Assembly: GCA_965243165.1 (NCBI GenBank)
Contig: OZ251535.1
Span: forward strand, 1,281,572-1,345,571
Length of the DNA: 64,000 nt
Source of the DNA: Candidatus Spongiisociaceae bacterium
GTDB lineage: Bacteria; Actinomycetota; Acidimicrobiia; Spongiisociales; Spongiisociaceae
Direction: 5' to 3'
Under the pieces are notes generated by a model that made no database searches, was not told the DNA's origin, and saw only the letters and a program-made list of their open reading frames with translations. The translations under genes were made by a program, and so were the position numbers. Within the stretch, counting starts at the first letter, position 1, and every line of letters begins with the position of its first letter. Positions 1-64,000 of the stretch are shown here, one piece after another.

Positions 1-246
1 GAGGAGGTGACGGCGTCGATCGGCGCCGACTACTGCCACCGGGAAGAGGTGGACATCGTGGGATCCTTCAATCAGGACATAGAGGACTGGCGCCGGGGCG
101 CGTCCCTCATCCGTTCGGGGGTCATCGCCGACGAACTCGACCGGCTCATCACCGCCCGCTACCCCTTCGGTCGGGCGGGGGAGGCCCTGTCCCTGGTCAC
201 CTCCGAGCCGACCTACCGGGTGTTCGTGGAGAACGGCGCCCCTTGA
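1..246 (+). CDS. Zn-dependent (MDR family) alcohol/polyol dehydrogenase, C-terminal fragment; gene starts upstream of the window
   Basis: ORF 7..246 translation (…VIADELDRLITARYPFGRAGEALSLVTS…) resembles the C-terminal Rossmann/dimerisation tail of sorbitol/threonine-dehydrogenase-like MDR enzymes; the frame is open to position 1. Confidence 0.55.
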   Translation, partial: EEVTASIGADYCHREEVDIVGSFNQDIEDWRRGASLIRSGVIADELDRLITARYPFGRAGEALSLVTSEPTYRVFVENGAP

Positions 247-296
247 CAGGGCCGGCGTCTGACCAAGGCCCGGGCGGAGGCGGCGAAGGAGGTCTG

Positions 297-1634
297 ATGG
301 AGGCGGACATGGAGGTGGTAGCCGGGGTGGACATCGGCAGCAGCGCCGCCCGCGCCGTCGCCGTCGACCGCAGCGGCCGGGTGGTCTCCACCGCCCGGGC
401 CGGCTACCGCCCGGTCGGCCTGCCGGCGGGCGAAGCCGATCCGGCCGTCTGGCTGGAGGGGTTGAGCGGGGCCTTCCGCCGCCTCCGATGCCGAACCCCC
501 GCCGCCCTGGGAATCGGCGGACAGAGCCCCACCACCGTGGCCTCGACCGGGCGGCGGGCCCTGACCTTCCGCCACCCCGCCGGCGCCGCCGAGGGCCCGC
601 CCGGGCAGCACCAGGCGCACGCCTCCCTGCTGCGGGAGCGGTACGGCGCCAGGGTGCGGCCCCGGCTGATGTGGGACTTCCTGATATCGAGTCTGGGCGG
701 CTACCCCTTCTTCCAGAGCGTGTGGCCGGAGTCGGCGCTGCTCGACGGGTTCGGAGACCCGATCCAGGCCGGCTCCTATGCGGGAGTGACCTCGGGGGAA
801 TACGGCATCCCGCCCGGAATCACCCTGGCCCCCGGAGACAACGACGCCTCCATGACCGCCTGGGCGGCCGCCATCGATGCGCCGGGCAAGGGTTTCGATC
901 CGGGGGGCAGGACCGGAGGCCTGGGGGTGGCGGTGGGGGCGGGCGAAGACGGAGAGCCCCCCGAATACGGATTGGCCTGCCACGTCCCCGGCGTCTACAT
1001 CGTGGGGGGGCCGGCGGCTTCCCACGGCGCGATCCTGGACTGGTGGGCGGGGGTAACCGGCCGGTCCATCCCCGACCTGATCGAAGAAGCCGCATCGGTC
1101 GAGCCGGGGGCGGGCGGGGTGATGGTGCTGCCCTTCCTGGAGGGTGAGCGGGCGCCCAGATGGAATCAGAGCCTGCGGGCGGAGATCTTGGGGCTGGGGT
1201 TGGATGCGGGCGCCGGGGCCGTAACCCGGGCGATCCTCGAAGCCGCCGCCTACGGGCTGGCCCACATCGCCCGCGGCCTGGCCGCCCAAGGCGTCGAGCT
1301 GCACCGGGTGGTCTGCTGCGGCGGCCCCTCCCGCAGCTCCCTGTGGACTTCCATCAAGGCTTCGGCCCTGGGGGTGCCTTTCGACGTGCCCGCCTGCCGG
1401 GAGATGGCGGCCTACGGAGCGGCGCTGGCGGCCGGCGCCGCGGTCGGATGGTGGCCCCGGCCGGGGGAGGGGGGGAAGGGCGGATGGCCCTCGCCGCCGG
1501 TAACCGCCTGCGAACCCGACCCCGACCTGTACGCCTTCTACCTGGACCAGGCGGAGATGTTCATCGCCCTGGGAGACGAAGCAGAGGCGCGTCTGGAGAC
1601 GGGTACGATTCGCCGGCGGCTGGGAAAGAAATAA
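297..1634 (+). CDS. FGGY-family carbohydrate kinase (xylulokinase/ribulokinase-like)
   Basis: N-terminal VAGVDIGSSAARAVAVD (FGGY N-domain) and C-terminal GGGPSRSSLWTSIKASALGVPFDV…AYGAALAAG (FGGY C-domain); ATG at 297 is preceded by GAAGGAGG. Confidence 0.8.
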   Translation: MEADMEVVAGVDIGSSAARAVAVDRSGRVVSTARAGYRPVGLPAGEADPAVWLEGLSGAFRRLRCRTPAALGIGGQSPTTVASTGRRALTFRHPAGAAEGPPGQHQAHASLLRERYGARVRPRLMWDFLISSLGGYPFFQSVWPESALLDGFGDPIQAGSYAGVTSGEYGIPPGITLAPGDNDASMTAWAAAIDAPGKGFDPGGRTGGLGVAVGAGEDGEPPEYGLACHVPGVYIVGGPAASHGAILDWWAGVTGRSIPDLIEEAASVEPGAGGVMVLPFLEGERAPRWNQSLRAEILGLGLDAGAGAVTRAILEAAAYGLAHIARGLAAQGVELHRVVCCGGPSRSSLWTSIKASALGVPFDVPACREMAAYGAALAAGAAVGWWPRPGEGGKGGWPSPPVTACEPDPDLYAFYLDQAEMFIALGDEAEARLETGTIRRRLGKK

Positions 1635-1731
1635 CAGAGGAAGAAATAGCAGAGGGGTGCGAACGAACAGGCGCAGCCGGGCGGGCTGAAGACCGCCGCG
1701 GCGGACGAAACCGGCAAGGAGACCGTACAGA

Positions 1732-2517
1732 ATGAAACAGATTTCCTCGGCAGTGGGGGCGGCCAAGACCCGGCGCGCCTCCCGGTTCATGGGCAAGGAC
1801 GGGCGGGCTTTCCTGGTCGCCATCGACATGCAGTCCTCCTCGGGCGCCGGTCCGGACCTCGACGTGGTGGAGCGGGTGGCAGACGGAGGGCCGGACGGCA
1901 TCCTCTCCACCTGGCAGATCGCCCGCCGCTACCCGGAGGCTTTCGCCCGCTGCGGCCTGGTGCTGCGGGTGGACGGCGGGGTCACCCAGATGGGCAGCTA
2001 CGGCGCGGGCGACACCTTCGCCCTCCTGTACGGGGCGGAGCAGGCGGCCATCATCGGCGCCGATGCGGTGGTGCTGATGGTCTACCCCGGCTTCGACGAC
2101 GAGGGGCCCTCGCTGCGGCGCCTGACGGCGCTGGTCGGCGAATGCGAGAAGATCGGGATGCCGGTGATCGCCGAGTCCATCCCCGGCGGCTGGGGCCGAG
2201 ACGTGCCCTGGGACGCCGAGAACATCAGCCGGGGGGCTCGAGTTTGCGTGGAGCTGGGCGCCGACGCCATAAAGACCATGGCCCCGCCCGACCTCGACGA
2301 CCTCCCCGAAGCGGCGGCCAACTGCGAGGCCCCCATCTTCGTGCTGGGCGGCCCCAAGCGGGACAGCGAGGACGAAGCGGTCGAATACGCCCGCCGGGTG
2401 GTGGAGATGGGGGCTTCGGGGATCGCCTTCGGACGCAACACCTGGAGCGCCGCCGACCCCGCCGAGATGGTGCGCCGCCTCTACGAAGCGGTGCATGGCC
2501 GCCCCCGCGGCAACTGA
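1732..2517 (+). CDS. DhnA/DeoC(LacD)-family class I aldolase (FbaB/LsrF-like TIM-barrel aldolase)
   Basis: 261 aa; pattern LVAIDMQSS…LRVDGG…VVLMVYPGFDDE…ADAIKTM…FVLGGPK is typical of the DhnA-type aldolase family; RBS AAGGAGA upstream of ATG 1732. Confidence 0.65.
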   Translation: MKQISSAVGAAKTRRASRFMGKDGRAFLVAIDMQSSSGAGPDLDVVERVADGGPDGILSTWQIARRYPEAFARCGLVLRVDGGVTQMGSYGAGDTFALLYGAEQAAIIGADAVVLMVYPGFDDEGPSLRRLTALVGECEKIGMPVIAESIPGGWGRDVPWDAENISRGARVCVELGADAIKTMAPPDLDDLPEAAANCEAPIFVLGGPKRDSEDEAVEYARRVVEMGASGIAFGRNTWSAADPAEMVRRLYEAVHGRPRGN

Positions 2518-2691
2518 CCGAAGCACCAACAGAAAGCACACAGACGACCGGAAAAAGCACGGAACAGGGAGGAAAGCTAGCCTCGGAAAGGGTATTTCGG
2601 CCCGGCGGCGGGCCCCGAACAGGGCCGGCGGGGGGAACGTAGACATCAGGAGAGAAGCCCCGGTGCGGGCTTCGACGGGAGGTAAGGACCG

Positions 2692-3930
2692 ATGAGACAC
2701 AAGCCCATGAAGTTCCTGGCCGCGTTGGCGGCGCTTGCTCTGGCTGCGGCCGCCTGCGGCGGCGGCTCCGAACCGGATACCACCGCGGCGGCCGCGCCGA
2801 CCACTACCGCCGCTGCGCCCACCACTACCGAGGCTGCCCCGGCCACTACCGCCGCTGCGCCGGCAACTACGGAGGCTGCCCCGGCCACTACCGAGGCTGC
2901 TCCGGCAACCACCGAGGCTGCTCCGCCCGACTGGGGGGCGGCCGACTTCAACGGCGACGGCGCGGTGCGGCTGGCGGTCATCATGGACGGCCCCCGCGAC
3001 GACGGCGCCTACTACCAGGCTCTCGTGGAGCAGGTGGAGGAGATCTCCCGGGACGGAGGTTACGAAGACCCGCTGGTGGTCGACCAGGTCGACCCGGCCG
3101 AATCCCGCAGCGAGCTGGAGAACCTGGTTGCCCAGAGCGTGGACGTAGTGGCCATCGGGTCGAGCTCGCTGGCCGACGGCAACCACGACCTCTTCTTGGA
3201 ACACGAGGAGATATTCTGGTACTGCAACTGCGGCTCCGGCTATCAGGACACCGAGGGCCTGCTCCGCAGCGCCGACAGCGGGGTGGAGCTGAACATCTCC
3301 GGCGGTTACGCCACCGGCCTGCTGATGCAGGAACGGGGCGGCACCAGCGCCGTGTTCATCGGATGTTGCGAGCTCAACTTCGAGGTCGAGTCCTTCCTGG
3401 CCTTCGAGTACGGCCTCAAGCTGGTGGACGAGTCGTTCGAGGCCACCTACGTGCCCACCGGGAACTTCCCGTTCGACTTCAACAACACGGCCGGCGCCAC
3501 CGAGGCCTACAACAACGCGGTGGCCGAGGGCGCATCGGCGGTGTATCCGTTCCTGGGCGGCGCCCACGAGCCGATCGTCGCCCTCGCCAACGAGGACGGT
3601 TTGATCGTCATGACCGCCGGGCCGTCCAACGGCTGCGAGCGCACCGACCTGGACTACGACCTCGAGATCAAGTTCGACGCCGGCGACTACCTGGAGCCGA
3701 TCTTCACCGAGATACTCAACGGTACTGCCGAGGAGGCGGTGATGGTGGATGGTGAGTTGGCGGGCGGCATCCGCTATTTCAAGGTGGGGGTCGACCCCGA
3801 GGTGGGCGCCGAGTTCTGCGGCGCATCCGACGAGCAGGTGCAGATGCTGGCCGATCTGAACGCCCGCATCGGCGCCGACGAGTTCGCCGAGAAGACCTAC
3901 GAGATCTTGTCCACTGCTTACGGCTTCTAA
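2692..3930 (+). CDS. ABC transporter substrate-binding lipoprotein, BMP (basic membrane protein/PnrA-like) family, with Thr/Ala/Pro-rich N-terminal linker
   Basis: Signal peptide plus lipobox (LAAAACGG); repeated APATTEAAPATT linker; globular domain with BMP-like motifs; immediately followed by matching two-domain ATPase and two permeases. Confidence 0.65.
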   Translation: MRHKPMKFLAALAALALAAAACGGGSEPDTTAAAAPTTTAAAPTTTEAAPATTAAAPATTEAAPATTEAAPATTEAAPPDWGAADFNGDGAVRLAVIMDGPRDDGAYYQALVEQVEEISRDGGYEDPLVVDQVDPAESRSELENLVAQSVDVVAIGSSSLADGNHDLFLEHEEIFWYCNCGSGYQDTEGLLRSADSGVELNISGGYATGLLMQERGGTSAVFIGCCELNFEVESFLAFEYGLKLVDESFEATYVPTGNFPFDFNNTAGATEAYNNAVAEGASAVYPFLGGAHEPIVALANEDGLIVMTAGPSNGCERTDLDYDLEIKFDAGDYLEPIFTEILNGTAEEAVMVDGELAGGIRYFKVGVDPEVGAEFCGASDEQVQMLADLNARIGADEFAEKTYEILSTAYGF

Positions 3931-4505
3931 AGAAGACGAGCGGATAGGCGGAGAGGATAGAAGTTGCCGGCAGACGGCGGGTCGCCCGCCGGGGGTTTCG
4001 CTGTGAGCCAACGCACCCGAACAACCCGGCCGGCCCCTGTCCGCTCGTCCTCCGGCCAGGGCCGGCGGAGGCCGCACTTCCATCCGGCCGCCGAAATCTG
4101 TCACACCCCCCTGATACCTTGGGGCGGTACAGAAACCGCAGCCGGTCCGGATGCTGCGGTCATACAGAGGCCGCTCCGCCCAGGGCCGAGGCTCCAAGGG
4201 CGGGGCGGCCGACCTGGCTGTGCTGAGACGGATCGGGCGCAGGGGGCCGCAGCACGCCCTCTGTGTCCGAAGACGGTGGTTCGGTGGCGGCGGGGGCGGG
4301 GCCCGGCGAAGCCGGGGCGGGGGGCGGAGAACGCGAAAAACCGAAAAGCGGTGTGCTGTTGGGGCTTGGTTCGGTTTGAGAAGACGAGCTGACAGGCAGA
4401 GGGGATAGCGGTTGGTGCTGGTCGGCGGGTTGTCTGCCGGGGGCTTCGCCGTGAGGCCAAGGCATCCGAACAACCTGGCCGGCTCTGTCCGCTCGTCTTC
4501 TGAGG
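3931..4505. repeat. Composite MITE-like repeat cluster (S unit, L unit, S unit) in the intergenic region
   Basis: The ~115 bp S unit has terminal inverted repeats GAAGACGAGCGGATAGG … CCTGTCCGCTCGTCCTC. The ~300 bp L unit (CACCCCCTGATACCTTGGGGCGGTACAGAAACCGCAGCC…GGAGAACGCGAAAAAC) recurs at five other loci in the window in both orientations. Confidence 0.75.
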
Positions 4506-4632
4506 CCGGGTTCTTGGTTGGGAGCGGCCCGCCCCGCCCCCGCCTCGGCCGGCCTCGCGCCGGGCGCCGCCGTTCTGGGCGGGTGGAATCCGCGGATGCC
4601 GTCTCGGGGCGGGGCCCATCGAGGAGCAACAG

Positions 4633-6207
4633 ATGACGGCCGGCGGCGGGGCGGGCGCACCGGCGCTCGAAGTAGTCGGGATGACCAAGCGCTTCGGGCA
4701 GGTAACGGCCTGCGACGAGGTGGACTTCACGCTTCGCCGGGGCGAGATACACGGCGTCCTCGGCGAGAACGGCGCCGGCAAGTCCACCCTGATGCGGGTG
4801 ATCTTCGGCTTGACCCTGGCAGACGAGGGCCTGCTGAAGCTCGACGGACAGCCCGTCCGCATCCTCGACCCCCTGGAGGCGGGGCGGCTCGGCATCGGCA
4901 TGGTGCATCAGCACTACAGCCTGGTGGACGCGCTCACCGTGTGGGAGAACGCGGCGCTGGGGGAGCAGGGCCGCCTCGATCCGGCCGCCACCCGCCGGCG
5001 CATCGCCGAGATATCGGAGAAGTACGGCCTAGAGGTGGACCCCGGCGCCCGGGTGCGCGACCTGCCGGCCGGCATCCGCCAGCGGGTGGAGATAATCAAA
5101 TGCCTGCGCCGCGAGCCGCGCATCATCATCCTCGACGAGCCGACCTCGGTGCTGACCCCCTCCGAGTCGGAGCAACTGTTCGACGTGCTCGCCGAAGGGG
5201 TGAAGAGCGAGCAGTGGGCGGTGGCGCTGGTGAGCCACAAGCTCGACGAGATCCTGCGGGCCACCGACCGGATCACGGTCATGCGGCGGGGGCGGGTGGC
5301 GGCGCGGTATCCGACCGCCCGCGCCGACGCTCCTTCCCTGGCCCGGGCGATGGTGGGCCGCCCGGTGGCGCTGCGGGCGGTAACCGCCGGCCTGGACGCC
5401 GCCCCCGGCCGGGCGGACGGCGGCGCGGGGCCGGATTTCGAGGGCGCCCCGCCGGTGCTGCGGATCGAGGGGGCGTCGGTGAAGGCGGGGGACGGCGCCA
5501 TGCTGTTGGACGGCCTGTCGCTGGAGGTGCGGGCGGGGGAGATCGTGGGGATGGTGGGGGTGGAGGGCAACGGCCAGACCGCCTTGGCCGACGTGATGTC
5601 CAGCCTGCGGGAACTGGACGAGGGCCGGGTGGAGGTGGAAGGCCGGCCGGTCCCCGCCGGCGCGGCGGGCGCCATGGCCAAAGCCGGGGTGTCGGTCATC
5701 CCCGCCGACCGCCATTCGTCGGGGTGTGTGCTGGGCATGACGGTGGCCGAGAACCTGATGCTCTCCCTGATGGACCGCATGCAAAGCCGGGGGCTGCTGC
5801 GGCGGGGCGCCATCCGCCGCAACGCCCTGGAATTGGTGGAGGAGTACGGCATCCTCACGCCCGGCCCGGATGCGCCGCTGGCCAACCTGTCGGGCGGCAA
5901 CCAGCAGCGGGTGGTGCTGGCGCGCGCCCTCTCCGCCGGCCCCAAGGTCCTGGTGGCGCATCAGCCCACCCGGGGCCTCGACGTGGGCGCCATCGAATAC
6001 GTGGGCGACCGGCTGCGCCGCGCCGCCGACGCCGGGCTGGGGGTGTTGCTCATCTCCTCCGACCTGGGGGAGATCTTCGCCTTGGCAGACCGCATCGCCG
6101 TCATCTACCGGGGGCGCATCGCCGGCGAGATGCCCCGCTCCCAACTCGACCTGGAACGCCTGGGGCTGTTGATGGGAGGGGCCGGCGCCGAGGAGGAGGC
6201 GGCGTGA
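4633..6207 (+). CDS. ABC transporter ATP-binding protein with two tandem ABC domains (sugar/nucleoside CUT2-like type)
   Basis: Walker A GENGAGKST, signature and Walker B in the first half; second ABC domain (LSGGNQQRVVLARAL…) in the second half; RBS GAGGAG before ATG 4633. Confidence 0.85.
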   Translation: MTAGGGAGAPALEVVGMTKRFGQVTACDEVDFTLRRGEIHGVLGENGAGKSTLMRVIFGLTLADEGLLKLDGQPVRILDPLEAGRLGIGMVHQHYSLVDALTVWENAALGEQGRLDPAATRRRIAEISEKYGLEVDPGARVRDLPAGIRQRVEIIKCLRREPRIIILDEPTSVLTPSESEQLFDVLAEGVKSEQWAVALVSHKLDEILRATDRITVMRRGRVAARYPTARADAPSLARAMVGRPVALRAVTAGLDAAPGRADGGAGPDFEGAPPVLRIEGASVKAGDGAMLLDGLSLEVRAGEIVGMVGVEGNGQTALADVMSSLRELDEGRVEVEGRPVPAGAAGAMAKAGVSVIPADRHSSGCVLGMTVAENLMLSLMDRMQSRGLLRRGAIRRNALELVEEYGILTPGPDAPLANLSGGNQQRVVLARALSAGPKVLVAHQPTRGLDVGAIEYVGDRLRRAADAGLGVLLISSDLGEIFALADRIAVIYRGRIAGEMPRSQLDLERLGLLMGGAGAEEEAA

Positions 6208-7331
6208 TCCCCGGCGCCCCCCCGCCGCCCGGCGGTTCGGCGGGGGGTTGGCGCGGACGGGCCGAGACGGCCCTGCTGTACCTGCTCAGCATCGGGGGGA
6301 CGCTGCTGATATCGGGCGGCCTGGTGGCCGTTACCGGCAACTCTTGGACGCAGGTGTTGGGCGCTCTGCTGAACGGCGCCTTCCTCGCCCCGGGACGGTG
6401 GGGGAACACCCTGGCGGTGGCGGCGCCCATGCTGCTGGTGGCGCTGGGAATGGTGATCGGGGTCAAGTCCGGAATATTCAACATCGGCCAGGAAGGCCAG
6501 CTGCTGATGGGGGCGATGGCGATGGCGTATGCGGGCACCAAGCTGGCCGGGCCGGGGCCGCTGCTGCTGGCGGGGGGGCTGATCCTCGGAACCCTGGCCG
6601 GGGGGCTGTTCGCCGCCCTGGCGGCGGTGATGCGGTTCCGCCGGGGGGTGCCTGAGGTGATCTCCACCCTGCTGCTGGTGTTCATCGCCTTCCAGATCAA
6701 CGGTTTCGCCATCACCACCGACTGGTTGCTGCGCGACCTCGACCCCAACCGGCCCAGCCGGGCGGTAACCAGCGCCCAGCTGCCGGACGCCGTCCATCTG
6801 CCGGTGATCACCCTGTTCGGCAACGAGTTCCATCTCGGGCTGGTGTTCGCCTTGGCCGCGGCGGTGGCGGCGGCGTTCCTGATGGCGCGCACCTCGATCG
6901 GCTTCAAGCTGCGCCTGCTGGGCAGCAGCCCCCAAGCAGCCCAGAACGCGGGGGTGGCGGTGACCCGATGGGGGAGCGCGGCGCTGTTCGCCTCGGGGGC
7001 GATGGCCGGCTTCGCCGGGGCGGTGATGTTGGCGGGGGGCGCTTCTAGTTCCCGTCTGACCAGCGGGTTCGCCGCCAACTTCGGATGGCAGGGGCTGCTG
7101 GTGGCGCTGCTGGCCCAGAGCCGCCCGTTGCTATGCATTCCCATGGCGGTCGTGTTCGCCGGCCTCCGCACCGGGTCGGGTTTCCTGGCCGCCACCGGCG
7201 TGGACCGCAAGATCGTGGACGTGATCCAGGCGCTGCTGGTGCTGGCGCTGCTGATTCCCCCGGCGGTGCAGTTCATCCGCGACCGGCGCAAGGCCATGGC
7301 AGGCGCCGGCGCCGAGCCGAAGGCGGGCTGA
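6204..7331 (+). CDS. ABC transporter permease (first of two; BMP/nucleoside-sugar type)
   Basis: GTG at 6204 overlaps the ATPase stop (GTGA). Multi-TM hydrophobic protein. It corresponds to the C-terminal in-frame part of ORF 4518..7331, whose N-terminal part is a spurious alternative-frame read-through of the ATPase gene. Confidence 0.75.
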   Translation: MIPGAPPPPGGSAGGWRGRAETALLYLLSIGGTLLISGGLVAVTGNSWTQVLGALLNGAFLAPGRWGNTLAVAAPMLLVALGMVIGVKSGIFNIGQEGQLLMGAMAMAYAGTKLAGPGPLLLAGGLILGTLAGGLFAALAAVMRFRRGVPEVISTLLLVFIAFQINGFAITTDWLLRDLDPNRPSRAVTSAQLPDAVHLPVITLFGNEFHLGLVFALAAAVAAAFLMARTSIGFKLRLLGSSPQAAQNAGVAVTRWGSAALFASGAMAGFAGAVMLAGGASSSRLTSGFAANFGWQGLLVALLAQSRPLLCIPMAVVFAGLRTGSGFLAATGVDRKIVDVIQALLVLALLIPPAVQFIRDRRKAMAGAGAEPKAG

Positions 7332-8266
7332 TGGGCGGCGTGCTGTCCGCGCTGGCGGACATCTTCAGCAGCCCCACCATGTACGGGAGCGCGGTGCGCC
7401 TGGGCGGCTTCCTGGCCTTCGCGGCGCTGGGCGAGCTGGTGGCGGAGAAGGCGGGAACCATCAACATATCGGTGGAGGGGTCGCTCTTGGCGGGGGCCTT
7501 CGGGGGGGCGGTCGCCTACCATCTGACCGGGTCCACCTGGGCGGGGCTGGCGGCTGGGGCGGCCGCCGGGGTTGCGGTCGCCCTGATCCAGGCCAACATG
7601 AGCCACCGCCTGACCGCCGACCAGTTCGTGGTGGGCCTCACCGCCAACGTGCTGGTCCTGGGCCTGGCCGGATACCTGGACGCCCTCATCGATCCGATCT
7701 CCAAGCGGGCGGCGGTCATCGAGATACCGCTGCTCTCGGACATTCCGCTCATCGGCCCGGCCCTGTTCGGCCAGACCTGGCCCACCTACCTGCTGTATCC
7801 GCTGTTCCCTCTCACCTGGTGGCTGCTGCACCGCACCCGTTGGGGCTTGGAGGTGCGCTCGGTGGGCGAAAACCCCCAGGCCAGCGACGTTTCCGGCATC
7901 GACGTGAACAAACGCCGCCGCCAGGCCGTCTACTACGGCGGGGTGCTGGCGGGGCTGGGGGGGGCGTTCCTGGTGCTCGGCCAGGTGGGGAGCTTCGACA
8001 CCGGAGCGGTGGGCGGCCGGGGCTTCATCGCCATCGCCGCCGTCTACTTCGGCGGCTGGACTCTCCGGGGCGCCCTGCTGGGGGCGCTCCTGTTCGGCCT
8101 GGCCGACGCCTTCCGCCTGGCGGTGCCGGTGCTCGGCTACCAGCTCAACGCCCAACTCCTGGCCGCCCTCCCCTATGTCCTGACCATCGCCGTCATGTAC
8201 TTCATCACCAAACCCTTCCGCCAACCTGCCGCCCTGGCCCACCCCTTCATCCGCGGCCTCCGATGA
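7331..8266 (+). CDS. ABC transporter permease (second of two)
   Basis: ATG 7331 overlaps the upstream stop (ATGA coupling); hydrophobic; motif RWGLEVRSVGENPQASDVSGIDV typical of the cytoplasmic loop of CUT2/BMP-type permeases. Confidence 0.75.
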   Translation: MGGVLSALADIFSSPTMYGSAVRLGGFLAFAALGELVAEKAGTINISVEGSLLAGAFGGAVAYHLTGSTWAGLAAGAAAGVAVALIQANMSHRLTADQFVVGLTANVLVLGLAGYLDALIDPISKRAAVIEIPLLSDIPLIGPALFGQTWPTYLLYPLFPLTWWLLHRTRWGLEVRSVGENPQASDVSGIDVNKRRRQAVYYGGVLAGLGGAFLVLGQVGSFDTGAVGGRGFIAIAAVYFGGWTLRGALLGALLFGLADAFRLAVPVLGYQLNAQLLAALPYVLTIAVMYFITKPFRQPAALAHPFIRGLR

Positions 8267-8330
8267 GCTCCGGCTGCTCCGCGTTCGCATCCTGCTTGGA
8301 CAGCGCGGCTGTCTTCTGGGTGATGACGGC

Positions 8331-9053
8331 ATGATATTTTCATATCACCCGCAGATCATCGAGCGGTATCCGACCATCCGGGCGGGGGTGGTGTATGCGG
8401 CGGGGTTGGTGAACGGCCCCAGCCCGGAGGGGTTGTTGGAGGAATACCGTGCTCAGCAGCGTGCGTCCGCGGCCGAGCTGGCGGGGAGGTCGTTGGCGGA
8501 TATTCCTTCTCTCGGGGCTTGGCGGAGGGTGTTCTCCAGCTTCGGAGTGAAACCCACGCAGTACCGTTCGGCGGCCGAGGCGCTCCTCCGGCGGCTGTCC
8601 AAACACGGGGATATCCCGTCCATCAACTCGGCGGTGGACATCGCCAACCTGGTGTCGATCCGACGGCGGCTTCCGGTTGCGGCCATGGATCAGGCGTCGG
8701 TGGACGGATCGACGACGGTGCGCTTCGCCGAGGGAGGCGAGCAGTTCACCGGCCTGGGGAGCCGCCGGACAGCGGCGCCGCCGCCCGGCGAGGTGATCTT
8801 CGCGGACGAGGCCGGGGTGGTGAGCGCCCGCCGCTGGTGCTGGCGGCAGAGCGCCCAGAGCGCGGCCGGGCCTGACACCGCCGTTGCCCTGTACACGGTG
8901 GAAGGCCACCACCCAGACGCCGAAGCAGAGACCGCCTCGGCCCTCGACGACTTGATCCGATTGCTCGAGAAACACCAACCCGGGGCCCGGTTGGAATCAG
9001 CCTTGCTCTCGCCGGACAACCCCGGTTTCACCCCTCGGCGGCCCGCCCGGTAA
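8331..9053 (+). CDS. B3/4 (Phe-tRNA-synthetase-beta-like tRNA-binding) domain protein
   Basis: 240 aa with PTQYRSAAEALLRRL…PSINSAVDIANLVS pattern reminiscent of COG3382 B3/4-domain proteins. Its last ~60 bp are duplicated upstream of giant-gene copy 2. Confidence 0.45.
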   Translation: MIFSYHPQIIERYPTIRAGVVYAAGLVNGPSPEGLLEEYRAQQRASAAELAGRSLADIPSLGAWRRVFSSFGVKPTQYRSAAEALLRRLSKHGDIPSINSAVDIANLVSIRRRLPVAAMDQASVDGSTTVRFAEGGEQFTGLGSRRTAAPPPGEVIFADEAGVVSARRWCWRQSAQSAAGPDTAVALYTVEGHHPDAEAETASALDDLIRLLEKHQPGARLESALLSPDNPGFTPRRPAR

Positions 9054-9111
9054 GGCTGGGAGGTTGCCCGCGCCGGCGCGGCGGGCTTGTCTGGCGGCTT
9101 TTCGGTTGTGC

Positions 9112-9140
9112 TTGATTTTCTCGGGGGGGGGGGGTAGTAT
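9112..9140 (+). promoter_or_regulatory. Putative sigma70-type promoter of giant gene 1: TTGATT - 17 nt spacer ending in a 12-G homopolymer - TAGTAT
   Basis: -35 TTGATT 9112-9117; G12 at 9123-9134; -10 TAGTAT 9135-9140. The same architecture is conserved before all four paralogs. Confidence 0.55.
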
Positions 9141-9204
9141 TGTGGTTGTTGACCGTTGTCCCCTTGCTTCGGTGAGGGGTTGGCTTGATGGAGGAGGTGG
9201 CCTG

Positions 9205-12200
9205 ATGTTGTTGGGTTGGTCGTTGTTGCGGGGGGGGGGGGGCTGGTGTTGAGGCCGCGGCGTTGGTTGGGTTTGGGGTTGGCGGTTGCTTTGGTGTTGG
9301 GGGTGCTGCCGACTGCGCCGGTTGGGGTGGTGGGTCAGTCGTCTTTTTTGATTACGTTGTCGTTCGATGACGGGGAGAGCACGCCGTCGGCGTTGACGGG
9401 GGTGGCGGAGGAGGGCGGCGGTCAGACGGTGCGGGTGGTGGCGACGGCTTCGGCGGCGACGTCGTCGGCGGTGACGGTGAACGTGTCGGCGGCGGCGGGC
9501 ACGGCGACTGCGACGACGGATTATGCGATTTCGGCTTCGTCGTGGACGGTGACGATCGCCAGCGGGGATACGGTGGGGCATTCGGCGGCGTTGACGGTGA
9601 CACCGGTCAATGACACGCGGGTGGAGGGGGATGAGACGATTGTGTTTTCGGCGACTACGGCCGCGACGGGGTATTCGGCGATTGCTGATGTGAGTTTGAA
9701 TATCGAGGATGACGATGATGATATTGTGTTGTCTTTGGACAAGTCGGCGGTGTTGGAGTGGGCGGCGGATCAGACGGTTACGGTGACGGCGGAGTTCGAG
9801 GGGGCAACGGCGTCGGATTTGGGTTCGTCTTCGGATGTGGTGGTGTCTGTAGCGGGGGGCGCCGGGGCGGATGGAGCAACGCTGGGTGCGGAGGGTCCGC
9901 CGCCGTCGGGGGATTTTTGGACGGATCAGACGGGTGATTCGTTTACGGTGTCGATTGCGGCGGGGGCGGTGTCGGGTTCGGCCAGTTTCGATTTGCGGGC
10001 TCGGGCGGATGGGGTTGCGGAGGCTGGGGGGGAGAAGGTGGCGGTGTCGGGGGCGTTGTCGGGGTTTACGATAACAGATGCGGAGTTGACGATTCATGAT
10101 GCGGTGGTGACGCTAAGTTTTACTGATGCGGCGGATCAGCCTGTTACGGGGTTGGGGGAGGACGACGGAGCGCAGACGGTGCGGGTGGCGGCTTCGGTTC
10201 CGGCGGGGGCGCCTGCGGATGTGGATGTGTCGGTGTCGGTGGACGATGATAATTCGACTGCGGCGGAGGGGTCGGGCGGGGATTATACGACTACGGCGCC
10301 TGCTTCGACTTCGGTTGCGATCAGTTCGGGTGAGACGAGCGGGTCGTCGGGTGATTTGGTGTTTACGCCTTTGTCGGATCGGGTGTTCGAGGATCATGAG
10401 GTTATCAAGTTTACGGGTACAGCTGCGGGATATGAAGTTGAGGATGGTGATTTGCAGATCATCGACGCAGATCGTACGATTGCTTTTTATCCAGATGATG
10501 GTGGTACTATTAGGAACGGTTCGTTTTACATGCGTGAGGACGGCGATCCTACGTTTGGTATTCATCAATGTGGATGCAATCGTAACGGCCCGAGGCCTGG
10601 GTTCACTGTCCGGATAGACGGGGTTACATCTTCTACCTACAGTCAGAACTTGAGGATGCGTTTTGGTGGTATCACCGGGACGGCGAAATACGCTAGCTAT
10701 GATCCAGAGGGTCTAGGTGGAATAAATGATTTTTATTCTGAAGTGGACGTTGGAGGGGGCAAGTGGTTGGACTTGCCCGCGGGAAGTATTTACACGATTA
10801 GCTGGTTCGATACGGGCCAAAATTTTGATTCATGGAGGGATCATGTAGCGGAGCCGGATGAGATTGGTTATATTGGGGCTCGTCCGTCGGGTGTTTATAC
10901 TTTAGAGGGGTTTACGTTGGTCAATATTCCTTTGGTGATCATCGATGATGATGTTCAGTTCAATCCTTTGGATAGGGATGTTACGTCGGTGACGGAGGGT
11001 TCGACGACTGCGGCTGTCAATATCAGTGCGAGTATGAATGCTAATTCTTCTCAATTGACGTCTGATACGGAGCTGCCGTTGTCGGTGTTGAGGGAGGATG
11101 ATCCTGAGGTGGGGGTAGCGGGTGTTGATGATTTCTCTTACTCGGGGTTGACCGACGCGACGGTGGCGGCGGGGCAGATACAGACTGGGTCTTCTCCGGG
11201 GGTGTTGTCTGGATTGATGGTTGTGGATGATACGGTGGTGGAGGGCCCGGAGCTGGTGAAGATCATGAGCTCCCCGGCTTTGGCGGCGGCGAAGCCGAAT
11301 GGGGATGAAACTGATCAGGAAGTTACGTTCGACAGGCTGGAGACGCATGTGACGATCGAGGATGATGATGCTGATATTACGTTGTCGGTGTCGCCGGGGA
11401 CGGTGGCGGAGATGGCGGCCGGTCAGCCGGTGACGGTGGTGGCGGAGTTTGCGGGGTCGTCGTCGGTTTTGACTTCTGCTACGAGTGTGGCGGTGCAGAT
11501 AGCCGGGGGTACGGCAACGTTGACGACTGATTTCACTACGGGTCTGGCGAATGACCGGTTGACGGTTACGATCCCGGCGGGCCGGACGTCGGGGTCGAAG
11601 ACGTTTACGTTGACGGCGATCGACGACAGCACACAGGAGCCTAGCGGGGAGACAGTTACGTTCGAGGGGCATGGAACCACGCGGGTGCGCGGGGCAGATG
11701 TGACGGTTACAGGCGCGTCGTTGACGATCATGGATCCGGGTATGGAGGTGGTGTTGTCTTTGACGGACACCGGGGCTTCTCCGATGGAGTTGTCGGCGGT
11801 GGGGGAGGACGGCGGGGCGAAGACGGTGCGGGTGACGGCTACGGTGGGTACGGCCCTGTCGGGCAGTGATCTGGATGTGGCGGTTACGGTGGGCGCGTTG
11901 GGGAGTTCGGCGGATGAGGGGGATGATTACACGGTTGATGAGTCTTCGGTTACGGTGACCATCGCGGATGGGGCCACTTCTGGGTCGGCGGATGTGGTGG
12001 TTACGCCTGTTTCGGATATGGTTACGGAGGATCATGAGACGATCCTGTTCACGGGGGAAGCGGCGGGGTATGCGGTTGCGCCGGCTTCGTTGGCGGTTAC
12101 CGACGCCGACCGGGCGATTACGTTGGTGTACGGTGCTAACCGGGGGCATGAGGTGGCGTATCAGGAGCAGGCGGCTCTCAGTAATCCACAGTGGAGGTAT

Positions 12201-15200
12201 GTTACCGCCCGTGTGGAGGGTGTGTCTTCTACTTATTCCGGCAGTATCAGGGGGCGGGTCGAGACAGAGTCCGGTACGGCAACGGTGGTTTCTACCGGCT
12301 CGTCGACCAGCGGGGACCTCTACAATTGGCTTGAGCATGCTACTGATATGAGTGAGCACAGGTATGTTGATATCGGTGCGGGTAATACGGAGTCGACTGC
12401 TTGGTTCCGTTCGCGTGTCCGGGCGGATGACGCAGCGGAGCCGGTGGAGGATTTGTATGTTATGTTGTCGGGTTTGACTGATGGTTTCACGGTGGAGCGG
12501 GTGAAGGCGACGGTGGTGGATCGGGTGGATACGGCGGTGGTGTTGACGTTGGGGGGTACGGGGGGTACGGTGTCGGAGGGCGGGGACCTTTCGGGTCTGT
12601 CGGTTACGGCGGGGTTTCCGTCTGGTGTTACGTCGAATGCGTTGGGTTCTGATCTGGTGGTGACGTTGGGCGCTCCGGAGGCGGGTACGGCGGGGGCGGA
12701 TGATTTTTCGTGGACGCCGCCCGATCCTGCGGATACGTTGACGATTCCAACGACGGCGACGGTGAGTCCGGACGCGGATGCGGTGTCGCCTGCGGGGGTG
12801 TCGATCACCGATGATTCGGTGGTGGAGAACCCGGAGACGCTGCAGCTGACCGGCAGCTACACGCTGGACGGTGAAACCCGGGAAACGTCGGCGGAGTTGA
12901 CGATCGAGGACGACGACGCGAATGTGGTGTTGTCGGTGTCGCCGGGGACGGTGGCGGAGGGCAGCACGGAGGAGGTGCGGGTTACGGCCCGGTTCGCGGG
13001 GTCGGCTACGGAGTTGACGTCGGATACGACGGTTACGGTTACCATCGCGGCGGGTACCGCGGTGTTGACGACTGATTTCACTACGGACGCGACGGGCAGT
13101 CAGGTGTCGGTGGTGATCCCGGCCGGGTCTCTGTCGGGGTCGGCGACGTTCAACCTGACAGCGGAAACAGACAGCACCATGGAGGGGAACGAGACGGTTG
13201 CCTTGTCGGGGGCGGGGACGATCGGGTCGCAGACGTTGATGGTGACGGGCGCTGCGGTGAACATCGTCGATTCGGGGATCACGTTGGCGGTGGATGCGGA
13301 TACGGGTACGTCGGGTGATCAGTCGTCGGTGGGTGAGGAGGGGGGTACCAAGACGGTGGAGGTGGAGGTTACGTTGCCGGCGGCGTCTTCTTCGGGCAAC
13401 GGCGCTGTGACGGTTGGGTTGAATGTGGTGGGCGGCACGGCGGTGTTGGACGACAACTCGGACGGGGATTCGGAGTTCGGGGTGGGGGAGGACTTCCGGG
13501 TGACGTATCCGTCGGGGCAGACCAATGTTTCGGTTGAGGTTGCTGAGGGTGACACGACGGGGACGGCGACGTTCGATGTGGTGTTGAACAACGACAACGT
13601 TGCTGAGGGTTCTGCGGCGGAGACGGTGGTGATCGAAGGCGCGGCGGTCACCGTCAACAGTACGTCGTATGAGGTGGTGTCAACGAGTTTCGGGATCACC
13701 GACGACGACGCGTCGCCCACCACTATTGGTTTGACCTTGCTGGACGCAGACGGGGAGGACTTGACAGAGGTCCGGGAGGACGGCGGCACGGTGCGGGTGC
13801 GGGTGAAGGCCGCCTTGGCGGGGGACAAGGTGCTGCCCCGGTCGGTGACGGTTCCGCTCACGGTGGGCATGTCGGGCGGCGCCGCAGCGCCGCATGATTT
13901 CAAGTCGGTTTCGTCGTTGGCGGTGACGATTCCGCCTTATGAGGATGAAGGCACCGTCGAGTTTGATCTGGAGCTGATCGACGATACGAGGCCGGAGGGC
14001 GCCGAGGAATTGACGGTCCACGGCGGCACGCTGGGGGCTGCTCTGACCGGTTTGGGGTTCACGGCGGTGGAGTCCGATTCGTTGACCATCGTGGACAACG
14101 ACATCATCCTGGGTTTGTTGGACGCCGAGGGAGACCTGCTGACCAAGGTTCTGGAAGGAACCAGCCCCCAGGTGCGGGTGCAGGTGTCGTATTCGGGGAC
14201 TTCGACGTCGTCTTCTCCTCGGGTGGTGGAGATATCCGTTGAAGACGGCACCGCCGCGGCCGGGAGTGATTACACCGCTGTCCGGGTGGACCCGGTTCTC
14301 GTACCTCGGAACCGGAACAGCGACAGTTGGCCTATTCCGGGTTTGAGCTTGACCGACAACCGCGATTTCGATGGTGACAAGACGTTGCGGGTGTCCGCCT
14401 CGGCGGAGGGGTTCGACATCGCCCCGGTGGAGCTCATCATTCAGGACAACGAGATCCGGTTGTCGTTGAACCAGGCGTCGGTGCGGGAGGACGCAGGGCG
14501 GATCACCCGAAGGGTTACCGCCCGGGCTGGTTCCGCGCCGCCTGAAGACTTGGTGGTGAACATAACGGTCGGCGGGGGCCGTTCGTCGGGGAATGGTTAC
14601 ACCCGTTTGAGTCCGGCCCGGTTCTCGGTCACGATTCCCGCCGGGGAGACGTCGGGGTCCAGATCGTTCTCCATGACCGTGACCGACGACTCCACCCCCG
14701 GCAATTCCAAGACGTTGTCGGTTGCGGGTTCCGCTTCTGGGTTCTCGGTTGCGTCGGCTCGTTTGACCATCACCGACGACGGCGACACCGCCGCACCCCC
14801 GTCCCCGCCCCCATCAGGCGGCGGGGGCGGAGGCGGAGGGGGAGGTGGTGCTCCACCCCCATCAGGCGGCGGCGGAGGCGGGGGCGGTGGAGGCGGCGGT
14901 GCTCCGCCCCCGGCCGGTGGAGGCGCGCAGCCCCCGGCCCAGCCGCCTGCGCCGGTGTGCGTCGGCCGGTTCTGCGACGACGACGGCAACGTCCATCAGG
15001 ACAACATCGAACGCATCGCGGTGTGGAGGATCACCCTCGGCTGCGACGCCCAGGACGCCACCAAGTACTGCCCCGACGCGGAGATCACCCGCCGGCAGAT
15101 GTCCGCCTTTCTGCACCGGGCCGTCTCGCAGCGGTGGACCATCCAAGCCCCCGAAGGGATCGAGCTGTCCGACGTTGGCGCGGATGAGTGGTTCCGCCCC

Positions 15201-15548
15201 TTCGCGGAATGGGTCGTCTCCGTCGGAGCGTTCAGCGCCCCCAACGGCGTGTTCGACCCGGGCGGGGTGGTTACCCGGGCGGACATGGCGATCATGATGA
15301 TCGGCGCCTTCCCCCACCTCGACGCCGTCCCCACCGAAACCAGCCGGTTCGGCGACGTAGAGGGCCTCTCCCCCGAAGTCCTCGCCGCCCTCGAAGGCAT
15401 GTATCAGACAGGGGTAACCCGAGGGTGTTCCGCCGAGCCGCTGAACTACTGCCCTAGCCAGCCGGTTACCCGGGCGCAGATGGCATCCTTCTTCGTCCGG
15501 GCCGTCAACCTCGCCCCCGCCGACACCCAACCCACCGCCGGCACCTGA
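9205..15548 (+). CDS. Giant secreted Calx-beta-repeat surface protein with C-terminal triple SLH anchor, paralog 1. The ATG start at 9205 is out of frame with the main ORF (9216..15548) because of the 13-G tract at 9230-9242
   Basis: RBS GAGGAGG 7 nt before ATG 9205. Signal-peptide-like N-terminus. More than 15 repeats with the Calx-beta signature (…TDYAISASSWTVTIASGDTVG…VTPVNDTRVEGDETIVFS…). Gly/Pro linker. Three SLH-like motifs (F.DD.GNVHQDNIERIA.W…ITRRQMSAFLHRAV). From the ATG the frame terminates after 15 codons (MLLGWSLLRGGGGWC*); an in-frame GTG at 9246 directly follows the tract. Confidence 0.8.
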
Positions 15549-15565
15549 CCGCAGCTGCTTCTTTA

Positions 15566-15603
15566 TCCGGCTCGGCCTCCCCAGCCAACCCAGGAGGCCG
15601 GGA
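15566..15603 (+). terminator. GC-rich stem-loop immediately 3' of giant gene 1 (candidate intrinsic terminator; no clear U-tract)
   Basis: CCGGCTCGGCCTCC-CCAGCCAACCC-AGGAGGCCGGG inverted repeat about 20 nt after the stop; conserved after all four paralogs. Confidence 0.45.
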
Positions 15604-15771
15604 ACCTGCGCCGCTCGGCCCATGACCTCCCCTCCAATTCGTAGAGCCGCTTTGCTCTCGCTGGGCAACCCTGGTTTCACCCTCGGCGGTCCGCCCGGTA
15701 AAGGGCTGGGCGGGTTCTGGGCGGCTGCCCGCGCCGGCGCGGCGGCTTGTTTGGCGGCCCCTCGGTTATGC

Positions 15772-15800
15772 TTGACTATTGGGGGGGGGGGGGGTAGTAT
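15772..15800 (+). promoter_or_regulatory. Putative promoter of giant gene 2: TTGACT - ATT + 14 G (17 nt spacer) - TAGTAT
   Basis: -35 15772-15777; G14 at 15781-15794; -10 15795-15800. The palindrome CCCGCGCCGGCGCGG lies 30 bp upstream at 15728-15742. Confidence 0.55.
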
Positions 15801-15862
15801 TGTTGTTGTGATCGTTGTCCCCTCGCTCGGTGAGGGGCTGGCTTGATGGAGGAGGTGGCCTG

Positions 15863-18800
15863 ATGATGCGGGGTTGGTCGTTGCTGCGGGGGGGGGGGGG
15901 CCAGGTGTTGAGGCCGCGGCGTTGGTTGGGTTTGGCGTTGGCGGTTGGTTTGGTGTTGGGGGTGTTGCCGGTTGGTCCGCCGGGGGTGGTGGGTCAGTCG
16001 GCGACGATTACGTTGTCGTTCGATGACGGGCAGGGTACGCCGTCGGCGGTGACGGGGGTGGCGGAGGAGGGCGGCGGTCAGTCGGTGCGGGTGGTGGCGA
16101 CGGCTTCGGCGGCGACGTCGGCGGTGGTGGCGGTGAACGTGACGGCGGCGGCGGGCACGGCGACTGCTACTACGGATTATGCGATTTCGGCGGCGTCGTG
16201 GACGGTGACGATCGCGAGCGGGGCTACGGTGGGGCGGTCGGCGGCGTTGACGGTGACTCCGGTCGCCGATGCGTTGGTGGAGGGGGATGAGACGATTGTG
16301 TTTTCGGCGACTACGACCGCGACTGGTTATTCGGCGATTGCTGATGTGAGTTTGAATATCGAGGATGCTGATGTGATTACGTTGTCGTTCGATGACGGGC
16401 AGTCGACGCCGTCGGCGGTGACGGGGGTGTCGGAGGAGGGCGGCGGTCAGTCGGTGCGGGTGGTGGCGACGGCTTCGGCGGCGACGTCGGCGGCGGTGAC
16501 GGTGAATGTGACTGCGGCGGCGGGTACGGCGACTGCTACTACGGATTATGCGATTTCGGCGGCGTCGTGGACGGTGACGATCGCGAGCGGGGCTACGGTG
16601 GGGCGGTCGGCGGCGTTGACGGTGACTCCGGCCTCCGACATGTTGGTGGAGGGGGATGAGACGATTGTGTTTTCGGCGACTACGACGGCGACGGGTTACG
16701 CGGCGATCGGGAGTGTGAATTTGAGTATTGGGGATGATGACAATGTGATTACGTTGTCGTTCGATGACGGGCAGGGTACGCCGTCGGCGTTGACGGGGGT
16801 GCCGGAGGGGGGCGGCGGTCGGTCGGTGCGGGTGGTGGCGACGGCTTCGGCGGCGTCGGGGGTGGAGTTGACGGTGAATGTGTCGGCGGCGGCGGGCACG
16901 GCGGCGGATCCGGAGGATTATGGGATTTCGGCTTCGTCGACGTCGGTGACGATTGCTTCGGGGGATACGGTGGGGTATTCGGAGGTGTTGACGGTGACTC
17001 CGGTGGATGACTTGTCGGTGGAGGGGGATGAGACGATTGTGTTTTCGGGGTCTACGACCGTGCCGGGTCATGCGGCGATTGCTGATGTGAGTTTGAATAT
17101 CGTGGATGATGACAATGTGATTACGTTGTCGTTTGCGGATGCGGCGGGTCAGCCTGTTGATGGGTTGGGGGAGGACGGCGGGCGTCAGTCGGTGCGGTTG
17201 GTTGCTTCGGTTCCGGCGGGGGTGCTGGTGCCGGCGGATGTGGATGTGTCGGTGACGGTGGATGATGCTCCTGAGACGGCGACGCCGGGGGCGGGCGGGG
17301 ATTATACGGCTTCTGGGATTCCTGCTTCGTTGACGGTTTCTATCAGTTCGGGTGGAACGGTGAGCGGGTCGTCGGGCGATTTGGTGTTTACTGCTTTGTC
17401 TGATCGGGTGTTAGAGGATCATGAGATCGTGAGGAGGTTTACGGGTACGGCTTCGGGGTATACGGTCAAGGATGCTGATTTGTTGATTTTGGATGCGGAT
17501 CGTACTATTGTTGTTACTATGGATAATCTGAGACAACCTACGACCCATCATTTTTTTACTCGTGATGACGGTACTTTCGTTTTACGGGAGACTGGTGATC
17601 CTAGGAGCGGGCCGATATTTTGTTCTTGTCATGACGGCCCTCAGCCGTGGTTCACCGGCCGGGTGGATGGGGTTACTTCTTCTACCTACAGTCAGAACCT
17701 GACCATGTATTTCAAGCTTTTCAGCGGGACTGCTGAAGTTGTTAGCGGCGGTGAAATTCCCGGAACTGTGGATATCACTGGTTTAATTTTGGATGATTGG
17801 TTTCGTAGGTCCCGTACACACAACGTCCGGGCGACGTTGAATGCGGGCAACACTTTTTTCAGGTTTAGGCCGGGCGGTTCTCAGGCTGATTTTTTTAGCG
17901 GTTACAATTTTATCGCGGAGCCTGATGAGACTTTCACGATTGGATTTGCTAAAACCTGGAACGGCTTTGAACCGCCGGATGGGTTCGAGATTGTTCCGGT
18001 GCAGGGGGTGGTGATCGATGATGATGTACAGCTTGAGAGGTTTTGGGTGGATGTTACGTCGGTGGCGGAAGGTTCGCCGACGGATGTGAAAATTGGTACG
18101 GGTTTTAATGCTAGTTTGACTGATTATGGCAGTGTCCCGTCTGACCAGAACCGTGAGGGTCGGAACAATGCTCAACGTTCCGAGTTGACGTCTGATACGG
18201 TGGTGTCGTTGTCGGTGGTGGAGGGGCCGGGGTTGCTGAGCGCCGACGAGTATTCTGCCACTTGGACGAGGAGGTCGATAACTATTGCGGCGGGTGCTGC
18301 GGGTGACGGCGGTTGGGAGACAACGTTGACGAATCTGTCGGTTGCGGATGATGGTGTGGTGGAGGGTCTGGAGCGGCTGCGGATCGTGGGTACGGCGGCG
18401 TTGGCGGCGACCAAGTCTGATGGGTCGCCTACTGATCAGGTGGTTACTTTCAAGGACCTGTCAGCGAATATTATTACGGTGACGGATGCCAATGCTGATA
18501 TCACGTTGTCGGTGTCGCCGGGGACGGTGTCGGAGACGGCGGCCGGTCAGCCGGTGACGGTGTCGGCGGAGTTCGCGGGGTCGTCATCGGTTTTGACGTC
18601 TGATACGGATGTGGCGGTGCAGATAGCCGGGGGTACGGCAACGTTGACGTCTGATTTCACTACGGGTCTGGCGAATGATCGGTTGACGGTTACGATCCCG
18701 GCGGGGGAGACGAGGGGGTCGAAGTCGTTTACGTTGACGGCGATCGACGACAGCACACAGGAGCCTAGCGGGGAGACGGTTACGTTCGCGGGGCATGGGA

Positions 18801-21800
18801 CTACGCGGGTGGGCGGGCAGACGGTTACGGTTACGGGCGGTGAGTTGACGATTATGGATCCGGGTTCGGAGGTGGTGTTGTCTTTGACGGACACCGGGGC
18901 TTCTCCGGCGGTGTTGTCGGCGGTGGGGGAGGACGGCGGGGCGGAGATGGTGCGGGTGACGGCTACGGTGGGTACGGCCCCGTCGGGCAGTGATCTGGAT
19001 GTGGCGGTGACGGTGGGCGCGTTGGGGAGCACGGCGGACGCGGGGGATGATTATACGCTTTCTGGGTCTTCGGTTACGGTGACCATCGCGGATGGGGCCA
19101 CATCTGGGTCGGCGGATGTGACGGTTACGCCTGTTCCTGATACGGTTACGGAGGATCATGAGACGATCTGGTTCACGGGGACAGCAACAGGTTATGTGGT
19201 TGCGCCGGTTTCGTTGGAGATCACCGACGCCGACCGGACGGTCACGTTGGAGTTCGCTGTTTCGGGGTCTTATCCGTTGGAGTTTCGGGAGGGGCGTTAT
19301 GGTAATGAGTGGAGGAGTATCACCGCCCATGTGGAGGGTGTGTCTTCTACGTATTCCGGTAGTATCGAGGGGCGGGTCCGGCCAGAGTCGGGTACGGCTG
19401 TGGTGGACGCTACCGGCCAGTCGAGCGGGGATCTCTACAATTGGCTCGAGTCTTCTAACACGGGTGATCACAAGCATGTCAGTATCGGTGCGGGTGCTAC
19501 GTCGTCGGGGCCTGCTTGGTTCAATTCGCGTGTCCGGGCGGATGACGCGGCGGAGCCGGTGGAGGATTTGTTCTATACGTTGTCGGATTTGACTGATGGT
19601 TTCACGGTGGAGCGGGTGAGGGTGACGTTGGTGGATCCGTTGGACACGGCGGTGGTGTTGACGTTGGGGGGTACGGGGGGTACGGTGTCGGAGGGCGGGG
19701 ACCTTTCGGGTCTGTCGGTTACGGCGGGGTTTCCGTCTGGTGTTACGTCGAATGCGTTGGGTTCTGATCTGGTGGTGACGTTGGGCGCTCCGGAGGCGGG
19801 TACGGCGGGGGCGGATGATTTTTCGTGGACGCCGCCCGATCCTGCGGATACGTTGACGATTCCAACGACGGCGACGGTGAGTCCGGACGCGGATGCGGTG
19901 TCGCCTGCGGGGGTGTCGATCACCGATGATTCGGTGGTGGAGAACCCGGAGACGCTGCAGCTGACCGGCAGCTACACGCTGGACGGTGAAACCCGGGAAA
20001 CGTCGGCGGAGTTGACGATCGAGGACGACGACGCGAATGTGGTGTTGTCGGTGTCGCCGGGGACGGTGGCGGAGGGCGACACGGAGGAGGTGCGGGTTAC
20101 GGCCCGGTTTGCGGGGTCGGCTACGGAGTTGACTTCGGATACGACGGTTACGGTTACCATCGCGGCGGGTACGGCGACGTTGACGACTGATTTCACTACG
20201 GACGCGACGGGCAGTCAGGTGTCGGTGGTGATCCCGGCGGGTTCTTTGTCGGGGTCGGCGACGTTCAATTTGACAGCGGAAACAGACAGCACCATGGAGG
20301 GGAACGAGACGGTTGCCTTGTCGGGGGCGGGGACGATCGGGTCGCAGACGTTGATGGTGACGGGCGCTGCGGTGAACATCGTCGATTCGGGGATCACGTT
20401 GGCGGTGGATGCGGATGCGGGTCCGTCGGGTGCGTCGGGTGTTCAGTCGTCGGTGGGTGAGGAGGGGGGCACCAAGATGGTGGAGGTTACGGTTACGTTG
20501 CCGACGGCGCCTTCGGGGAGCGCCGAGGTGGTGGGGTTGAATGTGGTGGGCGGCACGGCGGTGTTGGACGACGATTCGGAGTTCGGGGTGGGGGAGGACT
20601 TCCGGGTGACGTATCCGTCGCCGCAGTCGCCGGCGCCGCCGGCGGGTCATAGTTTGGCGGTTGAGGTTGCTGATGGTGCTACGACGGGGTCGGCGACGTT
20701 TACGGTGGTGTTGGACGACGACGATGTTGCGGAGGGTTCTGCGGCGGAGACGGTGGTGATCGAAGGCGCCGCTGTCACCTACGGCGGTGGTACGTATGAG
20801 GTGGTGTCGACCAGTTTTGGGATCACCGACGACGACGCGTCGCCCACCACTATTGGTTTGTCCTTGCTGGACAGCGAAGGGGAGGACTTGACAGAGGTCC
20901 GGGAGGACGGCGGCACGGTGCGGGTGAGGGTGAAGGCCGCCCTGGCGGGGGAAAAGGTGCTGCCCCGGTCGGTGACGGTTCCGCTCACGGTGGGCATGTC
21001 GGGCGGCGCCTTAGCGGTGCATGATTTCAAGCGGGTTTCGTCGCTGGCGGTGACGATTCCGCCTTATGAGGATGAAGGCACCGTTGAGTTCGATCTGGAA
21101 CTGATCGACGATACGAGGCCGGAGGGCGCCGAGGAGCTGACGGTCCACGCCGGCACTCTGGGGGCCGGCTTGACCGGTTTGGGGTTCACCGCGGTGGAGT
21201 CCGATTCGTTGACCATCGTGGACAACGACATGATCCTGGGGTTGTTGGACGCCGAGGGAGAGCCGCTGACCAGGGTTCTGGAAGGGGCCAGCCCCCAGGT
21301 GCAGGTGCAGCTGTCATATCCAGGAATACACTGGAGCAGCCCCCGGTTCGTGCGGGTAACCGTCGAGGCCGGAACCGCCGCCGGCAGCGACTACCGCATC
21401 CCGGTTGCCCCCGGCGACGTGTTCTTCCCGCCCGGTCAGAACAGCGCAACCAAGACGATCGGGTTGAACACGGTCAACGACCGCTCGGTCGAGGGCGACG
21501 AAACGTTGCGGGTGTCCGCCGCGGCGGAGGGGTTCGACATCGCTCCGGTGGAGCTCATCATTCAGGACAACGAGATCCGGTTGTCGTTGAACCAGGCGTC
21601 GGTGCGGGAAGACGCAGGCCGGATCACCCGGACGGTTACCGCCGCAGCGAGTTCCGCACCCCCCGAGGATCTGGTGGTGAATGTTAGGGTCGCGGGGAGC
21701 GGTTACACCAGCCTGAGTCCGAGGTCGTTCTCGATCACTATTCCCGCCGGGGAGACGTCGGGGTCCAGATCGTTCTCCATGACCGTGACCGACGACTCCA

Positions 21801-22684
21801 CCCCGGGCAATTCCAAGTCGGTGTCGGTTACGGGTTCCGCGTCTGGGTTCGACGTTTCGTCGGCTCGTTTGACCATCACCGACGACGGCGACACCGCCCC
21901 GCCGCCTCCCCCGCCCCCGGCCGGAGGCGGCGGCGGAGGGGGAGGCGGCGGAGGCGCTCCGCCCCCATCAGGCGGCGGCGGAGGGGGAGGTGGTGCTCCG
22001 CCCCCAGCAGGAGGAGGGGGAGGCGGGGGCGGCGGTGCTCCGCCTCCGGCCGGTGGAGGCGCGCAGCCCCCGGCTCAGCCGCCCGCTCCGGCGTGCGTGG
22101 GCCGGTTCTGCGACGACGACGGCAACGTCCACCAGGACAACATCGAACGGATCGCGGTGTGGCGGATCACTCTCGGCTGTGACGCCCAGGACGCCACCAA
22201 GTACTGCCCCGACGCGGAGATCACCCGCCGGCAGATGTCCGCCTTCTTGCATCGGGCCGTTTCGCAGCGGTGGACCATCGAAGCCCCCGAAGGGATCGAG
22301 CTGTCCGACGTCGGCGCGGATGAGTGGTTCCGCCCCTTCGCGGAGTGGGTCGTCTCCGTGGGAGCGTTCAGCGCCCCCGGAGGGGTGTTCGACCCGGGCG
22401 GGGTGGTTACCCGGGCGGATATGGCGATCATGATGATCGGCGCCTTCCCCCACCTCGACGCCGTCCCGACCGAAGCGAGCCGGTTCGGCGACGTAGAGGG
22501 CCTCTCCCCCGAAGTGTTGGCCGCCCTCGAGGGCATGTATCAGACGGGCGTAACCCGTGGATGCTCCGCCGAGCCGCTGAATTACTGCCCTGCCCAGCCG
22601 GTTACCCGGGCGCAGATGGCTTCGTTCTTCGTCCGGGCCGTCAACCTCGCCCCCGCCGACACCCAACCCGCCGCCGGCACCTGA
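15863..22684 (+). CDS. Giant Calx-beta-repeat/SLH surface protein, paralog 2 (the only copy in frame with its ATG start)
   Basis: RBS GGAGGAGGTGG then ATGATG at 15863. The 12-G tract 15889-15900 encodes RGGGGQ in frame. Three N-terminal Calx-beta units, alternative middle module (TMDNLRQPTTHHFFTRDDGTFVLRETGDP…), Gly/Pro linker, three SLH motifs. Confidence 0.85.
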   Translation: MMRGWSLLRGGGGQVLRPRRWLGLALAVGLVLGVLPVGPPGVVGQSATITLSFDDGQGTPSAVTGVAEEGGGQSVRVVATASAATSAVVAVNVTAAAGTATATTDYAISAASWTVTIASGATVGRSAALTVTPVADALVEGDETIVFSATTTATGYSAIADVSLNIEDADVITLSFDDGQSTPSAVTGVSEEGGGQSVRVVATASAATSAAVTVNVTAAAGTATATTDYAISAASWTVTIASGATVGRSAALTVTPASDMLVEGDETIVFSATTTATGYAAIGSVNLSIGDDDNVITLSFDDGQGTPSALTGVPEGGGGRSVRVVATASAASGVELTVNVSAAAGTAADPEDYGISASSTSVTIASGDTVGYSEVLTVTPVDDLSVEGDETIVFSGSTTVPGHAAIADVSLNIVDDDNVITLSFADAAGQPVDGLGEDGGRQSVRLVASVPAGVLVPADVDVSVTVDDAPETATPGAGGDYTASGIPASLTVSISSGGTVSGSSGDLVFTALSDRVLEDHEIVRRFTGTASGYTVKDADLLILDADRTIVVTMDNLRQPTTHHFFTRDDGTFVLRETGDPRSGPIFCSCHDGPQPWFTGRVDGVTSSTYSQNLTMYFKLFSGTAEVVSGGEIPGTVDITGLILDDWFRRSRTHNVRATLNAGNTFFRFRPGGSQADFFSGYNFIAEPDETFTIGFAKTWNGFEPPDGFEIVPVQGVVIDDDVQLERFWVDVTSVAEGSPTDVKIGTGFNASLTDYGSVPSDQNREGRNNAQRSELTSDTVVSLSVVEGPGLLSADEYSATWTRRSITIAAGAAGDGGWETTLTNLSVADDGVVEGLERLRIVGTAALAATKSDGSPTDQVVTFKDLSANIITVTDANADITLSVSPGTVSETAAGQPVTVSAEFAGSSSVLTSDTDVAVQIAGGTATLTSDFTTGLANDRLTVTIPAGETRGSKSFTLTAIDDSTQEPSGETVTFAGHGTTRVGGQTVTVTGGELTIMDPGSEVVLSLTDTGASPAVLSAVGEDGGAEMVRVTATVGTAPSGSDLDVAVTVGALGSTADAGDDYTLSGSSVTVTIADGATSGSADVTVTPVPDTVTEDHETIWFTGTATGYVVAPVSLEITDADRTVTLEFAVSGSYPLEFREGRYGNEWRSITAHVEGVSSTYSGSIEGRVRPESGTAVVDATGQSSGDLYNWLESSNTGDHKHVSIGAGATSSGPAWFNSRVRADDAAEPVEDLFYTLSDLTDGFTVERVRVTLVDPLDTAVVLTLGGTGGTVSEGGDLSGLSVTAGFPSGVTSNALGSDLVVTLGAPEAGTAGADDFSWTPPDPADTLTIPTTATVSPDADAVSPAGVSITDDSVVENPETLQLTGSYTLDGETRETSAELTIEDDDANVVLSVSPGTVAEGDTEEVRVTARFAGSATELTSDTTVTVTIAAGTATLTTDFTTDATGSQVSVVIPAGSLSGSATFNLTAETDSTMEGNETVALSGAGTIGSQTLMVTGAAVNIVDSGITLAVDADAGPSGASGVQSSVGEEGGTKMVEVTVTLPTAPSGSAEVVGLNVVGGTAVLDDDSEFGVGEDFRVTYPSPQSPAPPAGHSLAVEVADGATTGSATFTVVLDDDDVAEGSAAETVVIEGAAVTYGGGTYEVVSTSFGITDDDASPTTIGLSLLDSEGEDLTEVREDGGTVRVRVKAALAGEKVLPRSVTVPLTVGMSGGALAVHDFKRVSSLAVTIPPYEDEGTVEFDLELIDDTRPEGAEELTVHAGTLGAGLTGLGFTAVESDSLTIVDNDMILGLLDAEGEPLTRVLEGASPQVQVQLSYPGIHWSSPRFVRVTVEAGTAAGSDYRIPVAPGDVFFPPGQNSATKTIGLNTVNDRSVEGDETLRVSAAAEGFDIAPVELIIQDNEIRLSLNQASVREDAGRITRTVTAAASSAPPEDLVVNVRVAGSGYTSLSPRSFSITIPAGETSGSRSFSMTVTDDSTPGNSKSVSVTGSASGFDVSSARLTITDDGDTAPPPPPPPAGGGGGGGGGGGAPPPSGGGGGGGGAPPPAGGGGGGGGGAPPPAGGGAQPPAQPPAPACVGRFCDDDGNVHQDNIERIAVWRITLGCDAQDATKYCPDAEITRRQMSAFLHRAVSQRWTIEAPEGIELSDVGADEWFRPFAEWVVSVGAFSAPGGVFDPGGVVTRADMAIMMIGAFPHLDAVPTEASRFGDVEGLSPEVLAALEGMYQTGVTRGCSAEPLNYCPAQPVTRAQMASFFVRAVNLAPADTQPAAGT

Positions 22685-22702
22685 CCGCAGCTGCTTCTTT
22701 AT

Positions 22703-22742
22703 CCGGCTCGGCCTCCCCAGCCAACCCAGGAGGCCGGGCCGG
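22703..22742 (+). terminator. Conserved GC-rich stem-loop 3' of giant gene 2
   Basis: CCGGCTCGGCCTCC-loop-GGAGGCCGGGCC. Confidence 0.45.
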
Positions 22743-22811
22743 AACCGCCCCTGGAGTCTGTGTAGCCCTGCCTGGCGGCTTCTTCGGTGTGCTTGACTAT
22801 TCGGGGGGGGG

Positions 22812-22842
22812 GGGGGTAGTATGTTGTTGTGATCGTTGTCCC
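22812..22842 (+). promoter_or_regulatory. Putative promoter of giant gene 3: TTGACT - ATTC + 15 G (19 nt spacer) - TAGTAT
   Basis: -35 22812-22817; G15 at 22822-22836; -10 22837-22842. The spacer is 2 nt longer than in the other three copies, and the upstream CCCGCGCCGGCGCGG palindrome is missing in this copy. Confidence 0.5.
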
Positions 22843-22883
22843 CTCGCTCGGTGAGGGGCTGGCTTGATGGAGGAGGTGGCCTG

Positions 22884-25800
22884 ATGATGCGGGGTCGGTC
22901 GTTGCTGCGGGGGGGGGGGGGGGCTGGTGTTGAGTCGGCGGCGTTGGTTGGGTTTGGGGTTGGCGGTTGGTTTGGTGTTGGGGGTGTTGCCGGTTGGTCC
23001 GCCGGGGGTGGTGGGTCAGTCGGCGACGATTACGTTGTCGTTCGATGACGGGGCGGGTACGCCGTCGGCGGTGACGGGGGTGTCGGAGGGGGGCGGCGCG
23101 CAGTCGGTGCGGGTGGTGGCGACGGCTTCGGCGGCGACGTCGGCGAATGTGGATGTGACGGTGTCGATCGCGGCTGGTACGGCGACTGCTACTACGGATT
23201 ATGGGATTTCGGCGACGTCGGCGACGGTGCAGATCGCCAGCGGGCAGACGGTGGGGCGGGCGGCGGCGGCGTTGACGGTGACGCCGGTGGATGATTCGTC
23301 GGTGGAGGGGGATGAGACGATTGTGTTTTCTGCTACTACGACCGCGACTGGTTACGCGGCGATTTCTGATGTGAGTTTGAATATCGTGGATGATGATTTT
23401 TATTCGATTACGTTGTCGTTCGATGACGGGGAGAGCACGCCGTCGGCGTTGACGGGGGTGGCGGAGGGGGGCGGTGGTCAGTCGGTGCGGGTGGTGGCGA
23501 CGGCTTCGGCGGCGACGTCGGCGGCGGTGACGGTGAATGTGACGGCGGCGGCGGGCACCGCGACCGCGGCGACGGATTATGCGATTTCGGCGACATCGGA
23601 GTCGGTGACGATTGCGAGCGGGGAGACGGTGGGGCGGGCGGCGGCGGCGTTGACGGTGACGCCGGTGGATGATTCGTCGGTGGAGGGGGATGAGACGATT
23701 GTGTTTTCGGCGACTACGACGGCGACTGGTTACGCGGCGATTGCTGATGTGAGTTTGAATATCGTGGATGATGACAATGTGATTACGTTGTCGTTTGTGG
23801 ATGCGGCGGGTCAGCCTGTTGGGGGGTTGGGGGAGGACGACGGGGTTCAGAGGGTGCGGTTGGTTGCTTCGGTTCCGGCGGGGGTGCAGGTGCCTGCGGA
23901 TGTGGATGTGTCGGTGACGGTGGATGATGCTCTTGAGACGGCGACGCCGGGGGCGGGCGGGGATTATACGGCTTCTGGGATTCCTTCTTCGTTGACGGTT
24001 TCTATCGCTTCGGGTGGAACGAGCGGGTCTTCGGGTGATATGGTGTTTACTGCTTTGTCTGATCGGGTGTTCGAGGATCATGAGATCGTGAGGAGGTTTA
24101 CGGGTACGGCTTCGGGGTATACGGTCGAGGGCGCTGATTTGTTGATTTTGGATGCGGATCGTACGATTGTTGTTAGGATGGATAATCTGAGAAGGCCTAC
24201 GACCCATATTTGGTTTACTCGTGATGACGGTACTTTCGTTTTACGGGAAACTGGTGATCCTACAGGTCCTTGGAACGGTCCGCAATTTTGTTCTTGTCAT
24301 GACGGCCCTATCCCGTGGTTTACTTTCACGGTGGATGGGGTTACTTCTTCGACCTACAGTGAGAACCTGACCTTGGTCTTCAATGCTTTCGACGGGACTG
24401 CCAAAATTAATAATCTCCCTTCAAACCTCCCTGGACAGCCCGATGTAACAAGTTTGGGTATCAGAGAAAATAACCGTGACAGCCAGAATCATAGGGCGAC
24501 GTTGAATGCGGGCAGCTTATTTGTCCGGCTTCGTCCGAGCGGTGCTCAGAATGAAATCGACAGCTACTACGATTATGTCGCGGAGCCTGATGAGACTTTC
24601 ACGATTGGGGTTGAGCCGATAGATGGTTTTGAGATTGTCAATGTTGATGGTGTGGTAATCGATGATGATGTACAGGTCCATATGGCTGTTCAAGGTACTC
24701 CGACGGTGGCGGAGGGTTCGTCGAGGGATTTGGTTATTGGTGCAGGTATGAACGCTAACCATACTGATCTTGAAAATATCCTGTCATACTGGAACCCTGA
24801 GCGTCGGAAGAATAATCAACGTTCCGATATAACGTCTGATACGGTGGTGTCGTTGTCGGTGGCGGAGGGGCCGGGGTTGTTGAGCGCCGACGATTTTTCT
24901 TCTTTCGATTGGAAGAGGAGGTCGATTACTATTCCGGCGGGTGCTGCGAATGATGGCGGTTGGGAGACAACGTTGGAGAATCTGTCGGTTGCGGATAATA
25001 CGGTGGTGGAGGGCCCAAAGAAGCTGCGGATCGTGGGTGCGCCGGCGTTGGCGGCTGCCAAGCCGGATGGGTCGCCTACTGATCAGGTGGTTACTTTCAA
25101 CAACGTGCAGTTGGATGTTTTGACTGTGACGGATGATGATGCTGATATCACGTTGTCGGTGTCGCCGGGGGTAGTGTTGGAGAAGGCGGGCGGTCAGACG
25201 GTGACGGTGGTGGCGGAGTTCGCGGGGTCGTCGTCGGAATTGACTTCGCATACGGATGTGGAGGTGCAGATAGCCGGGGGTACGGCAACGTTGACGACTG
25301 ATTTCACTACGGATGTCACGAATGACCGGTTGACGGTTCGGATTCCGGCGGGTCTGACGAGCTGGTCGAAGTCGTTCACGTTGACGGCGTCTGACGACGG
25401 TGTGACGGAGGCCGGCGGGGAGACGGTTACGTTCGCGGGGCATGGGACCACGCGGGTGGGCGGGCAGACGGTTACGGTTACCCCCGGTGAGTTGACGATT
25501 ATGGATCCGGGTTCGGAGGTGGTGTTGTCTTTGACGGACACGCAGGCTACGCCGGAGGCGTTGTCGGCGGTGGGCGAGGACGGCGGGGCGGAGACGGTGC
25601 GGATAACGGCTGCGGTGGGTACGGCCCCGGCGAGCGATCTGGATGTGGCGGTGACGGTGGGCGCGTTGGGGAGCACGGCGGACGCGGGGGTTGATTACAC
25701 GGTTGATGAGTCTTCGGTTACGGTGACCATCCAGGGTGGGCAAACGACTGGGTCGGCGGATGTGACGGTTACGCCTGTTCCGGATGCGGTTACGGAGGAT

Positions 25801-28800
25801 CAGGAGACGATCCGGTTCGCGGGAACGGCAACAGGGTATGTGGTTGCGCCGGTTTCGTTGGAGATCACCGACGCGGATCGGTCGATTATGTTGGAGCTGG
25901 GGTTCAATCCGCGGGATTATCCGTCGGTGCTGTTTCCGGAGTACTCGGGGGACGGCGGTGCTCAATGGAGGAGTGTTACCGCCCGCGTGGAGGGTGTGTC
26001 TTCTACTTATTCCGGCAATATCAGGGGGCGGGTCATAACAGAGTCCGGTACAGGTGCGGCGGGGGCGTCGGTGTCTTCTACGGGTCCTGGTTCGGGGGAT
26101 ATCTATAATTGGCTTACCCATTCGACCACGAGTCATCATAGGTATGTTGATATCGGTGCGGGTAATACGTCGTCGGGGCCTGCTTGGTTCACGTTGCATG
26201 TCCCGGCGGACGACGCAGCGGAGCAGACGGAGTATTTCGATTTTACGTTGACGGGTTTGACTGATGGTTTCACGGTAGTGCCGGTCAAGGGGGCGGTGGT
26301 GGATCTGGTGGACACGGCGGTGGTGTTGTCGCCGGGGGGTACGGTGACCGAAGGCGGGACGGGTTCGGGTCTGTCGGTTACGGCGGGGTTTCCGTCTGGG
26401 GTTACGTCGAGCACGATTGGTTCTGGCCTGGTGGTTACTTTGGGCGCTCCGGAGGCGGGTACGGCGGGGTCGGATGATTTTTTGTGGACGCCGCCTGATC
26501 CTGCGGATACGGTGACGATCGCGATGGGGCAGACGGAGAGTCCAGCCGGGGATGCGGTGGCGCTGGCGGGGTTGTCTATCACCGATGATTCGGTGGTGGA
26601 AGACCCGGAGACGCTGCAGCTGACCGGGTCTTACATGCTGGACGGCGAAACCCGGGAGGCGGAGGGGACGTTGACGGTGTTGGACAATGACACGGAGGTG
26701 GTGTTGTCGGTGTCGCCGGGAACGGTGGTGGAGGGCAGCACGGAGGAGGTGCGGGTTACGGCCCGCTTTGCGGGGTCGTCTTCGGTGTTGACGTCGGATA
26801 CGACGGTTACGGTTACCATCGCGGCGGGTACGGCGACGTTGACGACTGATTTCACTACGGACGCGACGGGCAGTCAGGTGTCGGTGGTGATCCCGGCGGG
26901 TTCTTTGTCGGGGTCGGCGACGTTCAATTTGATGGCGGTTACAGACTCAGTTACGGAGTCGGCGGGGGAGACGGTTGCCTTGTCGGGGGCGGGGACGATC
27001 GGGTCGCAGACGTTGATGGTGACGGGCGCTGCGGTGAACATCGTTGATTCGGGTATTACGTTGGCGGTGGATGCGGATACGGGTACGACGGGTGATCAGT
27101 CGTCGGTGGGTGAGGACGCGGTGACCAAGACGGTGGAGGTGGAGGTTACGTTGCCGGCGGCGTCTTCTTCGGGCAACGGCGCTGTGACGGTTGGGTTGAA
27201 TGTGGTGGGCGGCACGGCGGTGTTGGACGACAACTCGGACGGGGATTCGGAGTTCGGGGTGGGGGAGGACTTCCGGGTGACGTATCCGTCGGGGCAGACC
27301 AACGTCTCGGTTGAGGTTGCTGAGGGTGACACGACGGGGACGGCGACGTTCGAGGTGGTGTTGAACGACGACAACGTTGCTGAGGGTTCTGCGGCGGAGA
27401 CGGTGGTGATCGAAGGCGCGGCGGTCACCGTCAACACCACGTCGTATGAGGTGGTGTCAACCAGTTTCGGCATCACCGACTCCACCGACGACGCGTCGCC
27501 TACGACTATTGGTTTGACCCTGCTGGACGCAGACGGGGAGGACTTGACAGAGGTCCGGGAGGACGACGGTACGGTTCGGGTGCGGGTGAAGGCCGCCTTG
27601 GCGGGGGACAAGGTGCTGCCCCGGTCGGTGACGGTTCCGCTCACGGTGGGCATGTCGGGCGGCGCCTTAGCGGTGCATGATTTCAAGCGGGTTTCGTCGC
27701 TGGCGGTGACGATTCCGCCTCATGAGGATGAGGGAACCGTTGAGTTCGATCTGGAGCTGAACGACGATACGAGGCCGGAGGGCGCCGAGGAATTGACGGT
27801 CCACGCCGGCGCGCTGGGGGCTGCTCTGACCGGTTTGGGCTTCACGGCGGTGGAGTCCGATTCGTTGACCATCGTAGACAACGACATCATCCTGGGTTTG
27901 TTGGACGCCGACGGGGACCCGCTGACCAAGGTTCTGGAGGGCAGCAACCCCCAGGTGCAGGTGCAGCTGTCGTATCCAGGAATACACTGGTCGTCCCCTC
28001 GGTGGGTGCAGGTAACCGTGGGGGGCGGAACCGCCTCTGGAAGCGACTTCCGCATCGCGTCGGCCCCCGGCGCCGTGTTCTTTCCGATCCGTGTGAACAG
28101 CGCAACCAAGGCGTTCGGGTTGAACGCGGTCAACGACCGCGCGTTCGAGGGCGACGAAACGCTGCGGGTGTCCGCCGCGGCGGAGGGGTTCGACATCGCT
28201 CCGGTGGAGCTCGTCATTCAGGACAACGAGATCCGGTTGTCGTTGAACCAGGCGTCGGTGCGGGAGGACGCAGGCCGGATCACCCGGACGGTTACCGCTA
28301 CGGCGAGTTCCGCACCCCCCGAGGATCTGGTGGTGAATGTTAGGGTCGCGGGGAGCGGTTACACCAGCCTGAGTCCGAGGTCGTTCTCGATCACTATTCC
28401 CGCCGGGGAGACGTCGGGGTCCAGATCGTTCTCCATGACCGTGACCGACGACTCCACCCCGGGCAATTCCAAGTCGGTGTCGGTTACGGGTTCCGCGTCG
28501 GGGTTCGACGTTTCGTCGGCTCGTTTGACCATCACCGACGACGGCGACGTCGCTGCCCCCCCGCCCCCATCCGGCGGCGGCGGCGGGGGAGGGGGCGGTG
28601 GTGCTCCGCCCCCATCAGGCGGCGGCGGGGGAGGCGGAGGAGGTGGCGGCGGCGGCGCTCCACCCCCAGCCGGCGGAGGAGGGGGAGGCGGTGGTGGCGC
28701 CCCGCCCCCGGCCGGTGGAGGCGCGCAGCCCCCGGCCCAGCCGCCCGCGCCGGTGTGCGTGGGCCGGTTCTGCGACGACGACGGCAACGTCCACCAGGAC

Positions 28801-29346
28801 AACATCGAGCGCATCGCGGTGTGGCGGATCACTCTCGGCTGTGACGCCCAGGACGCCACCAAGTACTGCCCCAATGCGGAGATCACCCGCCGGCAGATGT
28901 CCGCCTTCTTGCACCGGGCCGTCTCGCAGCGGTGGACCATCGAAGCCCCCGAAGGAATCGTGCTCACCGACGTCGGCGCGGATGAGTGGTTCCGCCCCTT
29001 CGCGGAGTGGGTCGTCTCCGTGGGAGCGTTCAGCGCCCCCGGCGGGGTGTTCGACCCGGGCGGGGTGGTTACCCGGGCGGATATGGCGATCATGATGATC
29101 GGCGCGTTCCCCCACCTCGACGCCGTCCCCACCGAAGCGAGCCGGTTCGGCGACGTAGAGGGCCTCTCCCCCGAAGTGTTGGCCGCCCTCGAGGGCATGT
29201 ATCAGACGGGCGTAACCCGTGGATGCTCCGCCGAGCCGCTGAATTACTGCCCTGCCCAGCCGGTTACCCGGGCGCAGATGGCGTCGTTCTTCGTCCGGGC
29301 CGTCAACCTCGCCCCCGCCGACACCCAACCCGCCGCCGGTACCTGA
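22884..29346 (+). CDS. Giant Calx-beta-repeat/SLH surface protein, paralog 3. The ATG start at 22884 is out of frame with the main ORF (22927..29346) across the 15-G tract at 22909-22923
   Basis: Same RBS/ATGATG leader as copy 2. From the ATG the reading runs into ORF 22836..23048 (…RGGGGAGVESAALVGFGVGG…). The main ORF has two N-terminal Calx-beta units, the copy-2-type middle module, Gly/Pro linker and three SLH motifs. An in-frame GTG at 22927 directly follows the tract. Confidence 0.8.
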
Positions 29347-29365
29347 CCGCAGCTGCTTCTTTATC

Positions 29366-29404
29366 CGGCCCGGCCTCCCCAGCCAACCCAGGAGGCCGGG
29401 CCGG
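29366..29404 (+). terminator. Conserved GC-rich stem-loop 3' of giant gene 3
   Basis: CCGGCCCGGCCTCC-CCAGCCAACCC-AGGAGGCCGGGCCGG. Confidence 0.45.
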
Positions 29405-29527
29405 AACCGCCCCCCGGGGGAACCTGCGCAGTCCGGTCCAGGGCCTCCCCCCTCCAATGCTTAGAGGGGGGTCTGGGAGGCTGCCCGCGCCGGCGCGGCG
29501 GCTTGTTTGGCGGCCCCTCGGTTGTGC

Positions 29528-29556
29528 TTGACTATTCGGGGGGGGGGGGGTAGTAT
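29528..29556 (+). promoter_or_regulatory. Putative promoter of giant gene 4: TTGACT - ATTC + 13 G (17 nt spacer) - TAGTAT
   Basis: -35 29528-29533; G13 at 29538-29550; -10 29551-29556. Upstream palindrome CCCGCGCCGGCGCGG at 29483-29497. Confidence 0.55.
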
Positions 29557-29616
29557 CTTGTTGCTAGACTGGTTTGCAGTCCCCTTGAGGGGTCGTCTCG
29601 TGGAGGAGGTGGTCTG

Positions 29617-32600
29617 ATGCTGGGTTGGTCGTTGCTGCGGGGGGGGGGGGCAGGTGTTGAGTCGGCGGCGTTGGTTGGGTTTGGGGTTGGCGGTTGGTTT
29701 GGTGTTGGGGGTGCTGCCGGTTGGTCCGCCGGGGGTGGTGGGTCAGTCGGCGACGATTACGTTGTCGTTCGACGACGGGGAGAGTACGCCGTCGGCGTTG
29801 ACGGGGGTGGCGGAGGAGGGCGGCGGTCAGTCGGTGCGGGTGGTGGCGACGGCTTCGGCGGCTACGTCGGCGGCGGTTACGGTGAATGTGTCGATCGCGG
29901 CGGGTACGGCGACCGCGGCGACGGATTATGCGGTTTCGGCGGCGTCGGCGACGGTGACGATCGCCAACGGGGATACGGTGGGGTATTCGGCGGCGTTGAC
30001 GGTGACGCCGGTGGATGATGCGTTGGTGGAGGGGGATGAGACGATTGTGTTTTCGGCGACTACGTCGGCGACGGGTTATTCGGCGATTGCTGATGTGAGT
30101 TTGAACATCGAGGATGCTGATGTGATTACGTTGTCGTTCGATGACGGGGCGGGCACGCCGTCGGCGGTGACGGGGGTGTCGGAGGAGGGCGGCGGTCAGT
30201 CGGTGCGGGTGGTGGCGACGGCTTCGGCGGCGACGTCGGCGGCGGTTACGGTGTCGGTGTCGATCGCGGCGGGTACGGCGACTGCGACGACGGATTATGC
30301 GGTTTCGGCTTCGTCGACGACGGTGACGATCGCCAACGGGGATACGGTGGGGCAGTCGTCGGCGTTGACGGTGACTCCGGCCTCCGACGCGTTGGTGGAG
30401 GGGGATGAGACGATTGTGTTTTCGGGGTCTACGACGGCGACGGGTTATGCGGCGATTGCTGATGTGAGTTTGATTATTGGGGATGATGACAATGTGATTA
30501 CGTTGTCGTTCGATGACGGGGAGAGTACGCCGTCGGCTGTGACGGGGGTGTCGGAGGGGGGCGGCGGTCGGTCGGTGCGGGTGGTGGCGACGGCTTCGGC
30601 GGCGTCGTCGGCGGCGGTGACGGTGGATGTGTCGGCGGCGGCGGGTACGGCGACTGCGGCGACGGATTATGCGGTTTCGGCTTCGTCGGCGTCGGTGACG
30701 ATCGCGGCGGGGGATACGGTGGGTTATTCGGAGGTGTTGATGGTGACGCCGGTGGATGACTTGTTGGTGGAGGGGGATGAGACGATTGTGTTTTCGGGGT
30801 CTACGACCGTGCCGGGTCATGCGGCGATTGCTGATGTGAGTTTGGTTATTGGGGATGATGACAATGTGATTACGTTGTCGTTTGTGGATGAGGCGGGTGA
30901 GCCTGTTGGGGGGTTGGGGGAGGACGACGGGGCGCAGGCGGTGCGGTTGGTTGCTTCGGTTCCGGCGGGGGTGCAGGTGCCGGCGGATGTGGATGTGTCG
31001 GTGACGGTGGATGATGCTCCTGAGACGGCGACGCCGGGGGCGGGCGGGGATTATACGGCTTCTGGGATTCCTGCTTCGCTGACGCTTTCTATCGCTTCGG
31101 GTGGGACAGTGAGCGGGTCTTCGGGTGATTTGGTGTTTACTGCTTTGTCGGATCGGGTGTTCGAGGATCACGAGATCGTGAGGAGGTTTACGGGTACGGC
31201 TTCGGGGTATACGGTCGAGGACGCTGATTTGCTGATCATGGACGCCGATCGTACGATTGTTTTTCATGTAGATGATGATCGTGGTAATATTATTAGGAGC
31301 GGGTCGTTGTACATGCGTGAGCGGGGCGATCCGGTTGGCACTAATGAATGTGACTGCAATCGGGTGGGCCCGAGGCCTGGGTTCACTGTCCGGATAGACG
31401 GGGTTACGTCTTCTACTTACAGTCAGAACTTGAGGATGCGTTTTGGCGGTATCAGCGGGACGGCGAAATACCCGTTCTATAATCCAGAGGGTCTGGGTGG
31501 ATTTAATGATTTTTATTCCCTAGCAGACGAAAGCGGGAGGAGCAGGTGGTTGGAGTTGCCTGCGGGAAGTATTTACGCAATTAGCTGGTTCAATTCGGGC
31601 GAGAACTTTGATTCATGGAAGGATCATGTAGCGGAGCCGGATGAGATTGGTTACCTTGGGGCTCGTCCGTCGGGTGTTCATACTTTGGAGGGGTTTACGT
31701 TGGTCAATATTCCTTTGGTGATCATCGATGATGATGTTCAGTTCAATCCTTTGGGGAGGAGTGTTACGTCGGTGACGGAGGGTTCAACGACGGCGGCTGT
31801 CAATATCAGTGCGCGTATGCATGCTAATTCTTCTCAATTGACGTCTGATACGGAGCTGTCGCTGTCGGTGTTGAGGGAAGATGATCCTGAGGTAGGGGTA
31901 GCGGGTGTTGATGATTTCTCTTACTCGGGTTTGACTGACGGGACTGTGGCGGCGGGGCAGATACACACTGGATCTTCTCCGGGGGTGTTGTCTGGACTGG
32001 CGGTTGTGGATGATACGGTGGTGGAGGGCCCGGAGCAGGTGAAGATCATGAGCTCCCCGGCTTTGGCGGCGGCGAAGCCGAATGGGGATGAAACTGATCA
32101 GGAGGTTACCTTCGACAGGCTGGAGACGCACGTAACGATTGAGGATGATGATGCTGATATCAGTTTGTTGGTGTCGCCGGGGTCGGTGGTGGAGAAGGCA
32201 GGCGGTCAGACGGTGACGGTGGTGGCGGAGTTCGCGGGGTCGTCGTCGGTTTTGACGTCTGATACGGATGTGGAGGTGCAGATAGCCGGGGGTACGGCAA
32301 CGTTGACGACTGATTTCACGGTTTCGGGTTTGGATGCCAACGATCGGTTGACGGTTACGATCCCGGCGGGCCGGACGTCGGGGTCGAAGACGTTTACGCT
32401 GACGGCGCTCGTCGACAGCGTGACGGAGTCCAGCGGGGAGACGGTTACGTTCGAGGGGCATGGAACCACGCGGGTGCGCGGGGCAGCCGTGACGGTTACG
32501 GGCGCCTCGCTGACGATCATGGATCCGGGTATGGAGGTGGTGTTGTCTTTGACGGACACGGGGATTTCTCCGGAGGCGTTGTCGGCGGTGGATGAGGACG

Positions 32601-35600
32601 GCGGAGCGAAGACGGTGCGGGTGACGGCTGCGGCGGGGGCGGCTGTGACGGGGAGTCAGACAATAACGGTTACGGTGGGCGCGGCGGGGAGTACAGCGGA
32701 TGAGGGGGATGATTATACGGTTGATGCGTCTTCGGTTACGGTGACCATCGCGGATGGGGCTATGTCGGGGACGGCGGATGTGGTGATTACGCCTGTTTCG
32801 GATACGGTTACGGAGGATGATGAGACGATCCGTTTCACGGGGGAATTGGCGAGTTATGTGGTTGCGCCGGTTTCGTTGGGAATCACCGACGCCGACCGGA
32901 CTATCACGTTGGAGTTCGCTGTTACGGCGCCGCATCCGTTGGAGTTTCGGGAGGGGCGTTATAGTGATGAGTGGAGGAAGGTTACCGCCCGTGTGGAGGG
33001 TGTGTCTTCTACTTATTCCGGCAGTATCAGGGGGCGGGTCAGGCCAGAGGCCGGTACGGCAACGGTGGTTTCCACCGGCCCGTCGACCAGCGGGGATCTC
33101 TACAATTCACTCGAGCATGCTACTGACACGAGTGAGCACAAGTATGTCGATATCGGTGCGGGTAATACGTCGGCGGGTGTTTGGTTCGTTTCGCGTGTCC
33201 TGGCGGATGACGCGGCGGAGCCGGTGGAGGATTTGTACTATACGTTGTCGGATTTGACTGATGGTTTTACGGTGGAGCGGGTGAGGGCGACATTGGTGGA
33301 TCGGTTGGACACGGCGGTGGTGTTGACGCTGGGGGGTACGGGGGCTGCGGTGTCGGAGGACGGGGACCTTTCGGGTCTGTCGGTCACGGCCGGTTTTCCG
33401 TCTGGTGTTACTTCGAGCACGATTGGTTCTGATCTGGTGGTGACGTTGGACGCTCCGGAGGCGGGTACGGCGGGGGCGGATGATTTTTCGTGGACGCCGC
33501 CCGGGACTGCCGACACTTTGACGATCGAGGCGGGGCAGACGGCGAGTCCGGCGGTGTCGCCGGCGGGGGTGTCGATCACCGATGATTCGGTGGTGGAGAA
33601 CCCGGAGACGCTGCAGCTGACCGGCAGCTACACGCTGGACGGCGAAACCCGGAAGACGGAGGCGACGTTGACTATCGAGGACGACGACGCGAATGTGGTG
33701 TTGTCGGTGTCGCCGGGGACGGTGGTGGAGGGCGACACGGAGGAGGTGCGGGTTACCGCCCGGTTCGCGGGGTCGGCTACAGAGTTGACGTCGGATACGA
33801 CGGTTACGGTTACCATCGCGGCGGGTACGGCGACGTTGACGACTGATTTCACTACGGACGCGACGGGCAATCAGGTGTCGGTGGTGATCCCGGCCGGGTC
33901 TCTGTCGGGCTCCGCGACGTTCAACCTGACAGCGGAAACAGACAGCACCATGGAGGGGAAGGAGACGGTCACCTTGTCGGGGGCGGGGACGATCGGGTCG
34001 CAGACGTTGAGGGTTACGGGCGCTGCGGTGAACATCGTCGATTCGGGTATTACGTTGGCGGTGGATGCGGATGCGGATACGACGAATAATCAATCGTCGG
34101 TGGGGGAGGAGGGGGGCACCAAGATGGTGGAGGTTACGGTTACGTTGCCGACGGCGCCTTCGGGGAGCGCCGAGGTGGTGGGGTTGAATGTGGTGGGCGG
34201 CACGGCGGTGTTGGACGGGGATTCGGAGTTCGGGGTGGGGGAGGACTTCCGGGTGACGTATCCGTCGCCGCAGTCACCGCCGCCGCCGACGGGTCATAGT
34301 TTGGCGGTTGAGGTTGCTGATGGTGCTACGACGGGGTCGGCGACGTTTACGGTGGTGTTGAACGACGACGATGTTGCTGAGGGTTCTGCGGCGGAGACGG
34401 TGGTGATCGAAGGCGCCGCTGTCACCTACGGCGGTGGTACGTATGAGGTGGTGTCGACCAGTTTTGGGATCACCGACGACGACGCGTCGCCCACCACTAT
34501 TGGTTTGTCCTTGCTGGACAGCGGCGGGGAGGACTTGACGGAGGCCGGCGAAGGCGGCGGTACGGTTCGGGTGCGGGTGAAGGCCGCCTTGGCGGGGGAC
34601 AAGGTGCTGCCCCGGTCGGTGACGGTTCCGCTGGTGGTGGGTCAGTCGGGCGGAGCCGCGGCGGGGACGGATTTCAAGTCGGTCTCGTCGCTGGCGGTGA
34701 CGATTCCGCCTCATGAGGATGAGGGAACCGTTGAGTTCGATCTGGAGCTGATAGACGATACGAGGTTGGAGGGCACCGAGGAATTGACGATCCACGGCGG
34801 CACTCTGGGGGTTGCTCTGACCGATTTGGGGTTCACCGCGGTCGAGTCCGATTCGTTGACCATCGTGGACAACGACATCATCCTGGGTTTGTTGGACGCT
34901 GACGGGGACCCGCTGACCAAGGTTCTGGAAGGCACCAGCCCCCAGGTGCGGGTGCAGGTGTCGTATTCAGGGACTTCTACGTCATCCTCTCCTCGGGTGG
35001 TGGAGATATCCGTTGAAGACGGCACCGCCGCGGCCGGGAGTGATTACACCGTTGCCCGGGTGGACCCGGTTCTCGTACCTCGGAACCGGAACAGCGACAG
35101 TTGGCCTATTCCGGGTTTGAGCTTGACCGACAACCGCGATTTTGATGGTGACAAGACGTTGCGGGTGTCCGCCTCGGCGGAGGGGTTCGACATCGCCCCG
35201 GTGGAGCTCATCATTCAGGACAACGAGATCCGGTTGTCGTTGAACCAGGCGTCGGTGCGGGAGGACGCAGGGCGGATCACCCGCACGGTCACCGCCCAGG
35301 CGGGTTCCGCACCCCCCGAGGACCTGGTTGTCAACATTGTGGTCGGTGGGGGCCGTTCGTCGGGGAATGGTTACACCCGTTTGAGTCCGGCCCGGTTCTC
35401 GGTCACGATCCCCGCCGGGGAGACGTCGGGATCCAGATCGTTCTCCATGACCGTGACCGACGACTCCACCCCCGGCAATTCCAAGACGGTGGCGGTTACG
35501 GGCTCCGCGTCGGGGTTCGACATTTCGGCGGCTCGTTTGACCATCACCGACGACGGCGACACCGCCGCACCCCCGTCCCCGCCCCCATCAGGCGGCGGCG

Positions 35601-36361
35601 GCGGAGGAGGCGGCGGCGGTGCTCCACCCCCATCAGGCGGAGGCGGCGGGGGCGGCGGTGCTCCACCCCCGGCCGGAGGCGGCGGAGGCGGCGGCGGAGG
35701 AGGGGGCGGTGGTGCTCCGCCCCCGGCCGGAGGAGGCGCCCAGCCCCCGGCCCAGCCGCCCGCACCGGCCTGCGTCGGCCGGTTCTGCGACGACGACGGC
35801 AACGTCCACCAAGACAACATCGAACGCATCGCCGTGTGGCAGATCACCCTCGGTTGCGACGCCCAAGACGCCACCAAATACTGCCCCGACGCCCAGATCA
35901 CCCGCAGGCAGATGTCCGCCTTCCTGCATCGGGCCGTTTCCCAACGGTGGACCATCCAAGCCCCCGAAGGGATCGAACTCACCGACGTCGAAGCCGACGA
36001 ATGGTTCCGCCCCTTCGCGGAATGGGTCGTCTCCGTCGGAGCCTTCAGCGCCCCCGAGGGCGTGTTCAACCCCGGCGGGGTGGTCACCCGGGCGGATATG
36101 GCGATCATGATGATCGGCGCGTTCCCCCACCTCGACGCCGTCCCCACCGAAGCGAGCCGGTTCGGCGACGTCGAGGGCCTCTCCCCCGAAGTGTTGGCCG
36201 CCCTCGAAGGGATGTACCAGACGGGCGTTACCCGAGGATGTTCCGCCGAACCCCTCAACTACTGCCCTGCCCAGCCGGTTACCCGGGCGCAGATGGCGTC
36301 GTTCTTCGTCCGAGCCGTCAACCTCGCCCCCGCCGACACCCAACCCACCGCCGGCACCTGA
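29617..36361 (+). CDS. Giant Calx-beta-repeat/SLH surface protein, paralog 4. The ATG start at 29617 is out of frame with the main ORF (29654..36361) across the 12-G tract at 29639-29650
   Basis: RBS GGAGGAGGTGG then ATG 29617. The ATG frame continues as ORF 29617..30018. The main ORF has three N-terminal Calx-beta units, the copy-1-type middle module (HVDDDRGNIIRSGSLYMRERGDP…), Gly/Pro linker and three SLH motifs. An in-frame GTG at 29654 follows the tract. Confidence 0.8.
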
Positions 36362-36379
36362 CCGCAGCTGCTTCTTTAT

Positions 36380-36418
36380 CCGGCCCGGCCTCCCCAGCCA
36401 ACCCAGGAGGCCGGGCCG
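36380..36418 (+). terminator. Conserved GC-rich stem-loop 3' of giant gene 4
   Basis: CCGGCCCGGCCTCC-loop-GGAGGCCGGGCCGG. Confidence 0.45.
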
Positions 36419-36699
36419 GAACCGCCCCCCGGACCTGCGCAACCCGGTCCCAGCCCCCCGGATCGAGGCGGCCGGGTCAGAAGCCTCCGGTGAAGCGGCG
36501 GGTGTGGATGTAGAGGCCGATAACGGGCAGATGAAATGCACGCCTGCATCCCTTCTGACCTGGGGTGATCACAATGAGATACTGTCTGATCAGAACTTGA
36601 GGTTCACCTGCCGGGTGAACGCCGCCGCTTCGGGGGTCTGGGATGTACAGGCCGGTGAACAGGCGCGGCCAGCGGCCCGCCCCGCGTGGATATGAATAA

Positions 36700-37650
36700 T
36701 CGGGCTAGAGACCCCTAAAAATCCGATGCCCCCTCAAGAGGGACGAGCAGACAGAGCCGACCAGGTGATTTGGATGCGTTGGCCTCACGGCGAAACCCCC
36801 GGCAGAAAACCCGCTGACCAGCAACGACCTCTATCCCCCTCTGCCATCAGCTCGTCTTCTCGAACTGAACCAATCCGAGCAGCAAACTGAACCCAACCCG
36901 AGCAGCACCCCGATTTTCGCGTTCTCCGCCCCCCGCCCCGGCTTCGCCGGGTCTCCCGCCCCCGCCGCCGCCGATCCATTGTTTTCGGGCGCTGGGGGCG
37001 TGTTGGGGCCCTCTGCGCTCGATCCGCCTCGGCACAGCCAGGTTGGCCGCCTTGCCCTTGGAGTTTTGGCTCTGGGCGGAGCGGCCTCTGTATGACCGCA
37101 GCATCCGGATCGGCTGCGGTTTCTGTACCGCCCCAAGGTATCAGGGGGCTGTGACAACTTTCGGCAGCCGGATGGAAGATGATGAAATGAACGGAACCGG
37201 GCCTGAGCACACACACACTGTTTTTCGCGTTCTCTGCCCCCCGGCCCCGGCTTCGCCGGGTCTCCCGCCCCCGCCGCCTCCGATCCATTGTTTTCGGGCG
37301 CTGGGGGCGTGTTGGGGCCCTCTGCGCTCGATTCGCCTCGGCACAGCCAGGTTGGCCGCCTTGCCCTTGGAGTTTTGGCTCTGGGCGGGGCGGCCTCTGT
37401 ATGACCGCAGCATCCGGATCGGCTGCGGTTTGTGTCCGCCTCAAGGTATCAGGGGGGTGTGACAACTTTCGGCAGCCGGATGGAAGGCGGGCTCCGCCGG
37501 CCCTGGTTGGAGGACGAGCGGATATGGGCTGACCAGGTTGTTCGGGTGCGTTGGCCCGGCGGCGAAATTCCTGGCAGGCAACCCCGCCGTCTGCCGGCAA
37601 ACTTCTATCCTTCTCTGCCTATCCGCTCATCTTCTAAGCCTGATGGCCGA
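36700..37650. repeat. MITE-like repeat cluster: S unit (reverse), two tandem L units (reverse, ~36880-37160 and ~37165-37470), S unit (reverse)
   Basis: Shares landmark sequences with the other copies (TTTTCGCGTTCTCCGCCCCCC…, …CCCCAAGGTATCAGGGGG(C/G)TGTGACA). S-unit terminal inverted repeats GGAGGACGAGCGGATATGGG … GCCTATCCGCTCATCTTC. Confidence 0.75.
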
Positions 37651-37652
37651 CA

Positions 37653-39647
37653 TCACGCCGCTAAGGACAGCAAAAGGGCTCGCGAGAGCAAGGCTGCCAT
37701 CTGCCCTCTGGTGATGGGTTGGTCGGGGCAATAGCGGAGCGGGGCGGTTGCACACCCGTCACCGATACCCGCCGCTTTCAGGGCTTCTGCGGCTCGGACA
37801 ACTCGGTCGGGTTGATCCGACATGTCGGCGAACAACCCTTGCACCCTTACGGAAGGAGTGATGAGGTCGAAGATGGAGGCGATCATTTCGGCTATTTCTG
37901 CTCTGGTTACTATCCCGTCCGGATTGAACTCACCGCCCGGCGGCCGCATTACTTCCCTCATTATTTGCTGCTCAACCGCCCACTCCATATAATGTTGGTA
38001 ATTTTCTTCGTAGTCTACGCCTTCTATCTCGTTGGGCATTATCCAGCTTACTTCCCGCGGAAATGACTCCAAAATTGCCGCCGCCCTATACAGGAAGGCC
38101 GCCATCTGCTTTCGGGTGATAGTATCATCCGGGCAGAATCTGCCGCCGCCGCATTCTTGGGCTATCCTGTCGGAAACTATATGTTCTATATATGGTTCGT
38201 GTTCATGGCAGTCGTCATCCGAGAACTGTCCGGCAGGTTTCAAGCGGCCTTCGGAGTCCAAAAGCAGGTCGTGGAGCTCTACTGGGATGGCGCTGCTCAA
38301 CTGATTGGGATGCAGATTCAGGAATATCAGGCCTGGGATTTGGCTGAGTTCGCGGGGGACAGCGCCGGTCAGCTGATTGCAGCCCAGATGCAACCAACCC
38401 AGATTGGTTAGTTTCGATAATTCTGGTGGTATACTGCCTGTCAACTCATTGTGGTACAGATTGAGGGTTCGTAGATTGGTCAGTTGTGAGAGTTGGGTCG
38501 GTATAGGTCCGGTCAATCTATTTCTATCCAGCCCCAGATCTTCAAGGTTGGTTAGTCGGGCGAGCTCGGCTGGTATGGGTCCGGTTAGCCGGTTGTCTCC
38601 CAGCCATAGAGCACTGAGGTTCGTAAGCTGAGAGAGTTGTTTGGGCAGCGGTCCGGTCAAATTGTTTCCCCCCAGTGCGATTGCTGATAGGTCGGTCATT
38701 CGGCCAAGTTGAGGTGGTATGGAGCCGGTCAGGTTGTTGTTGTACAGATAGAGAATACCCAGGTTGGTGAGTTGTGAGAGCTCTGGCGGTATAGAACCGA
38801 CTAATTGATTGTCGCCTAGATCGAGGATTGACAGATTGGCGAGCTGGGACAGTTCTTTGGGTATAGGCCCGGTCAATCGGTTGCCTTGCAATATCAGCAT
38901 TACTAAGTTGGTCATTTGAGATAGCTCGACGGGTATAGGTCCGCTCAGACGGTTGCCGGACATGTTAGAGGCTGTCAGCTTGGTTAGTTGGCCCAATTGG
39001 GCTGGGACAGGCCCCGATAGTTTGTTTGCGAACAGATGCATGGCGGTCAGATTGGTCAGGTTTCCGAACTCACTGGGGATAGGACCGGTCAGCTCATTCA
39101 GGCCTAGATTCATCGTATGCAGTTTGGTGAGGTTTCCGAGCTGAGGCGGGATGGGGCCGGTCAGGTCGTTCTTGCGAAGGTAAAGCAATTCCAGGTTGGT
39201 GAGCCGTCCGAGTTCGGCTGGGATAGCGCCCGAGTGGTTTCCGCGCAGGTGCAGCACTTCGAGGTGGGTCAGGTCTCCGATTTGGGGCGGGATGGGGCCG
39301 GCAACGTCGCTCACTCTGAGTTCGGAGACCCGTTGGTTCTTCATCTCAACGCCGATCCACGAGGTGATCGGTGCGTTGTCGCCTCTGCCCCATTGCCGCA
39401 GGTAATGGTCGGCCTCAAGGCCGGCGTTGTCAGGGTGGCGGGTCCAGACATTGCGGACGGCGACCAATGCCCGGCAGTCATCGACCAGCCCCTGAGGGGA
39501 GGGGTCGTCGACGAAGGTCCCGTCGTAGCAACCGAGAGCGCTGAGGTCGGGGATGGGGTTGCTCTGCGCACCGGCGGACAGCACCAAGGCGGCGGTCAGT
39601 CCGGCGGCGCCCAGGATCGGGGCAGCGGGACAGCGGATTTTCTTCAT
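37653..39647 (-). CDS. Secreted leucine-rich-repeat protein (plant-type LxxLxxLxLxxNxLTGPIPxxLGxLTN repeats) with C-terminal SLH domains
   Basis: 664 aa with signal peptide (MKKIRCPAAPILGAAGLTAALVLSAGA), about 14 consecutive 24-aa LRRs, and C-terminal SLH-like motifs (FCPDDTITRKQMAAFLYRAA; RYCPDQPITRGQMAALLSRAL). Confidence 0.85.
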   Translation of the reverse strand: MKKIRCPAAPILGAAGLTAALVLSAGAQSNPIPDLSALGCYDGTFVDDPSPQGLVDDCRALVAVRNVWTRHPDNAGLEADHYLRQWGRGDNAPITSWIGVEMKNQRVSELRVSDVAGPIPPQIGDLTHLEVLHLRGNHSGAIPAELGRLTNLELLYLRKNDLTGPIPPQLGNLTKLHTMNLGLNELTGPIPSEFGNLTNLTAMHLFANKLSGPVPAQLGQLTKLTASNMSGNRLSGPIPVELSQMTNLVMLILQGNRLTGPIPKELSQLANLSILDLGDNQLVGSIPPELSQLTNLGILYLYNNNLTGSIPPQLGRMTDLSAIALGGNNLTGPLPKQLSQLTNLSALWLGDNRLTGPIPAELARLTNLEDLGLDRNRLTGPIPTQLSQLTNLRTLNLYHNELTGSIPPELSKLTNLGWLHLGCNQLTGAVPRELSQIPGLIFLNLHPNQLSSAIPVELHDLLLDSEGRLKPAGQFSDDDCHEHEPYIEHIVSDRIAQECGGGRFCPDDTITRKQMAAFLYRAAAILESFPREVSWIMPNEIEGVDYEENYQHYMEWAVEQQIMREVMRPPGGEFNPDGIVTRAEIAEMIASIFDLITPSVRVQGLFADMSDQPDRVVRAAEALKAAGIGDGCATAPLRYCPDQPITRGQMAALLSRALLLSLAA

Positions 39648-39689
39648 CGGTATTCCGGCGGTTGGGCCTGTAGGTCGAACTCCAAGTAA

Positions 39690-40285
39690 ACCCTAACCCG
39701 ATAAGAGGACGAGCGGACAGGGCTGACCAGGTTGTTGGATGCGTCGGCCTCACGGTGAAACCCCGGCAGACAACCCGCCGGCCCGGCAACGACATCTATC
39801 CCCCTCTGCCTGTCAGCTCGTCTTCTCGACTCAAACCGAAACCAAGCCGGGGGGGGGGGGAGCGCATTCGTTTTTCGCGTTCTCCGCCCCCCGCCCCGGC
39901 TTCGCCGGGTTTCCCGCCGCCGCCGCCGAACCACCGTCTTCGGACACCGAGGACGCGTTGCCGCCCCCTGCGCCCGATCCGCCTCGGCACAGCCAGGTCG
40001 GCCGCCCCGCCCTTGGAGCCTCGGCTCTGGGTAGAACGGCCTCTGTATGACCGCAGCATCCGGATCGGCTGCGGTTTCTGTACCGTCCCAAGGTACCAGG
40101 GGGGTGTGACAGATTTCGGCAGCCGGCTGGAAGGCGGCGCCGCCGGCCCTGGTCAGAGGACGAGCGGCAGGAACCGACCAGGTTGTTCGGGTGCGTTGCC
40201 CGGCGGCGAAACCCCCGGCGGGCAACCCGCCGTCTGCCGACAACTTCTATCCCTCTGCCTGTCTGCTCGTCTTCTGATCCTGATC
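39690..40285. repeat. MITE-like repeat cluster: S (reverse), L (reverse, with an 11-G homopolymer at 39851-39861), S (reverse)
   Basis: Same repeat families as 3931-4505; S-unit terminal inverted repeats present. Confidence 0.75.
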
Positions 40286-40340
40286 GTTCACGAGAGGGGG
40301 GGGGGGCGGGCAGATGAAGTGAATTATCGGGGTTGAAGAA

Positions 40341-40808
40341 TTGAGCGGCAACACTCGGCTATCATTACCGGCTGTGATTGCCTTGCCCTCCCCCGACTGG
40401 ACATACCAGCCTCGTTCCGCCTGTGACCTTCCCGACGTGATGGAAGCGCCGGACAGGCGGGGGCCGTTCGTGGTGCCCATCTCACAGTTCGTTGTGGACT
40501 GGAACTGGTGTGACCGCCCTGCCCGCCTTATTCACGATCCGCCTGTGTACGAAGGCAGCGACCCTCTGCTGCTGCCTTCGATCGCGGCTGTCGTGCATGC
40601 TCTGGCTGACCGTGACAGCATCCGTCTGCCCGACTGGGTTCTCGAATATCGGGCTCCTGAAGATGTGATTCTGTTCGGCGGTCATCTGGACACCCCTCTG
40701 GGCGGCTGGGTCAGACAACATGCGCCGTCAGCTTGCGCCTACCATCGGGTATGGTTCGATGCTTCTCTACTGGACAAAGGAACCGACCGGCAATGGCGCG
40801 GGCGCTGA
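40341..40808 (+). CDS. Hypothetical protein (155 aa) in a lower-GC patch; possibly a truncated AbiEi-like antitoxin (speculative)
   Basis: ORF only; lower GC than surroundings; positioned directly upstream of an AbiEii-like N-terminal fragment. Confidence 0.3.
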   Translation: MSGNTRLSLPAVIALPSPDWTYQPRSACDLPDVMEAPDRRGPFVVPISQFVVDWNWCDRPARLIHDPPVYEGSDPLLLPSIAAVVHALADRDSIRLPDWVLEYRAPEDVILFGGHLDTPLGGWVRQHAPSACAYHRVWFDASLLDKGTDRQWRGR

Positions 40809-40975
40809 ACAATATCGAGTTACGCGATCTACTCGCTGAAGTGGATCAAGAACTTGCAGGCTGCGCTGATTCTATATCTATAGTCGCGGCCGGCGGGGCA
40901 GCTATAGCACTTCAATGGCGGCAACGTTCAACTTACGATGTTGATATAGTTGAGATGAATGCGATGTTGATATAG
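40793..40975 (+). pseudogene. N-terminal fragment (~60 aa) of an AbiEii/AbiGii-family nucleotidyltransferase toxin, truncated
   Basis: MARALNNIELRDLLAEVDQELAGCADSISIVAAGGAAIALQWRQRSTYDVDIV fits the minimal nucleotidyltransferase motif (hGG.A..L…R.S.DhDh) at the N-terminus of AbiEii-family proteins. The frame ends within a 25-bp tandem duplication, and the rest of the expected ~250-aa protein is absent. Confidence 0.4.
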
Positions 40976-40985
40976 TTGAGATGAA
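40936..40985. repeat. Perfect 25-bp tandem duplication (CGATGTTGATATAGTTGAGATGAATG x2)
   Basis: Seen directly in the sequence; overlaps the end of the AbiEii-like fragment. Confidence 0.9.
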
Positions 40986-41000
40986 TGAAATGAAGGCGCG

Positions 41001-42143
41001 TCAGGCGGTTTCGGCGGCGAAGTGGCAGGCGGCGGACTGGCCCGGCCCCACTGCGGTCAGGAAAGCGGTTTGGCTGCGGCACTGTTCCCGCCCCTTGGAC
41101 AGGAAACACCGGGGGTGGAAGGCGCACCCGGAGGGGCGGGCCGCCAGGGTGGGGGGGCTTCCGGGGATGGGCGCCAGCTGTTCGAGGTCTCCGTCCAGGC
41201 GGGGGAGGCTGGTGAACAGACCGATCGTGTAGGGGTGGCGGGGGCGGTGGAAGATGTCATCGACCGTTCCGGTTTCCACGATCCGGCCGGCGTACATGAC
41301 CGCCACCCGGTCGGCGGTTTCGGCGATCACCCCCAGATCGTGGGTCACCAGGATCATCGAAGCCTCCGCCGCCCGGCATCCGGCCGCCAGCACCTCCAGC
41401 ACCTGGGCTTGGATGGTGACGTCCAGGGCGGTGGTCGGTTCGTCGGCGATCAGGACCGAAGGGCGGTTGGCGACGGCGGCGGCGATCACCGCCCGCTGGC
41501 GCATGCCCCCCGACAGCTCGTGGGGGAACTGGCTGTAGCGCCGGCGCGGTTCGGGGATGCCCACCAGGTCGAGCAGCTCCACCGCCCGCTTCTTGGCTTC
41601 GGCCCGGCCGGCGCCGTGGATGGTCAGCGCCTCCCTTATCTGATGCCCCACCCGCATCACCGGGTTGAGCGAGGTCATCGGGTCCTGGAAGACCATGGCG
41701 ATCTCCCTTCCCCGCACCCCTTCCAGCTCCTTGTCCGACAGCTCCAGCAGGTCCCTTCCCCGGTAGACGACCTCCCCGGCGGTGATTTCGGCGTTGCCGG
41801 GCAGCAGCCCCGCCAGCGAGGAGACGGTTACCGTCTTGCCCGAGCCGGATTCGCCCACCAGCCCCAGGATGTCCCCCGGATAGAGGGAGAAGGCCGCGTC
41901 CTCGACCGCGGAGAGAACGCCGGCCGGGGTGCGGAAGGAGACCGAGAGGCCGCGCACCTCCAGCAGGGGGGCGGCTTCCTCCGGGCCGGGGCGGCCGGGC
42001 GGGTCGAGGCCGGCGGCGGAGTTCCTGGACAACGCCGGGCCGCGCTCAGGCGCCTTCGGCCAGGTCGGAGAGGAGGGCGCAGGCTTCTCTTTCCAGCACG
42101 CCGGCCGCCTCGGCGGTGAAGGCGGTGGCCCACTCCGGCTCAT
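41001..42143 (-). CDS. Oligopeptide/dipeptide-type ABC transporter ATP-binding protein (OppD/DppD-like), orphan. The true start is probably internal (around 42000) because the 5' end overlaps the upstream gene
   Basis: [11 protein letters not shown]…GESGSGKT…[14 protein letters not shown]…[12 protein letters not shown] plus C-terminal oligopeptide-ABC extension; no cognate permease or binding-protein genes nearby. Confidence 0.75.
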
Positions 42144-43446
42144 AGCCGCCCCGGGCGAACTCCTCGGCGGTGGGGACGTAGCCGGTTGCGCCGTTGGTGT
42201 AGCCCGCCATGTGGGTGAACTCGAAGGGCGACGCCTCCCTGACCCGCACCCCCGTCTCGGCGAAGGGTTCGCCCGGGAAACCCACCAGCGCCGCGTCTCC
42301 GATCCGGATGCCGTGCAGGGCGGCGGGCAGAGACGTCCGGCCCCGGCTCATTTTGGCCCAGGCGGCGCTGATCAGGGCCCGGCGCGCCCGGTAGCGGGCC
42401 TCGAGCACCTCCGCTTCGCCCGCTCCCGAGGCGCGCAGCTCCAAGAACCGCCGGGACAGGGCGGCGGCTTCGGCCTCCGCCTGCTCGGGGGGCGCCGTTT
42501 CCCGCAGCGGCATCTCGATGGGGCGTTCTATGACCTTCACCGGCGGTTCCTGCTCCGCCAAGGGCTCGTCGGCCCAGATCCCCAGGGGGGCGCCCGACTC
42601 GACGATGCGGTCGAAGCGGCGGCGGACGGGGAGGGTGCGCAGGCGGGTGAACACCTTGGACGCCTCCGCCCCCAGCCGGGTGCCCATCCGCTCGGCGGCG
42701 GCGGTGTTCCCGGTGAGCGCCTCGACGGTCATGATGTCCCCGGCGCAGCCCTGCAGATACAGGCAGGAGGCGCCGGTGAGCTGTTCCACCACCCGCTTGG
42801 CGACCCCCGGAAAGTCGGGGCTGATCAGCCGGTTCTGATAGGCGAGGACGATGGGGTGGGCGGCGTAGCAGACCAGGGCGGCCAGCGGGCGCTCGTCGAG
42901 GTCGTCGAAGCGGACCACCATCACCGCCGGGTCGCTGAAGCCGTCCGGGTTCTGCCCCACCACCATCCTCCCGCCGGGGGCCCGCAGCCTCCGGTTGACG
43001 GCGATGCGGCTCTCGCCCCAGCCCGCCGCCGTCCGGGCGGGGCGGAGGGCGGCCTTGGCCTGATGGACGGCGCCCAGCGTCTGCGACCAGACCGTTTCCC
43101 GGTAGCCGGGGGCCAGCTCGCTGCCTGCCCGCCCCGACCGGTCGCCCAGGAAGTTCGACCACACCGGCCCGGCGTGGGTGTGGGTGAAGGAGACCCGGAC
43201 GTTGGCCGGGTCGATGCCCAGCACGGCGGCGGCGTCGGCCCGGATGCGGTCGGAGTCCTCGACGGTCACCACCATCAGGTCGTAATCGAGGACGGCGAAG
43301 CTCTCGGTTTCCCCCTCCACCACCAGAGCGGTCACCCACAGGTCGAGATGGACCCCCTCGGCCCGGTCGTGGGTCTGCGCCCCCCATCCGGCGTGCTCGA
43401 TGCCGATCGGCGGGGTTATGTTCCCGCGGCCCGCCCCTGCCCTCAT
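42046..43446 (-). CDS. Putative neutral/alkaline ceramidase-like hydrolase (N-terminal domain family)
   Basis: N-terminal GRGNITPPIGIEHAGWG…GVHLDLWVTALVV resembles the DITPP.G…GY… motif of neutral ceramidase-like proteins; 466 aa; assignment is tentative. Confidence 0.4.
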   Translation of the reverse strand: MRAGAGRGNITPPIGIEHAGWGAQTHDRAEGVHLDLWVTALVVEGETESFAVLDYDLMVVTVEDSDRIRADAAAVLGIDPANVRVSFTHTHAGPVWSNFLGDRSGRAGSELAPGYRETVWSQTLGAVHQAKAALRPARTAAGWGESRIAVNRRLRAPGGRMVVGQNPDGFSDPAVMVVRFDDLDERPLAALVCYAAHPIVLAYQNRLISPDFPGVAKRVVEQLTGASCLYLQGCAGDIMTVEALTGNTAAAERMGTRLGAEASKVFTRLRTLPVRRRFDRIVESGAPLGIWADEPLAEQEPPVKVIERPIEMPLRETAPPEQAEAEAAALSRRFLELRASGAGEAEVLEARYRARRALISAAWAKMSRGRTSLPAALHGIRIGDAALVGFPGEPFAETGVRVREASPFEFTHMAGYTNGATGYVPTAEEFARGGYEPEWATAFTAEAAGVLEREACALLSDLAEGA

Positions 43447-43495
43447 GGAAGCTCCTCCGGTCGTCCGGCGGCAAGAGTACCGGTGCAGAAGCCGC

Positions 43496-44275
43496 TCACC
43501 CCGGCGGCCAATCGAGCTTCTTGGCGGTCAAGCCCCCGTCCACCTTGAGCGTCTCGCCGGTGATGAACCCGGCCTTGGGGGAGAGCAGGAAGCAGACCGC
43601 CGCCGTAACTTCGGAGGGGTCGGCGAAACGCTGTTGGGCGTGGAGGGCGTCGGCGTCGGGTTTGGACAGGCGGCCGCTCTCGACCGCCTCGCGCGAGAAG
43701 GGGGTGTCGATGTATCCGGGCGCCACCGCGTTGACCCGGACGCCCAGGTGGGCCCATTCGGCGGCCAGGGTGCGGGTCAGGGAGCTGACCCCCGCCTTGG
43801 AAGCGGCGTAGGGGGCGCGGAGCGGCCATCCGAAGAACTCGGCCACCGAGGAGAAGTTGACGACGGCGCCGCCCCCGCCGGGGATCATGAGCCGGGCGGC
43901 CGCCTGGCACCAGTAGAAGGTGCCCGACAGGTTGACGGCCAGCACCTGCTGCCAGACCGCCGGGTCGAACTCGGCGCTGGGCGCGGCCCGCTGGATGCCG
44001 GCGCAGTTGACCAGGGCCCGCACCGGCGGCCCCCACTCTTCGATCCGGCGGGCGGCGGCGGCCACCGAATCGGGGTCCGCCGCGTCGCAGACCGCCTCCA
44101 GCACCCGGTCCGCTCCGTATTCCTCGGTGAGGGCGGCGGCGTGGCCGGGATGCAGATCCACCGCCGCCACCCGGTAGGGCGGGTCTTCGGCGAGCAGGGC
44201 TTCCACCACCGCCGAGCCGATGCCGCCCGCCGAGCCGGTGACGATGGCCGCCCCCGCCGGCGCGCCTGCGGCCAC
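43496..44275 (-). CDS. SDR-family short-chain dehydrogenase/reductase
   Basis: TGSAGGIGSAV cofactor motif, NCAG, catalytic YAASKAG; 259 aa. Confidence 0.85.
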   Translation of the reverse strand: MAAGAPAGAAIVTGSAGGIGSAVVEALLAEDPPYRVAAVDLHPGHAAALTEEYGADRVLEAVCDAADPDSVAAAARRIEEWGPPVRALVNCAGIQRAAPSAEFDPAVWQQVLAVNLSGTFYWCQAAARLMIPGGGGAVVNFSSVAEFFGWPLRAPYAASKAGVSSLTRTLAAEWAHLGVRVNAVAPGYIDTPFSREAVESGRLSKPDADALHAQQRFADPSEVTAAVCFLLSPKAGFITGETLKVDGGLTAKKLDWPPG

Positions 44276-44281
44276 GGCGGC

Positions 44282-44707
44282 CTATTCCTGCGGGCCCCCG
44301 CCCCCGGAGGGCGCCGTCCAGCGCGCCTCGGAGCCGGGCGGGGCGTAGAACCAGAGCACGGTGAGGCCGTCCGGCCCCGAATGGGTCTGGTGCGGGACGT
44401 TGGAAGGGGCGATGAGCACCGTTCCCTTCTCCAAGGGATGTTCGTCGCCGTCGATGTCCACCCGCCCCCCGCCGGACATCACCACCGTTACCTCCTCCGC
44501 CTCGTGGGCGTGGGTTGCGGTGGAGAAGTTGGGCGGCAGGCACGACGTTCCCATCACCAGCTTGGAGGAGTTGCCCCGGGCCGGCGAGGCCTTCACCGCC
44601 ACCGCCCGCCCCTCCACCAGGTTCCCGTCCCCGGCGCCTCCTTCGGCCAGGGCCCGCTGGATCTCCTCGGCCAGGTCCGCCGCCGTCCAATGGGGGGCTT
44701 CGGCCAT
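44282..44707 (-). CDS. Cupin-domain protein
   Basis: 141 aa with two His-containing cupin motifs (THAHEAEEVTVVMSGGG…; NVPHQTH). Confidence 0.6.
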   Translation of the reverse strand: MAEAPHWTAADLAEEIQRALAEGGAGDGNLVEGRAVAVKASPARGNSSKLVMGTSCLPPNFSTATHAHEAEEVTVVMSGGGRVDIDGDEHPLEKGTVLIAPSNVPHQTHSGPDGLTVLWFYAPPGSEARWTAPSGGGGPQE

Positions 44708-44775
44708 TTCATCACCTCTGTGATCGCTTGGGTTCGTTCCGGCGCCAGGTTACCCCCGATGCCCGCCCGGAGTTG

Positions 44776-45282
44776 TCAGGAGAGGCGGAGGATGATGATT
44801 CCGGCGACGGTGATCAGGTTGATGCGGATGGAGTCGCGGATGGCGTTCCATTTCTCGGACTGCCAGCTGACGTACCACTCGGCCCCGACGACCTGGATGA
44901 TCAGGAACCACACGGCCAAGGCCGCCAGGAAGGCGAGGTAGCCGAACAGCTTGGCCGATTCCCAGGCCTCGGCCGCGGCGGTGAGGTTGACGGCCAGGAA
45001 GATGCTGCCCGCCAGGCCCAGCGCGGCTACGGCCAGCTCGCACACCAGGATGGCTGCGAAGGCCGCCCGGTGCAGGGCCGGCGACCGCACTTCCCGCCAT
45101 CGGACGCCGCGGTCCCGGTTGGTGGTGTCCATCGTCATGATGTGGCGGACGAAGTCGAGGTTCGCTCCGGGGGCGGTGAGGTTGTTGAGGGCTGCGACGG
45201 CCGCAGTGACCGCGGTTCCCAGCAGCAGGACGAGGGGTATCAGCCGGAAGGCGGCCTCGGCGGCGGGAAGGGCCGATTCCAT
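44776..45282 (-). CDS. Small integral membrane protein (DUF2165-like)
   Basis: 168 aa with 4 predicted hydrophobic helices. Confidence 0.45.
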   Translation of the reverse strand: MESALPAAEAAFRLIPLVLLLGTAVTAAVAALNNLTAPGANLDFVRHIMTMDTTNRDRGVRWREVRSPALHRAAFAAILVCELAVAALGLAGSIFLAVNLTAAAEAWESAKLFGYLAFLAALAVWFLIIQVVGAEWYVSWQSEKWNAIRDSIRINLITVAGIIILRLS

Positions 45283-45289
45283 GGTTCCC

Positions 45290-45880
45290 TCAAGGCTCTT
45301 CGGGAAGGCGGCGGGCCATGAGCTTTTGGGTCACGCCGCCGATGGTGGCCTCGAAGGCCGCCAGGCTGATCTCCGCCAGGCGGGGGGAGCAGTCGGCGGC
45401 GGCGAAGTTCTGGCGCTCGGCCAGGCGCGCCCAGTGCGGGGCGAGCCGGTTGGGGCCGGTTACGCCCCCCTTGCCCAGGTCGGAGGCAACGTAGCGGATG
45501 TTGGTTACGCCCGAGTTGATGATGCGGATCGTGCACATCTCGCACGGCTCGAGCGAGGTGACCAGGGTGTGTCCGCGCAGGTCGGCCTGCGGGGCGTGTT
45601 CGTTCTCATACCTGGTCAGCAGGGTCATCTCGGCGTGGAGGTCGCTGCGGAACCGGGGGAAGAACATCCGGTTTCGTTCCCTCAGCACCACCCGGCCGTC
45701 CGGATCGGCGATCAGCGCCCCGATGGAGGCGTTCCCCTCCAGCCCGGTCTCGACCGCGTCCGCCACCGTGAGGCGGGAGTGATGGTCGTCCGGCCGCTCG
45801 TCGGGCAACGCTTCTGCCTCGTTGAGCAGGCCCAGAAGAGCGTTCCGCACCTCGGCGGGTACCGCTTCGGCTCCGTCCAT
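45290..45880 (-). CDS. CMP/dCMP-type (CDA fold) nucleoside/nucleotide deaminase
   Basis: Zinc-binding motifs HAEM…PCEMC. Confidence 0.8.
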   Translation of the reverse strand: MDGAEAVPAEVRNALLGLLNEAEALPDERPDDHHSRLTVADAVETGLEGNASIGALIADPDGRVVLRERNRMFFPRFRSDLHAEMTLLTRYENEHAPQADLRGHTLVTSLEPCEMCTIRIINSGVTNIRYVASDLGKGGVTGPNRLAPHWARLAERQNFAAADCSPRLAEISLAAFEATIGGVTQKLMARRLPEEP

Positions 45881-45977
45881 CGCATCCTCCCGAGTCCAGG
45901 TCCGCCCGTCGATTCAGGAACGGCTGTCGGCAAGGCTAGCTAGTTGCTCAGCAGGCCCGAGAGCGCCCCTGGCCTGC

Positions 45978-46059
45978 CCGGGTTTCCGAAAGATTCGAAT
46001 ATCTTTCTCGAGAATAGGCCGATTTCGGCCTTTATTGCCGAAAGATTGTAGAATCTTTC
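45978..46059 (+). promoter_or_regulatory. Paired-palindrome element copy A: two GAAAGAT-N6-ATCTTTC sites 62 bp apart, with a conserved GGCC…GGCCTTTATT spacer
   Basis: GAAAGATTCGAATATCTTTC at 45978-45997 and GAAAGATTGTAGAATCTTTC at 46040-46059. Confidence 0.6.
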
Positions 46060-46079
46060 GGAGGCCGCTGCATGAAGCC

Positions 46080-46615
46080 CTGTGCGCAGGTACCGTCTGG
46101 GCTTCGACCAGGCCAACACACCCAAAAACAACCTGACCAGCCTTACCGCCCGCCCTCTCGAACCCAAACCAAACCGAAAACCCAAGCCCGAAGCCAGCAC
46201 ACCGTTTTTCGCGTTCTCCGACCCCCGCCCCGGCTTCGCCGGGCCCCGCCCCCGCCGCCGCCAAACCATCGTTTTCGGACGCCGGGGGCGCGTTGCGGCC
46301 CCCTGCGCCCGATCCGCCTCGGCACAGCCAGGTCGGCCGCCTCTCCCTTGGAGCCTCGGCCCTGGGCGGAGCGGCCTCTGTATGACCGCAGCATCCGGAT
46401 CGGCCGCGGTTTCTGTACCGAAACAAGGTATCAGGGGGGTATGACACAAATCGGCAACCGGACGGAAGGCGGGCTCCGCCGGCCCCGGTTATCCATCTCA
46501 GAGACGCGCGGATGAGCGTCGACCAGGGTGTTCAGGTCCGCCGGGCGGCCAAAGAACCCCTGGCAGGCACCCCGCCGGCCGCCGGCGGCTTCTACCCTCC
46601 GCCCGCCTGTCCGCG
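46080..46615. repeat. L unit (reverse) followed by a degenerate S unit
   Basis: Landmarks TTTTCGCGTTCTCCGACCCCC… and …AACAAGGTATCAGGGGGGTATGACA. Confidence 0.7.
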
Positions 46616-46631
46616 CTTCTGCTCATAGCCG

Positions 46632-46722
46632 AAAGATTGTACAATCTTTCCGAAAAATATGCCTTTCTGGGCTTTATTACAGAAAGATTGTCATATCTTT
46701 CGCGGGCGCCGAACGATTGTTC
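46632..46722 (+). promoter_or_regulatory. Paired-palindrome element copy B (includes a perfect 20-bp palindrome GAAAGATTGTACAATCTTTC)
   Basis: Sites at 46632-46651 and 46683-46702, followed by a CCGAACGATTGTTC half-palindrome. Confidence 0.6.
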
Positions 46723-46729
46723 TACCGCC

Positions 46730-46930
46730 GCGGTGGTCGTACAGGCGAGCAACAGGGAGGCGCGGACGGCGGGGAACCCTCGATCTGGCGGTGGTGAACG
46801 GGATGGTGGTGCTGGGGAGCGGACGCCATCGGGTGGAGTGGGGGTCAAGGACGGCAAGGCGGCGGCGCCGGCGCCCGAGGAGATGCTTCCCGCCGCTGGC
46901 GGAGGCGGGCCTCGAGGGCTCGGGTCTGCG
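46730..46930 (+). pseudogene. Degenerate ~180 bp duplicate of the translation-initiation region and first ~45 codons of the hydantoinase-like gene (compare 48795-48990); start codon lost (ATG to ACG)
   Basis: About 85-90% identity by eye with GGTCGTACAGGCGAAGCAACAGGGAGGCGCGGATGGCGGGG…CTCGATCTGGCGGTGGTGAACGGGACGGTGGTGCTGGGGAGCGGGCGCCATCGGGTGGG…. Confidence 0.65.
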
Positions 46931-46994
46931 GTGAAAGATATTACAATCTTTTCCCAATAAAGGCATTTTCGGCCTTTATTTCGGAAAGATATTA
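46924..46994 (+). promoter_or_regulatory. Paired-palindrome element copy C (at the 3' end of the regulator gene)
   Basis: GAAAGATATTACAATCTTTT and GGAAAGATATTAATATCTTTCC. Confidence 0.55.
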
Positions 46995-48648
46995 ATATCT
47001 TTCCAGCGGGCGGGCCGGGGGGTTGCCGGCAGGGTAGTAGCGCCGGGCTCTGGTTTGCCCTTTAGCGCGGGCGAGGCCGGCCCTTACAAGATCGTTCAGC
47101 AGATCTCGGACCACTCCCGTTTGTTCGCCCAACAGCTGGCCGCCTTCCACGGTGGAGATGCTTCCACGGCGGACGATCTCGTCGAGAAGGGTCTGCCGCC
47201 GGCGGCTGCGGGCCTGGATGCCGGCGGCGCCGGTTCGCATCACGACCTCGTCGGAGAGCACGTAGCGGGCGCCGCCCCGAACGCCCACCCGTTTGAGCAT
47301 GCCCTTCGCGGCGGCGCCTGCCAGGATTTCGCTTGCGTCGTTGCCGGGCATCAGCTCCCGCAGGCGCCTGGGGGTGACCGATCCCTCCGTGCGGGCGGTC
47401 ACCAGCGCCCGGCGCTCCTCGACGGTCATGGGGTGGTCGGCAAAGAGCTGGAGCCAGATCTGGTCCTCCACGCCGACCAGGGCGCGGTTGCGAAGCGTGA
47501 CGGTCACGGAGGAAGGGGTGGGATCGAAATAGGGGGGCTCCAGAAGCCTGGCCTCCATCTCTCGGAACATGAGTTCCACCCCGTCCCCGTATTCCTCCAC
47601 GAGACCCATGGTTTTCAGCACGCCCATGATCCGGGGGTTGCGGCTGTAGTGCTCGGTCCGGATGTTGTCCACCGTTATGTGGGCGGGCAGCGGCCCCGGA
47701 CTGGTTATCTCCACGCGGTCGTCCCAGACCGTGATGTCGATGGTGGCGCCCGCCAGGCTGTAGTCCCGGTGGGCGAGCGCGTTGGTTACGGCCTCTCGGA
47801 GCACTTCCTGCGGGTACTCCGGGATGGTTTCCCGCCTCACGCCGATCACGGCTTCGAACTGCATGGTGTGATGGGCGATCATCTGCAGGCACTTGTCCAC
47901 GACGAGGGGCAGGGGGCCTTTGATCTCCGCCCGTTCGCTGGTCGGCCCGGGACCGGGGCCGACCCCGGTGCGGCGCACGAACTGCACTCTGGCGGCGGAT
48001 GTGTAGGCGGTGGGGTCTTTGGCGAACAGGACGGCCCCCGCCGTCAACACCTGCACATCCGCCGCTCCTGCGGACGGTTCTGCGACCCCGAGGTCGACGA
48101 GGGCCCGCGCCAGGCTCGACCGCTTTGCGGCCTTTCTGCCGTCGGCCTTCAGCGCCCGGTTCACGACGCCCAGGTCGAAGTCCCCCGGGTCGAAGTATTC
48201 GAGGTGTTCCTCCTCGCCGGGGTGCTCGGAGCGGGCCGCGACGAACCGTCCGAAGGCGTCGCCCCGCAGCGGCTGCGAATCGCCCCCGACGCGCCGCAGG
48301 AGCCTGCCGTCGGGGGTGGTGACGATCCGTTTCCGGACCTCGGGCACCGAGGTGATGGTCAGCTCCACGCCTTCGACGCGGACCGATCCGACCTGAACCT
48401 CGACATCGCATTCGGCCGCGAATCGGTGGATGCGGTCCTGGGTTCTCTGGCTGAGGGGGCACCCGACGATGGTGCGGTCGTCGTCCACGCCGTGGATGAT
48501 CAGCCCTCCGTCTGTCATCGCCATCGCCGGGATGGCGTCGAGCATCCCCCTGGACACCCCACGCTTGAAATCCAGTTCGGCGTGCTCGCGCCGGCCGAAC
48601 CGCTCCCAGAACTCGTCGGCGGTCATCTCGTCGGGGATGTCGGTGATG
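46992..48648 (-). CDS. Putative transcriptional regulator of the Schlafen-like AlbA_2 (divergent AAA) + ATPase-like (HATPase_c_4) + HTH family (COG2865-like)
   Basis: MTSITDIPDEMTADEFWERFGRREHAELDFKRG… N-terminal AlbA_2-like region. Central region VTNALAHRDYSLAGATIDITVWDDRVEITSPGPLP is typical of these ATPase-like domains. RBS GAGGAAG before ATG at 48648. The ORF track extends further 5' only by reading through the palindrome element. Confidence 0.55.
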
Positions 48649-48667
48649 GATGTCATGTCTTCCTCGG

Positions 48668-48760
48668 GAAAGATATTACAATCTTTCCGGAGAATACGCC
48701 TGTTTGGGCCTTTATTGCCGAAAGATTGTAATATCTTTCGCGGGCCGAACAATTGTTCGG
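48668..48760 (+). promoter_or_regulatory. Paired-palindrome element copy D, between the divergent regulator and the hydantoinase-like operon (candidate operator/promoter region)
   Basis: GAAAGATATTACAATCTTTC (48668-48687), GAAAGATTGTAATATCTTTC (48720-48739) and the perfect palindrome CCGAACAATTGTTCGG (48745-48760). Confidence 0.6.
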
Positions 48761-48850
48761 CTGTAAGCCCCGGCTTCGCCGGGTGCGCCTCCGGCCGTCC
48801 TGGGTTAGGCTTGGCGGCGGTCGTACAGGCGAAGCAACAGGGAGGCGCGG

Positions 48851-50461
48851 ATGGCGGGGGCACCCCTCGATCTGGCGGTGGTGAACGGGACGGTGGTGCT
48901 GGGGAGCGGGCGCCATCGGGTGGGGGTGGGGGTCAAGGACGGCAAGGTGGCGGTGCTGGCGCCCGAGGAGATGCTTCCCGCCGCCGCCCGCACCATCGAC
49001 GCCAAGGGCAACTACGTGCTGCCGGGGGTGGTGGACTCCGAGGCGCACCCCGGCTGCTACGTGCCCTTCGACTACGACATGAAGACCGAGTCGAGGGCGG
49101 CCGCCGCCGCCGGCATCACCACCTGGGGGATCCAGGCGCCCACCACCCGGCTCGGCACCAAACCCTTCAAGGAGGTCGTCGCCAAGGCGGATGTGGTGTC
49201 GTTCAACGAGTCGTTCCCCTCGGGGCGGGATGTGATAAACGAGCACAGCCACGTCGACGCCTACCTGACCTACATGCTCGAAACCGACGAGCACGCCCGC
49301 GAGATACCCCAGTACGCCGAGGAGCACGGGGTCACCTCCTTCAAGCTCTACCTGCAGACCCGCTCCATGAAGGGCATGTCCGACGACGACGACACCAACT
49401 GGCCGTCCCGCCGCGCCGGACTCGGCACCGGCATCGACGACGGCACCGTGTTCCTGGTCATGGAGGAGACCGCCCACCTCGGCTATCCGGGGATCGTCCA
49501 CATCCACCCGGAGAACTGGGAGATCGGGCGGATATTCGAAGAGCGGCTGCGGGCCGGCGGGCGCACCGACTTCGGGGCGTGGACGGACCGCTCGCCCGAC
49601 CTCATGGAGGCGCACCATATCCGCTCCTACGCCTACCTGGCCATGCAGACCCCCGGACGCGTGCCCCTCTACCTGCAGCACTGCACCACCCGGCTCTCCT
49701 TCGAGGAAGTGGCCAAGGCCCGCGCCGAGGGGCTGGAGCTCTACGCCCAGACCGGTCCGCCCTGGCTGTGGGCCGAACCCGAATACGGCTGGCGCATCAA
49801 CGTCCCCCTCCGCCGCCGCGACAACATCGAGGCGCTGTGGGTGGCCCTCGCCGAGGGGATCGTGGACGTGGTCGGCTCCGACCACGTGGTCGGGTGGGAG
49901 CCGGCCTCCTACGAGCAGATGTACAACCCGGTCATCTGGGACTGCCGCACCGGATTCTCCCGGGTGGAGCTGTTCCTGCCGGTGTTGCTCTCCGAGGGCG
50001 TCAACAAGGGGCGCATCAGCCTGGAGCGGGCGGTGCAGGTCAGCAGCGAGAACCCGGCCAAGACCTCCGGGCTGTGGGGCAGGAAAGGGTCGCTGCTGCC
50101 GGGGTTCGACGCCGACTTCGTGATCATCGACCTGGGGCGGGAGGTGAAGGTCGGCAAGGAGCACATCAACACCCGCTCCGGCTGGTCGATCATGGAAGGC
50201 CACACCTTCACCGGCTGGCCGGTCATGACCATCCTGCGGGGCGAGGTGAGCGCCGAGTGGGCCGACGACTCGCCGGGGATGCGCCCGGTGGGGGCGCCGC
50301 GCGGCGAGTACCTGCCCCGTTCCCTGCGCCCCAAGCGGGGGGTGATCGACACCAGCCCGGTGCGGGCGGCCCCCGCCGACCGCTGGTTGGCCGACGATTT
50401 CCTCCGCCCCGGTTTCTCCCCCGAGACCGCCAAGTACCAGGGCGTCAGAGAGGGAGGCTGA
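48851..50461 (+). CDS. Cyclic amidohydrolase (D-hydantoinase/dihydropyrimidinase/allantoinase-like, amidohydrolase superfamily)
   Basis: 536 aa; N-terminal LAVVNGTVVLG…VKDGKVAVLAP…IDAKGNYVLPGVVDSEAHP and internal metal-binding His motifs typical of DHOase/hydantoinase-type enzymes. Confidence 0.75.
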   Translation: MAGAPLDLAVVNGTVVLGSGRHRVGVGVKDGKVAVLAPEEMLPAAARTIDAKGNYVLPGVVDSEAHPGCYVPFDYDMKTESRAAAAAGITTWGIQAPTTRLGTKPFKEVVAKADVVSFNESFPSGRDVINEHSHVDAYLTYMLETDEHAREIPQYAEEHGVTSFKLYLQTRSMKGMSDDDDTNWPSRRAGLGTGIDDGTVFLVMEETAHLGYPGIVHIHPENWEIGRIFEERLRAGGRTDFGAWTDRSPDLMEAHHIRSYAYLAMQTPGRVPLYLQHCTTRLSFEEVAKARAEGLELYAQTGPPWLWAEPEYGWRINVPLRRRDNIEALWVALAEGIVDVVGSDHVVGWEPASYEQMYNPVIWDCRTGFSRVELFLPVLLSEGVNKGRISLERAVQVSSENPAKTSGLWGRKGSLLPGFDADFVIIDLGREVKVGKEHINTRSGWSIMEGHTFTGWPVMTILRGEVSAEWADDSPGMRPVGAPRGEYLPRSLRPKRGVIDTSPVRAAPADRWLADDFLRPGFSPETAKYQGVREGG

Positions 50462-50464
50462 GCC

Positions 50465-51226
50465 GTGGCGGTCTGGGACGACGTTATAACCGAGACCGAC
50501 CGGGCGGTTTTCGAGGAGGCCGGCTGGGGCCGCCGGGCCGGATACGGAGAGCGCCCGGCGGTCATGGTGATCGACGTCAACTACAACTTCTGCGGCGACC
50601 GCGCCGAGCCGATCCTCGATTCGATCAAGAGATGGCGGTATTCCTGCGGGCCGGCCGCCTGGGAACGGGGGATCCCCGCCATCCGGAAGATACTGGAGGC
50701 GGCCCGCCGCAAGCGCCTTCCGGTCGTCTACACCACCAACCCCCGCCGGGCCGACGGCTTCGACCTGGGGGTGTGGACGCTGAAGAGCACCCGCGCCGAG
50801 GACGAGGTGGACGTCATGGGGCACAAGGGCAACGAGATCGTGGCCGAGGTGGCGCCCCGGGAGGGCGATCTGTTCATCGAGAAGCGCAAGCCCTCCGCCT
50901 TCTTCGGCACCCCTTTGGTCAGCCACCTCAACATGATGGGGGCCGATTCGCTCATACTCACCGGGACCACCACCAGCGGCTGCGTGCGCGCCAGCGCGGT
51001 GGACGCCCTGTCCTACGACTTCAGGGTGACCATTCCCCACGAGGCTGTGTTCGACCGGGGCGGGGCGTCCCACAAGATCGCCCTCTTCGACCTGCACATG
51101 AAGTACGTGGACGTCACCGATCTCGCCGATGTCCTCGCCTACCTGGAAGGTCTGCCCGCCGGTCTCTTCGACCGCACCTATCCGCCCGCCGCCCAAGCCG
51201 CCCGGGCCGCCCGGAAGGAGTCCTGA
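50465..51226 (+). CDS. Isochorismatase-family cysteine hydrolase (N-carbamoylsarcosine-amidase-like)
   Basis: 253 aa; PAVMVIDVNYNF…, SLILTGTTTSGCVRASAVDALSYDFRVTIPHEAV (catalytic Cys context). Confidence 0.75.
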   Translation: MAVWDDVITETDRAVFEEAGWGRRAGYGERPAVMVIDVNYNFCGDRAEPILDSIKRWRYSCGPAAWERGIPAIRKILEAARRKRLPVVYTTNPRRADGFDLGVWTLKSTRAEDEVDVMGHKGNEIVAEVAPREGDLFIEKRKPSAFFGTPLVSHLNMMGADSLILTGTTTSGCVRASAVDALSYDFRVTIPHEAVFDRGGASHKIALFDLHMKYVDVTDLADVLAYLEGLPAGLFDRTYPPAAQAARAARKES

Positions 51227-51807
51227 TGGGCCTCGATTTCCCGATCCGCAAGTTCATCGTCCAAGCCGAGGTCGAGCACAGCCGGGAAGGCGTCGCCGCC
51301 GACCCGCCCCTCTGCAAGGCGGTGGCGGCGGCCGTGATCCGCAACCCCTACGCCGGCGCCTATCACGAGGACCTGTCGGAGGCGGTCGAGTTCTCCGCCG
51401 GCCTCGGCCCGTTGCTGGGGGACATGGTCCTGCAGGCCCTCGGCGCGCCGGTCGCCTCCTACGGCAAGGGCGGGATCGCCGGCCTGGACGGCTCGCAGGA
51501 GCACGCGGTGATGTTCCTTTCCACCGCCTTCGCCGACCCCTTCCGCGAGTTCGTCGGGGGCGGGGCGGCTTGGATTTCGTCGGCCACCGTCACCGCCTCG
51601 GCGGGGGCGCCGCTCACCATCCCGCTCGCCCACAAGGACGCCCTCTACGTACGCGACCACTACGACGCCGTCACCCTCTACCCGGGCGACGCGCCCCGCC
51701 CCGACGAGGTGGTGGTGGCGGTGGCCGTCGCCAACCGGGGCCGCCTCAACGCCCGGCTGGGCGGCCTGGCCCCCGAAGACGCGGTCGGCAAGGACGGTCT
51801 GCGCTGA
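51226..51807 (+). CDS. AA_synth/DUF1185 family protein (so-called amino-acid-synthesis family, frequently encoded next to hydantoinase-type genes)
   Basis: ATG 51226 overlaps the upstream stop (ATGA). About 193 aa MGLDFPIRKFIVQAEVEHSREGVAADPPLCKAVAAAVIRNPYAGAYHEDL… This is the C-terminal in-frame part of the artefactual long ORF 48430..51807. Confidence 0.55.
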   Translation: MGLDFPIRKFIVQAEVEHSREGVAADPPLCKAVAAAVIRNPYAGAYHEDLSEAVEFSAGLGPLLGDMVLQALGAPVASYGKGGIAGLDGSQEHAVMFLSTAFADPFREFVGGGAAWISSATVTASAGAPLTIPLAHKDALYVRDHYDAVTLYPGDAPRPDEVVVAVAVANRGRLNARLGGLAPEDAVGKDGLR

Positions 51808-51830
51808 CATGAACCGCCGGGGTTGACGGG

Positions 51831-53027
51831 GTGGCGGGGCCGCAGCGCACCGCGGTGGTGAACATAGGGGCGCTGGTCACCGGCGACCTGTCCCGGCCGA
51901 CGGCCGAAGCCGACAGCCTGCTCATCGAAGACGGGCGGATCGCGGCGGTCGGGGCGGGCTTGGGGGCGGAGGGCGCCGACCAGGTGGTGGACGCCAACGG
52001 CGCCACCGTGGGGCCGGGCCTGATCGACTCCCACTGCCATGTGGTGATAGGGGACTACACCCCCCGCCAGCAGACGGTGGGGTTCTTGAGTTCCTACGTG
52101 CACGGGGGGATCACCCAGGCGATTTCGCCCGGCGAGATCCACGCCCCCGGACGGCCGCACGACGCCCACGGGGTGGTGGCGCTGGCCGTTCTCGCCCAGC
52201 GGTCGTGGAGCAACTACCGGCCCAACGGCATGAAGGTGCACGGGGGCGCGGTGGTGCTGGAGCCGACCCTGGAGGAGGGCCACTTCCAGTACATGGCCGA
52301 CCAGGGGATCCGCCTCGCCAAGTTCGGGTTCGGCCTCTACGGCGACCCGGCCGACGGCCTGCCCCAGGTCCGGGCCGCCCAGGAGATCGGCATCAAGGTC
52401 ATGTGCCACTCGGGCGGCGCCTCCATCCCCGGCTCGAAGCCCATCACCTCCGAGCACCTCATGCTGCTCCGCCCCGACGTGTGCGGCCACATCAACGGCG
52501 GCCCCACCTCCCTCGACGACGAAGGGCTGGAGGAGATCATCGCCTCCACCGATCTGGTGCTGCAGATCGTTCAGGCCGGCAACCTGCGCAGCGCCCTCCG
52601 CATCGTCGGCCTCGTCCTCGAGCACGGCGCCGAGGGCCGGGTGATCCTCGGTTCCGACACCCCGACCGGCACCGGGGTCATGCCGCTGGGGGTGTTGAAG
52701 ACCATGGCCGAGCTGTCATCGCTCACCGGCGCCGACCCGGCGGTGGTGTGGGCCTGGGCTTCGGGGGCGACGGCCGACGTCTACGAGCTGGAGGCCGGGA
52801 AGATCGAGGCGGGCCGCCCGGCCGATCTGGTGATAGCCGACGCCCCCTGGGGTTCCTACGGGGGCGATGCGCTGGGGGCCCTGGCCCGCGGGGACATCCC
52901 CGGCATCAGCGCGGTGATCATCGACGGGCGGATCAGGGCCCTCCGCAGCCGCAACACCCCCGCCGCCGCGCGCCGGGCAACGGTAACGCCCGAGATCGGC
53001 GAGCTCCCGGGATCGGCCCACGTCTGA
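51831..53027 (+). CDS. Metal-dependent amidohydrolase (amidohydrolase-1/enamidase-like)
   Basis: GTG start; VDANGATVGPGLIDSHCHV metal-binding motif; 398 aa. Confidence 0.7.
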   Translation: MAGPQRTAVVNIGALVTGDLSRPTAEADSLLIEDGRIAAVGAGLGAEGADQVVDANGATVGPGLIDSHCHVVIGDYTPRQQTVGFLSSYVHGGITQAISPGEIHAPGRPHDAHGVVALAVLAQRSWSNYRPNGMKVHGGAVVLEPTLEEGHFQYMADQGIRLAKFGFGLYGDPADGLPQVRAAQEIGIKVMCHSGGASIPGSKPITSEHLMLLRPDVCGHINGGPTSLDDEGLEEIIASTDLVLQIVQAGNLRSALRIVGLVLEHGAEGRVILGSDTPTGTGVMPLGVLKTMAELSSLTGADPAVVWAWASGATADVYELEAGKIEAGRPADLVIADAPWGSYGGDALGALARGDIPGISAVIIDGRIRALRSRNTPAAARRATVTPEIGELPGSAHV

Positions 53028-53149
53028 GCCGGGCGGCTCCAAGGGCTGCCCCGGCAAGAACCTCGTGTAAGAAAAAGCGCGGACAGGCGGGCGGAGGGCA
53101 GAAGCCGCCGGCGGCCGGCGGGTTGCCTGCCGGGGGTTCTCCGGCCGCC

Positions 53150-53665
53150 CGGCAGACCTGAACACCCCGGTCGACGCTCATCCGCGCGTCTCTGAGATGA
53201 ACAACCGGGGGGTCGGCGGAGCTTCGGCTTCCGTCCGGCTGCTGATTTGTGTCACACCCCCCTGATACCTTGGAGCGGTACATAAACCGCAGCCGATCCG
53301 GATGCTGCGGTCATACAGAGGCCGCTCCGCCCAGAGCCGAGGTTCCAAGGGCGGGGCGGTCGACCTGGCTGTGCCGAGGCAGATCGGGCGCAGAGGGAGG
53401 CAACGCGCCCTCGGCGCCCGAAGACGGTGGTTCGGAGGCGGCGGGGGAGGGGGCCCGGCGAAGCCGGGGCGGGGGGCGGAGAACGCGAAAAACAGTATGT
53501 TGCTTCGGGCTTGGGTTTGCGGTTTGGTTTGGGTTCGAGAGGGCGGGCGGTAGGGGCTGACCAGGTTGTTTTGGGTGCGTTGGCCTGGTGCGAAACCCGG
53601 GCGGCGCCCGCTGACCCGCTGTAACTTCATTCCTTCTGCCTATCCGCTCGTCTTGATCACGGCTG
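53150..53665. repeat. MITE-like repeat cluster: degenerate S, L (forward, ~53230-53520), S (reverse)
   Basis: CACACCCCCCTGATACCTTGGAGCGGTACATAAACCGCAGCC…GGAGAACGCGAAAAAC; the S unit ends with GCCTATCCGCTCGTCTTG. Confidence 0.75.
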
Positions 53666-54239
53666 AAGCAATTCCACCAACACCCGGCCCGTCAGGATCC
53701 GCCGCAGCCACAACCGTACCGTTATATCATCATTGCCCATCGGGGCCCTTCCTGCAGTCGACTTGTGTTTGCATCACCGATTACAGTCGGGCCCCGACCA
53801 ACTTTCAAGGACCCAACCCCACCCCGCCCTCCCCCCACGTTTTCGCGAAGCCTCAGCAATTCCAACCAGAAGTTCATTCCAACCCAAGCGCCCCAAGAAC
53901 GCGAAAATCGGCCCCCGCCGCCGGCAAACCCGGGCCCATCCCCCGCCGCCGCCTCCTTGAACGAAAATCCGCCGGGCCGCACGAGGCCGCCTCCGGCCCC
54001 GAGGGGCCGGAACGAACGGGATCCGTCTCTGACCGCCGCCCTCTCCAGAACTCGCGGCGGTGTTTGTGCTTCAGCCCAATAGGTATACCAAATTTCGGGG
54101 CTTCCGGCTAGGGGTACGTATGTTCGGAGAAACTTCGCGGACTCGACCGCTTCGATCTTCCGGCCTCACCGGGGTGCGCCCGGATCGGAGGGTCGGGCTC
54201 GGAAGCGGTGTTCATGACGGCCTCCCGCCGCACACCTCA

Positions 54240-54305
54240 TCGACCGCTCGGCTCGGTTGACACGCCCGCCTCGTTGGAGGACGAGGGCGGCAAACCGTTG
54301 AGCCG
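54240..54305 (-). terminator. Long imperfect GC-rich hairpin 3' of the hydrolase gene (candidate terminator)
   Basis: GCTCGGCTCGGTTGACACGCCCGCCTCGT-TGGAGG-ACGAGGGCGGCAAACCGTTGAGCCGAGCC. Confidence 0.4.
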
Positions 54306-54319
54306 AGCCGTCTATTCGG

Positions 54320-56292
54320 TCACCCGGTCGTTTCGCCCGCGGCCGGTCTGCTCGGCAGGGAGCTGCGGATGTCGAGCAGGCCTTGGTCTTCGATCGGGTC
54401 CTCGGTGAACCGGACGGCGCTCTCGTCTCCTTTGAGGTAGTAGTCGAACCAGTTCTTCGTGAAGTAGTTGCGGATGAAGACCGGCAGGTACACATCGGCG
54501 CCGCCCGCCTCGCCCCACCCCAAGGGGGTATAGAGCTCACCCTGGAACCGGGGGTCGAGAACGTCTTGGCCCACCGCTTTTCTCGCCGCCGCCGCCGGCG
54601 CGCTCCGGTACGCCTCGCCGTCGGCCTCCAAGGGGTTCTGTTCGGAGAACAGGGCCGAGAAGTCGTCGACCAGCAGGTCGTGGTTCACGTCCGTGACCGA
54701 GATGATCACCTTGTCGCCGGTGGCCCGGTTGTATGCGTTCCTGGCTATGGGCTGGGGGTTCTCATCGGTGGGCGGCACTCTTTCCTGTTCGAGCTGCCAG
54801 ATGTCCTCCGGGTCGCCCCCGGCGGCGAGGTATGTGTTCCACATCAGGCCGCGGAACACGTCTTGGACGAAGGCGTCCTCCGAGCCGTGGATCTGCATCA
54901 CCGGGCCGGGGTTCCCGGCGGGCTGGCCGTCCTCGGCGGCGCCGCCTCCGAAGACGCCCTCCGGCTCCCAGTAGCGGGGAGGGCCGTTGTTGTATCCGAC
55001 GGCGGCGTCCACCCTGTCCAGGCTCGCCACGGCGAACTGGGCGGTCATGGAACCGAGCGAGTGCCCCGCAACCCCGATGTTCTCCAGGTCGAGGGCGCCG
55101 GCGAAGAGGCCGCACACATCGGCGCCGTGGTTGGGCTGGCCCCGGGCCGCATATTCGGAGGCGCACGCATCTCCGTCCTGGTCGAGGCTGTAGAGGCCGT
55201 CGATGATGGTTTCCACGTCGGCCACCCGCTGGGTGAAGAACCCGCCCATCATCTCGCCCACCTGCTCGGGCCCGCCCGGCGCGGCGTTCAGCCCGGACGG
55301 GTCCGGCGGTCCTCCGAGTCCGGACGGTTCGGTTCCGAACAGGTACTTGTAGAAGCCGGGGATGACCTTGAACTCCCCGATGATGGTCTGGTAGGCCCGG
55401 TCGACCGCCGCCGCGTCCGACGCCTGCGCGTACTTGGAGTCGGGGCTGTCCAGCGCGTTGGGCAGCGAGCTGTCGGAGATGAAGCTGGGGGCGACCACCA
55501 CGTAGCCGTGGCTGGCCATGTACTCGGCGAAGCCCGTCCATCCGAACGAGGTGCCGCCCAGTCCGTGCGCGGCGATGATCACCGGAAACCGGCCCTCGGC
55601 GACGGGCGCCCGGTAGTGCGAATCGATGATCCGCTCCCTCGCCCCGGCCATGATCGACTGCATCGCCCCCTGGTTCGTGAAGGCGCTCCGCCCTTCGGCG
55701 TCGACCAGGTTGGCAAGGAACCCCAGGGCGCCGAACTCGTACTGGCTGCTGAACGTCCGGCTGATGCTGGCGGCGAAATCGTCGAGGGCCGCCTTGCGCG
55801 CCGAACCCGGGTCGTCCACCGGGTACCACATGTGCGCCGGCACGATCTGGGTTTCGCCCGCGTCGTTTATCTCCTGCAGGGTTGCCTGGTAGCCGTCGGA
55901 GGAGTGGGCGGCGTTCCAGCCGTCGAAGGGGCGGGCCGGATCGTGGAAGTAGACCTCCCGCACGCCGACTGCGTACCCGCCCCTTTCTACGTATGAGGCC
56001 AAGGGAGGGCCGTCCGGGCCGGGGGCTGCGCCGCCGGGGTCGGTTTCGGCGGCGGCTGCGGTCGAGGATGAGGATGAGGACGAGGTCGGGGTTGGGCCGT
56101 CCGGGCCGGGGGTTGCGCCGCCGGGGTCGGTTTCGGCGGCGGCGGCTTCGGTCGAGGGCGGGGGCGGGTCCTCGGTGCCGGCGTCGCGGCACCCGGCCAG
56201 CAGCAGGCCCGCCATGACGGCGGACGCGATGACCCCCGCCGCCGGGTTCCTACTGCGCCGTCTTCTTTGCGGCCTGTTCGATGCGGCTTTCA
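54320..56292 (-). CDS. Secreted alpha/beta-hydrolase lipoprotein, PAF-acetylhydrolase/lipase-like, with Tat-like signal and a duplicated Ser/Thr/Pro-rich linker
   Basis: Start MKAASNRPQRRRRSRNPAAG…LLLAGC (RR motif plus lipobox). The linker AAAETDPGGA(T/A)PGPDGP occurs twice around a poly-Ser run. IAAHGLGGTSFGWTGFAEYMASHGYVVVAP and GHSLGS nucleophile elbow. Confidence 0.65.
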
Positions 56293-56404
56293 TGCATCCT
56301 CCGTTCGAGGGTTCTACATACAACCGGCCCGGCGGCCGGCTTATTCCCACTGTATGCCCGGCCGCGCCGGTATATCATCACGGCAGGACGAGGGAAGGCC
56401 TCCG

Positions 56405-57046
56405 ATGAACCGTTCCACCGAAGTCGTGGTCCCGGCCCGCGAGGGGAGGGGCGTCTACGTCGACCGGGGGCAGCTGCTCGACGTCGTCGACCTCGAAGGC
56501 CGCCAGGTGGGAGATCTGATCGCCTGGTTCCGCCGCGACCCCTCCGAATACATGTCCCCGACCCACACCGTTTCCTGCAACGCCTCGATCCGGTTGGGGG
56601 TGGGTTCCCAGCTCTTCTCCAACCGGCGCAACCCGGTGTTCACCATCGTGCGCGACGACGTCGGCAAACACGACATCATCGTTCCCTGCTGCGACCATGA
56701 ACGCTATGCGCGCGACTACGGATTGGAAGACCACCCCCACTGCCTGGGCGCCCTCGAACAGGCCCGCGACCTGCTGGGCGAGAACCGGAAGCCGGCGGGC
56801 GAGACGGCCTGGAACGTCTTCATGCACAACCGGGTGACCGCCGACGGGGAGGTCGTAACCGATCCCGCCGTCCACGAGGCCGGGGCGACCATCACCCTGC
56901 GCGCCCACGATGACCTGGTGGTGCTGCTGTCCGCCTGCCCCCAGGATCTCACCCCCTGCAACGATTTCAACCCCACATCCATGTTGCTGAGGGTGCGGGG
57001 CGGGCAACCCGAAACGCCGCCGCCGAACGAAGGAGTCAGAAAATGA
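56405..57046 (+). CDS. DUF1989 (urea-carboxylase-associated family) protein
   Basis: About 213 aa MNRSTEVVVPAREGRGVYVDRGQLLDVVDLEGRQVGDLIAWF… pattern typical of DUF1989 proteins; RBS AGGGAAGG. Confidence 0.5.
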   Translation: MNRSTEVVVPAREGRGVYVDRGQLLDVVDLEGRQVGDLIAWFRRDPSEYMSPTHTVSCNASIRLGVGSQLFSNRRNPVFTIVRDDVGKHDIIVPCCDHERYARDYGLEDHPHCLGALEQARDLLGENRKPAGETAWNVFMHNRVTADGEVVTDPAVHEAGATITLRAHDDLVVLLSACPQDLTPCNDFNPTSMLLRVRGGQPETPPPNEGVRK

Positions 57047-58080
57047 CCGAGGCCGGAGCACACCCCAAGGCAGCGCGCCTGACGGATTCGGCCCGCAAGA
57101 TCCGCTCTCCGTTCGTGCTGGACCTCTCGCTGCGCTTCTACTCGCCGCAGGAAAACCTGGAGGGGATGAAGCACCCTGCGGTGGCGGCATTTCAGGAGTT
57201 CGCCGCCGAGCAGTGGACGCCGCCGGCCGCCGCCGAGGAGGGCGCCCGGCGGGTTGCGCTGCTGATCCCCTGCACCAAGTACAAGCCCTACTCCACCAGC
57301 CGGGAGCACCGCGCCGTCAACGGGGCGCTGCTGGAGGCGGGTTGGAAGCCGGAAGGCGTCTCGACCGCCCCCCGCGCCCTCCGCGGGGTCTTGGACGAAG
57401 GCGAAGCCCCCGAGGTGCTGCATGACGGCCCGCTGCGGCGGGGCGGCGTCTACCTCGACCGCTTCGTCATGTCGGAGCCGCTCGGCCTGGTCCCTTACGA
57501 GCACATCTGCTTCTGGCGGAAGCGGCAGAGCCCGGCGGCCACCTACGACGATCCGGGGCTGTTCGAGTCGAGGGGCACCTCGGTGTCGCCCGAGCGCCCC
57601 GACTGCACCGCCGTTCGGCTGGCGAACGGGCGGTGGCGGTGGGGGCCGGGCGAGCGGCAGGCCTACGCCGAGACCCACAACATCCTGGCGGGCGTCATCC
57701 GGCGGGCGCTGGTGCGGCTGTCGCCCTTCTATGCGGCCATCGGCGCCTGGGTGTCGCCGGGCCTCACCCACCGCAGCTTCCTGGCCGACCGCGCCTTCCG
57801 CAAGGCCGACGGCCTGCCCCTGTCGCGGGCGGGCCTTGAGGGCCCGGTCGAGCTGGTGGGGGTGCTGGACGGCGCGCCGCCGGGGCTGGTAACCGTCATG
57901 CCCACCCGGGAACAGCTCGAGGACGCCCGCCGCCGCCTGGCCGAGCGGCTCCGGTCGGAAGGGCGCAACGCCTCGCCGGGCGCCGTGCGCGCCGTGTACG
58001 CCAGGGGGGACGGCAACGACACCCCCCTCGGGCTGCCGGAGAGCCTGAACCATCTGACCGCCTGGCTGGCAGATATATGA
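57043..58080 (+). CDS. Conserved hypothetical protein (345 aa), translationally coupled between the DUF1989 gene and the aldolase-aminotransferase gene
   Basis: ATGA overlaps at both ends (57043 and 58077); no family recognised with confidence. Confidence 0.4.
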   Translation: MTEAGAHPKAARLTDSARKIRSPFVLDLSLRFYSPQENLEGMKHPAVAAFQEFAAEQWTPPAAAEEGARRVALLIPCTKYKPYSTSREHRAVNGALLEAGWKPEGVSTAPRALRGVLDEGEAPEVLHDGPLRRGGVYLDRFVMSEPLGLVPYEHICFWRKRQSPAATYDDPGLFESRGTSVSPERPDCTAVRLANGRWRWGPGERQAYAETHNILAGVIRRALVRLSPFYAAIGAWVSPGLTHRSFLADRAFRKADGLPLSRAGLEGPVELVGVLDGAPPGLVTVMPTREQLEDARRRLAERLRSEGRNASPGAVRAVYARGDGNDTPLGLPESLNHLTAWLADI

Positions 58081-60047
58081 GCGCAGCGCTGGAGGGGCGG
58101 CGGGAGGAGGTGGCCGCCGCCGCCCGGATGCTGGCCGCCGCCGGTCTGGTGGAAGCCTTCGGCCACGTCTCGGCGAGGATTACGGGCGGGTTTCTGATCA
58201 CCAGCACCCGGCCCATGGTGGAAGCCCGGGCCGAAGACGTGATCGAGGTGCGGGGCGGGCGCCCGGTGTCGGGTCCGGCCGAAGCCCTTCCCATGGAGGC
58301 CCCGTTGCATGCCGCCGTCTACGGCGCCCGCCCCGATGCGGAGGCCGTCTGCCGGGGGCATCCTCCCTATGCGGCGGTGTGGGGGGCGGGGGCCGAGGCT
58401 CTTCCCCTGCTGCACGGCCTGGGGGGGATGAGCGGGGCGGCGGCGCCGGTTCACCCCGATATCGAGCTGATCAAGACCCCGGAGCAGGCGGAGGCGGCGG
58501 CCGGCGCGCTGGGGGGCGGCTGGTCGCTCCTGCTGCGGGCCAACGGATGCCTGACGGTGGGCGGGGACCTCCTCGAAGCGGCCGTCCGCCTGTGGTTCCT
58601 CGAGGAGCGGGCCCGGATAGCGGTGCAGGCCCGCCGGGCCGGGATCGCCCCCGGGGAGAGCGCCTCCGCCTGGCTCCGGCGGCTGGAGGATTCGGACGCC
58701 GAGCTGGTCAGAGCCAAGGCCTGGTTCCTCAGCGCCTACGGAAGCCCCCGAACCGGGCCCGCCGGGGGGCGGGGGGCGGCGGCCGCCGGGGCCGAGCAGC
58801 TCGACAACCGGCCGGCGATGACCGGAGAGGAGGCGGACGGCTTCCGGGCCGGCTTCGTCGAGCACCTGTGCCAGACCGTCCCGGGCATCAAGGAGACGGT
58901 GATAGTCGACGCCGCCGGCTGTTCGCTCAAGACCGCCGAGGGGCGCATCCTGTTGGACATGATCTCGGGGATCGCGGTCTCCAACGTCGGGCACTGCCAC
59001 CCGGCGGTGGTGGAGGCCGTCCGGCGGCAGGCGGGCCGCTTCGCCCACGTGGACGTGTACGGGCGTTTCACCCTGCCGCCGCAGGTGGAGATCGCCCGCC
59101 GCCTGGCGTCTGTAACTCCGGACGGCCTGGACAAGGCCTTCCTGACCAGCACCGGAACCGAAGCCACCGAAGGGGCCTTGAAGCTGGCCCGCAAGTACAC
59201 GGGCCGTCCGGGGTTCACGGCCTTCGAGCAGTCGTTCCACGGGCGTACCTTCGGGGCGCTCTCCGTTACCTGGAAGGAGGAATGGCGCAAACCCTTCGAG
59301 CCCCTGCTGGGGCCGGTGCGCTTCGCTCCCTTCGACGACCTGGATGCGGCAGCGGCGGCGGTCGGCGAAGACACGGCGGCGGTCATAGTGGAGCCGATCC
59401 AAGGCGAGGGCGGGGTGCGGGTGCCGTCGGAGGATTTCCTGCCCGGTCTGCGCGAGCTCTGCACCGAGCGGGGCGCTTTGCTGATCTGCGACGAGGTGCA
59501 GGGCGGGATGGGCCGCTCCGGCCGGTGGTTCTCCTGCCAGAACTGGGGTGTAACGCCGGACATCATCACGGTGGCCAAGGCTTTCGGCGGCGGCCTGCCG
59601 CTGGGGGCGTTCATCTCCACCGAGGAGATATTTGCCACCTTCCTCGACCCGCCCCTGTCCCACCTCACCACCTTCGGCGGCAACCCCGTCTCGTGCGCCG
59701 CCGCCGCCGCCGCCTTCGACGTGATCCAGAGCGAAGGCCTGGTGGAGCGCTCCCGCGAGCTGGGCCGGTACCTGCGGGCCGGCCTCCGCGAGGCGGCGCA
59801 GCGCCATCCCGGAGCGGTGGCCGAAGTCAGGGGCGTCGGCCTGTGGTGCGCCTTCGACGTCACCCCGCCCGAACTGGCCCAACCCCTCGTAGAAGAAATG
59901 CTGCACCGGGGTGTAGTGGCCGGCTCCATGCTCAATTCGGCGGGAACCATCCGAGTAGCTCCCCCGCTGGTGATAGAGCGCACCGAAATAGACCGCTTCC
60001 TGGCCGTTCTCGCTTCTTCGCTCGACGCGACAGCAGATGCACACTGA
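58077..60047 (+). CDS. Fusion protein: N-terminal class II aldolase/adducin-like domain (~220 aa) + C-terminal class III (omega) pyridoxal-phosphate aminotransferase (~430 aa)
   Basis: The N-terminal region has a class-II-aldolase-like fold signature (VEAFGHVSARI…). The C-terminal region has SGIAVSNVGHCHPAVVEAV, DEVQGGMGRSGRWF and the TVAKAFGGGLP Lys motif of AT-III enzymes. One continuous 656-aa frame. Confidence 0.7.
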   Translation: MSAALEGRREEVAAAARMLAAAGLVEAFGHVSARITGGFLITSTRPMVEARAEDVIEVRGGRPVSGPAEALPMEAPLHAAVYGARPDAEAVCRGHPPYAAVWGAGAEALPLLHGLGGMSGAAAPVHPDIELIKTPEQAEAAAGALGGGWSLLLRANGCLTVGGDLLEAAVRLWFLEERARIAVQARRAGIAPGESASAWLRRLEDSDAELVRAKAWFLSAYGSPRTGPAGGRGAAAAGAEQLDNRPAMTGEEADGFRAGFVEHLCQTVPGIKETVIVDAAGCSLKTAEGRILLDMISGIAVSNVGHCHPAVVEAVRRQAGRFAHVDVYGRFTLPPQVEIARRLASVTPDGLDKAFLTSTGTEATEGALKLARKYTGRPGFTAFEQSFHGRTFGALSVTWKEEWRKPFEPLLGPVRFAPFDDLDAAAAAVGEDTAAVIVEPIQGEGGVRVPSEDFLPGLRELCTERGALLICDEVQGGMGRSGRWFSCQNWGVTPDIITVAKAFGGGLPLGAFISTEEIFATFLDPPLSHLTTFGGNPVSCAAAAAAFDVIQSEGLVERSRELGRYLRAGLREAAQRHPGAVAEVRGVGLWCAFDVTPPELAQPLVEEMLHRGVVAGSMLNSAGTIRVAPPLVIERTEIDRFLAVLASSLDATADAH

Positions 60048-60096
60048 CCCCCAATTTGTGCAGTTATCGAAACAGCATGGACCAGAAGCCTCGGAA

Positions 60097-60125
60097 TTGA
60101 CAGCACAGGGCAAGTTGTCTACAAT
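60097..60125 (+). promoter_or_regulatory. Near-consensus sigma70 promoter TTGACA-N17-TACAAT upstream of the lipoprotein gene
   Basis: TTGACA 60097-60102, TACAAT 60120-60125, about 55 nt before the TTG start with GAGGAG RBS. Confidence 0.5.
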
Positions 60126-60178
60126 CAATTCATGTTGAAAGAAGAATCAAGCAAATAAAGTAGCGAGGAGCGGGAAAA

Positions 60179-62299
60179 TTGAACCGATCAATAACCACCG
60201 GTATTATTGTACTTTGGGCTATCTTCATGGTGGCTTGTGGGGGCTTTAGTGCCGATCGTTCCACCACAGCGCCCACAACAGAAGGTGCCACCACAACCAC
60301 TATCTCACCCCTGTTAGAATCAGTTACCATCCGGGATGGGAAGTTTGAGTTCAGTAACTTCACTGTCCAGTTTATGGAGACCATAGATGAACGAGGTAGG
60401 ATGGAAGGGGAACTATGGCCTAGTTATATTGGGGATGCTAAAGGTATTTGGATGGTGCTGTCTTTTGATATTGAAAATATTGGTGATGAACCTAGGGACT
60501 GGGATGGCAGTGTGGATTTTTCCTGGGATGGGGCAGAGTATGATTGTGACTGGTATAGACCAAGGGGTGAAACCATTAATCCCAAGCTATCACTGGCAGG
60601 GGCAGCAGTGTTATGCGATGTTCCTAGTTCGCTATCGCAAAGGGAGCAGATCATTTCTATAGAAGTGGCTGATTCGTTTATGAGTTTGGGTACTGATAGA
60701 CGCGTGAGAATCAACACAGACAATGAGGTTACTCGGGCCGCGCCCGCCGGAACAGCGGCGGTTGAACCATCCACTACTAACACGGGCCTCCGGTCCGTAG
60801 ATCTGGCGCTTTCGACCGTCAGCGGCTTCGGTTACGGATACTGGATCGCTCTTGACCAGGGTTTCTATGAGGATGAGGGTCTGAACGTGACCTTGCAGGG
60901 CACCGGCGGGTCGTCCGACGTAGCCTTTATCCTGGCGGCGAACAACGCCGAGGCGGGCATGGGCGTGTCGGCTGCTGCGCTCTTCGCTATTGAGGATGGT
61001 GTCGGTTTGTATCCGTTCTTTACCTACGCCTATGGCGAGGTCTTTGACGTGGTGGTGCCGGCGGGTTCGAGTATCTCTGACATCGCAGGTCTGGCCGGAA
61101 AAGTGATAGGTATATCCGAGCTAGCTGGCGGCGAAGTGCCCCTGGTACGGGCGCTCTTGGTTGAGGCCAGGCTTGATCCGGATACCGACGTGAACATCAT
61201 CGAGGTGGGTACCGACGCTCCTAGCGTAAAGGCGGCTATTGATAGGGGTGATATCCAGGCCTATTCATCGGCTAAGTCCGATATCGCTATGATGAACGAG
61301 GTCGGTTTGGACACCATGTCTATCGCCCCTGCCTCGTTAGATACGCTTCCCGCCGAAGGGTTGCTGGCCACCAACGAAACGAAGAATGACCGGGATCTTT
61401 TGATCGGCCTGGGCCGGGCAACGGCCAAGGGTCAACTGATGGCCTATACCAACTTCGATGGAGCGGTGTGTATTCTGAAGAGATACATTCCCGATGAGTT
61501 CACCAACGAGCAGGCGGGGCGCCGAGGGTTGGCGGCCGTCATTGAGATTACCACCCCTCCGCAACAGAACGGCGATTACCGGTTCGGTTTCCTGAATGCG
61601 GACGGTTGGAATACCTATGTGAACATCTTTGTGCAGGCTGGGGTGCTCTCCGCTCCGTTTGACATGAGCGAGTACGTGATTGACGATCTACTTGACGAGA
61701 TAAACGACTTTGATCGGCAGGAGATCATAGACCTGGCTAACAATTTGCCTACCGAATGCACGATGAACACCGCGACCACAGTTGATAGCCCATTGCCGAC
61801 CAGGGTTACGACCACCACGATTTCAACCAACTTGATATCGTCCGGAATATACGAGGTTGGATACGATATTAATCCCGGCCTATATCGGTTCTACACACCA
61901 GGCTTGTGTTATTGGGAGAGATTGGCAGGGTTCTCGGGTGAGTTCGGAGATATCATCACTAACAATAATGTAACGGGATATTTTATCGTTGAAGTGCTAC
62001 CCAGGGATGCCGGATTTGGGTTGAATTGTACTGGTGCTGTCCAATTGGTTGATAGCTATGCCGATACTCCCGGTGGCCAGCGTTTGTCTCCTGACACGAC
62101 GGTGATCCCCTCCGGAGTATATGAGGTTGGTATCGACATAGAACCGGGATTGTATCGGCTGGAGGGGTCTTGCTATTGGGAGCGGTTAGCGGGATTCTCG
62201 GGTGAGTTTGAAGATATCATCGCTAACAACAACACTAACGGTGTGTTTCGGGTTGAAATCCAGGCATCAGACGCCGGGTTCGGGTTAGCCTGTGTATGA
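60179..62299 (+). CDS. Multidomain lipoprotein: N-terminal beta-rich domain, central NMT1/SsuA-like periplasmic binding domain, and two C-terminal ~70-aa repeats (YEVGxDIxPGLYR…CYWERLAGFSGEF.DII.NNN)
   Basis: TTG start; lipobox MVACGG; lower GC (~50%) than the flanking DNA; internal duplicated C-terminal module visible in the protein. Confidence 0.55.
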   Translation: MNRSITTGIIVLWAIFMVACGGFSADRSTTAPTTEGATTTTISPLLESVTIRDGKFEFSNFTVQFMETIDERGRMEGELWPSYIGDAKGIWMVLSFDIENIGDEPRDWDGSVDFSWDGAEYDCDWYRPRGETINPKLSLAGAAVLCDVPSSLSQREQIISIEVADSFMSLGTDRRVRINTDNEVTRAAPAGTAAVEPSTTNTGLRSVDLALSTVSGFGYGYWIALDQGFYEDEGLNVTLQGTGGSSDVAFILAANNAEAGMGVSAAALFAIEDGVGLYPFFTYAYGEVFDVVVPAGSSISDIAGLAGKVIGISELAGGEVPLVRALLVEARLDPDTDVNIIEVGTDAPSVKAAIDRGDIQAYSSAKSDIAMMNEVGLDTMSIAPASLDTLPAEGLLATNETKNDRDLLIGLGRATAKGQLMAYTNFDGAVCILKRYIPDEFTNEQAGRRGLAAVIEITTPPQQNGDYRFGFLNADGWNTYVNIFVQAGVLSAPFDMSEYVIDDLLDEINDFDRQEIIDLANNLPTECTMNTATTVDSPLPTRVTTTTISTNLISSGIYEVGYDINPGLYRFYTPGLCYWERLAGFSGEFGDIITNNNVTGYFIVEVLPRDAGFGLNCTGAVQLVDSYADTPGGQRLSPDTTVIPSGVYEVGIDIEPGLYRLEGSCYWERLAGFSGEFEDIIANNNTNGVFRVEIQASDAGFGLACV

Positions 62300-62394
62300 T
62301 CAATGCCGGTTTGATATCGTTGCCCGATACGCCAGTATCCGCACCCCCCCGATCCCGTTGATCCATCCCCCAATGACCGAAGCAGGAGTAGACG

Positions 62395-62889
62395 ATGAAT
62401 GATTGGAACATGTACCTGCTGGCGGTCGGCCCTGCGGGCAGCGGAGCCGTCTCCGAAGGTCTGTTGCAAGATTTCCATGAGCGCATTCCGTTGCCGGGGC
62501 GCTCCACCGGAGGAGGCAACGATCGGTACACGGCGCGCTTCTATGTGACTGCTTCCTCGATCACCGAGGCGGTGGAGGCTGCGGTCGAAGTCTTCAGAAC
62601 CGCCGCCGCGGAGGCCGGCATGCCCGATTGGCCTCTGCGGCAGGTGGAAGCGGTGCACGAGGACGAGGACCTGGCTTTGGTCCTCGCCGATGGATCCCTG
62701 CCCGAGATGTGGCGCACCAGCGACATCGCCGATCACCTGGGGGTGTCCGAAGCCCGCGCCGATGACCTCACCAGACGCGAAGGCTTCCCGCCGCCTTTCG
62801 GAACGACGCCCTTCACCCGCATATGGGCCGCCGACGATATCCGGAAGTTTCTGGACAGCCGGGCCGCCAGCCGCAAGGCGCCGGTGTAG
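62395..62889 (+). CDS. Hypothetical protein with possible C-terminal HTH (excisionase/MerR-like)
   Basis: Good RBS AGGAG 7 nt before ATG; …MWRTSDIADHLGVSEARADDLTRREGFPPPF resembles a helix-turn-helix. Confidence 0.35.
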   Translation: MNDWNMYLLAVGPAGSGAVSEGLLQDFHERIPLPGRSTGGGNDRYTARFYVTASSITEAVEAAVEVFRTAAAEAGMPDWPLRQVEAVHEDEDLALVLADGSLPEMWRTSDIADHLGVSEARADDLTRREGFPPPFGTTPFTRIWAADDIRKFLDSRAASRKAPV

Positions 62890-62945
62890 TCGCTCAAGGA
62901 CCATGCACTGTGATATTCGGGGAGGTTGTCCCTCTAGCTAACTAA

Positions 62946-63371
62946 CTAATAAGAATAAAAGAGAGTATCTTTATGCATCTTGCTTTGGATTTTTTCAAAG
63001 AGCTCTCTTTCTGTAGTAGTTCCATCTTTGGCGAGACTAAGAGCATGTGATAAACCTACTGAGTTGGTACTTTTCTGTTCTTCAATGGCTAGGGTTAATT
63101 CACCGGAGCTAGAGATGGTAAGCTGATAGGAATGAAGGTGCAAAGCATCGCCTTTATCGGCACTCTTGAAATGATCAAAGACAAATTGATTCGCCATATA
63201 GTTCATTAGATCCTGTTGTAATACTAGGACAAGCTTACGGCCGAGGGATTCAAATATCCCAATTTTATGGTGAAGTTGCATGAGGATGGTTTTAGCTGTC
63301 ATCTTCCAGTTGATTCCCATAGGCTTATCCTCAAGTTCAACAGGATCACTAATAGCGTTAACTCCTTCCAA
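62946..63371 (-). CDS. Hypothetical protein in an AT-rich (~40% GC) island
   Basis: ORF only; composition sharply different from the genome background. Confidence 0.35.
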   Translation of the reverse strand: MEGVNAISDPVELEDKPMGINWKMTAKTILMQLHHKIGIFESLGRKLVLVLQQDLMNYMANQFVFDHFKSADKGDALHLHSYQLTISSSGELTLAIEEQKSTNSVGLSHALSLAKDGTTTERELFEKIQSKMHKDTLFYSY

Positions 63372-63438
63372 AAATCTTTGTCTATGTGGCCAGACTGTGC
63401 CTGTAGTATCAAGGGCCTGTATTTCAATTCCTACAAAG

Positions 63439-63801
63439 TCAATCAGCCTTGTTTGTCGAACCAGTATTATGAAAATAATCTACAGTTCCACCCGGAACTG
63501 GTATTTCAGAAATGAGATGAACTTCATCACCAGGCTGGGGGTCCATTAGTAGATGTTGACAATCGGTAAACACCTGTCCGTTCGCCAGGAAGCGGTTTGG
63601 GCATATGATTAAGGGAATTGCTTCTCGTTTAAATCTTACTATGCATGTTCCGATAGAAGTTTGTGGATCACTCTTACGTATCTTATAGCAAGTAGTGGAT
63701 GTGAAAGGGCATTGTTGTGAATTTACAATTCTCTTCCAGTTCACTGAGTCATCAAGAGTTGACCGGCCGAACGACTCTGCTATGCGGTGCTCGGCAGTCA
63801 T
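63439..63801 (-). CDS. Hypothetical protein in the AT-rich island; may be the N-terminal part of the same gene as 62946..63371 if a frameshift is present
   Basis: ORF only; same strand and 67 bp upstream of the previous ORF. Confidence 0.3.
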   Translation of the reverse strand: MTAEHRIAESFGRSTLDDSVNWKRIVNSQQCPFTSTTCYKIRKSDPQTSIGTCIVRFKREAIPLIICPNRFLANGQVFTDCQHLLMDPQPGDEVHLISEIPVPGGTVDYFHNTGSTNKAD

Positions 63802-64000
63802 AATGCTAAAGACATGTAGCTAGGCTTGTGGAGAAGGACAACACTCTCACGAAGCTCGATGCCATGCTTGGTATTCCAGCGTGTTCTAAATACATCAATA
63901 GAATCCAACGATAAACCTTCCATTGAGGCCGCATCAGCTAGCAACTTGTCTGATGGAACTTTTACACCGTTAAAGGCGGAATCTCCTATCACAATCGCAA
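63798..64000 (-). CDS. Hypothetical protein, partial at window end; overlaps the start of 63439..63801 by 4 nt (ATGA)
   Basis: ORF 63798..63992, AT-rich. Confidence 0.2.
   Translation of the reverse strand, partial: AIVIGDSAFNGVKVPSDKLLADAASMEGLSLDSIDVFRTRWNTKHGIELRESVVLLHKPSYMSLAL

Follow-up and report, generated by a model that had tools for sequence, protein, structure and literature searches.

TetR, at tetO1 and tetO2 in a divergent promoter, is an autoregulated repressor with paired, phased palindromic operators, and lambda cI acts at OR through paired operators and is made from a leaderless PRM transcript. The locus described here lies in a 64-kb stretch of DNA that was analysed as a whole (the window). 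It resembles both systems in having 16–20-bp dyad sites, two of them on one face of the DNA and overlapping a predicted −10 element and transcription start site (TSS), and in having a divergent-promoter layout with a probably leaderless or near-leaderless regulator mRNA, the geometry of each unit of paired sites being read from sequence. It differs from them in that the presumed DNA-binding protein, which we call R, is a 550-aa three-module protein with nuclease-like and ATPase-like domains, that the sites within a unit are ~51 bp apart from centre to centre, far above the distance between adjacent operators, and that the whole 72-bp unit forms one large inverted repeat.

R itself resembles a class of prokaryotic Schlafen proteins (pSlfns). 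The Schlafen motif is defined as Ex4(E/D)xK, and about one in five prokaryotic Schlafens is a HisKinase-HTH protein (PMC13056530). The pSlfns shown there to be active are DUF262 and Ig-like fusions, which are phage-triggered tRNases; the study gives no DNA target for any pSlfn and left the HisKinase-HTH class untested (PMC13056530, Nat Microbiol 2026). The gene for R (46992–48656, minus strand) encodes 554 aa. Its N-terminal domain matches Pfam PF04326 (SLFN_AlbA_2; E 1.3e-7, above the curated cut-off) and its middle domain matches HATPase_c_4 (E 7e-22), in agreement with an earlier sequence-only reading of the locus, which had described an AlbA_2/ATPase-like gene divergent from an amidohydrolase operon. 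The Schlafen motif appears in R as REHAELDFK (E24-x4-D29-x-K31), with E24, D29, and K31 invariant in 24 orthologues, and Foldseek gives PDK-like GHKL matches. At the C terminus, tandem winged helices are predicted from MarR/SelB/ScpB-like Foldseek matches (E 1e-2 to 5e-2) on a model with a pLDDT of 76, while no Pfam HTH model matched this region, including when the 162 C-terminal residues were searched alone. The predicted winged helices would equip R for DNA binding, and R is presumed to be the protein that binds the palindromes. This combination of a Schlafen domain, a GHKL/HATPase_c_4 domain, and predicted C-terminal winged helices is that of the HisKinase-HTH pSlfns, from which R differs in lying outside a recognisable defence island, as judged from six neighbouring genes, and in having a conserved putative twin operator in its own promoter. 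Schlafen-HisKinase-HTH proteins are often mislabelled as 'ATP-dependent DNA helicase RecG'. The only solved structure that matches R over its full length is PDB 3LMM (DIP2311 from Corynebacterium diphtheriae; phmmer E 3e-14; Foldseek E 3e-20, ~20% identity), an uncharacterised structural-genomics protein that is only distantly related to R and has been assigned neither a function nor a DNA site. Public assemblies yielded no exact match to the R sequence, and the closest strain was found by homology search.

A search of the window with GAAAGATNNNNNNATCTTTC, allowing up to two mismatches, gives exactly eight matches, which start at 45988, 46040, 46631, 46682, 46933, 46984, 48668, and 48720. The broader core AAGATTNNNNAATCTT retrieves the same eight sites, and neither pattern detects a GAAAGAT-N6-ATCTTTC palindrome in the window outside 45988–48739. 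Shuffled sequence contains a mean of 0.06 GAAAGATNNNNNNATCTTTC matches, and none of 100 shuffles reaches eight. Seven of the sites match GAAAGAT-N6-ATCTTTC perfectly, and the one at 46933 has a single mismatch in the 14 specified positions. The sites form four pairs with a start-to-start spacing of 51–52 bp, as the sequence-only reading had proposed, but the core of each unit, with its two dyad-symmetric 20-bp palindromes, measures ~72 bp rather than the ~90 bp given there. The conserved spacer motif that it had described is present as GGCCTTTATT in units 1, 3, and 4 and as GGGCTTTATT in unit 2. Within a unit, each 20-mer mirrors the other, and this extends to the spacers (ATTACA and TGTAAT in unit 4), so that the complete 72-bp unit amounts to a single long, imperfect inverted repeat. 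This mirror-image arrangement had escaped the earlier reading. When the four units are compared, only 3 of 168 pairwise comparisons differ in the palindrome arms, against 56 of 193 in the central spacers and 33 of 72 in the N6 spacers. The arms were kept while the spacers drifted, and this is true also of unit 2, although the gene fragment that it now precedes is dead.

Unit 4 (48668–48739; palindromes 48668–48687 and 48720–48739), the equivalent of an ancestral 'unit A', lies between R and the divergent amidohydrolase operon, and its R-side palindrome ends 11 nt ahead of the R ATG, with GAGGAAG in between. This unit is R's own predicted promoter/operator. The operon (48851–53027, plus strand) comprises genes for a hydantoinase/dihydropyrimidinase-like protein (48851–50461), an isochorismatase-family hydrolase (50465–51226), an AA_synth protein (51223–51807), and a second amidohydrolase (51831–53027), all on the plus strand. 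In its leader/promoter region is a perfect 16-bp palindrome, CCGAACAATTGTTCGG (48745–48760), with a degenerate copy, CCGAACGATTGTTC, at 46709–46722; a third palindrome in some units had been noted before, and we find that it is kept in the nearest strains only. Unit 1 (45988–46059; palindromes 45988–46007 and 46040–46059) lies 108 nt upstream of the start of a cytidine/dCMP-deaminase-fold gene (45290–45880, minus strand), which is followed by a gene for a DUF2165 membrane protein (44776–45282, minus strand), and is a candidate operator/promoter for this pair. Both palindromes of unit 2 (46631–46701; palindromes 46631–46650 and 46682–46701) are perfect. Unit 3 (46933–47003; palindromes 46933–46952, with the one mismatch, and 46984–47003) abuts and overlaps the R stop codon at 46992–46994, and its earlier placement at 46924–46994 was ~9 bp too far left.

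Orthologues of R with 50–72% identity occur in Acidimicrobiia, Gammaproteobacteria, Vicinamibacterales, Spirochaetia, Dehalococcoidia, Chloroflexia, Solirubrobacterales, Nocardioides, and Geodermatophilus. Of the 47 R orthologue loci that were scored, which span at least seven phyla, 41 carry twin 20-bp palindromes directly upstream of R; the palindromes are 50–52 bp apart, and the pair is placed between −75 and −115 relative to the R start. The position and orientation of the unit relative to the R start codon are fixed across phyla, and the phasing is kept while the intervening sequence is not. The consensus over the 41 loci is nAAAGATT-N4-AATCTTTn, with a core of AAGATT-N4-AATCTT in which T7 and A14 are invariant and the AAGATT and AATCTT positions each carry 1–2 bits. 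Mismatches in the arms are not biased towards G-T, and a change at an outer position of one arm is paralleled on the other; base identity is conserved beyond mere pairing. Pair scores reach 28 beside R and 26–27 of 28 in the downstream units of close Acidimicrobiia. Three extra units or single sites 250–1600 bp upstream of R in loci L010, L023, and L052 score 22–27, and in the remaining loci the top score for a pair not beside R is 14–21. No paired palindromes were found upstream of distant family members with 24–37% identity; the element is specific to the R orthogroup.

Across phyla, no neighbouring gene is common to the R orthologue loci, and the unit travels with the R gene itself. This pattern bears on whether the units could be operators or promoter elements bound by some other factor encoded elsewhere, such as a global regulator (nitrogen or catabolite) or a sigma factor dedicated to them. 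The link between R and the DNA is drawn from comparative evidence, and mutual information between R residues and half-site variants, a test confounded by phylogeny, showed no clustering in the winged helices. Furthermore, on the metagenome contig L089 a unit lies ahead of a deaminase homologue with no R within 3.3 kb upstream. However, R is the only gene that always accompanies the unit in at least seven phyla where the neighbours are otherwise unrelated, and an unlinked factor would need to be co-transferred or universally present and yet act at R alone. The dyad symmetry also speaks against a sigma-factor promoter alone. We therefore regard binding by another factor as improbable.

The R-proximal palindrome has a conserved asymmetric centre, TGAT, that creates a −10-like element, which reads TGnTAATCT in most lineages and TAATAT in the window. 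The R start codon follows this palindrome by 2–7 nt in most loci and by 2–20 nt overall. Together, the −10-like element within the proximal palindrome and the closeness of the start codon fit an operator that overlaps the promoter of a leaderless or short-leader R mRNA. A generic sigma-70 promoter and terminator scan of 45800–48900 returned 0 sites, so the promoter argument rests on this cross-species geometry. The palindromes might alternatively act as RNA hairpins in 5′ leaders or a 3′ UTR, serving as an attenuator, an RNase site, or a target of the Schlafen RNase, given that the arms co-vary between lineages as a stem would, that R has a predicted RNase domain, and that unit 3 sits at the 3′ end of the R mRNA. 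With the start codon only 2–7 nt after the proximal palindrome in most orthologues, however, there is no room for a leader, which would place the element upstream of or at the TSS. Other features that argue against an RNA element are the conserved base identity with no excess of G-U pairs, stems that are A/T-rich 7-mers in genomes of 62–74% GC, the conserved 50–52-bp phasing over unconserved intervening sequence, and 0 matches in an Rfam scan of the window, where a tRNA scan also found nothing. An RNA-level role is thus highly improbable.

How the window came to hold four units is explained by duplication of a segment of the locus comprising one unit and the start of the amidohydrolase gene. 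The dead gene start (46726–46896, plus strand) contains the leader and first ~130 nt of the coding sequence and aligns with 48810–48984 at 93% identity over 171 aligned nt with 4 gap columns. Its ATG has become ACG at 46766–46768 and it contains frame-breaking indels, which bears out the earlier description of a duplicated gene start with a mutated start codon. Unit 2 is a copy of unit 4 that came with this duplicated gene start, and unit 3 corresponds, judged by its position, to the 'unit B' that close relatives have downstream of R; it is also present in L005, a 98%-identical strain. The L repeat (46093–46618, plus strand), a ~530-bp GC-rich interspersed repeat that the sequence-only reading had also recognised, takes up nearly the entire interval from unit 1 to unit 2. 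Five more copies, at 80–89% identity, lie in the window; the repeat is no part of the operator, and it follows the unit in L007 too. No significant homology was found between the flanks of units 1 and 3, nor between either of them and the DNA that flanks unit B in relatives. The arrangement may have come about by tandem duplication with later loss of a second R copy, or by insertion.

In close Acidimicrobiia, a second unit lies downstream of R and ahead of the deaminase gene, and the deaminase-DUF2165 pair follows a unit in L001, L003, L006, and L089. The units upstream and downstream of R are kept in L001, L002, L003, and L006, where the flanking intergenic DNA is unalignable. In L003 and L006, it is the R 5′ end that is duplicated with a unit, so that a unit and its adjacent gene start have been duplicated at least twice independently (the amidohydrolase start here and the R 5′ end there). 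The extra units in the window arose by segmental duplication, common to close strains, and this history, along with the unit upstream of R in most orthologue loci, gives good support to the earlier suggestion of a duplicated cooperative operator array.

The other suggestion made in the sequence-only reading, of a small palindromic element, mobile or recombinogenic, that mobilised the DNA next to it, is not supported. An element of this kind would be MITE- or REP-like, could fold into cruciforms, and would take neighbouring DNA along as it spreads. The units do resemble REP and MITE sequences in being imperfect palindromes of tens of bp that are present in several intergenic copies and are capable of forming cruciforms, and the 72-bp inverted repeats have strong predicted folds when single-stranded (dG −17 to −24 kcal/mol, z −6 to −8). 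Along with the independent duplications of units with adjacent gene starts, a deletion junction in L007 falls inside units at TGTAAT microhomology, and L089 has a half-unit, then a 290-bp insert that is not homologous to the L repeat, and then a full unit. In contrast to such elements, the units are not dispersed but tied to the promoter of one gene family across phyla, as judged from the window, the R orthologue loci, and GC-rich metagenome contigs. There are no copies elsewhere in the 64 kb, and in the orthologue loci none beyond R and the DNA flanking it, strong pairs there occurring almost exclusively beside or just downstream of R; in a metagenome-wide scan, the non-repetitive GC-rich matches all lie beside an R homologue (5 contigs) or a deaminase homologue (1 contig). 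No direct repeats that would represent target-site duplications flank the units and no transposase is found at them; an ISL3 transposase fragment downstream of unit B in L003 and L006 is the only transposase trace. The fixed placement of the unit relative to the R start codon, and a sequence-specific core whose conservation greatly exceeds that required of a structural palindrome, also weigh against mobility. Consequently, we consider a mobile element very improbable, we regard recombination at the units as most likely a by-product of their being similar and repeated, and the palindromes should not be taken for REP or MITE repeats. Tandem arrays with a 51-bp period in metagenome contigs bear a similar palindrome; no R homologue or informative neighbours were found at these arrays, which are probably unrelated.

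The evidence for control of the metabolic genes is less secure than that for autoregulation, because in L002 and L008 no obvious target gene lies ahead of the downstream unit, and in L003 and L006 the amidohydrolase gene is ~640 bp away from unit A. The earlier view of R as primarily the regulator of the amidohydrolase operon has to be revised: the unit travels with R, and the operon is the neighbour of R only in the closest Acidimicrobiia, with synteny kept in L001–L009. R could be mainly a toxic or defence Schlafen effector, with a twin operator that serves only for tight autorepression and with the copies at metabolic genes being non-functional by-products of duplication. Its invariant Ex4DxK nuclease motif implies that control of transcription may not be its main job, its architecture fits the HisKinase-HTH pSlfn class (PMC13056530), and its N-terminal half matches the Slfn-GHKL part of the PADLOC pAgo model. 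A stand-alone gene in variable contexts with high cross-phylum identity would also suit an effector, as would the downstream units without a target. Against this role, PADLOC identified no defence proteins among the six R neighbours tested, which are metabolic, and no relatives of R were found in viral contigs. Moreover, the palindromes are intact in all four units of the window and in unit B of relatives, and likewise in the L089 unit ahead of the deaminase, which has no nearby R. We judge an effector of this kind possible but unlikely; it overlaps with the explanation that we favour on the point of autoregulation and does not oppose it there.

The favoured explanation, which we consider probable, is that the units are compact promoter/operator modules of R, that R binds them and likely represses its own transcription, and that copies of the module have been duplicated. 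In the mechanism proposed, each 20-bp palindrome would be bound by an R dimer, and two dimers would cooperate as a dimer of dimers, since sites 50–52 bp apart, or about five helical turns, would place both on the same face of the DNA. Occupancy of the proximal palindrome would shut off transcription of R, because this palindrome overlaps the −10-like element and the predicted start of R transcription, and the outward-facing distal palindrome could likewise shut off a divergently transcribed neighbour. In the lineage of Acidimicrobiia to which the window belongs, the module faces the amidohydrolase operon, and the second copy downstream of R, ahead of the deaminase and DUF2165 genes, has probably drawn those genes into R control. 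The segmental duplication that carried one unit, the amidohydrolase leader, and the first ~130 nt of coding sequence would then account for the four copies, with the L repeat now between two of the units.

More tentatively, and with somewhat less than even confidence, we propose that this Schlafen protein is a sequence-specific autoregulator whose operator has been copied onto a hydantoinase-like operon and a deaminase gene in sponge-associated Acidimicrobiia. If so, a 'defence-type' Schlafen protein would be wired into the control of genes for N-heterocycle catabolism, and the HisKinase-HTH class of pSlfns would gain both its first cis-element, for which the twin palindrome unit is a candidate, and its first regulatory role. 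The 72-bp twin operator offers a directly testable handle on a class without a known function or DNA target, and its pattern can be used to find the regulon in closed genomes. The locus would also illustrate how a regulon may grow, through duplication of operator-plus-promoter cassettes together with adjacent gene starts.

Eight copies of a 20-bp palindrome lie in four pairs around R, the minus-strand gene (46992-48656) for a 554-aa protein with Schlafen/AlbA_2 and HATPase_c_4 domains. A search of the 64-kb window for GAAAGATNNNNNNATCTTTC with up to two mismatches found 8 sites, all within 45988-48739, seven of them perfect and one with a single mismatch; shuffled sequences gave a mean of 0.06 sites, with 0 of 100 shuffles reaching eight. 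The broader core AAGATTNNNNAATCTT, derived later, recovers the same 8 sites and no others. The search and shuffles thus bear out the eight paired GAAAGAT-N6-ATCTTTC sites in four units described in the sequence-only reading, and its spacer motif GGCCTTTATT is present, as is its palindrome CCGAACAATTGTTCGG (48745-48760), which recurs in degenerate form at 46709-46722. Along the plus strand the order is DUF2165, deaminase, unit 1 (45988-46059), L repeat, unit 2 (46631-46701, with a dead amidohydrolase gene start), unit 3 (46933-47003, overlapping the R stop codon), R, unit 4 (48668-48739), and the amidohydrolase operon, each unit being a pair of palindromes. The DUF2165 and cytidine-deaminase-fold genes left of unit 1 are on the minus strand, while the operon to the right of unit 4 encodes a hydantoinase-like amidohydrolase, an isochorismatase-family hydrolase, AA_synth, and a second amidohydrolase. 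Unit 4 is separated from the R ATG by 11 nt that hold GAGGAAG.

Start-to-start spacing is 51-52 bp in all four pairs. The two 20-mers of each pair, and their spacers, are mutual reverse complements, so the whole 72 bp forms one long imperfect inverted repeat whose single strand folds strongly (z -6 to -8). The arms are kept in all four units (3/168 pairwise differences), whereas the spacers have drifted (56/193 differences in the central spacer and 33/72 in the N6), a contrast that points to ongoing selection, or gene conversion, on putative binding sites.

Aligning R against one genome per species gave orthologues at 50-72% identity in Acidimicrobiia, Gammaproteobacteria, Vicinamibacterales and other Acidobacteria, Spirochaetia, Dehalococcoidia, Chloroflexia, Binatia, Solirubrobacterales, Nocardioides, and Geodermatophilus. 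The amidohydrolase operon adjoins R in the nearest Acidimicrobiia only, and the loci have no other neighbour in common. Even so, 41 of 47 scored loci carry a pair of 20-bp palindromes, spaced 50-52 bp, between positions -75 and -115 relative to the R start. Comparable pairs elsewhere are of two kinds: the downstream units of close Acidimicrobiia (score 26-27 of 28) and, upstream of R in loci L010, L023, and L052, three additional units or sites (22-27). In all other loci the top scores away from R are 14-21, whereas pairs beside R reach 28. From this distribution, we take the twin-palindrome element to belong to R and not to the metabolic genes. The distant R family members that were checked do not have the twin palindromes. 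Extra units occur in other genomes too: upstream of R, L011 carries two complete units separated by 150 bp (7754-7973) and L023 a further perfect palindrome, a single one, at a distance of 550 bp (7450), while the unit of L052 lies 1.6 kb upstream of the R match (6415-6485).

A scan of a metagenome collection for AAGAT-N6-ATCTT pairs at the unit spacing returned 44 loci. Six are non-repetitive and GC-rich, five of them on contigs beside an R homologue and one (L089) beside a deaminase homologue; the others are AT-rich chance matches or tandem repeats. The scan therefore gave no sign of the generic REP-like dispersal considered in the sequence-only reading. That reading also offered a mobile or recombinogenic palindromic element, which is contradicted by the fixed position of the units and their lack of dispersal in the sequences scanned, although they may promote local rearrangement. 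L089 (3026-3420) carries a half unit (one palindrome and AATTAAAGG) separated by 290 bp of unrelated inserted sequence from a full unit, which precedes a deaminase-DUF2165 pair; its 3.3 kb of upstream sequence holds amidohydrolase, metallo-beta-lactamase-fold, and SnoaL-like genes and no R. Among the tandem repeats, L092, L094, L095, L108 (6567-6959), L121, and L127, from JGI metagenomes Ga0194038-40, are arrays of a 51-bp unit with up to 7.7 copies at 97% identity, each with TCAAGAT-N6-ATCTTGA. Both this half-site variant and the 51-bp phase match R units of some lineages; the array loci have no R homologue, and their large flanking ORFs have no Pfam match.

Across the 41 units, the site farther from the R start (distal) has the consensus nAAAGATTnnnnAATCTTTn and the nearer (proximal) site nAAAGATT-TGAT-AATCTTTn, with T7 and A14 invariant and 1-2 bits per arm position. 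Outer arm positions vary in parallel between lineages (GAAAGAT, TCAAGAT, GGAAGAT, CCAAGTT, TCAATAT), and departures from symmetry are not biased towards G-T. Between the palindromes, the length is fixed but the sequence is only weakly conserved, A-tracts lying to one side and T-tracts to the other. The conserved asymmetric centre of the proximal site creates an extended -10-like TGnTAATCT, and an ATG or GTG start follows the proximal palindrome by 2-7 nt in most loci, the geometry expected of a leaderless transcript with its promoter buried in the operator. These features would fit a promoter-overlapping DNA site read by a symmetric protein, not an RNA stem; the idea that the units act as an RNA element is contradicted by this geometry and pattern of conservation, and Rfam returned no match.

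Loci were recovered for six close R homologues. The synteny of amidohydrolase operon, unit, R, and unit, with operon and R divergent from the first unit, is kept in L001, L002, L003, and L006, with the deaminase after the downstream unit in L001, L003, and L006. Because units are conserved on both sides of R in these four loci, where intergenic flanks are unalignable, the ancestral number in this Acidimicrobiia group was probably two, not four. The degenerate amidohydrolase gene start of the sequence-only reading was confirmed at 46726-46896, 93% identical to the live copy with four gap columns and ATG changed to ACG. In L005, where R is 98% identical, the same unit 3 is followed by the dead fragment, and in L007 (88% DNA identity) R is followed by a hybrid unit and then the L repeat, which looks like the window arrangement minus a deletion between TGTAAT microhomologies in units 3 and 2. 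These arrangements suggest that the duplication is older than the split of these strains. In L003 (11697-12273) and L006 (11698-12275), the start of R (its ribosome-binding site and ~13 initial codons) is repeated after the downstream unit, where it is joined in frame to an N-terminal piece of an ISL3 transposase (Zn_ribbon_ISL3, HTH_Tnp_ISL3). This is an independent duplication of a unit plus the adjacent gene start, and hints that the downstream unit began as a copy of the upstream one. Tandem duplication of the downstream unit, R, the upstream unit, and the amidohydrolase start, with one of the two R copies lost afterwards, would account for all four units; flank comparisons run to test this were not significant.

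The R C terminus (46992-47040, minus strand) is ~10 residues longer than in relatives, ending in YYPAGNPPARPLERY. Compared with L001, R in this lineage lacks the ancestral stop and the following ~45 bp, so that translation now continues into unit 3. The amidohydrolase leader contains a hairpin, GCCCCGGCTTCGCCGGG (48767-48783), within a 48-bp stretch absent from the duplicated leader copy on the unit 2 side; the same short palindrome occurs inside the L repeat (46227-46243). The L repeat, confirmed at 46093-46618 (+), has five further copies in the window, at 53075-53604 (-), 3931-4378 (-), 39869-40279 (+), 37214-37635 (+), and 36890-37178 (+). This GC-rich interspersed sequence (~430-530 bp, 80-89% identity among six copies) combines a strongly conserved core (CTCTGTATGACCGCAGCATCCGGATCGGCTGCGGTTTCTGTACCG...CAAGGTATCAGGGGGGTGTGACA) with a hairpin, GCCCCGGCTTCGCCGGGC, and also occurs in related strains (L007, with pieces in L003 and L006). 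No Rfam family matches it, none of its ORFs has a Pfam match, and it could be a MITE or an undescribed RNA gene. Elsewhere in the window, four giant paralogous ORFs repeat in tandem every ~7 kb (9216-36361, plus strand; 2110, 2289, 2139, and 2235 aa). Their GC is lower (0.56-0.70), their G-skew is strong, and their only Pfam matches are sub-threshold (SLH, Calx-beta); they probably encode repetitive proteins of the cell surface. The minus-strand gene at 37653-39647 encodes a leucine-rich-repeat protein that ends in an SLH domain; eukaryote-like repeat proteins of this type are reported to be enriched in sponge symbionts. The segment at 60001-64000, which holds an NMT1/THI5-like substrate-binding protein gene (60179-62299), has a GC content of 0.50-0.52 against ~0.70 in flanking DNA and may be foreign or recently acquired.

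R itself matches SLFN_AlbA_2 and HATPase_c_4 in Pfam, and its N-terminal REHAELDFK corresponds to the Ex4(E/D)xK Schlafen nuclease motif, with motif residues invariant in 24 orthologues. In an AlphaFold model (pLDDT 76.5), the middle is GHKL kinase-like and the C terminus a tandem winged-helix-like region (MarR, SelB, ScpB); the sole full-length structural match is 3LMM (DIP2311, uncharacterised). In PADLOC, the N-terminal half of R matches the Schlafen-GHKL portion of a pAgo model. These domains, motif, and fold matches therefore place R, as modelled, in the Schlafen-HisKinase-HTH architecture, which according to PMC13056530 accounts for 19% of prokaryotic Schlafens and was not included in the functional tests of that study. 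PADLOC found no defence genes among the six R neighbours tested, which are metabolic, and a search of viral contigs found no R relatives. R has about a thousand homologues, the best 120 of which are at least 61% identical. In L008-L055, orthologues 55-72% identical occur across very distant phyla with differing neighbours, and many of their hosts are MAGs from sponges or other aquatic symbioses. Several of the genomes belong to sponge symbionts, the SB0661 bins coming from Ircinia ramosa (PMC11706023). The distribution of R suggests horizontal spread of an R-plus-operator module within sponge and aquatic-symbiont communities.

We propose that R dimers would bind each palindrome, with five-turn phasing allowing cooperative binding on one DNA face. 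Occupancy of the proximal site would block the R -10 element and transcription start, giving autorepression, while the distal site could gate a divergent promoter. Binding by another, unlinked factor is possible but unparsimonious. Autoregulation of R is the more secure part of this sequence-based proposal. The same control probably extends to the amidohydrolase operon and the deaminase-DUF2165 pair in this lineage, as supported by the L089 unit that precedes a deaminase without R upstream; control of the metabolic genes is nevertheless less secure, because the unit lacks a downstream target gene in L002 and L008 and a long gap separates it from the amidohydrolase operon in L003 and L006. The signal may be ATP or a ligand acting at the GHKL domain, or may be connected with the nuclease domain. 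A reading of R as mainly a nuclease effector that merely represses itself is compatible with most of the data and overlaps with the operator model. A literature search for a DNA site of the R family found no paper. Autoregulated promoters with paired, phased palindromic operators are well known; the novelty of this one lies in its apparent owner, a Schlafen-family class without a known DNA target, and in its conservation across phyla.
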